Both the position numbers and the translations under genes were made by a program. A stretch of DNA of 63,650 nt, the filler included, from Collodictyon triciliatum (lineage: Eukaryota), in assembly GCA_043381765.1 (NCBI GenBank). It is 4 parts of 4 records of this genome, joined end to end, with 100 filler letters (N's around TTAATTAATTAA, not from the genome) between each part and the next. Parts side by side here need not be neighbours in the genome. Positions count along the whole stretch, not along the records: positions 31,948 to 49,004 come from JBHJMP010001491.1; 3 more parts are not named here. One strand, written 5' to 3'. The first letter of the stretch is position 1. Every line of letters begins with the position of its first letter. This document shows positions 1 through 63,650 of the stretch, piece after piece. Below the pieces are notes generated by a model. The model was not told the DNA's origin. It made no database searches and saw only the letters and a list, made by a program, of their open reading frames with translations.

Positions 1-110
1 AATAAAGAAATAAAGAAATAAAGAAATAAAGAAATAAAGAAATAAAGAAATAAAGAAATAAAGAAATAAAGAAATAAAGAAATAAAGAAATAAAGAAATA
101 AAGAAATAAA
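1..110. repeat. Microsatellite (AAAGAAAT)n
   Basis: Perfect 8-nt tandem repeat at the window start. Confidence 0.95.
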
Positions 111-223
111 GCATCCAGTTCCTGTGTTCGTCCTAATGGCACCCGATTTCTCTTCCAAACCAGCCAGCAAGACGACTTATTCACCTTTTCAATCGCAACA
201 AACAAGGGCACAGTTACCTACAA

Positions 224-2666
224 ATGGTGGAGAGCGACGAACACGGAGCTTTGCAGGCCTACGAGGTTGCAAAGAGAGCCTTTGACTCTGGCGATCTGGA
301 AAAAGCGGACCGATTCTCCCTGAAGTCGCTGAGACTGTACCCCACCGATAACACCCGCAAGCTTCTGCGCGAAATCAAGATCCAGAAGCAACTCCGCGAT
401 AGGGCTGCGCAGAGACAACAAGGCTTGTGTTTCATTCTATTATTTCCACTACTATGAATTGAGCACTTCGCAGTGCAACTGTTTGGTAACTTAAACCCTT
501 TCATAAAACAAACTAAAACGAACTATAAAAATCCTCAAAAAACGCCGACAAAAAAAAGAAAAAAAGCCGACAAAAAAAAAAAAGAAAAGAAAAAAAGCCG
601 ACAAAAAACTGAACAAATCAGAGAAATAAACATTTAGTACGTGATATATTTGTTTACAGAAGCCGAATCAACAGCCGGTCAGTCGCAGCCAAGTGACCAC
701 AAGCCTTCATCGAACTATCACAACCAGGAAAGCAGACGCACACACCGCAATGGAGTTGAAGAAACAAGTTCGTCAAGTCACTCAGAGTCATCTCATTCTC
801 GGACGACATCATCCTCGACTCACTCCCAGGCTGATTTGGATGCAATCAAGCGGGTGAAAGCATGCAAAACCTACTACGACGTATGCTTTATTTCATCATG
901 TATTTATGTGCCTCATCATCACATCAAATGTAGATTCTTCACATATGAACACTTTTAAACACTATATTGGTCAAAACGTAAAAATATTTCGAATTCATGG
1001 AGCAGCTCTTCTCCTTCGTTTTTATCTCATAGGTTCTTCGAGTTGGAAAGGAAGCAACTGACGAAGAAATTAAAAAATCTTACAAAAAGGTATTCAGGAA
1101 AAACCGCAACTTCCACCACATATGTTCGTTTTAGTGACAGTGTATTGAATCAACACATATCCTCTTAAATGAAGCATATTAGTGATGTGCCTATTTAATA
1201 TTCTCACTCACTCACTCACTCACTCACTCACTCACTCACTCACTCACTCACTCACTCACTCACTCACTCACTCACTCACTCACTCACTCACTCACTCACT
1301 CTCGCAGCTTGCCCTCCAGTTCCACCCTGATAAAAATACTGCTCCGGGCTCCGATGAAGCATTCAAAAGTAAGACAAAATATGCATATACAAACATATTT
1401 TGTATTCAACAATTAATGTTTGGTTCATTTTCAATCGGTTGTGAGTGATCTAAAACTTTGTAAAATCAACGCATAAAATTAGTTGTGTCGAAGGCATATG
1501 CGTGTTTAAGTGACCCAGAGAAGAGGCAGCATTACGACATGGTCGGCGATGAGTCAGTTCCACAAAGGGCAAACAATCGGTATCAATACCACGAAGGCGA
1601 TGTCAGCCCGGAGGAAATATTCAACATGTTCTTTGGTGTCCCCTCTGGACGTTTGTCTTATGAGTTTATTTGATACTCTTTTCCTACACTATACTGTCTG
1701 ATACTTAAGCAGGATGAAACACAACACTCGATATCTGCTGTCAAATCAGCACATGAACCATCTTTCTCTCCTAGATGATAGAATGAAACATCCTAATTTG
1801 CCCGTTGTTCCCTCTGCCTCTACATATATCTCAATCTCTCAATCTCTCTTCGTCATGACAAAAAATAGGTGGCGGTTTTATGAACGAAGAGTTCATTCGC
1901 CGTCGACAATTCAGACATCAAACACAAGGGAGAAATGTCCACCAGTAAAGCAATTAAATTTATTCAAAAGTCATACACAAATACTCTATTATTCTCGATG
2001 ACTACATACGCAACTATCATATTTGGCATAGTTGATGCCATGGAAGACTTTGTAGTAATAAAAAAAAATTCGCCTGATTTCTAATAGCATGCTTTTTCTT
2101 ATATATATCCACAATTCCTTTGCCAAAGCGCCCAATTCAACATTATGCAGCTTTTACCTTTGATATTCCTCCTGATTGTTGCATTCATGGGCTCTTCGAA
2201 AGATGAAAAACCCATTTTCCGATATGAAAAATCAAATGACTATCCAGTGGAGAGAGCTGTAAGAACGCTAAGTTTCTCTTTTGATATCTGCTCCTTAGCC
2301 TCAGTCGACCCGATGTTTTCTTTATTTCTCATTTTGGTTAATTATATATGGCCAATTTTTATTTTGCTGTTGCATCTTACATTTCCTGTTTGATATGTGA
2401 TATACCTTTTTCTTCTTCCTCCTCCCTCCTGCTTCTCAATCTGATAATAATACAACGCGAATCCCTCACAGACGAGACGCTACGAAGTCCCATATTTTGT
2501 CTCCAGCGATTTCAATGATAACTACGGAAAAGATTCGCGCTATATAAATAATGTTGAGCGCACAGTTTTAAACAGGCAAATATTCAAAGATAATGGAATC
2601 CAGTGATTTTGCTGCTTCACAATATTTTTTTTAATTCCATCCATGATTACACCATGAATAACATCA

Positions 2667-2707
<41 letters not shown>

Positions 2708-2724
2708 AAATAATAAATAAATAA

Positions 2725-2768
<44 letters not shown>

Positions 2769-3510
2769 AAATCCATACTTATTTCATCAACATCACGAGT
2801 CAAAGCCGTATCAATTTATCAATCATTTACAATTAACGTGCTATTTACAAGATCTTTATTGTCACAGTTATCACGCATACTTGACTCAAAAGTGTAACAT
2901 CGACAAACAACAAATCCCTCGGGATGAACTTGTTCGTATTGTCTCTCAACAAAACCAAATTCACAAACATATTTCTGTGGACAAAAACGACTTTTTTTCC
3001 TCTAATACACAAAACTGAATTGTTATTGGATGGATGACTGGTGTCTATTCTAATCAAACAGCTTTTTCTTTTTTTAGAAAGGACTTTCACGTTACGATAT
3101 AAACAGGAAATACGCAGAGGTATTCTAATAATAACAAATGAAATAACAAATGAAATAACAAATGAAATAACAAATGAAATAACAAATGAAATAACAAATG
3201 AAATAACAAATGAAATAACAAATGAAATAACAAATGATGATAATTATTATAATTACCCCTCAGCCGACTAATTTCTTCAATGTTTAAAACTCGTTTCATT
3301 TCAATATCTCCTTTTTCCTTTTTTTCTTTTTGGAAGAGAAAAGAAAAGAAATATTACATCTTTTGCTGAGCAAGTATGCTGCCCTCCCATATGTTCGGTG
3401 TATTGACAAAAAGCATTATTCCAAGTAAACATCACACTTAAACGGCTTTTTCTTTCCACCTCACGCAGCTCGAATCTTGCCGACGTCTCCGTCAGTGGAA
3501 TTCAGCCTGA
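224..3510 (+). CDS. ER-membrane J-domain protein, DNAJB12/14 family (about 10 exons)
   Basis: Spliced translation: MVESDEHGALQAYEVAKRAFDSGDLEKADRFSLKSLRLYP, then J-domain KTYYD|VLRVGKEATDEEIKKSYKK|LALQFHPDKNTAPGSDEAFK with HPD, then DVSPEEIFNMFFG, TM segment MQLLPLIFLLIVAFM, and lumenal YPVERA|TRRYEVPYFV...VERTVLNSYHAYLTQKC...LESCRRLRQWNSA*. Confidence 0.9.
1203..1301. repeat. Intronic (CTCA)n microsatellite directly before a 3' splice site
   Basis: About 24 CTCA units followed by CTCGCAG|CTTGCC. Confidence 0.95.
3131..3237. repeat. Intronic 12-nt tandem repeat (ATAACAAATGAA)n
   Basis: About 9 copies; the source of the spurious ITNE/FHLL ORFs. Confidence 0.9.
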
Positions 3511-3954
3511 TAAATTACACTTTTACTTGCTTCTTGTATCTCAGTATGATTTGTCAATACACGACGTTGAAAAATCAAAGAGATATACACTTCTCATACA
3601 TTCCTTTCTCCTTTATAAACAATTTTGCCTTTTGCCTTTCGTGTTCATTCTGAATAGACAAAATCAACTCATGCCGCAGGAATACGCATACGATAGCCAT
3701 TTCTACTTCCTTCGTCGACTTTTCCTTCCTCTTATCTTTGGCGGCGTTAACGTTAAGAGAAAGAGCGAGACAAATACTTGCCGGATATACTAAAGTACCA
3801 ATTCTGGGCTTTTCTTTTATACCAAAGAAAAGGAAAAGGAAAAAAAAAAAAAAAAAAAAGTAAAAGTAGTCATTATTGGAATTGATAGCTAAGCGGTCTC
3901 ATCTTAATTCTGTCTGCAAGAGGATTTATTTATTCAGCCAAGCCATCCCATCTC

Positions 3955-6597
3955 TCACGGTATCAACAAGATTTTCCCCGTAGTCGAACGGCCTATGAAT
4001 ACGAACATGAGAAGACTGCGAGAGTAACTTTGGAAAACACACTACGGAGTGTTAGCCACATATAAAGTTTCTCTTGCGCTTTCCTCTTATCCTTTTTCTT
4101 TGCCCCTGTTTTCCTTTTAATCCAAGCGTGATAGTAAATAGCAACAAAAACCTTCCAATTGGCGGTGGGCCTCAGCAGCATCCTTCAAAGCAAAAGTCTT
4201 TCCGATAAAGACTTTCAGTTGGCCGCTCATAATCCACCCAAAGACGTCTTTGCAGCGGGCGTCGTACTCCTTTATGATGTGGGGTTCAGACAAGAATGTT
4301 ATGCAGTTTAGTGGTTGGGGGTTTAATTGAAGTGATGGTATACAATAAGAGGGAAAGAAAAGGAAACACAAAAACAAACCCAAAATCTATTAAAGTTGAA
4401 ACATGCTATGATACGTAGTTACACCCAGAAGAAAATCACCTCGCGAGTAGAGATGAAGTGAATGAGACTGGGCCTGGTCAAGAAGACTGAGCCATTCTGA
4501 GAGAGAATCTAGGTATCGAAACGATAATCAGCATAAATATAAAGAGGAATGAGAAGGCTGTGTTGGAAAACAAAATGAATATTAGCATATTAAGTCTCAT
4601 GTCACTTTCGCAACATGGGCTCCGAGTTACTGTATGTTGAGATTCACTTGGATGTCGATATTTGGAACCGGGCCGGATGCTGCGCCGAACACGACCAAAT
4701 AACCCCGCGGAGAAAGGCACTTCAGACTCTTGTGGAACGTGTCGGCTCCCACTCCGTCATAAACGACACGCACGCCTTTTCTAGAAGCCAGAGGGAATGG
4801 TGATTATTTGGTCCAATATGACTGGAAATGAAAAAAAGAAAAGAAAAGAAAAGAAAAGAAAAGAAAAGAAAAGAAAAGAAAAGAAAAGAAAAGAAAAGAA
4901 AAGAAAAGAAAAGAAAAGAAAAGAAAAAAAGAAAAAAAGAAAAGAAAAAAAGAAAAAGAAAAAAAGAAAAAGAAAAGAAAAAGAAAAAAGAAAAGAAAAA
5001 AAGAAAAAAGAAAATAGAAAAAGAAAATAGAAAAAGAAAAAAAAGAAAAAAGAAAAAAGAAAAAAATAGAGAGAAAACAAACCCTTCGGTGATTCTCTTC
5101 ACTTCCTCCACAAAATCTTGCTTCGAGTACAATATAATTTCATCAGCACCAGCCTCCCTGTTTGAGAATTAGGATAACGACTCAATCAACCACACTTTAA
5201 TTCACCAGAATTATGAGATTGCGTTTTATTCCTATGGTTTCTTTTCAGTACCGTGCAAGTTTGGCCTTTTCCTCAGTGGACACAGTTGCAATCACTTTTG
5301 CACCTTTGATTTTGGCGATTTGAGTAAGGAGATACCCGACACCACCAGCGGCAGCGTGAACCAACACAGTCGACCCCGCAGTTAATCCTACAAGCCAGAC
5401 ATATGGATTAAAGTGCAAAATTAATAACATCAAAAGTGACATGGAACAAAATAAGATGGCCATGAATGGTTTAATCAGATTGGGAAGTAATTCAAAATTA
5501 TGTGCCCAAATATATAGTTAAATAGTAAGCCAGAGACTCTGAAGGTAATATCGGTTTCTATGTAAGTATCATAGTCCTTTGTTTTTTTTAAATATCACGA
5601 GTAAAAGTTTTAAATGGCGGTAATAACGGGTAAATGAATACAAAGAATAAAGGAATATAAAAGAGGAAAGAAACCCGTATCGGCCAAATAGTGTGCTGTT
5701 AATCCCTGCACCATCGATGCAGCGGCAACCTCAGCAGATATTTCATCTGGCAGACGCACAACCTTTGCATGCGGCACAGAGACATATTCCGAATAACTGC
5801 CGTTGGCCAGGCAATATGCAGCGCGGTCTCCGACCTTGCATGTATTTCATTCAATACATCCGATTATGCAAATTAGAAACATTCAAAAACAAACAATAAA
5901 CAATAAACAATAAACAATAAACAATAAACAATAAACAATAAACAATAAACAATAAACAATAAACAATAAACGATAAACAACAAACAACAAACAACAAACA
6001 ACAAGCATTCAAAAACAACAAACAAAGGATGTGCTATAGCATATTATAGTATAGATAACGAATTTTTTTCGTCTAAAAATGGGATACAGCTTGACTCAAA
6101 CCTTAAAACCAGTGACCGCTGAACCAACTGCCTGAACAACTCCGGCCCCATCGCGCCCAATTTGGACAGGTTTTGGCAAGGGATACGCACNNNNNNNNNN
6201 NNNNNNNNNNNNNNNNNNNNNNNNNNNNNNNNNNNNNNNNNNNNNNNNNNNNNNNNNNNNNNNNNNNNNNNNNNNNNNNNNNNNNNNNNNNNNNNNNNNN
6301 NNNNNNNNNNNNNNNNNNNNNNNNNNNNNNNNNNNNNNNNNNNNNNNNNNNNNNNNNNNNNNNNNNNNNNNNNNNNNNNNNNNNNNNNNNNNNNNNNNNN
6401 NNNNNNNNNNNNNNNNNNNNNNNNNNNNNNNNNNNNNNNNNNNNNNNNNNNNNNNNNNNNNNNNNNNNNNNNNNNNNNNNNNNNNNNNNNNNNNNNNNNN
6501 NNNNNNNNNNNNNNNNNNNNNNNNNNNNNNNNNNNNNNNNNNNNNNNNNNNNNNNNNNNNNNNNNATGCTGTTTTGGTGGGTCGGAAGATCGCTCAT
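3955..6597 (-). CDS. NADPH:quinone oxidoreductase (zeta-crystallin/QOR, MDR family), multi-exon, partly in an N gap
   Basis: Exons read [10 protein letters not shown]...(gap)...[44 protein letters not shown]...[46 protein letters not shown]...[45 protein letters not shown]. Confidence 0.92.
4830..5075. repeat. Intronic (AAAAG)n / A-rich simple repeat
   Basis: Tandem AAAAG decaying into imperfect A-rich units inside a QOR intron. Confidence 0.9.
5890..6004. repeat. Intronic (AAACAAT)n repeat
   Basis: 7-nt tandem repeat inside a QOR intron. Confidence 0.9.
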
Positions 6598-7155
6598 TGT
6601 GTCTGCTGCAGATGAACAGTTTATTTTTCCCAGGTACCGCACAAAACGAAATAAAAAAAAATGAGAGGCGCAAAGTCAACACAGAAAAAACCGCAAAACA
6701 CAAACCGAGACAGAGTGATACGTATCGAAGCTTCCCTCTTATGCGTGGGCGTAGAAAAACAAAAAGATAAAGAAAACAGCGTCGATTGACTATGTTTATT
6801 TCTATAAATTCCGCAAGTGGATAGGATTTTATGAATGTTCCATGTTGCAACTTTGAGCACAAAGAGCCGTTTCTCATTATACTTCTTGGAATATATGGAA
6901 CTTTTGAAATCCGCACCTTTGTAGTGTGCTTTCACAGAAGAATTGGGATTTTAGCCTTCAGACCCAAAAAGGAGTATACCGCTGATGTTGGCAGGTTGGA
7001 TGGGTTGGATTGATAATTTGTCTATTAGCCACACACAATCCAGAGCCAAAAAGAGCCGGTTAGAAAAAACTATTTAAATAATAATAATACGATACCTTAG
7101 AACTGAACAAAGCGAAAGCGATGAAACTCTCGGAGCCGAAAGGGTGGAGACTGCG

Positions 7156-8859
7156 ATGACTGGCTCAGGAACACAATAAAGTCATCATCTGCCTGATGAA
7201 ACTTGCTCCAGCACCTTCTTCAATGGCGATACAGCCTCTGCTGATTTTCAGGGTGACCATAATTCCCTCAATCATCACCATAATCACACCGGCAGTTCGA
7301 GCGATTACAACTCCCAGGACAGCAAACCAACAGCATATGTTATTAGGGCAGACGGGCTCCACATGAAGTGCTAGGCAGGAGAAAATGAGGAAAGACCCCA
7401 GGACATTTCAAGTGGGGATGAAGTTGTCCAAGTAGACATCCAGCAATCTAACCAGCTTCGTCATGTCCCAGATCAAAGCCTAGTAGATGAAACAGAAGGT
7501 TTAGCTGACCGCAACACTGCAAGTTTGCTGCGGTTGCCTCAGGTTGTCCTTCTATCAACACAATTCTGGTTTCGGATCGCCTTGCAATGCTTCCCAGTCC
7601 TATTCGTCGTGATTTTAGTAATGTGCGCTTACTTTATCCCTGCAAGACTGATTCTAGAGGACGATCTCCAGGGAAAAACTGAGCTTCTTTATGAGGCTTT
7701 ACGTGGATATATTCGAAGGCTTACATATTATGCACCTATGTGCCTGATATTCATCTATATTTTTTCGTGGGACCTATCAAAGAGGGTGATTGGATTCGTT
7801 GTAATTCCGTGCACAGTGGTTGATTTTATAGTGTGTTTTCTTCTTGGGGTTGACAGTCTCTGGTATATCTTAATTACAAACGCCTCTACATTTCTCTCTG
7901 AAACCGTAAGTTTCTACGTGGTCAAAAAATACACCCGCTTGGATGACAAAAGTAATGGGCAGCTTTGTTTTCGTATTACTCAGGACGGAACTTCATACAC
8001 CCTAGCCAAAGGGCTTATAGGATTCTTTGGAATTGTTGGTCTATTTATGCAAATATTTATTCCGTATTTGATAAACTTTTCCTTTATGACGCAAGTTTTC
8101 TGCAAACTTTTTATCTTCCCATTGATATTCTTCATCTCAAAGTCATACCAAACCTATTTGTTACACCACCTGTCTGATATTCACATGGAACGGCGGCTGG
8201 TGGTAAATTGCGTCTTGAGCCTATACATCAAATTCATGGGCAGAATTGTCTTGTCAAGCTTATCATCGAACGGAGGAAACATAGTGCAGTTTATTATAAC
8301 CAACCTACTCGTCAACTCAATCAATATAGCTACCACTGTGTTCTGCAGACAAAGACTTTCGATAGCATACGATGCTATGAGGATGCTAAAGACGTTTGCA
8401 TTTGGGCACAAGAGAATTACAAAAACCCATTCCGTCGTGCTGGTCGACGCCTTTGAGTCTATTGAAAACCTAAGAACCATTAGAGATGAGAAGACAAGCC
8501 ACATAAAATAGTCTGTCTTAATAAGAAATATCACTCTGCGTGAGGAAATCGGCCATGAATTTATTGTGATGATAACTACCCCTCTTCTGTCATATTTCTT
8601 ATGTCCGATATACCCTGACACGCCGTTCAACACCATATCCAGCATAAACCAATGCTTCGTGCAAATATTCTTGCAAATATTGGTTGGTTTCGTTGCAGAT
8701 GCGGCATCACTAACATATGAAATCCACAAGGGATACGTCAAATATGGTAGTTTAAACACAAGTGTAGGGTTGAATCATTCGGTCATCAGTATATTTTTCT
8801 ATATTTAGTGCAGTATATACACAGTTTTACATTTCACTAAAATAGTGCCGAATTTGTAG
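7156..8859 (+). pseudogene. Multi-pass membrane protein reading frame interrupted by in-frame stops (pseudogene, or unrecognised splicing/recoding)
   Basis: ORFs 7525-8511 and 8566-8808 share one frame that reads protein-like from ATG 7156. Stops occur at 7177 (TAA), 7372, 8509 and 8806 (TAG), with the frame ending at TAG 8857; there are no frameshifts. Many hydrophobic segments. Family not recognised. Confidence 0.55.
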
Positions 8860-9370
8860 AGCTTTCTTTTCTAGTTTTCTCGCATTTAAAAACCGCATCA
8901 AGGCTCACGAATCCATATGGCGTGAATGCTCGCTCTTATTCAGACACCATGAAAAAAAGAAAGAAAATAGAAATAATTCTCTTTTATGGCGCCCGGCCAT
9001 TATAACCCTTCATCTGTGGCAGAAAGATGAACAATTACGTTTTTTTTTTCTCCTTGATGTCTGAATAGTACAAGGTTATGTCATTTTTGAATCTTTGAAA
9101 GATAATAAAATATGGCATTGATTGTTTCATATGTTTATTTTATGGAGAGTAAATACGAAGAGAGCGACATATTATATACAGATTGAGAGTCAATATAAAG
9201 GGCAGCCTCTGTTTTTGATTAAAAACTGAATAGAAAGAATCTCTGGTACATCTGCTCCATGGGTTCAATTTTTAAATTAAAAAAATAGAGGAAAACAGCA
9301 ACAGAGAATAAAAAAAAGGGTTAGAGGTAAAGCTTTGCAAGGAAGCACAGATAGATATCTGCGTATCTAC

Positions 9371-11793
9371 TTAGGAGAATAGGCCTTTGATCATGTTGGC
9401 ATCTGCTTCGCTCACTGACATCGACCTTGTGCTGAGCTCGCTCACGATACTCATGTGCTCATCTTCTAAAGTCGTATTCAAAGGCGCACTCACAGGTCGG
9501 CTTGGAATAGTACTTTCTGATAACAGCCTTAGGACACCCTCTTTCTCAAATAGTTTCTGTAAAACCATATCTCGGTCTTTTGGTTGGAAATCAAGAACTG
9601 ATAACGCCCTTGAAGTTACGGATGGCTATGTGCAACGCGATATTTGAGATTGTTGAAAAACTGTTGATTAATAGTATTATAGTTGCGAATAATGGTAGCT
9701 TTAGTCATTCAAGCTTGATATTTACCCGCTTTGGGAGTCGTTTCTGTATTTCGCGTCGGACATCATCTAAACACGACTGCAGCAGGTTGCGTATTTCGTT
9801 CTTTGAGTATATTTCCTGGCGATATTTCATCGACAAATCTCTAATTGTATGAAAAAGCAAAATCGATAAATTTTCAATGTTACATAGCACAATATTTGAA
9901 CTGTTTCACAAATATGTCTCTTTTTTTCTCGAAAAAAAAAAGAGCATCGAGTAAATGAAAACGTTCTTAAATTTTAGAATTAATTTTCAATTGATTCTTT
10001 GAACCTATTTTTCCTTCTCTCTGCCTCTAGCTGGTCAATTAGATTTTGCATGTCCCCAATGCATTTTTGCTTGAATCTTTCATCTAATAAGATTAATTTG
10101 ATTCAACTGAGGTGAAGATACCAAAGTAGCCTGATTAATTCAGCTTTACCGACTAAATCCGGAGAAGTTCTTGAAGATGCATTTTCCATGTATTCTCGAG
10201 GTTCGGGAGTCACACGAGTTTTACTTGATTCAAGTTGTTTTTGAGCTGCAGCAAGTGATTTCTTTGCACCAAATCTTTCTTTCAATGCATGGTCGCGTTC
10301 CAGTCTTGCAGCGATGAGCTAAAATAAGAAGAATATTAAAAAAGTGCTTATGATTGTCCGTCGCCTCAGCTCCAAAATTCAAACTCGAGGCATTCATGTG
10401 ATACAAAAATAAACCACCATGCACCTATGATATGCAAGAACGTCATATAAAAAGAAAAAAAAGAGAAAAAAGAGAAAAAAAAGAGAAAAAAAGAGAAAAA
10501 AGAGAAAAAAAGAGAAAAAAAGAGAAAAAAAGAGAAAAAAAGAGAAAAAAGAGAAAAAAAGAGAAAAAAAAAAAAAAAGAGAAAAAAAAAGAGAAAAAAA
10601 AAGAGAAAAAAAAGAGAAAAAAAGAGAAAAAAAAAGAGAAAAAAAGAGAAAAAAAAAGAGAAAGAATAAGAATATTAAAGGCAACATATTAGGTGTCTAG
10701 GATTTAACCTGATCACGCAATTGTTTGTTTTCTTCCTGGGCCTAATTTTTTTTCATTATTATTATGCTTATGGATAAAGAATTGAGAGAAATTGAATCGA
10801 AGGCGAATAAAAGGGATTTGCAAAATAAGGCGTTTTTATCTTATGGGAGACCTTGTTAAGCATGCTTTTTGAATGTAAAGCTTCATCTCTAGACATTTTC
10901 AACTCTTCAGTCAAATACTCAGACCTCTGAACCCATTGTTCAATGGCCTCATCGTGCTGAAATAAGTTTTTTTTAAACAAGAACAAAAACACAAAACAAA
11001 AAACGATTCAAAAGACGGTTTCCTTCATTCGGCATGCAATTTGTCATTCAATAAAAGCGCCTGTGTATATATATCATACAACCTTAGATGATTGCCTGAG
11101 AAGCTCATTCTGAAGGTCCTGAAGTCTCATTTTGAAATCGACCATATTGGTATGTACTGTCCAGTTCATAGCAATAATTATTTTAATTCTATTCTAAAAT
11201 ATGGCTTCACAAAACCAAATAAATTAATTACATTCTTCTTGACTGATGCCTGAAATATACTGTCTAATCTGCCCGTGCATACTCCGAATGTACTGCATCC
11301 TCGTTAAGAACTCTTTTGAGTGGGTGTAGTTAATTAACCCCTATAGATTGGAAAAACAAGATTCAATCCATCGCATAAGTAATTTATTATTGTTTTTATA
11401 AGTCGATTCATAGTTTAGATTTACCCCTCTCGCTTGGTAGCCGTAATATCGCTCTGGACTCCTATCAAATACGTTGGTTTGGTGTATAGTTAGCACAAGG
11501 AGAGACTTTGTCAGATATTTTTACACATGAGAGGATAGTTGATTTGGATTATTATTCAACCTTGGTAGCTAAAGAGAGGCGGAGCCATCGGATGCACGCA
11601 CAGAATATAGAAAATGATTAGTATTTTCCATCAAAATGTAATAACCAAAACTATAAAGTGTACAAAACGCTTGTTTCAATTACCGAAGATTCTGATATTT
11701 CTGATATTCTGTCTAAACTATCAGACTCTTGAAGTCGGAATGAGGACTGGGCAATGGGACCACTTTGGCTTGTATCGCTAGTAAATCAATGAG

Positions 11794-11891
<98 letters not shown>

Positions 11892-23883: not shown

Positions 23884-26800
23884 TCAGAAGCGCCGCAACG
23901 CCTCTGCAGCCTCCTCATGGCCCAGACCGGCAGCAGCCTGGAAGCACTCGCGAGCCTTGTCTCCCCTTCTGGCGAGCCCGCCCAAGCCCCGCTCGTGGAA
24001 GCGCCCGAGGGCAAAGAGCGCGTCAGCCTGGGCCTGGTCTGCGGCCTTCTCGTACCAGATGCGCGCCTGGCCCAAGTCCACCGGGACGCCCAAACCCTGC
24101 TCATAGCACTGCGCAAGCGCCGCCTGCCCGTCGCCGTCGCCCAGCCGGGCAGCCTGCGTGAAGCATTCCACGGCCCGGTCAAAGTCCAGCGCAACAGCCT
24201 CCGGCCCGCCTCCTTCGCCCTCCTCTCCGTCCCGATACATGCTGCCCATGGCCGTCCACGCGTGCGCACATCCGAGCTGCCCGGCCTTTGCGAACCACGC
24301 GAGCGCCGACCGCGGGTCTCTGCGCGTCTCCCTGCCGCCAGGTGCAAGATGGAGCTGCCCCAAAGAGCACATGGACTCGGCATGGTTCTGCTCGATGGCC
24401 TTGCGGTACCACATCTCGGCAGCCGCGGGGTCGGGCAGGCCGTCCTTGGTTCCCTCTCCAGACGCGTGCATCAGCCCGGCCATGTGCTGCGCATCGGCAT
24501 AGCCCTGGTCTGCGGCCTGCAGATACCAATGCAAAGCCCTCGCGTGGTCGGCCGCGACGCCTTCGCCTGCGTAGTACAGGTTGCCCAGCGAGTACTGGGC
24601 CTGTGTGTGGCTGCGGTCGGCCGCCTTCTGCAGCCAGCGGAACGCCTCGGTCAGGTCTGGCTGCACGGGGTTTGTGTCCTGGTCCGATGCGCTGCGTCCG
24701 CCATACATGCCCGCAATCGCATAGAAAGCATCTGCAAGGCTGTGCTCGGCCGCCTTGAGATACCACTTGAGCGCCTCGGCTGAGTTGAGCTCTCCGCCCT
24801 CACCGCTGAGCCAGATGTCGCCAATGGCCTTGAGTGAGGGTGCGTGGCTCTGCTCGGCCGCCTTTGCATACCACTCCAGTGCATCCGTGATGCTGGCCTC
24901 CACCCCTTCGCCGTAGTGATACATGCGTCCGAGTGCGTGTTGTGCCCCGCTGTGGCCTTGCTCTGCTGCCAGGATAAAGTAGTTGAGCGACTCCATAAAA
25001 TTTTGTTCCACACCACAGCCGCTCGCATACATCTGTCCGAGACGGAATCGTGCCTCGTCATCGTCCTGCTCGGCTGCCAGGAGAAAGAGATTCACAGCTT
25101 GCTCAGGACTGGCACTGTTGACCCCGATTCCGCTGGCGTACATCTCCCCAAGGAGCCTCTGGAACACACCCAGCTTGGAAGCTGCAAGCTGGCGCACGAT
25201 TCCTTGCGCATATACCGAATTGGCTTCCACAGCTTTCCACAGCCATCTTGCAGAGTCAGCAAGGTCGGTTTCGCCTCCTTTTCCTTTGAAGCAAAAATCA
25301 GCCAGCTCCAGATAGCCAAGGGGGTCCGCACATGATGACTCCCGCATCACTCTTGCAAGTGTCTCACACGCACGCAAACTACCCAAGCGGGTTCCTTTTA
25401 TCAACCAGTTCAAGGCTATCGGATCCCCTTGGCAGGCTGCTTGTTCAACGCGTTCAAATAGTTGACCAGAATATCCGGCGCTATTTGCATCCGTAATTTC
25501 CTTCTCACTCCAAGAGGCGAGATGCAAGCATTGCCCAGCCGTGGCTAAACCGCCAAAGCAGTGTTTTCGAAGTCTTTGTCTGGCAACTATTGCACCCTCC
25601 CACATCAACACTAACGTGTTTGACTTTGTCAGGTTTTGTGAACTCTCCACCACAGAATCCATGGCATGAAGCTCAATCAACCCTGCTCGCCATACGAGAT
25701 TCATTTCCCATTTCATGCGACACAATTTAGTTGCTTCTTTTTCATTCTCGGCAGTGGATGCATCAAATGCGCCAGACATTCGAATTCTCTCGGAGGACTT
25801 GATTGATGTTGATAAAGAGGTATCTGTTGCACGCGCCTTGGACTTTCGTTGTGTTTTGTCCCATTCATTGCCTGTGTCCATGAGGCGAAGGGCAATGTCC
25901 ACCAATATCTCATCGACAGTTTCAAACATATCATGAATCTGAATGCAAGAGACAAGGAAGCATGTCATATGATGCTTTGAAATACAAAACAAATAGCTGG
26001 AGTTTGACGATGATAAACATTTGCTGCTATGTATCGAGTTAATTATGTTGTGATGAGGTTGTTGGTAGTCCAACAAGGTTTTGCTTCTAAGCGAATATAA
26101 ACGAAGGGTGCAGTCGTTTGCGGACGATGCAATCAAACAATCTCCATTCTCATGATTGAACGTGCAAATGCTTCTCACCCCAAAGTGATTTTCTGGGAAT
26201 GTGTAAGCCAATTTCATGCACCTTGCATCAATCACTTGAATTTTGCCATCTTTCCCTCCTGATATTATCATAGGCTCGTTCTCGTTGGCTAAGGAAAACG
26301 TCAACGCTTGAACAGGACCTTGGTGGGCGTCGATTGTTCTAACAGCAGTTTTTTTGGCAATATCCCAGATGCAGAGCTTGCCAGTATCAGACCCTATGAC
26401 TAGGATTGCTCCCGTTTGTTCAGTGCTGAACATCGCACAACACGTTGTATTTCCAAATGGACTTTTTTTGATCTCGCTCATTGCTCCATTCTGCTGTATG
26501 TGAAGAAATATATTCCCATCTACATCCACTACAACAATCGTTTCAAATATTGATTGCACACTTGTAGAGGAAACGGATTTCTCACCATCAGCTACCCCAG
26601 GTAGAAAAGTAATCCCAATAAAGACAACTTTTCGAAGTCCCTCCTGAAGGATAACAACTTTTTCTTTTGTCCTCAAACTCAACTGAACAATCTTGTTGGT
26701 CGATGATGCTGCCAGAACAATATATTCCCCTGATTTGTGGTATGATGTCAAATGTATGATAGAGGCAGAGTCTAGCTTGATATTATCCATCTCATCCCCT

Positions 26801-29800
26801 GTTTGGGCTTCAAACACTGAAATAGAGCCATCTTCGTATCCAATCAGCATGATATGATTGGTCTTGGCCAGTGGGACTAAATGTGATGATGTTATAACAC
26901 GCGTCTGACGAACCAATGATCGAATAATCGTATCATTAAAATCATACCAAAATTCGACACTCCCATCCGCTTTTCCAGCTATAAATACCACAGATGAATC
27001 ATTCATCCTAATTTTTTCATAACATGTGATTTCTTGTATTCTTGTTGGAAGCGTAATTAATTTGGCCTTTTTTTCATAGTCCCAAATGTGAATGCTTTCC
27101 TCTTCATCCTGAACAACACAAAATATCGACCCGTCTGCAGAACTTTGGATGAAGGTGGGAAAGAACTTCAGTAAAGACAAATCCAACTCATCCATTTTGG
27201 TTCCATCGAGTCCATTCCACTTTGAAATGATTACATTATCCCCAACTGTCAAAAGGTATGCAGCGTGGTTGATGTAGAGCTCTTGACTAAAATCAGGCAT
27301 AGGATTGGTCGTGACGCTGTTCCTTAATTTTTTGTCATACACAACATCTAGCTGGCGAATAATAGAGGAAATTTGGATGCTCTTAACCGCAGAATAATCT
27401 GCGCAGTTCCATATATTAAACTTCTTGTCATCCCCAGATGAGGCTATGAACGACCCAGTGTCATCGATATTGTACCAGGCTAAACAAGTCACGCCACCTT
27501 TATGTGCTTCCAAAGAGTGGGATTCTGTGCTATCAGAAAGGTTCCATACCTTAATGAAGCCGTCAATGCTACCCGAGCAGAACCTCGTTGGAGGGCTCTT
27601 TGTAGAATCTAGTGCGATGCATGATACCGCACCTGAATGACCAATATATGACTGGATCAATGAACTTGATGCAACATCCCATAAGTGTACCACCCGATCA
27701 CGACTTCCAGATAACAGGCAGTTTTGCTCATTCGGTCCAAACAAGTGTTTAATAACAACAACTTCTCCAGCATGTGCACGCAGATTAGCCACTGTTTCTC
27801 CCGTCTCAAGGTCCCAAACAGTAATATCTTTATCTGCAGTACCAGATGCGATACACCACACTCCAAAAACGCTCTTAAAGGGACACAGGCAATTGATTCT
27901 GGATTCATGTATTTTGATTTCTTTTGTAACTCCAAACCTGGCTCCGTCTAGGTTAGCATTCTCAAAATTGGATTCTTGGATAAAAGCATTCTCAAAGTTC
28001 ACATGACATAAATTGGCTGATGTGAAGTTCACTCGATGGAAATTTGCCCCACTCAAGTCTGCAAAGGGAATTCTAATGTCAGATAAATCTTTTCCTTGGA
28101 AGTTGTGTCCTGAATAGCTTAATATGGTTATTGCATTGGAAGCTATTGTTTCAAAATCGGCATTTTTTCTGGAGAGTAGAATACAATTAAATAAATGAGA
28201 TTGTAAAACGCGGTCATCCCTTGCTCGGTCAGCAATCAGCTTCATTTCTGTGTATCTGAGGGTCGTAGAGAGAATGTGAAATCCCTGAATTCTCGAGGTA
28301 TTTTCTTTGTTTTCTGCATTTATTGGGCCTAGCTGAGCCTCATTCAACGTCCAATACTGAGATAATGGTGCATAATTTTGAAGATGAGATAGTATCAATC
28401 CATGCTCAGATACATAATTTTTGGAAATCAAATCACAAATCAATAAACTAATGAAATATGAATGCAACAGTGGATGAATAAATTCAATGTACCCATCAGG
28501 TCTGGAATGAAGCATCAAATTTTCAACAAAAAATGAAAGGAGTGAAGATTTTGCATGAATTACAACTGGATTTTTACATGTTTTTTGAGTTTGAAATGGT
28601 GAATCAAGTGCGCAAAGAATTTCAATCGAACTATCATCCTCACTCTTTGGTTGTACACCAAAGTAAGGGGGGCTCTGGTCGTGGCATACATATGCAAATA
28701 CCTTTGACCAATCACTACATATACTCGTACCATAGCCACCATCATCAACGTGACCTTTCGATTCTGAAGTCCTAGTTTTCAAAAGGCTTGGTCGAGATGA
28801 AAAGTACCAGCCTTTGTAGATGTCAAAAATCTCAATAGCGTGTATAGGGCGTTGATAATCATAAGACGTTGTGTTGGACAGTGTCATGTAATTTTCTAAT
28901 GCGCTCATGAACATCGTGATATGAAAAGGAAGGCACAGGATGCGTTCAAAAGCTCGTAAGAGATTTATGTCAAAGTCCTCGTGCGAAGAAAGGATATCAT
29001 TCCGAGAAAGGAGCTCATTTATGTTTTTTTCGTCCCAGGGAGCCATCAAATATGTATGCTCACAGTCAAAGTCAGCGTGAGTATATCTACAGCCCAATTT
29101 AGGCATTTTGAGATGGCCTAAAATTTCATGTGCTTCATTTGTGAGTAAGAGTATCTTGTAATCAAAACCTTGCATAGTGTCGATGAGCTCCGACCATACG
29201 TTTCTTAAAAATTCACCATCTCGATCAAGAATAATTACAAAGAACCTTCCTCTGTTCAAATCTTGCTCTATAAATTCGGTTTCAATTCCCAAGTGGGCAG
29301 ACACCAGATTCAGGAGATATTTTAGAATATCATGGAAAGAAAATATTGTATCAAATTCCAGCAAACTACAGTCAAGTGGAATCGGGAACCTTTTTCCTGG
29401 ACTCCACTCCAATAATATGTTTTGAAACAATAATGTGGCCAGGGTAGTCTTTCCAGAACCATATGGTCCGCGAACAAGCATATGTTTGGAATCAGATTTT
29501 AGAAACATGTGAATGGAGTCCATAGCCTTGACACGGCTCATAACTCGCAAGCTAAGGAGTTCGGCATCCAAAAAGAGTCTCTTCTTTTCTTGAAAAAAGG
29601 GATGATTAGCAAGTTTATCTACAACCTCAAAACAAATCTCATCCATAGGTGATATATTCATGCATTTTGAAAATATTTCGCTTTCAGATGAAATAACAAA
29701 GCGCCTGGAGTAAGATTTCAGTGAATCAGACTGCAAAAGCTTCTTTTTCATGATATTTGATAGGTGCTCGTCCTGCTTTGCGTGTATCTCAAGTTTGGAA

Positions 29801-31680
29801 TAAATACGGGTAAGAGGTATAGATATTGCCGGATTTTCATGCTTACTAAGACTGTAAATCGCATCTAGAACAAATTCCCTGAAAGATTCACTTTCAACCC
29901 ATAACTGAGGGCGATAAACCATGACAGATAGAAAATGACCCAGCGATGATGCAAGGTCTTCGTTCGTGTAAACTTCAATCATTTCAATTACTGAAAGAAC
30001 CATGTTTGTAGACAACCCTGTACTTCTGCGATTTAGACACTCATCCAAGAGAAAGCGCTCAAAAGCTAGAAACTGGTGACTGTGTAAGTAGAATAAAGCG
30101 GTTTTGAGGTCCACGAACCATGTCTGGGTATTTGACTGCGCATCCAGATAGCTCAAAAAGTCATCCTGAATACCTTTTAGCGATGATATGTTTGGGTATT
30201 GTTGAAACCGAACCAGGGAGCTCAGACCCATACACAAAGGCTTTGATGATATCGATAATGAGGTGGATGAGCTTCCTTCAGCTTCGATCAAATTTAATGA
30301 TTCTAAAGATAGAGATGCTGATGATGTTATTCCGTAATCTGTTAGGGATAGGCACTTGGCTATGTGAGAAGACCAAGTTCGCCTTGTTTCTACGGGAATG
30401 TGGTGAATATTTAAGAAACTGATCAGCGATATAATATTGAATGTGGACGTCAATGTAACAAAAAGAACGTCACGCAAGTCTGAGGGGTCATCAATAGATG
30501 TAAAATCTTGAATATAAGCCATCTGAGAATCAACAAGTTGTATCATCGATTTAAAATGAGAGACGGTTAAATGCTCCGGTAGTGCCCACGAGATGATATA
30601 TTCAATAGCCCTCATGATGTAACTCACAGATTTTTTTTCAGAAACAGAAAACTCCTTTGCATTGGTTAAGCTCATGGCTTCTTTGATATAGACATCTAAG
30701 ACGCTGCATATAATCAACGGATGGTTAGCCTCTCCCAAACAGCATAATTCCATTATATCACCCGCTTGGAACCCACCTAGTCTACCAAATAGCCGTATGA
30801 CTTTCAAGGCAATTGCTACATAGCCCTCACCCTTTGGGGAATTTACATTATTGTTGACCAATTGAGCAAGCTGCAAAATCGAAGTGGGCGACTGAGCTGT
30901 GGAGACACGCGAGCGATTTATGCGTAACTCGATATCTGAAGAGAAAGCAGGGATAGAAGGGTCCTTAGCTAGGAGGGACGACAAAAGAGGAGATTTCACA
31001 GTCGTAATCATCGGAGAAGGATGTGCTGGACCTGCTGTTGATGGTGCGTGCCCTGAAGCACCACTTGCATTTCCTCTATTGCTGGAAATGCCACTCAGCG
31101 AGTTCCATGATGCATTATGACTTGTTGTCCCTTTTGGATTGTCTTGTTTTATTTCCTGTTCGATGAAAGTTCGATGAACACTTGATTGGGATTGCTTTGT
31201 ACCTTTTTGCTGACTTACATCTTGTGGTAATATAGCTTCCTGTGGCGCTACAGCTTGTGTATTGGACTTTGATATGCAATGCCCCCCACCGTAGAGCCCA
31301 GCGTTTCGATATGAAAAATGCAATCGGATGGGCATGCTGTAGCTAATTGGTTTCTTTTCTCGCTCACATTTGTTGATATTAAGATTCACCGGCCGAGTTT
31401 CATGGCGGTCTCTGCCTTTGCATGTTGTCATAAATGATACTATGTACATATCAAGTGGGATATATTGCAAGTACGCCAGGAAGCTTTCAAGGGTTTCATC
31501 GTTGATTTGGTGGTTCGTGTTACTTTGTACAAATTCTGATAGCCTTCCCTCAATAGTCACAACCCCATCAACCCAGCACTCATCACGAGACAAGCGTATC
31601 TTTACGCAACATCCATGACCCGCGGTGCCGGTACCGATGAAAATATCACCAAACGGAAGGTGAAATACTTTTTTCTTCAT
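23884..31680 (-). CDS. NLR-like STAND protein: helical region, NACHT-like NTPase, pentapeptide repeats, WD40 repeats, 12 Sel1-like repeats; single 7.8-kb ORF
   Basis: Walker A LVRGPYGSGKTT (about 29443-29469), Walker B-like FVIILDRDGE, IEFIHPLLHSYF, pentapeptides DLSDIRIPFADLSGANFHRVNFTSANL, WD40 units (GHSGAVSCIA...SGSIDGFIKVWN; AHQGPVQAL...SGGKDGKIQV) and Sel1 units (AQYSLGNLYYAGEGVAADHARALHWYLQAADQG). Confidence 0.9.
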   Translation of the reverse strand: MKKKVFHLPFGDIFIGTGTAGHGCCVKIRLSRDECWVDGVVTIEGRLSEFVQSNTNHQINDETLESFLAYLQYIPLDMYIVSFMTTCKGRDRHETRPVNLNINKCEREKKPISYSMPIRLHFSYRNAGLYGGGHCISKSNTQAVAPQEAILPQDVSQQKGTKQSQSSVHRTFIEQEIKQDNPKGTTSHNASWNSLSGISSNRGNASGASGHAPSTAGPAHPSPMITTVKSPLLSSLLAKDPSIPAFSSDIELRINRSRVSTAQSPTSILQLAQLVNNNVNSPKGEGYVAIALKVIRLFGRLGGFQAGDIMELCCLGEANHPLIICSVLDVYIKEAMSLTNAKEFSVSEKKSVSYIMRAIEYIISWALPEHLTVSHFKSMIQLVDSQMAYIQDFTSIDDPSDLRDVLFVTLTSTFNIISLISFLNIHHIPVETRRTWSSHIAKCLSLTDYGITSSASLSLESLNLIEAEGSSSTSLSISSKPLCMGLSSLVRFQQYPNISSLKGIQDDFLSYLDAQSNTQTWFVDLKTALFYLHSHQFLAFERFLLDECLNRRSTGLSTNMVLSVIEMIEVYTNEDLASSLGHFLSVMVYRPQLWVESESFREFVLDAIYSLSKHENPAISIPLTRIYSKLEIHAKQDEHLSNIMKKKLLQSDSLKSYSRRFVISSESEIFSKCMNISPMDEICFEVVDKLANHPFFQEKKRLFLDAELLSLRVMSRVKAMDSIHMFLKSDSKHMLVRGPYGSGKTTLATLLFQNILLEWSPGKRFPIPLDCSLLEFDTIFSFHDILKYLLNLVSAHLGIETEFIEQDLNRGRFFVIILDRDGEFLRNVWSELIDTMQGFDYKILLLTNEAHEILGHLKMPKLGCRYTHADFDCEHTYLMAPWDEKNINELLSRNDILSSHEDFDINLLRAFERILCLPFHITMFMSALENYMTLSNTTSYDYQRPIHAIEIFDIYKGWYFSSRPSLLKTRTSESKGHVDDGGYGTSICSDWSKVFAYVCHDQSPPYFGVQPKSEDDSSIEILCALDSPFQTQKTCKNPVVIHAKSSLLSFFVENLMLHSRPDGYIEFIHPLLHSYFISLLICDLISKNYVSEHGLILSHLQNYAPLSQYWTLNEAQLGPINAENKENTSRIQGFHILSTTLRYTEMKLIADRARDDRVLQSHLFNCILLSRKNADFETIASNAITILSYSGHNFQGKDLSDIRIPFADLSGANFHRVNFTSANLCHVNFENAFIQESNFENANLDGARFGVTKEIKIHESRINCLCPFKSVFGVWCIASGTADKDITVWDLETGETVANLRAHAGEVVVIKHLFGPNEQNCLLSGSRDRVVHLWDVASSSLIQSYIGHSGAVSCIALDSTKSPPTRFCSGSIDGFIKVWNLSDSTESHSLEAHKGGVTCLAWYNIDDTGSFIASSGDDKKFNIWNCADYSAVKSIQISSIIRQLDVVYDKKLRNSVTTNPMPDFSQELYINHAAYLLTVGDNVIISKWNGLDGTKMDELDLSLLKFFPTFIQSSADGSIFCVVQDEEESIHIWDYEKKAKLITLPTRIQEITCYEKIRMNDSSVVFIAGKADGSVEFWYDFNDTIIRSLVRQTRVITSSHLVPLAKTNHIMLIGYEDGSISVFEAQTGDEMDNIKLDSASIIHLTSYHKSGEYIVLAASSTNKIVQLSLRTKEKVVILQEGLRKVVFIGITFLPGVADGEKSVSSTSVQSIFETIVVVDVDGNIFLHIQQNGAMSEIKKSPFGNTTCCAMFSTEQTGAILVIGSDTGKLCIWDIAKKTAVRTIDAHQGPVQALTFSLANENEPMIISGGKDGKIQVIDARCMKLAYTFPENHFGVRSICTFNHENGDCLIASSANDCTLRLYSLRSKTLLDYQQPHHNIINSIHSSKCLSSSNSSYLFCISKHHMTCFLVSCIQIHDMFETVDEILVDIALRLMDTGNEWDKTQRKSKARATDTSLSTSIKSSERIRMSGAFDASTAENEKEATKLCRMKWEMNLVWRAGLIELHAMDSVVESSQNLTKSNTLVLMWEGAIVARQRLRKHCFGGLATAGQCLHLASWSEKEITDANSAGYSGQLFERVEQAACQGDPIALNWLIKGTRLGSLRACETLARVMRESSCADPLGYLELADFCFKGKGGETDLADSARWLWKAVEANSVYAQGIVRQLAASKLGVFQRLLGEMYASGIGVNSASPEQAVNLFLLAAEQDDDEARFRLGQMYASGCGVEQNFMESLNYFILAAEQGHSGAQHALGRMYHYGEGVEASITDALEWYAKAAEQSHAPSLKAIGDIWLSGEGGELNSAEALKWYLKAAEHSLADAFYAIAGMYGGRSASDQDTNPVQPDLTEAFRWLQKAADRSHTQAQYSLGNLYYAGEGVAADHARALHWYLQAADQGYADAQHMAGLMHASGEGTKDGLPDPAAAEMWYRKAIEQNHAESMCSLGQLHLAPGGRETRRDPRSALAWFAKAGQLGCAHAWTAMGSMYRDGEEGEGGGPEAVALDFDRAVECFTQAARLGDGDGQAALAQCYEQGLGVPVDLGQARIWYEKAADQAQADALFALGRFHERGLGGLARRGDKARECFQAAAGLGHEEAAEALRRF

Positions 31681-31847
31681 GTCTTCCCGTGGCGGCTTAA
31701 CAGTATAATATCTGGAATTATTGATGATGTTCAGTGGCTCGTCTTTTGAATAACAGGGTTATAGCGAGTTACTGTAAAAAAAAAAAAAAAAAAAAAAAAA
31801 AGGAAACGAAAAAAAGGTTTTTTTTTTATCTTTTTTTTTATTTTTTT

Positions 31848-31947
31848 NNNNNNNNNNNNNNNNNNNNNNNNNNNNNNNNNNNNNNNNNNNNTTAATTAAT
31901 TAANNNNNNNNNNNNNNNNNNNNNNNNNNNNNNNNNNNNNNNNNNNN
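31848..31947. other. Artificial contig spacer
   Basis: N44-TTAATTAATTAA-N44. Confidence 0.97.
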
Positions 31948-31981
31948 AATAATAATAATAACGATAATAATAATGATAATG

Positions 31982-32016
<35 letters not shown>

Positions 32017-32059
32017 GATAATGATAATGATAATGATAATGATAATGATAATGATAATG

Positions 32060-32094
<35 letters not shown>

Positions 32095-32137
32095 GATAAT
32101 GATAATGATAATAATAACGATAATAATAATGATAATG

Positions 32138-32172
<35 letters not shown>

Positions 32173-32195
32173 GATAGATAATGATAATGATAATG

Positions 32196-32272
<77 letters not shown>

Positions 32273-32297
32273 GATAATGATAATGATAATAATAACG

Positions 32298-32332
<35 letters not shown>

Positions 32333-32410
32333 GATAATGATAATGATAATGATAATGATAATGATAATGATAATGATAATGATAATGATAATGATAATGA
32401 TAATGATAAT
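31948..32410. repeat. (AATGAT)n/(AAT)n microsatellite, probably inside a DNA ligase intron
   Basis: Imperfect hexamer repeat at the contig start, upstream of acceptor ATTAG|TCC at 32485. Confidence 0.9.
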
Positions 32411-32485
32411 TACAATAATTACAAAACGCAGCTCATTCTCCAAGATAATTTAATATAATCTTACCCGATGTACACTCCACATTAG

Positions 32486-35400
32486 TCCATGCAGAAGAAG
32501 CAGGATAAGATCAAAAAGTTGTTTGTATCTGCCCGCGATTGTGAGGTATAATTAAATAGTAAATTTGCATAAGAGGCTTCTAGTTTTATCATTTTAATTT
32601 CATTTTTACTTTTCGTATTGCACCAAAAGATTCGCTACCTTGTTCGGTCACTCGGAGGAAAGCTTCGAATTGGACTCGCTGAACCTTCTGTTCTTGTGGC
32701 ACTTGGACAGGCATTCACACTTACACCCAGTCAAAGTACGTAAAGTGTTGCAGGAAGCACCTTACTCTTTCGTCTCTCAATAGATTTATATGTGTGCTAC
32801 TTTTTTGATGGCTAACTTTGAACGGAAGGTGCTTTGTTGATTGGGATTGAATTTTATGTTGGTTCTCTTATCTTCTACATATTTATTGTTTCACGCGCAT
32901 GCGATTGCAATTTGATTGTTAATATTTTTTTCAACGAAAGCACAACACGACGCTGGAAAATCGATGAGTGTTTCGGATTTAGAAATTGCTCTAGAAAATG
33001 CCGTGAACATTGTTAAACAAGTATTCTAGTATTTTTAATTTATTTTCATTCGAAACGTTCAGAAGATAAATACATATGGGAACTCTTTTATATTATTTAT
33101 TACACATCTTGAGCATACTCTGAAATGTCTCAGTTGTGTGGATTTAATCGTATTCATACAAACTGAATTGAATGTTCTCTTCCATTCTAGGTATATCATG
33201 AAGTACCCTGCTATGAACAGATCATACCGGCACTTTTAGCTGGTGGAGTGACCCATTTGCGAGCCTCCTGCTACTTTACCCCAGGCGTGTTTAACATAAT
33301 ACTCAAATTTCTGTACACACAATTCTTGATAAAAGAAACATATTTTCACACCACTACTTTGGGACTTAATAGGTGTCCCTGTGAAACCTATGCTCGCAAA
33401 ACCCACGAAGGGGATTGGGGAGGTAATAATTTGCTCCGAATATGCTATTCATTATCTTAAGATATCTGCAATTTCTCTCTCCTTTTTGAAAAAAAAAAGA
33501 GAGAGAAAACATACAATAAAATATGCAATATACATCACTTTTATCGTTCTAACTTATTCGACTTTCAAAAAAAAATTATGAGAAGTTGACTCCGAATATT
33601 GAATAACTACGACTAAGTAATCTTAAAAATATAACTCTAGGCTCTGGACAGATTCTCTGACCTCCCATTCACATGCGAATTTAAATATGATGGAGAAAGA
33701 GCGCAGGTATTGATTTTTTCTACTTCTCTGGTCAGTTCAAAATATTATCTGATCATCATATCTCTTGAATATCCAACTAAATGTGAATGGCCTTCCTTCA
33801 AATCTCGTAGATTCACCTTCTTGACGATGGCACTGTCCGCATATATAGCCGCAATTCGGAAAACCTGACACCCAAGTATCCTGATATTATCAAACTTTTG
33901 CCGAAGGTTAACTTTTTTTGGTTATTTTTACTTTTCATTTCAATTTGACAAATATATTAATTCTTTATGTTTTACGCCGTGCTTTTTTTTCTTTCTTAAA
34001 AATAAATACCTATGTGGAGTGTCTGAATCGTCATTCTTATATAGATAACTCGAGAGGGTGTTAAATCATTTGTGCTGGACACAGAGGTGGTGGCCATTAA
34101 CAAAGACTCGAAGAAACTTATGCCTTTTCAAATTTTGTCTACACGTGCCCGCAAGGTCTAAAAAAATGGCTCACACACTATATTTCATTCAAATTGAATA
34201 CACCATTTAGATGTTTAATGCCTATATGTTTTCTGTTAAAAAATCAATCATGAGCAAAATAATTGAATTTTCCTCTTGCAAGCTTCATCTATCTGCAAAA
34301 AGTAACTTTTCGCCCTCTTCGCATCTATCTGTTAGCTCATCAAAATAATTATCTTAGGACGTGAAAATGGAAGACATCAAAGTTTCTGTTTGCCTTTATG
34401 GATTTGATTGTTTGTATATGGATGGAAAGGTAATATAATTATTCGACTTGCTAGTCGATAAATATTTTTAAGTATATTTAAAAATGATTTGGGTGGAACT
34501 TTTCTTTCATATTCTTTTATTAGTGCTTACTGCAAGAATCCCTCCGAAAACGTCGTGACATTTTGAGAGAAACATTCACAGAAATTGAGCATGAAGTAAG
34601 ACCTTTATTCATTACCTTTTCTTCTCCATTTTTTCTGGATTTCTCTGACCTTAGTATTTTTCTAATTTATGTAATATCTTTATGAATTTTTTGAAGTATT
34701 GGGCATCTTTAATTTTCCCTTTATATTCTTTAAAATTATTTCACTAGTTTTAATGAAACGTCTATCCATGAATAGTCAAAGATGAAGACTTGAATTGCGG
34801 CAACAAATGTAAACATATCCCATTTTTCCGATTAGTTTCGTTACGCCCAAAGTATGGATTCCAACGATGTCGAAGAAATCCAGCATTTCCTTCACGAAGC
34901 AATATCATCAAGTTGTGAGGGACTCATGGTACGAATGAAACGTGTAAAAGCAGAAAAGACTGAAATTTCTATCATTCATTATTATGTATGTCTTAAAATC
35001 GATTTCTTAAATTATTTCTTTAAACCCAAGGTCAAGACACTTGATGCTGATTCAACTTATGAACCATCAAAGCGCTCCCATAAATGGCTTAAGGTGAAAA
35101 AGGACTACTTGGACGGATTGGGCGATTCTTTTGACCTTGTTCCTATAGGTATACTTACACGAAAACAAGATGAATACTCCTTTCAAATAATTTGGATTGA
35201 TTGGGTGTAGTTCTCTTGAATCATCATCACCAATAACAATAGCAAGCTTCGCTGCTCTATTTGACTATTTATCTTAATGCTCAACATCCACGTTCAAAAA
35301 AAAGGCTATTTCATACAACGTTAGGTGCATATTATGGAAAGGGAAAGAGAACAGGAGTATTTGGTGCATATCTTCTTGCTTGTTATGATGAAGACAATGA

Positions 35401-36279
35401 AGAATATCAAACCATATGCAAAGTGCTATTTCATTCCAGAAACATATTTCCTTCAGACAAAAATACGATGACTTAATCGATTAATTTACTAAATCTTATT
35501 TAAGCTATACAAAAAAGAAATTTAAAATATCAGTTTTTTTATAAATCATACAAACTTTATTATGTAGCTCGGAACTGGATTCTCTGACGAAGATTTACAA
35601 GAACACTCCAATTTCTTAAAGCAACACATCATTAAGTCTCCTCCATCTTATTATCAGTATCCAGATAATCCAGGTTGGTTCTCTATCATGATTTTTTTTA
35701 AAAAAATAAAATAAAATAAATTGGATACAAGTTCGCATCGCTGGTGCATTTTAAAAAAATTACCCATACACAAAGAATGAGGCAAGCAAAAGACGTGCTG
35801 TGTTAAAAGCAAAATTTTGCTCAATGCTCTTATCATCCTTTTTCAGCCCTGATTCCGGATGTATGGTTCGAGCCTCGTCAAGTCTGGGAAATCTTGGCTG
35901 CAGATTTGTCCATATCACCACAACACAAGGCTGCTATTGGAGTGGTATATCTCATTTGCATAACGTTTTCTCATAAAATCTCATTTAATGAGTGCGATTT
36001 CAAGAATTTGATGGCAGAGTAGTCGCTTTTGCAGATTCCATACTTCTCTGTGAGCTCTGATTAAGTTTTTTTTTTTTGTACCCGTCGACCAAACAACTGC
36101 TGAAACTGTATTTATGAAAGGTGGATGAAAACAAAGGGATAGCTTTGAGATTTCCCAGATTTGTACGAATCCGCACAGACAAGAACCCAGAGGATGCAAC
36201 CCGGAATTCCCAAGTAGTAGAGATGTATCGCAAGCAAGCATCTGCTAGCCATGCCTTGGTCGATGATGATGACGATTAA
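32486..36279 (+). CDS. LIG1: ATP-dependent DNA ligase I (Cdc9), 5'-truncated, 16 visible exons
   Basis: [48 protein letters not shown] (motif I, KxDG), [18 protein letters not shown]...[46 protein letters not shown]...[23 protein letters not shown]...DDDDD*. Confidence 0.97.
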
Positions 36280-36542
36280 ACCCCAACTAATAGGATGATG
36301 GCCACTATTTTTTTTTTACAGTTGATGTGCTTTCTATCTAAGCAGAAAAGGCAATTTTGAAATAAAAAATGACCAATCGTCCCCTTACTCATAACTCAAC
36401 ATCGCTTTGTGACTAAAACATGTAAATGAAAGAAGAAAAAAGGAAATCTCGCTGCAGGAGCAGTTTATTTCGATTTCGCTTCGTCTAGCAAAGAAGTCTA
36501 TAAAACTTTGCAGAAATTCAGCAGACATGATAGAGTAATTAC

Positions 36543-37235
36543 AGTAAACCAATCAAACAACGGCAAAGAGTCTCAAGGTAGAAGTGCATAAAACTCTTCA
36601 AGGTCAACACTATCAAATCAGTGAAGCTACAGCTGAAAAATTCCGTGATTAACACTTTTGTAAAAGGAGCAAACGAAACACTGAAACGCAGAATATATGG
36701 ATACCTACAAAAGAATGAGAAATACCCCATCCAAGGTTTATATGTGTTTGTAGATAGCATTAACCTTGTCAAAAACAAAACTAAAAGAGTCGTAGCTGAG
36801 GTAGCGATACTTCCAAAGTACCTGAATCAAGCTCCAGAGATTCAAGAAATATACTATGAACGTAAAAACAAAGACAATCAAACAGATAAAACTTTTCAAG
36901 CACCTGGTTAATTACAAATATTATCAAAAAATGAACATTAGATTCAATTTAGTGAATGAAATGTGAGATTCAAAAGCGTGTTTGCTGTATTGGCGTTTGT
37001 GAATATTTACTACATTGGAAGAGCCGGACCCCACAAAACAAAATAGTGCTCTTTATATCACATAAAATGTGATAATGAATACGCTGCAAAGAAAAAGCTC
37101 ATGGGCTTCGAATTGCTATTGATCGACGATACTATCACACACGTCAAAAAACTCAAGCCCCGGAAGCGACTCATGGAAGAGTTTGAATTACGAGACGAGA
37201 TTGATGAACCCATTGAAAATACAGGCAACAGATGA
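36543..37235 (+). pseudogene. Decayed intronless reading frame, possibly an old retrotransposon ORF1 relic
   Basis: The frame of ORF 36621-36911 continues through several stops without frameshift to ...CSLYHIKCDNEYAAKKKLMGFELLLIDDTITHVKKLKPRK, an RRM-like pattern. Adjacent to the LINE. Confidence 0.3.
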
Positions 37236-37587
37236 AATAAAATAGCCGAAAGGGCTCCAACATAGAGCTAAATTTTAAAAATCGGTATTGAAATACTTCT
37301 TAGGTCGTGCATGTTTCCTTTTCTCTGGAGCATCAGCCTCTTCTGTTTTGACTCCGCTTCTTCAACAACGTTTGTATCATTCATTTGCTAATTTATGTAG
37401 TCTCCACATTTTTCCTGTAATTTTTCTGTATCTATCTTGCACTTTCACTTTTTGGCTTCTGCAAGTGACACTTTGGCCACTCGCTGAACCAAGAGTTGTA
37501 TTCTTTAACATCAAACTTGGAATTAACAAAGAAATATGTTCTTTCCTCGGTGACGCTTCATCTTTTGTCGTTCGTCACAGCCCGCAA

Positions 37588-39215
37588 TTTTTTTTTTTTA
37601 TTCTTCCTTTCAATTTTGTGCAGGATGGTGAAGGTGTTGGCTTTGGTTCGCTAGCCATCGTTTGCATGGACGCTACTTGGTGGCCGGGTGGCGGAGAAGT
37701 AGTCGGTAATCAGGAATTGCATCCTGCGGTTTGGCCTGTAGCCTGGGTCTTGTGCTTGCATAAGAGATACAAGGCGAGGTTTAATATCTTTCTCAGATTC
37801 TTTCCACATGTCTCTTCTCACGGGGTCGGAGTAGTAGAGAACGTGCAGGTGGCGAAGAAAGCTATTGAGGAAAGAGATTTGTATGATGTCATTCAGCCTG
37901 TTATCAGGAATGGGTGGCTGGTTGTTGAATCTTGCTTTGCGTGAGTATATGCGCGCTATCCACATAGTCCATAGCAAATGGCCTCGCGTCACTGCCCAGA
38001 ATGTTTTTGCATCTGGACGCAGCTGTTGCAGAGGCCCAAATATCGCCTGGATTGGGCCAACAGCTGCAGCCGTCTTGAGTGTCAGTCGAAGAATCTCACC
38101 GGCTGTTTCGCGCAGGTTTTGAGCGAAGGGACATTGCACAAATGTGTGCTCAATGGATTCATCACCGTTGCTGCAAAGTGTGCATTGTTGGGAGACTTTG
38201 CCAGCTTTTGCCGCGCGTGTGCCTATCCATAGCTCCCTATTGGTGATATTAAGCATTAGAGAGCGGTGATTTGGAAGGACTTGCGGGGTTCGTGCTTGTC
38301 TCCAGCTCGCGGTGAGCGGGGTGTGGGTGATGCCCAGGGTTTCTCCCCACCGTTGATGTTTTGACTTTTTGTAAGGTGTCGGCGGCGATATTTTGTATCG
38401 AAAGAATTTGGAGTAGGCCATAGCCATCGAGAACTGCATAGACTGCGCACCGTTAGACGAGCGTTCGTTCTTGAGGCGGAAAAAAAAAGGCGACGGGATG
38501 CCGTATGAGATTGGTCTGCGTGAGCGCCACTTTCCTTTGTTGTTAAGGACGGCTGTGGTTGGCTGTGCATCTTGTGTGCGGAATGCGGTGGAGCCTGGCG
38601 TTGTGATGTATGAGCCGTCTTCTTTGAATGAGATTTCTCTGATGGTGGCCGCGTTGCCTTCATGAATCTGTTTGATGATGCAGAAGCCTTTCTGGTTGTC
38701 CCAGCATATTTGTCCTGCTGCCAATGGCTCGTTCAGGGGTATTGTCATTTCGCAGTGAGTATACAGAATCTGCCAACGCGAGAGCAAAGGCTCTGGTGTG
38801 TTTGGAGGTGGTCGTGGGATTGTCCTTTGTTGCAACTGTGTTTTGAAGTCTGCACACAGTTTGGTGATGAGTTTCCACATCCCAATTTGCCAAAACCCTT
38901 TCGGCTGCATGAACATGTCCGTCCACCACTTCATGGTCAGTGATATCCATGCGGTTTTGGGTGTGATGAGTCCAACGCCTCCTTCTGTAGGTGGCTTAAT
39001 CAGTGTTTTGATTTTGTATTGCTGTCTCTTTGTTGTGATGAAGGTGCGGCATATGCTCTCCAGTGTGTCGAGATGCTTTTGAGGTAGGTGAGAGCCCTTC
39101 ATGTTGTGGATGAGGGTCGATAGCATGAGTTGGTTCCATAGTCTCGCTTTTCCGATGTCTGACAGATGGAATCTTTTCCAAGGGGCGATTGTGGACTTTA
39201 TTTTGTCGACCATAT
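37588..39215 (-). mobile_element. 5'-truncated non-LTR retrotransposon (L1/Tx1-like): C-terminal part of ORF2, short 3' UTR and poly(A)
   Basis: Post-RT motifs VDKIKSTIAPWKRFHLSDIGKARL...KPPTEGGVGL, zf-RVT-type CTLCSNGDESIEHTFVQCPFA, and LWTMWIAR. Stop at 37651, then about 50 nt of UTR and A12. No RT or endonuclease core, so 5'-truncated. Confidence 0.9.
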
Positions 39216-40291
39216 TATACTGCAATGAATCTAAGTTTACAATGGAAAATGCAAAAGATATGATGAATCGAATATTTGCGTCTTCGATAATATACACAAT
39301 AAAGTCAGAATTTTCTATTTTTACATCCGTATATGACATTCCCTTATTTTACAAAGCGAAAGTAGAAATACACCCCCATAAAGGAATCAAAGAAATAAAC
39401 TGAAATAATTGGCTGAGTAGTTTTCATGTAAAACTATATGTGTAGACTGGAGCTTTTGTTGTTCTCGCCTAATCGAATCCATGCTGTAATTTTTTCTTNN
39501 NNNNNNNNNNNNNNNNNNNNNNNNNNNNNNNNNNNNNNNNNNNNNNNNNNNNNNNNNNNNNNNNNNNNNNNNNNNNNNNNNNNNNTTTCTCTTTTTCTCT
39601 TTTTTTTACATTCTCATCTAATAAAACCAAAAAAACAAATAAAATTGTCTTATTCTGACTTTATATTCTTTATCCTCCTTATTGTTTGCCGGGATGAATC
39701 GACAGGTTCCTACATACCGAGTTCTGTCGATTTACATATGCTCGTTTAGCACTCTCGGAGAAACTATGAAAGAATTGCAGCCCAGCTATCTATTCAGAAA
39801 TCAAACTTCAGTCCTTAATTGAATAGTTGCTTATCAAGAGATAATAAATACAGCAACTGCAAATCTACGAAATCTCGATTCGTCATATAGAAGCAAGAAT
39901 AGATTTGGCCGAAAAGCGGAATTGTCTATTGAAGTGCTTGTTGTTTATGTGATTGTCATCAATGAGTTCGATGCTCTATTTGAAATACTATCCCAAGAAA
40001 TGATGATATGAAGGTTTTCTTATTAAGAATGAAAAAGTGAATTTTTCAAAGTCCTCTATTTTCTCTGTTGACATCAAAAAGCTTTACGAAAAAGAAAAAT
40101 ATATATAACTTTGGGTAATTAGACTATTCGATTGTGGTGGGTTTTCTGCTTGTATTTGTGTATGATTTCGTTTTCTTTTTATTCTTGGTGGCAAGAGCGA
40201 GAGAAAGATGAAGAGAGTACAGATTGTGGAGATGGGAAAATCGAAAGAGGCGGAGTGAGAGAAAGAGACAAGAGAACAAATGCAGGTCTAT

Positions 40292-40939
<648 letters not shown>

Positions 40940-41923
40940 TTATATACAAGAACTTGGCTGACACAGAGTGCCAATTTCGGAAGTCGCTGTTTTCGGTGAA
41001 TAGAAAGAGACCAAAGATACACAAACTGCGACCCAGCATTCGGAGAATAGACAGAGTGCGACACAACATGATTGAGAGCATACGGCAGCATATTGCATAT
41101 GGAATTTGAGCGACTCATACAACCATCGACCCGCAGTCGGAGAATATCGGATATACTACTATATTTTCCACATGCAGACGACAAATCCAGAAAACAACAT
41201 ACATCACAGACAACCATTTTTTTCTGTTGACGAAAACATGACTGAAAAGTAGATTATTGGATTAATCGTAAGATTGATTTTGTTGTTTTGTGAATGGGAT
41301 ATGTACTCAGTAAAAAGCGGAAGGTATTGATGCACCTTGCAGACCGAGATTACGGTTGTCATACGCGCTCATGTGGAATGCCATCCGCACCACTCAAAAA
41401 TCATTAACCATTTCAGACTCGGATACCAAGAAAAGTAGCTTGTTTACGGAAGCTCAACCAGAGCATAAGACAGCAAAGCCGCTTCCATGAATCAAGTGTG
41501 GCCATAGCAAGGCTTTGAGAGCAGCTTATATATGTCAAATCCTATCGACGAGTATTTGATACCGTGTGGATAAACAATGCGGCTATGAGGCAGCTTCAGG
41601 ACTTTTTGTTCATCTTAAACACTCACAATCAAAATAAAAGTATCAGGATTATCAGACTCCACCTGAAGATGAATAGCTAGGACTTCCGACTTCACAATTT
41701 GATTAGACAGCTTCAATTGAGGGTCGATGAGCATATTGCGTACCCGAAATACTTTCAGTGATGCGAAGGATGCACCGAAATCATCAATATGAGCATATTT
41801 TAAAGAACACATGTGGTTCTGTTCGATACGTCTTATATGAATATGTGGTTGGATACATATGTAGTCACTGCCGCAAATAGCTTCTCGGGATACATGATAT
41901 GAGTGGCAGCAGAGACAAACTCA

Positions 41924-42820
41924 ATGGAATCGGACATGCTTCTCGCACAAATGGAAAACATGCGCCTTAAGGAAAACACAAGTCGCGACCCATCGAAGGC
42001 TTTACAAGTTGTAGTCAGTTCTTCCGGTTCCAACACTGGTGCGGAAAAACCCCGAGTTGCACGTAAGTCTAGGAAAACCCGTGCATGGAAGCCGCCTGCA
42101 AGTCTGTCTGAGCGGACAGTATTTTTGCACGGGGTCGAGCAAGTCGTTTGCTACAAGAACAAGGCTCACAGGCTCACAGATGCGCTCGCCTCCTTCTTGA
42201 AAGCGAACAAAGTTTCGGAAGAGTCCATCCAATTGCGCTTACCGGACAGCGAAGCCCTTTGCCTGATCGCCTTCCGCACTGCAGAAAACGTCCGAAAGCT
42301 TCTGGAGGTGAAGCAGGTAAGTTTGAGCGATATTACGATCAGCTTCAGCAGAAGTAAAACAACAGAGACCTCAGTGATGCTCTACCAACTACCGCTGGAC
42401 GTGTGGCCGCAACTTCGTGTGGAGCTTAAGCCGTTCAGACCGACCCACGTGGAGATAAAAAAGGACAAAGGCTTCTTCACAGACACGGCCGTGGTGAAGC
42501 TTCTTTGTCACATGAACCGGCTCCATGCAAAGTTTACGGTCATGGGTAAAAAGTGTCCAAAGCGCATCCTCAAAGAGCGTCCGCCAGCTGCGAACAACGA
42601 ACGACAAGTAAAAGCTCCGAAAAAGAATACACCTGCCAAGCAGACAAGCAGCAACGGGGTCAAGGAAGCCAAGGCCAGGCAACAACAAAGTCCGCAAGAC
42701 TCCCAGCAGATACACGAATACAGCAACAGCGACGACGACATGGAAGGAAATCTCGGTTCCTATTCGGCATCTGCGCACTTGAGCCCAACACCACCAACAC
42801 CGACAATACCACCTAACTGA
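41924..42820 (+). mobile_element. Orphan ORF1-like protein of a non-LTR retrotransposon (RRM-like), not followed by ORF2
   Basis: Intronless and GC-richer than the flanks. LCLIAFRTAENVRKLL...TSVMLYQLPLDV...LRVELKPF...KGFFTDTAVVKL resembles Tx1/L1 ORF1 RRMs; basic, low-complexity tail. Confidence 0.6.
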
Positions 42821-43281
42821 AATTCCGTCGCCTCGAACAAAATCAAAAATCGCGTTGCAATTTGCCTCTCGTATAATGGTCTATATGTGTGAAAGTAATC
42901 ACTTTTTTTTTTTTTTTTAACAATTTTTGACTTTTTCTCTACTGACATCCGAAAAAAACCAGTGTGAAATTATATCGAGACCCTACCCTTTTTCTCTTCA
43001 AATCACACTACTAGATGGGTGGCTTTGAAATTTTTTTATATTTTTGTCGTATTATTATCTCAATACTATATTGATAATAATACTACAACTTTTCAAGCAG
43101 TTTGTTAAAAAAATTCTTTATTTATAAAGGTATAAGAAAAATCTATACACGGGTGTCATGTAACCGTCAAAATGTAGAGTATTTGAAGTCACAAAGCGGC
43201 TATTAACTTTATTGCGCAGGACATCGTAGGCAAATAATACACCATTTTTTGCGGTTTCTGCACTGTTTACATTTTGACAAC

Positions 43282-43815
43282 ATACAGGGGCAGACGTTGT
43301 AGTCCAGCTGGCATGGGACAGCGTCTGACCTGCGCGAATGTGGTTCGAACCCCACAGGGTGCGCGGTGTGTGTGATTCCGGCCCTGTATCACGCATTTCC
43401 TGAGCCCTCCTCCTGCGCCCTCAGTTATACCCAATCCAGGGCAGCCGGGGTGTGCTTCGCCGGACAACGGAGCACACCCCACAACTTTTGAAGAAAATAA
43501 CATCACCAGAAGAGTGCTTCCATGGAGAGGAATGAGATACCATATCTACGCCGAGCTTCGACCCCACAAAAAGACACCCCACAGAATTGTCCCCCCTCTA
43601 TTCCATGTCTGCCCTTCTTGGAAAACCCCCGTGCCCCCCAGACACCCCTTTGTAACACCCAGGCCACAGGCCAAACTGCAGGATGCAATCCTGAGTACCG
43701 GCTCCTTCTTCGCCACCCGGCCAACAAGTAGCGCCCATACAACCGATGGCTAGCGAACCAAAGCCAACACACCCCCTCGGTCCTGCACAAAGTTTAAAGG
43801 AAGAATAAAAAAAAA
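43282..43815 (+). mobile_element. tRNA-derived SINE with a LINE-derived 3' tail
   Basis: A box TAGTCCAGCTGG (43300-43311), B box GGTTCGAACCC (43342-43352), D-arm GTCC/GGAC. The tail 43657-43815 aligns with the reverse complement of LINE 37588-37748 and ends GGAAGAATAAAAAAAAA. Confidence 0.85.
43300..43352 (+). promoter_or_regulatory. Internal RNA polymerase III type-2 promoter (A and B boxes)
   Basis: Near-consensus boxes about 30 nt apart, as in tRNA genes. Confidence 0.8.
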
Positions 43816-44456
43816 TAGCTGTGACATCATATGTCTCATTCGACATATGAATGGAGCAAAAAGACGCAATTTTCAAATTATAATGTCATATATGCTTTAC
43901 ATTCGACATAAATAAGTGATGAGATATATGACTATCTTTGCAATATATCGCTTGCTGACTAAGTTATTTATGAGAATATTAGTTGCCTGTCATATGTATT
44001 AAGGGATGGGTGTGTTTCTATACGCGAAGAGTTATCCATTGAACCAAACACCTATCGACATGGCCGGTATTATGGATGTAATGTTTATGGGAACTGCGGC
44101 CTATCTACAGGTTTTTTTTATTTACAAATATATATGAGTTTAGTGAGTCATGGGTGCTTTAAAAATTAAAAAATGGAACGATGAAGCCAGAAAAATCAGC
44201 GATGCCGAATGGACATATAACTAAGAAATTTGTTAGATACAAAACGTCAATAATGACGCAAACGTAATCAAACTATCCTCCTTTTATTCATTTTTACATA
44301 CTTGTTATTCAAAGCGCATAGGTCGATTTATAACACGATTCAGGACTCGGTTTGTAATAAATTTGCGACAAGAGAACCAGACATGATTTGATAAAACTCT
44401 TCATGCTGATATATTTATCATGCATACTTTTTTCAATTTAGAGATGATTTATCAAC

Positions 44457-44735
44457 TTTTTTTTTATATTTTCAATCTGATTTGTGCAATATTAGGTGTG
44501 TTGGCTTTGATTCGCTAGCATTTGTTTGCATGGATGCCTCCATCGGAACCTGAGTGACAGAATAGTAGTCGGTAATTAGGATTTCATACCGCTCTTTGGC
44601 CTGTAGTCTGGGTCTTGTGGTGCATGAGAGGTAAGAGGAGGTTAAATCACTTTCTCGGTTTCTTTACACACATCTCTTCTCACAGGGTCTGACTAATGAA
44701 GAATGTGAAGATGGTAAAATAATCAGTTGTGGAAA
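44457..44735 (-). mobile_element. Older diverged 3' fragment of the same LINE family
   Basis: On the + strand GTGTTGGCTTTGATTCGCTAGC...TAGTCGGTAATTAGG...TTTGGCCTGTAGTCTGGGTCTTGTG...TCTCTTCTCACAGGGTC is colinear with 37616-37870; T-run at 44457. Confidence 0.8.
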
Positions 44736-47700
44736 TGGGGAGTCCTTTCACATTAGTAGCAAAGATTCTGCATTTTCATAGTCTCTAACCCTTATAACCA
44801 TGCACAAAATTATTGCATGAAGATACATCCTGCACGTGTGAGAAATACAAACTCATCCCCTTTGGTATGACGAAGTTTTATTAGTTCATTTTTTTTTAAC
44901 CTTTCATCTCATAAAATATCAGGTTTATTTCCCTTATCTTTATGCAACACACATTTTTTTGGAGAGATTAGTGAAATCGGTGCCTTATGTTACCAATCAC
45001 TTATTTATCTATAATTATTTATATTAAAAAAACATTAATCCGATCATAGGCTATGGTTTTCTGCTCTGCGAATTTTGTGTTGAATAAACGACACGATTGA
45101 ATTGTTTTGGCGAGCCTTACACAAGTTAGTAAATTCAAGTATTTCTAACTACACATTCATAATTTCAGACGTGATACATTTTAGAATATGATTAATTTGA
45201 TTTTTGAGCGTTTATAATTTTTATATTAAGACGAATAGATACTATGATTATGTCGTCATATATAGGTCGATATTGTCAACACAAGGTCTGGTAACTAACA
45301 TTTAAACTCAGTGCCCTTCTTCATTTATCATTCCGATGTCTTATTTTTGTATTTTTATTGAGTAGTAATGACTGCATTCATGCCTCTTGATGGGCTGCTA
45401 AAGTCAACGAAAGTAAAAGAGGTTTTTTTTTATAATGAATCTATATTTTTTTAACTTCACACATGGAAATCGATTGATACAGGGACTGTATGAATTCTGT
45501 CGACTTTGATTATCCCTTCAGTCTATTCTTATCCAATTCTAAGAACCGTAAACACGTGTAGCCACTGCACAACCAAATTGCTTTCATTCTTGATAATATA
45601 ATATTGATGTATAGAATGATTGTATTCATGATGATGCCCACATTGATGAGAAAGATAATCATTCATTTATACCATGCAGGAGCGAGTTGGAGGCCTTTGA
45701 ATACCCAATTTGGCCGAATGAAGACGAAGCTGCTTGCTTATTATGTTTCGCGGCTCACGGTTTATTACGTTACCTGAAATGAAAGATTATATTAAACAAA
45801 TGCTTTTATTTTACCTCATTTTTTTTACGTGATTAAAATAAAAGATTTATAAATTTATGTCTGTTTCATGCTCCATAGCTATTCTGGCTAACATCAGAAA
45901 AGCTCAACACATCACATTTTTTAATAGTTTATTTTTTTATGAATCTGATTCAATCGAAAAATATTTAAGCAAAATAGGTGTTTATATATCAGCATCATAA
46001 TAATCTGGAGATATATCTTTCATATACCTTGATTTCCAATAAGTTTGTTAATGATGAGTCAGAAGTAACCTACGAATGAATAAAGATAGTCACACTTGGG
46101 TTTATAAGAACAAACCAGCTGATGAGAGAAAACCGATGATTTAATATCAAAATATTAGTTACTAAACAACGATGACATACGATTTTTTTTGAGGAGTTTT
46201 GATTCTAATAGCCATTGTTTAGTCATATTTTGAATCATTTCGTGTCAAATAATTATATAGAAATCATCTTTTGTACCTGATTTTCACTAACTTTTACTCA
46301 CGCTCTGAATCCTGCGAAGGTCGTGGTAAAAGGACACGAGACAAAACAACCAAGGGAAAGGGAACTGTTCGATCTGCTGCTACTACCGAGGGGGGAGGGG
46401 TGGTTGGATGGACGGCTCCTAGTTTTTCCGATGATATGAAGAGATGGTCTAAGGAACGATTTGTGGGGTGTGGGGATGAGTTGTTGTGTGAGAAAAAGTA
46501 AGTCTCTTAGTTGTCCAAAATTTCATAAAAAAATAATAATAAAAAATCATTTCAATATATTCAATGTGTTAAATTGAACGCTAAGGAACAGGTATGTTAT
46601 CACAAACCTATATTTTATATATTTGTACGAATTGCAATTTTCATGTAGCATTATACGATTTGTATTTTATTCAAAGAAATCAATATGTCAATGAAGCAAA
46701 CAAATGCAGCTGTGTTTGTTCAGTGCAATTATATTTTGCTTTTCATAACCAATCAAAGCTTAATAATACACCAGCGATGTCCGTGCCTGCAGACTTCAGA
46801 ATTTATCTTTCTATTCTATTAAAAAATGTGTGTGAAAGATGAATTTTAATTTTGCAATTACTCTAATTTGCTAGCTGTGTCTAATTATTACAAAACTGAT
46901 AGGAGTCCTTGCCGAGCTGATAGCCACGTTTCCCACGAAAGGAGTATCTTATTCTATGCACATTCCGTTATTTTAATATCCTAATTAATCAAGAACAACT
47001 ATCTGCTCGGAACATCCTTGCCTCAGTTCGCCGCCTGTGATACCACCACCTCCCCCCGACTCGGCTGGGAATGCACACTCGACAACAGCTCATCCTCGCC
47101 CACATAGATCGTTGCCTCGCTCCGGCTGCCTTTTTGTTGGTGTATGGTAAGGAGCATGAAGTGTTTTATTGGAATGAATATATATGTATGTGTGGGGTGT
47201 CCACTGAAGCTCATGTAGCTGATTTTATTTATTATTCTTTTCTTTTTCTTTCTTTTCGATGGAGTAACGCACGTTGATCGAAAGCGCTGGCTTGAAGTAA
47301 ACACACAACCAAACACAAGAATAGAGCCCTCCGCTCGACCAAAGGTTCCCAGCCGCACCTAATCGCCCACAAAGAGCGCCCGGAAGCAGAACCTGTACGG
47401 AACCGGCTGCCACGTCCGCCTTCGAGGTAAGCACAAATGCTCCGAACTACCACACCACATAGAGGTAAGGAAAGAATAAGCCAAAGTCCTGAAAGACATC
47501 GAGTGCCACGATGAGAAGAATATCACCCGGCTATTAGGTCAACTTCAAGAATATACTACAGCCTTTTCCAAAAGAAAAAATCGCCGAGAGAGAGAGAGAG
47601 AGAGAGAGTTTAACAATACTTGACTGCATTTTTTTATCGTGCCCATAACAAGAGAGGCCAGTTCTTCGCTACCCATTATCTGCCGCATTCCCCCGGGCTT

Positions 47701-49004
47701 CATCAAGGGCGACATTGAAGGAGCATGAAAAACAACAAACAAATCATCTTCACAGTATTCTTCAATGGTTAAAACGTGTTTTTGATGAATGAAGCACTGA
47801 ATAGCAATCTGGCATCAGAACTACCCAAAGTATGAAAAAAAAATAACAATTCTATGTTACGTTTCTCTCACTATTTCGTACTCTGTCAGAGAACACAAGG
47901 AAAAAGCCAAAAGAAAATATCATGGTTAACACCGCCACAAACACTAACAGAACGAGCTGCCAAGCATAGAAAGACAATGTCGACCCTTTTAAACCCAACC
48001 ACCCGGAGCTATGGAAGAATAAGCATCGCTCAAGCAAGAGCAACCTTCACAAGGGCTTTCCAAAAAGAGCGGACGGGTTATTAGAGACGCGCCTCACACT
48101 AAAACAATCTGGACAAGCAATTCAAGGTGCAATAATATGAATTCTGAATTATTTTTTATTTTATGCAAAATGCAAGTTTACTTTTTCATTCATATAGTAT
48201 TTAGTATACAAGGATAATTCCTAACGAAGATTATATTTCACGATTTGTCTGTTAATGCAAGGCACATATGGAAAAAAACGCTTCCGTTGAATGGAAGGCA
48301 AGCACCTAAAACCTGCAAAACCTAAGCGGTGGTGGTTCTGGTATTTTTTTATCCCACGTAAAGCCTTCACGATGAGAATCTCAGGCTATAATTAACGGAG
48401 AGTAGTATATGAGTACTGGTATTATAATTTTATTTTGTTTGTAAATTTTTCATTCTGTGGGAATATACTAACCATCACATATAGTTTGGGACATTTGCAC
48501 AATTTAGAATAGATTCAGAGGAATTATATAAGTCGACCTGGAAGAATATCAATCTATTACGCAGACTTTCATACATCACATTTGTTGTATTATACGAAAT
48601 AATTAGCATTAAGAGAATGTTTAGTGGCTGTATGATGCATAAGCAACTCACATCCATATTATTTACAACAAAAAGAAAGCAATTAAAATATAAAATTCAT
48701 CTCATGTTGAGATATATTTGTATTCACGAATAGTTTATTTCATAACAAGAAAAATAAAATATTAAGAGTTGTAATATTGAGCTCTAAGCTTTAATACAAT
48801 ATAATCTTGTTAGCCTATTGAAACTATCTAAAACGCATTCAAAATACGAATCGATAAATCAAACAACTTCCATTCATGAAAAAGTAGAATAACTTCATTG
48901 ATACTTGGCATATATTATAACCCATGAATACGATGTTTTTTATGCAACACACACGAAGGAATAGGAAGATTCAAAACATGTCTGCAACCGAAACAAGCAC
49001 CGAG

Positions 49005-49104
49005 NNNNNNNNNNNNNNNNNNNNNNNNNNNNNNNNNNNNNNNNNNNNTTAATTAATTAANNNNNNNNNNNNNNNNNNNNNNNNNNNNNNNNNNNNNNNN
49101 NNNN
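49005..49104. other. Artificial contig spacer
   Basis: N44-TTAATTAATTAA-N44. Confidence 0.97.
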
Positions 49105-63518: not shown

Positions 63519-63650
63519 GTTCGACAGTCCCAGTATAAGCATGCAAAAGGGAATACGAAACTGCAGGAAAGCACCCCCCCCCCCCCCATATTCTTAAGAC
63601 TACAATTTTATAGTTTTAGGTAGTTCATTTGTTGGGATGGTTAGATTTGA

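Follow-up and report, generated by a model that had tools for sequence, protein, structure and literature searches.

The window analysed here is a 63.65 kb stretch of DNA from Collodictyon triciliatum, in which contigs are separated by N44-TTAATTAATTAA-N44 spacers (17091-17190, 31848-31947 and 49005-49104); further N runs lie at 6191-6565, 23219-23743, 39499-39585 and 57559-57734. The plus strand carries a SINE-like unit of 531 nt (43285-43815), composed of a tRNA-like head, a body, a LINE-derived tail and a run of nine A's. This element and two 5'-truncated LINE pieces, both on the minus strand, are found on one contig, 31948-49004. The coordinates of all these features, with the basis of each call, are listed in Table 1.

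Table 1. Features of the SINE-like unit and of the LINE pieces in the window (strand:., not assigned).
Feature	Position	Strand	Basis or remark
Whole SINE-like unit	43285..43815	+	G+C step and reading of the sequence
Degenerate tRNA-like head, Val-GAC-like cloverleaf	43293..43362	+	ARAGORN only at -ps90 or lower
A-box-like motif TAGTCCAGCTGG	43300..43311	+	regex match to presumed consensus
B-box-like motif GGTTCGAACCC	43342..43352	+	sole hit of the strict B-box pattern, both strands of the window considered
Body of unassigned origin, ~290 nt	43363..43653	+	no other match in the window
13-bp hairpin in body	43447..43480	+	MFE fold; inverted self-match
TTTT run, possible Pol III stop ~200 nt into the element	43486..43489	+	read directly; effect predicted
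LINE-derived tail: ORF2 end, stop codon and 3' UTR	43654..43806	+	blastn to 37751-37591 (-)
A9 run	43807..43815	+	read from the sequence
TSD candidate, 5' copy TGACAACATA	43275..43284	.	10 nt, 1 mismatch to 43822-43831
TSD candidate, 3' copy TGACATCATA	43822..43831	.	TAGCTG between A-run and 3' copy
5'-truncated L1-like LINE copy, donor type of the tail	37588..39348	-	C-terminal 565 codons of ORF2, 3' UTR and A12 run
Third, more diverged 5'-truncated LINE tail, 273 nt	44462..44734	-	70.5% to the SINE tail

Three other open frames of the window were annotated. An uninterrupted frame of 2,624 codons (23887-31758, minus strand) encodes WD40 beta-propellers and, at its C-terminus, Sel1 repeats (Sel1, E 1.4e-59), and is responsible for the G+C peak at 24-26 kb. 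On the same strand, the frame at 40292-40939 contains two ubiquitin repeats (Pfam ubiquitin, E 1.4e-55, in two stretches). Underlying this frame is a 228-nt tandem duplication with 84% likeness between the copies; the frame is preceded by a 15-nt repeat array that codes for SKQD-type repeats, and it looks like a decaying or unusual polyubiquitin. The third frame, 305 codons on the plus strand (41903-42817), ends 460 nt upstream of the element. Its Atlas neighbours score 0.82-0.87, and some of them carry zf-CCHC or RRM domains; the frame itself matched no Pfam family, and we saw no connection between it and the element. A host gene and a remnant of the gag/ORF1 type are both conceivable.

The limits of the SINE-like unit are marked by steps in base composition. 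The G+C content rises from 0.38 to 0.57 at about position 43280 and falls to 0.28 at 43800; between these steps, 40-nt windows have values of 0.50-0.72, with the exception of one AT-rich window at 43480, and the flanks have values of 0.25-0.40. The 5' end was placed, from this single copy, by composition together with the best candidate for a target site duplication. This candidate, TGACAACATA/TGACATCATA, is a weak one: it is 10 nt long with one mismatch, its 3' copy lies 6 nt (TAGCTG) past the A-run, and it was equalled in 65 of 2,000 shuffles. TGACAACATA is the best direct repeat in 43100-43700 for the 39 nt that follow the A-run, and it lies exactly at the compositional 5' edge. The same direct-repeat search, over 43100-43700, gave no flanking candidate of at least 8 nt for the tail alone. 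Regarding size, SINEBase describes SINEs as non-autonomous elements shorter than 1 kb and typically below 700 bp (PMC3531059); the unit has 531 nt, and its ORFs are without relatives in the protein clusters searched.

The LINE copy also has a TSD candidate, 12 nt with one mismatch (39464-39453 and 37573-37562), located 14 nt past its A-run. The spacers that follow the A-runs of the SINE-like unit and of the LINE copy both hold GCTG and then TGAC, and the 8-mer GCTGTGAC is present just past the A-run in the two of them (43816-43831 and 37562-37587, respectively). This common 8-mer could be a target preference, a short terminus beyond the A's or chance, which a rough estimate puts at roughly 1%. 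Apart from this 8-mer, present behind two A-runs, no common target was seen for the three insertions that the window contains.

The original prediction described the head as a degenerate tRNA with A and B boxes, and several lines of evidence agree with it. The two box motifs were called with consensus patterns that we take to be the standard ones. The strict B-box pattern has one match on both strands of the window, against 0.24 expected per shuffled window, and the combination of A and B boxes at the spacing found in tRNAs (30-60 nt) was observed once, against 0.017 per block-shuffled window. Using ARAGORN with default settings, no tRNA was identified in the whole window. At 90% of the threshold (-ps90), the program placed a tRNA-Val(GAC) at exactly 43293-43362, with five of seven pairs in the acceptor stem, a D stem of 4 bp and an anticodon stem of four pairs plus one mismatch. 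This setting returned two hits in the real window, where shuffled windows average 0.55, and a total of 37 in 2,000 shuffles of the 531-nt element. The other hit, a tRNA-Ser(GGA) at 15043-15118 on the plus strand, is likely to be noise in view of the rate of 0.55 per shuffled window. With the Rfam tRNA model the head remained below the reporting level of E<=10, whether 701 nt or 96 nt were searched. Since neither ARAGORN at default settings nor this model finds a tRNA, the head is not a functional-looking tRNA.

We also compared the head with 32 distinct tRNAs from one bacterial genome, a stand-in set for the proper comparison, which is with the tRNAs of the organism itself. Against this set the head is 66% identical to a tRNA-Arg over 73 columns and 67% identical to a tRNA-Ala over 61 columns, and its best local score was equalled by one of 300 shuffled heads. 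Taken together, the box pair, the sub-threshold cloverleaf and the identity to tRNAs indicate that, as far as the sequence can tell, the head is tRNA-related above chance. Numerically, and with bacterial stand-in tRNAs, the identities reach the level that SINEBase gives for SINE heads, a minimum of 60% to a tRNA, 5S or 7SL RNA across 60 nt or more (PMC3531059). The same source treats A and B boxes as an indication and not as proof (PMC3531059).

The body was expected to be unique and GC-rich, and so it proved: the composition given above holds across it bar the single 40-nt window, and blastn against the 63.65 kb window found no other match even at E<=10. In Rfam, one chance match to a lncRNA (E 2.8) was all that was returned for the body, and the whole window has no family at the gathering score. 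The best local alignments of the body with the LINE copy upstream of the tail were not significant, being equalled by 33 of 500 and 34 of 200 shuffles. For this reason, the homology to the LINE can be said to begin sharply at position 43654. The full-length relatives of the LINE likewise gave no tblastn match in the body.

The body contains a strong hairpin of 13 bp, and the TTTT run starts five bases past it. Four T's stop Pol III in many eukaryotes. If they do so here, the present copy may therefore give a transcript of only ~205 nt, without the LINE tail. The internal TTTT argues against full-length Pol III transcripts from the present copy. It could mean that this copy is dead, that more T's in a row are required by the Pol III of the host, or that a small RNA, formerly independent, gave rise to the first 205 nt.

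The tail is the part of the unit with the clearest relationship. A blastn search of 43201-43900 against the window aligned 43654-43815 (plus strand) with 37751-37591 (minus strand) at 87.1% identity over 163 columns (E 1.45e-51). The stretch in common comprises ~32 codons at the end of the LINE ORF, its TAG stop codon and a 3' UTR of ~55 nt, which bears out the proposal that the tail is homologous to the last codons and the 3' UTR of the LINE. The 32-mer quoted in the original prediction has two occurrences at up to three mismatches, against 0.00 expected in 100 shuffles. Both the SINE-like unit and the LINE copy finish with GGAAGAATA and an A-run. Directly before the A-run, which is A9 in the unit and A12 in the LINE, both elements have AAAGGAAGAATA; these are the two exact occurrences among four matches at up to two mismatches. 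As in LINE-tailed SINEs, the 3' end of the unit is thus held in common, through the A-run, with a LINE of the same genome. The LINE copy is 6 kb away on the opposite strand, and the match between the two is also an inverted repeat in the window. A deletion of 1 nt in the coding part breaks the LINE reading frame in the tail of the element.

The third LINE tail aligns with the element as well, 43654-43773 matching 44616-44495 (minus strand) at 70.5% over 122 columns (E 9e-10). At the protein level it has 54% identity to residues 493-544 of P0001 (tblastn, E 3e-09). It is 650 nt away from the element, the two facing each other with their tails, and has a block of 21 identical positions in 22 around the stop codon (GCTAGCGAAYCAAAGCCAACAC), against ~70% identity overall. 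The consensus fold of the three tails is weak (-5.3 kcal/mol), with a 5-bp hairpin around the stop codon as its only structure.

The LINE copy has a single open frame, 37651-39348 on the minus strand, of 565 aa, in which zf-RVT (E 4.7e-08) is the only domain. The neighbouring element had been taken for a Tx1/L1-like LINE. That it is probably L1-like is supported through its relatives, one of which, P0010, was compared with human L1 ORF2p; what lies in the window is a 5'-truncated piece with zf-RVT alone, and not a whole LINE. An exhaustive HMMER search of 1.84 billion protein representatives found 90 relatives of the LINE protein at E<=1e-3, 22 at E<=1e-10 and 10 at E<=1e-30. It is this exhaustive search that supplied the relatives; a word-index search of the LINE protein against longer proteins returned none. 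Most of the relatives are short pieces from metagenome assemblies, with up to 95% identity, and the full-length proteins have 1,226-1,275 aa and 24-29% identity. P0010, P0012 and P0016 have the domains Exo_endo_phos, RVT_1 and zf-RVT; P0021 (24%) has Exo_endo_phos and RVT_1 only. In tblastn comparisons, the full-length relatives align to the LINE copy of the window from about residue 760, just past the RT domain, to about 1250. P0010 matched human LINE-1 ORF2p with E 3.4e-57 over residues 3-871 and, far less well, R2 proteins with E 1e-23. On account of the domains of its relatives (the group with APE, RT and zf-RVT) and of this match to human L1 ORF2p, the donor of the tail is considered L1-like. 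Two other independent 5'-truncated tails within 7 kb, and complete relatives of ~1,230 aa, suggest that this LINE group is active in kind. The LINE ORF ends in ...RRMQFLITDYFSATRPPSSVHANDG (37651-37740, minus strand), and the matching stretch is frameshifted in the SINE-like tail. The residues QFLITDYF at the end of this ORF fit Q-x-x-[ILM]-x-x-[FY]-[FY], which we take to be the PIP-box pattern.

In order to place the element beyond this locus, we searched public data with several of its parts. Within the 63.65 kb window, blastn finds one copy of head plus body. A 20-mer of the body against JGI metagenome contigs had one chance match, a G+C-rich, bacterial-looking contig sharing 21 nt, and a 22-mer of the tail against genome contigs also had one, a gammaproteobacterial scaffold sharing 25-28 nt. 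Among viral contigs, four patterns had 0 matches each and the LINE protein gave no confirmed locus. P0099, the longest frame of the element, with 125 aa and spanning the junction of body and tail, had 0 hits from 11 candidates in 5.8 billion protein clusters. A mixed profile of five frames of the SINE had 0 hits from 517 candidates, with reduced sensitivity as a profile of unrelated rows. The fact that pieces of the LINE protein were found and the SINE frames were not mildly suggests that, in public data, the LINE is much the commoner of the two. We also inspected 20 of 24 public runs; these 20 are from 16 studies, mostly freshwater metagenomes, and seven are recorded as RNA. Each contains between 8 and 20% of the words sampled from 43000-44100, and in no run does the share come to half; we draw nothing on copy number from these figures.

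These results support only in part the original prediction of a SINE family moved by the LINE. The layout of head, body and LINE tail is present; the repeated family was not borne out, as no second copy was found and head plus body occur once in 63.65 kb. What the window offers is one well-formed candidate rather than a demonstrated repeat family. The best reading, to which we give somewhat less than an even chance, is that 43285-43815 was retroposed as one unit built like a tRNA-related SINE. According to this reading, Pol III would start ~10-15 nt upstream of the A box, at the point where the G+C-rich unit begins, and the tRNA-like features are indeed in sense orientation at the very 5' edge of the unit. 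The tail would be a copy of the last ~97 coding bases and the 3' UTR of an L1-like LINE, with an A-run at its end. The LINE-like 3' end and the A-run of the transcript would be bound in trans by the ORF2 protein of the LINE, and target-primed reverse transcription would then place a copy of the RNA at a nicked target, with a short duplication of the target as its trace.

Alternatively, the unit could be a one-off chimera, in which the RT of the LINE started on LINE RNA and, after ~160 nt, switched to an unrelated Pol III RNA with a tRNA-like head, or in which the two RNAs had been ligated beforehand; such a product would never have been amplified. We regard this as rather unlikely, and several observations are in line with it: the only copy found, both in the window and in the outside searches, the sharp break between LINE and non-LINE sequence at 43654, and the first ~205 nt, which resemble a self-contained Pol III unit ending in a hairpin and TTTT. 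In chimeras of the U6/L1 type, the small RNA directly abuts the LINE piece. Here about 167 nt of unexplained sequence (43490-43653) separate the TTTT from the LINE tail, so that two template switches would be needed. Chimeras formed by template switching or ligation are also the presumed way in which SINEs are born, and with a single copy the founder of a SINE family and a one-off chimera are indistinguishable. Precedents for such fusions have been described, with U6 joined to L1 and in the case of a LINE from fungi (PMC4476161, PMC2104539, PMC6789731).

A less probable explanation, and one we consider unlikely, is chance juxtaposition, the 5'-truncated LINE tail (43654-43815) having been inserted next to an older G+C-rich sequence with a decayed tRNA gene or a tRNA-like relic. 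Truncated tails of this LINE group are common, and one of 273 nt is found 650 nt away. Yet the tail by itself has no TSD candidate of at least 8 nt around it, the best candidate encloses the unit as a whole, and the G+C content is continuous over the junction. Furthermore, the tRNA-like head has the same orientation as the tail and lies at the compositional 5' edge, with a pair of A and B boxes for which the expectation is 0.017 per window. The way in which the head is oriented and placed, the unbroken composition, the site of the TSD candidate and the reach of the tail to the end of the LINE together favour one retroposed unit over a truncated LINE tail beside unrelated DNA.

It is also conceivable, at a probability that we judge to be very low, that the element is an internally deleted, non-autonomous derivative of the LINE, with head and body representing the 5' end of the LINE itself joined to its 3' end. 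Two points are in its favour: the 5' end of the LINE, and with it the 5' UTR, is absent from the window, and LINEs of the Tx1 type can carry heads that derive from small RNAs and are common to their SINEs, as reported for one such group (PMC4494074). Against this derivation, LINEs do not, to our knowledge, usually begin with A and B boxes of the tRNA type. The body is also unlike the 1.7 kb of LINE that are present, and the full-length relatives gave no tblastn match there. Finally, an assembly artefact, a false join of two loci at the LINE tail, is highly improbable. The window is indeed pieced together from contigs, with N runs and the TTAATTAATTAA linker between them, but the element is far from either end of its contig (31948-49004), no sequence common to another locus of the window lies at the join, and the AT-rich flanks on both sides are alike in composition.

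The retroposed, tRNA-headed unit can be compared with several known systems. Tail sharing between SINEs and LINEs is textbook knowledge for L2, CR1 and RTE partners. Partners of the L1 type were said in the original prediction to be less common, in agreement with a survey of 2012 in which the L1 clade accounts for three of 58 SINE/LINE pairs with a common tail (PMC3472496). The L1-tailed SINEs named by Ohshima are ZmSINE2 and ZmSINE3 with the maize LINE1-1_ZM, and SINEX-3_CR with L1-1_CR of Chlamydomonas (PMC3472496). A stringent mode of recognising the 3' end has been proposed there as ancestral in plant L1 lineages (PMC3472496; see also PMC3747384). Like the Chlamydomonas pair, the element has a 3' end in common with an L1-clade LINE (~80 nt there and ~160 here), poly(A) and a unicellular host (PMC3472496, PMC3747384); that pair, however, consists of repeat families with a consensus, whereas here there is one copy, likened to it by description only. 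In maize, too, the SINEs have the conserved 3' end of an L1-clade LINE, LINE1-1_ZM, which has been read as 'stringent' recognition (PMC3472496). The maize elements have a conserved stem-loop of ~50 nt with compensatory changes, in contrast with the weak fold of -5.3 kcal/mol obtained for the three tails of the window.

The organization into head, body and LINE-derived tail is also that of tRNA-derived SINEs with stringent-type LINE partners, such as UnaSINE1 with UnaL2 in the eel, for which use of the RT of the partner has been proposed (PMC3531059). The partners in pairs of this type are L2, CR1 or RTE elements ending in short repeats, unlike the L1-like, A-tailed partner seen here. Like the chimeras of U6 and L1 and of the fungal LINE, the element would have a short Pol III transcript on its 5' side fused to the 5'-truncated 3' end of a LINE (PMC4476161, PMC2104539, PMC6789731); those are scattered one-offs in which the small RNA is recognisable, while in the present case the 5' RNA is not recognisable and about 167 nt lie between its putative TTTT end and the LINE part. 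The crocodilian SINEU and Tx1-Mar elements offer a further parallel, as a LINE of the Tx1 group moves SINEs and has modules in common with them (PMC4494074). They differ in that the SINEU heads derive from U1 and U2 and that the link was made through a shared target preference (PMC4494074). Our literature searches found no description of SINEs from Diphyllatea or CRuMs.

SINE/LINE pairs that share a tail are the main evidence as to which LINEs recognise their own 3' end, and they are rare in the L1 clade. We tentatively propose, as a possible if doubtful interpretation, that this little-studied lineage of freshwater protists has an L1-like LINE by which not poly(A) alone but the element's own 3' end is recognised, in the stringent manner, and that this LINE has spawned a tRNA-headed SINE sharing a tail of ~160 nt that includes the end of ORF2. 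If this is true, the pair would be the fourth or so SINE/LINE tail pair in the L1 clade and the first outside green plants and algae. Its confirmation in a deep-branching protist would provide a data point on stringent recognition as the ancestral state in L1-like elements and, for a lineage with almost no genomic description, a repeat marker.
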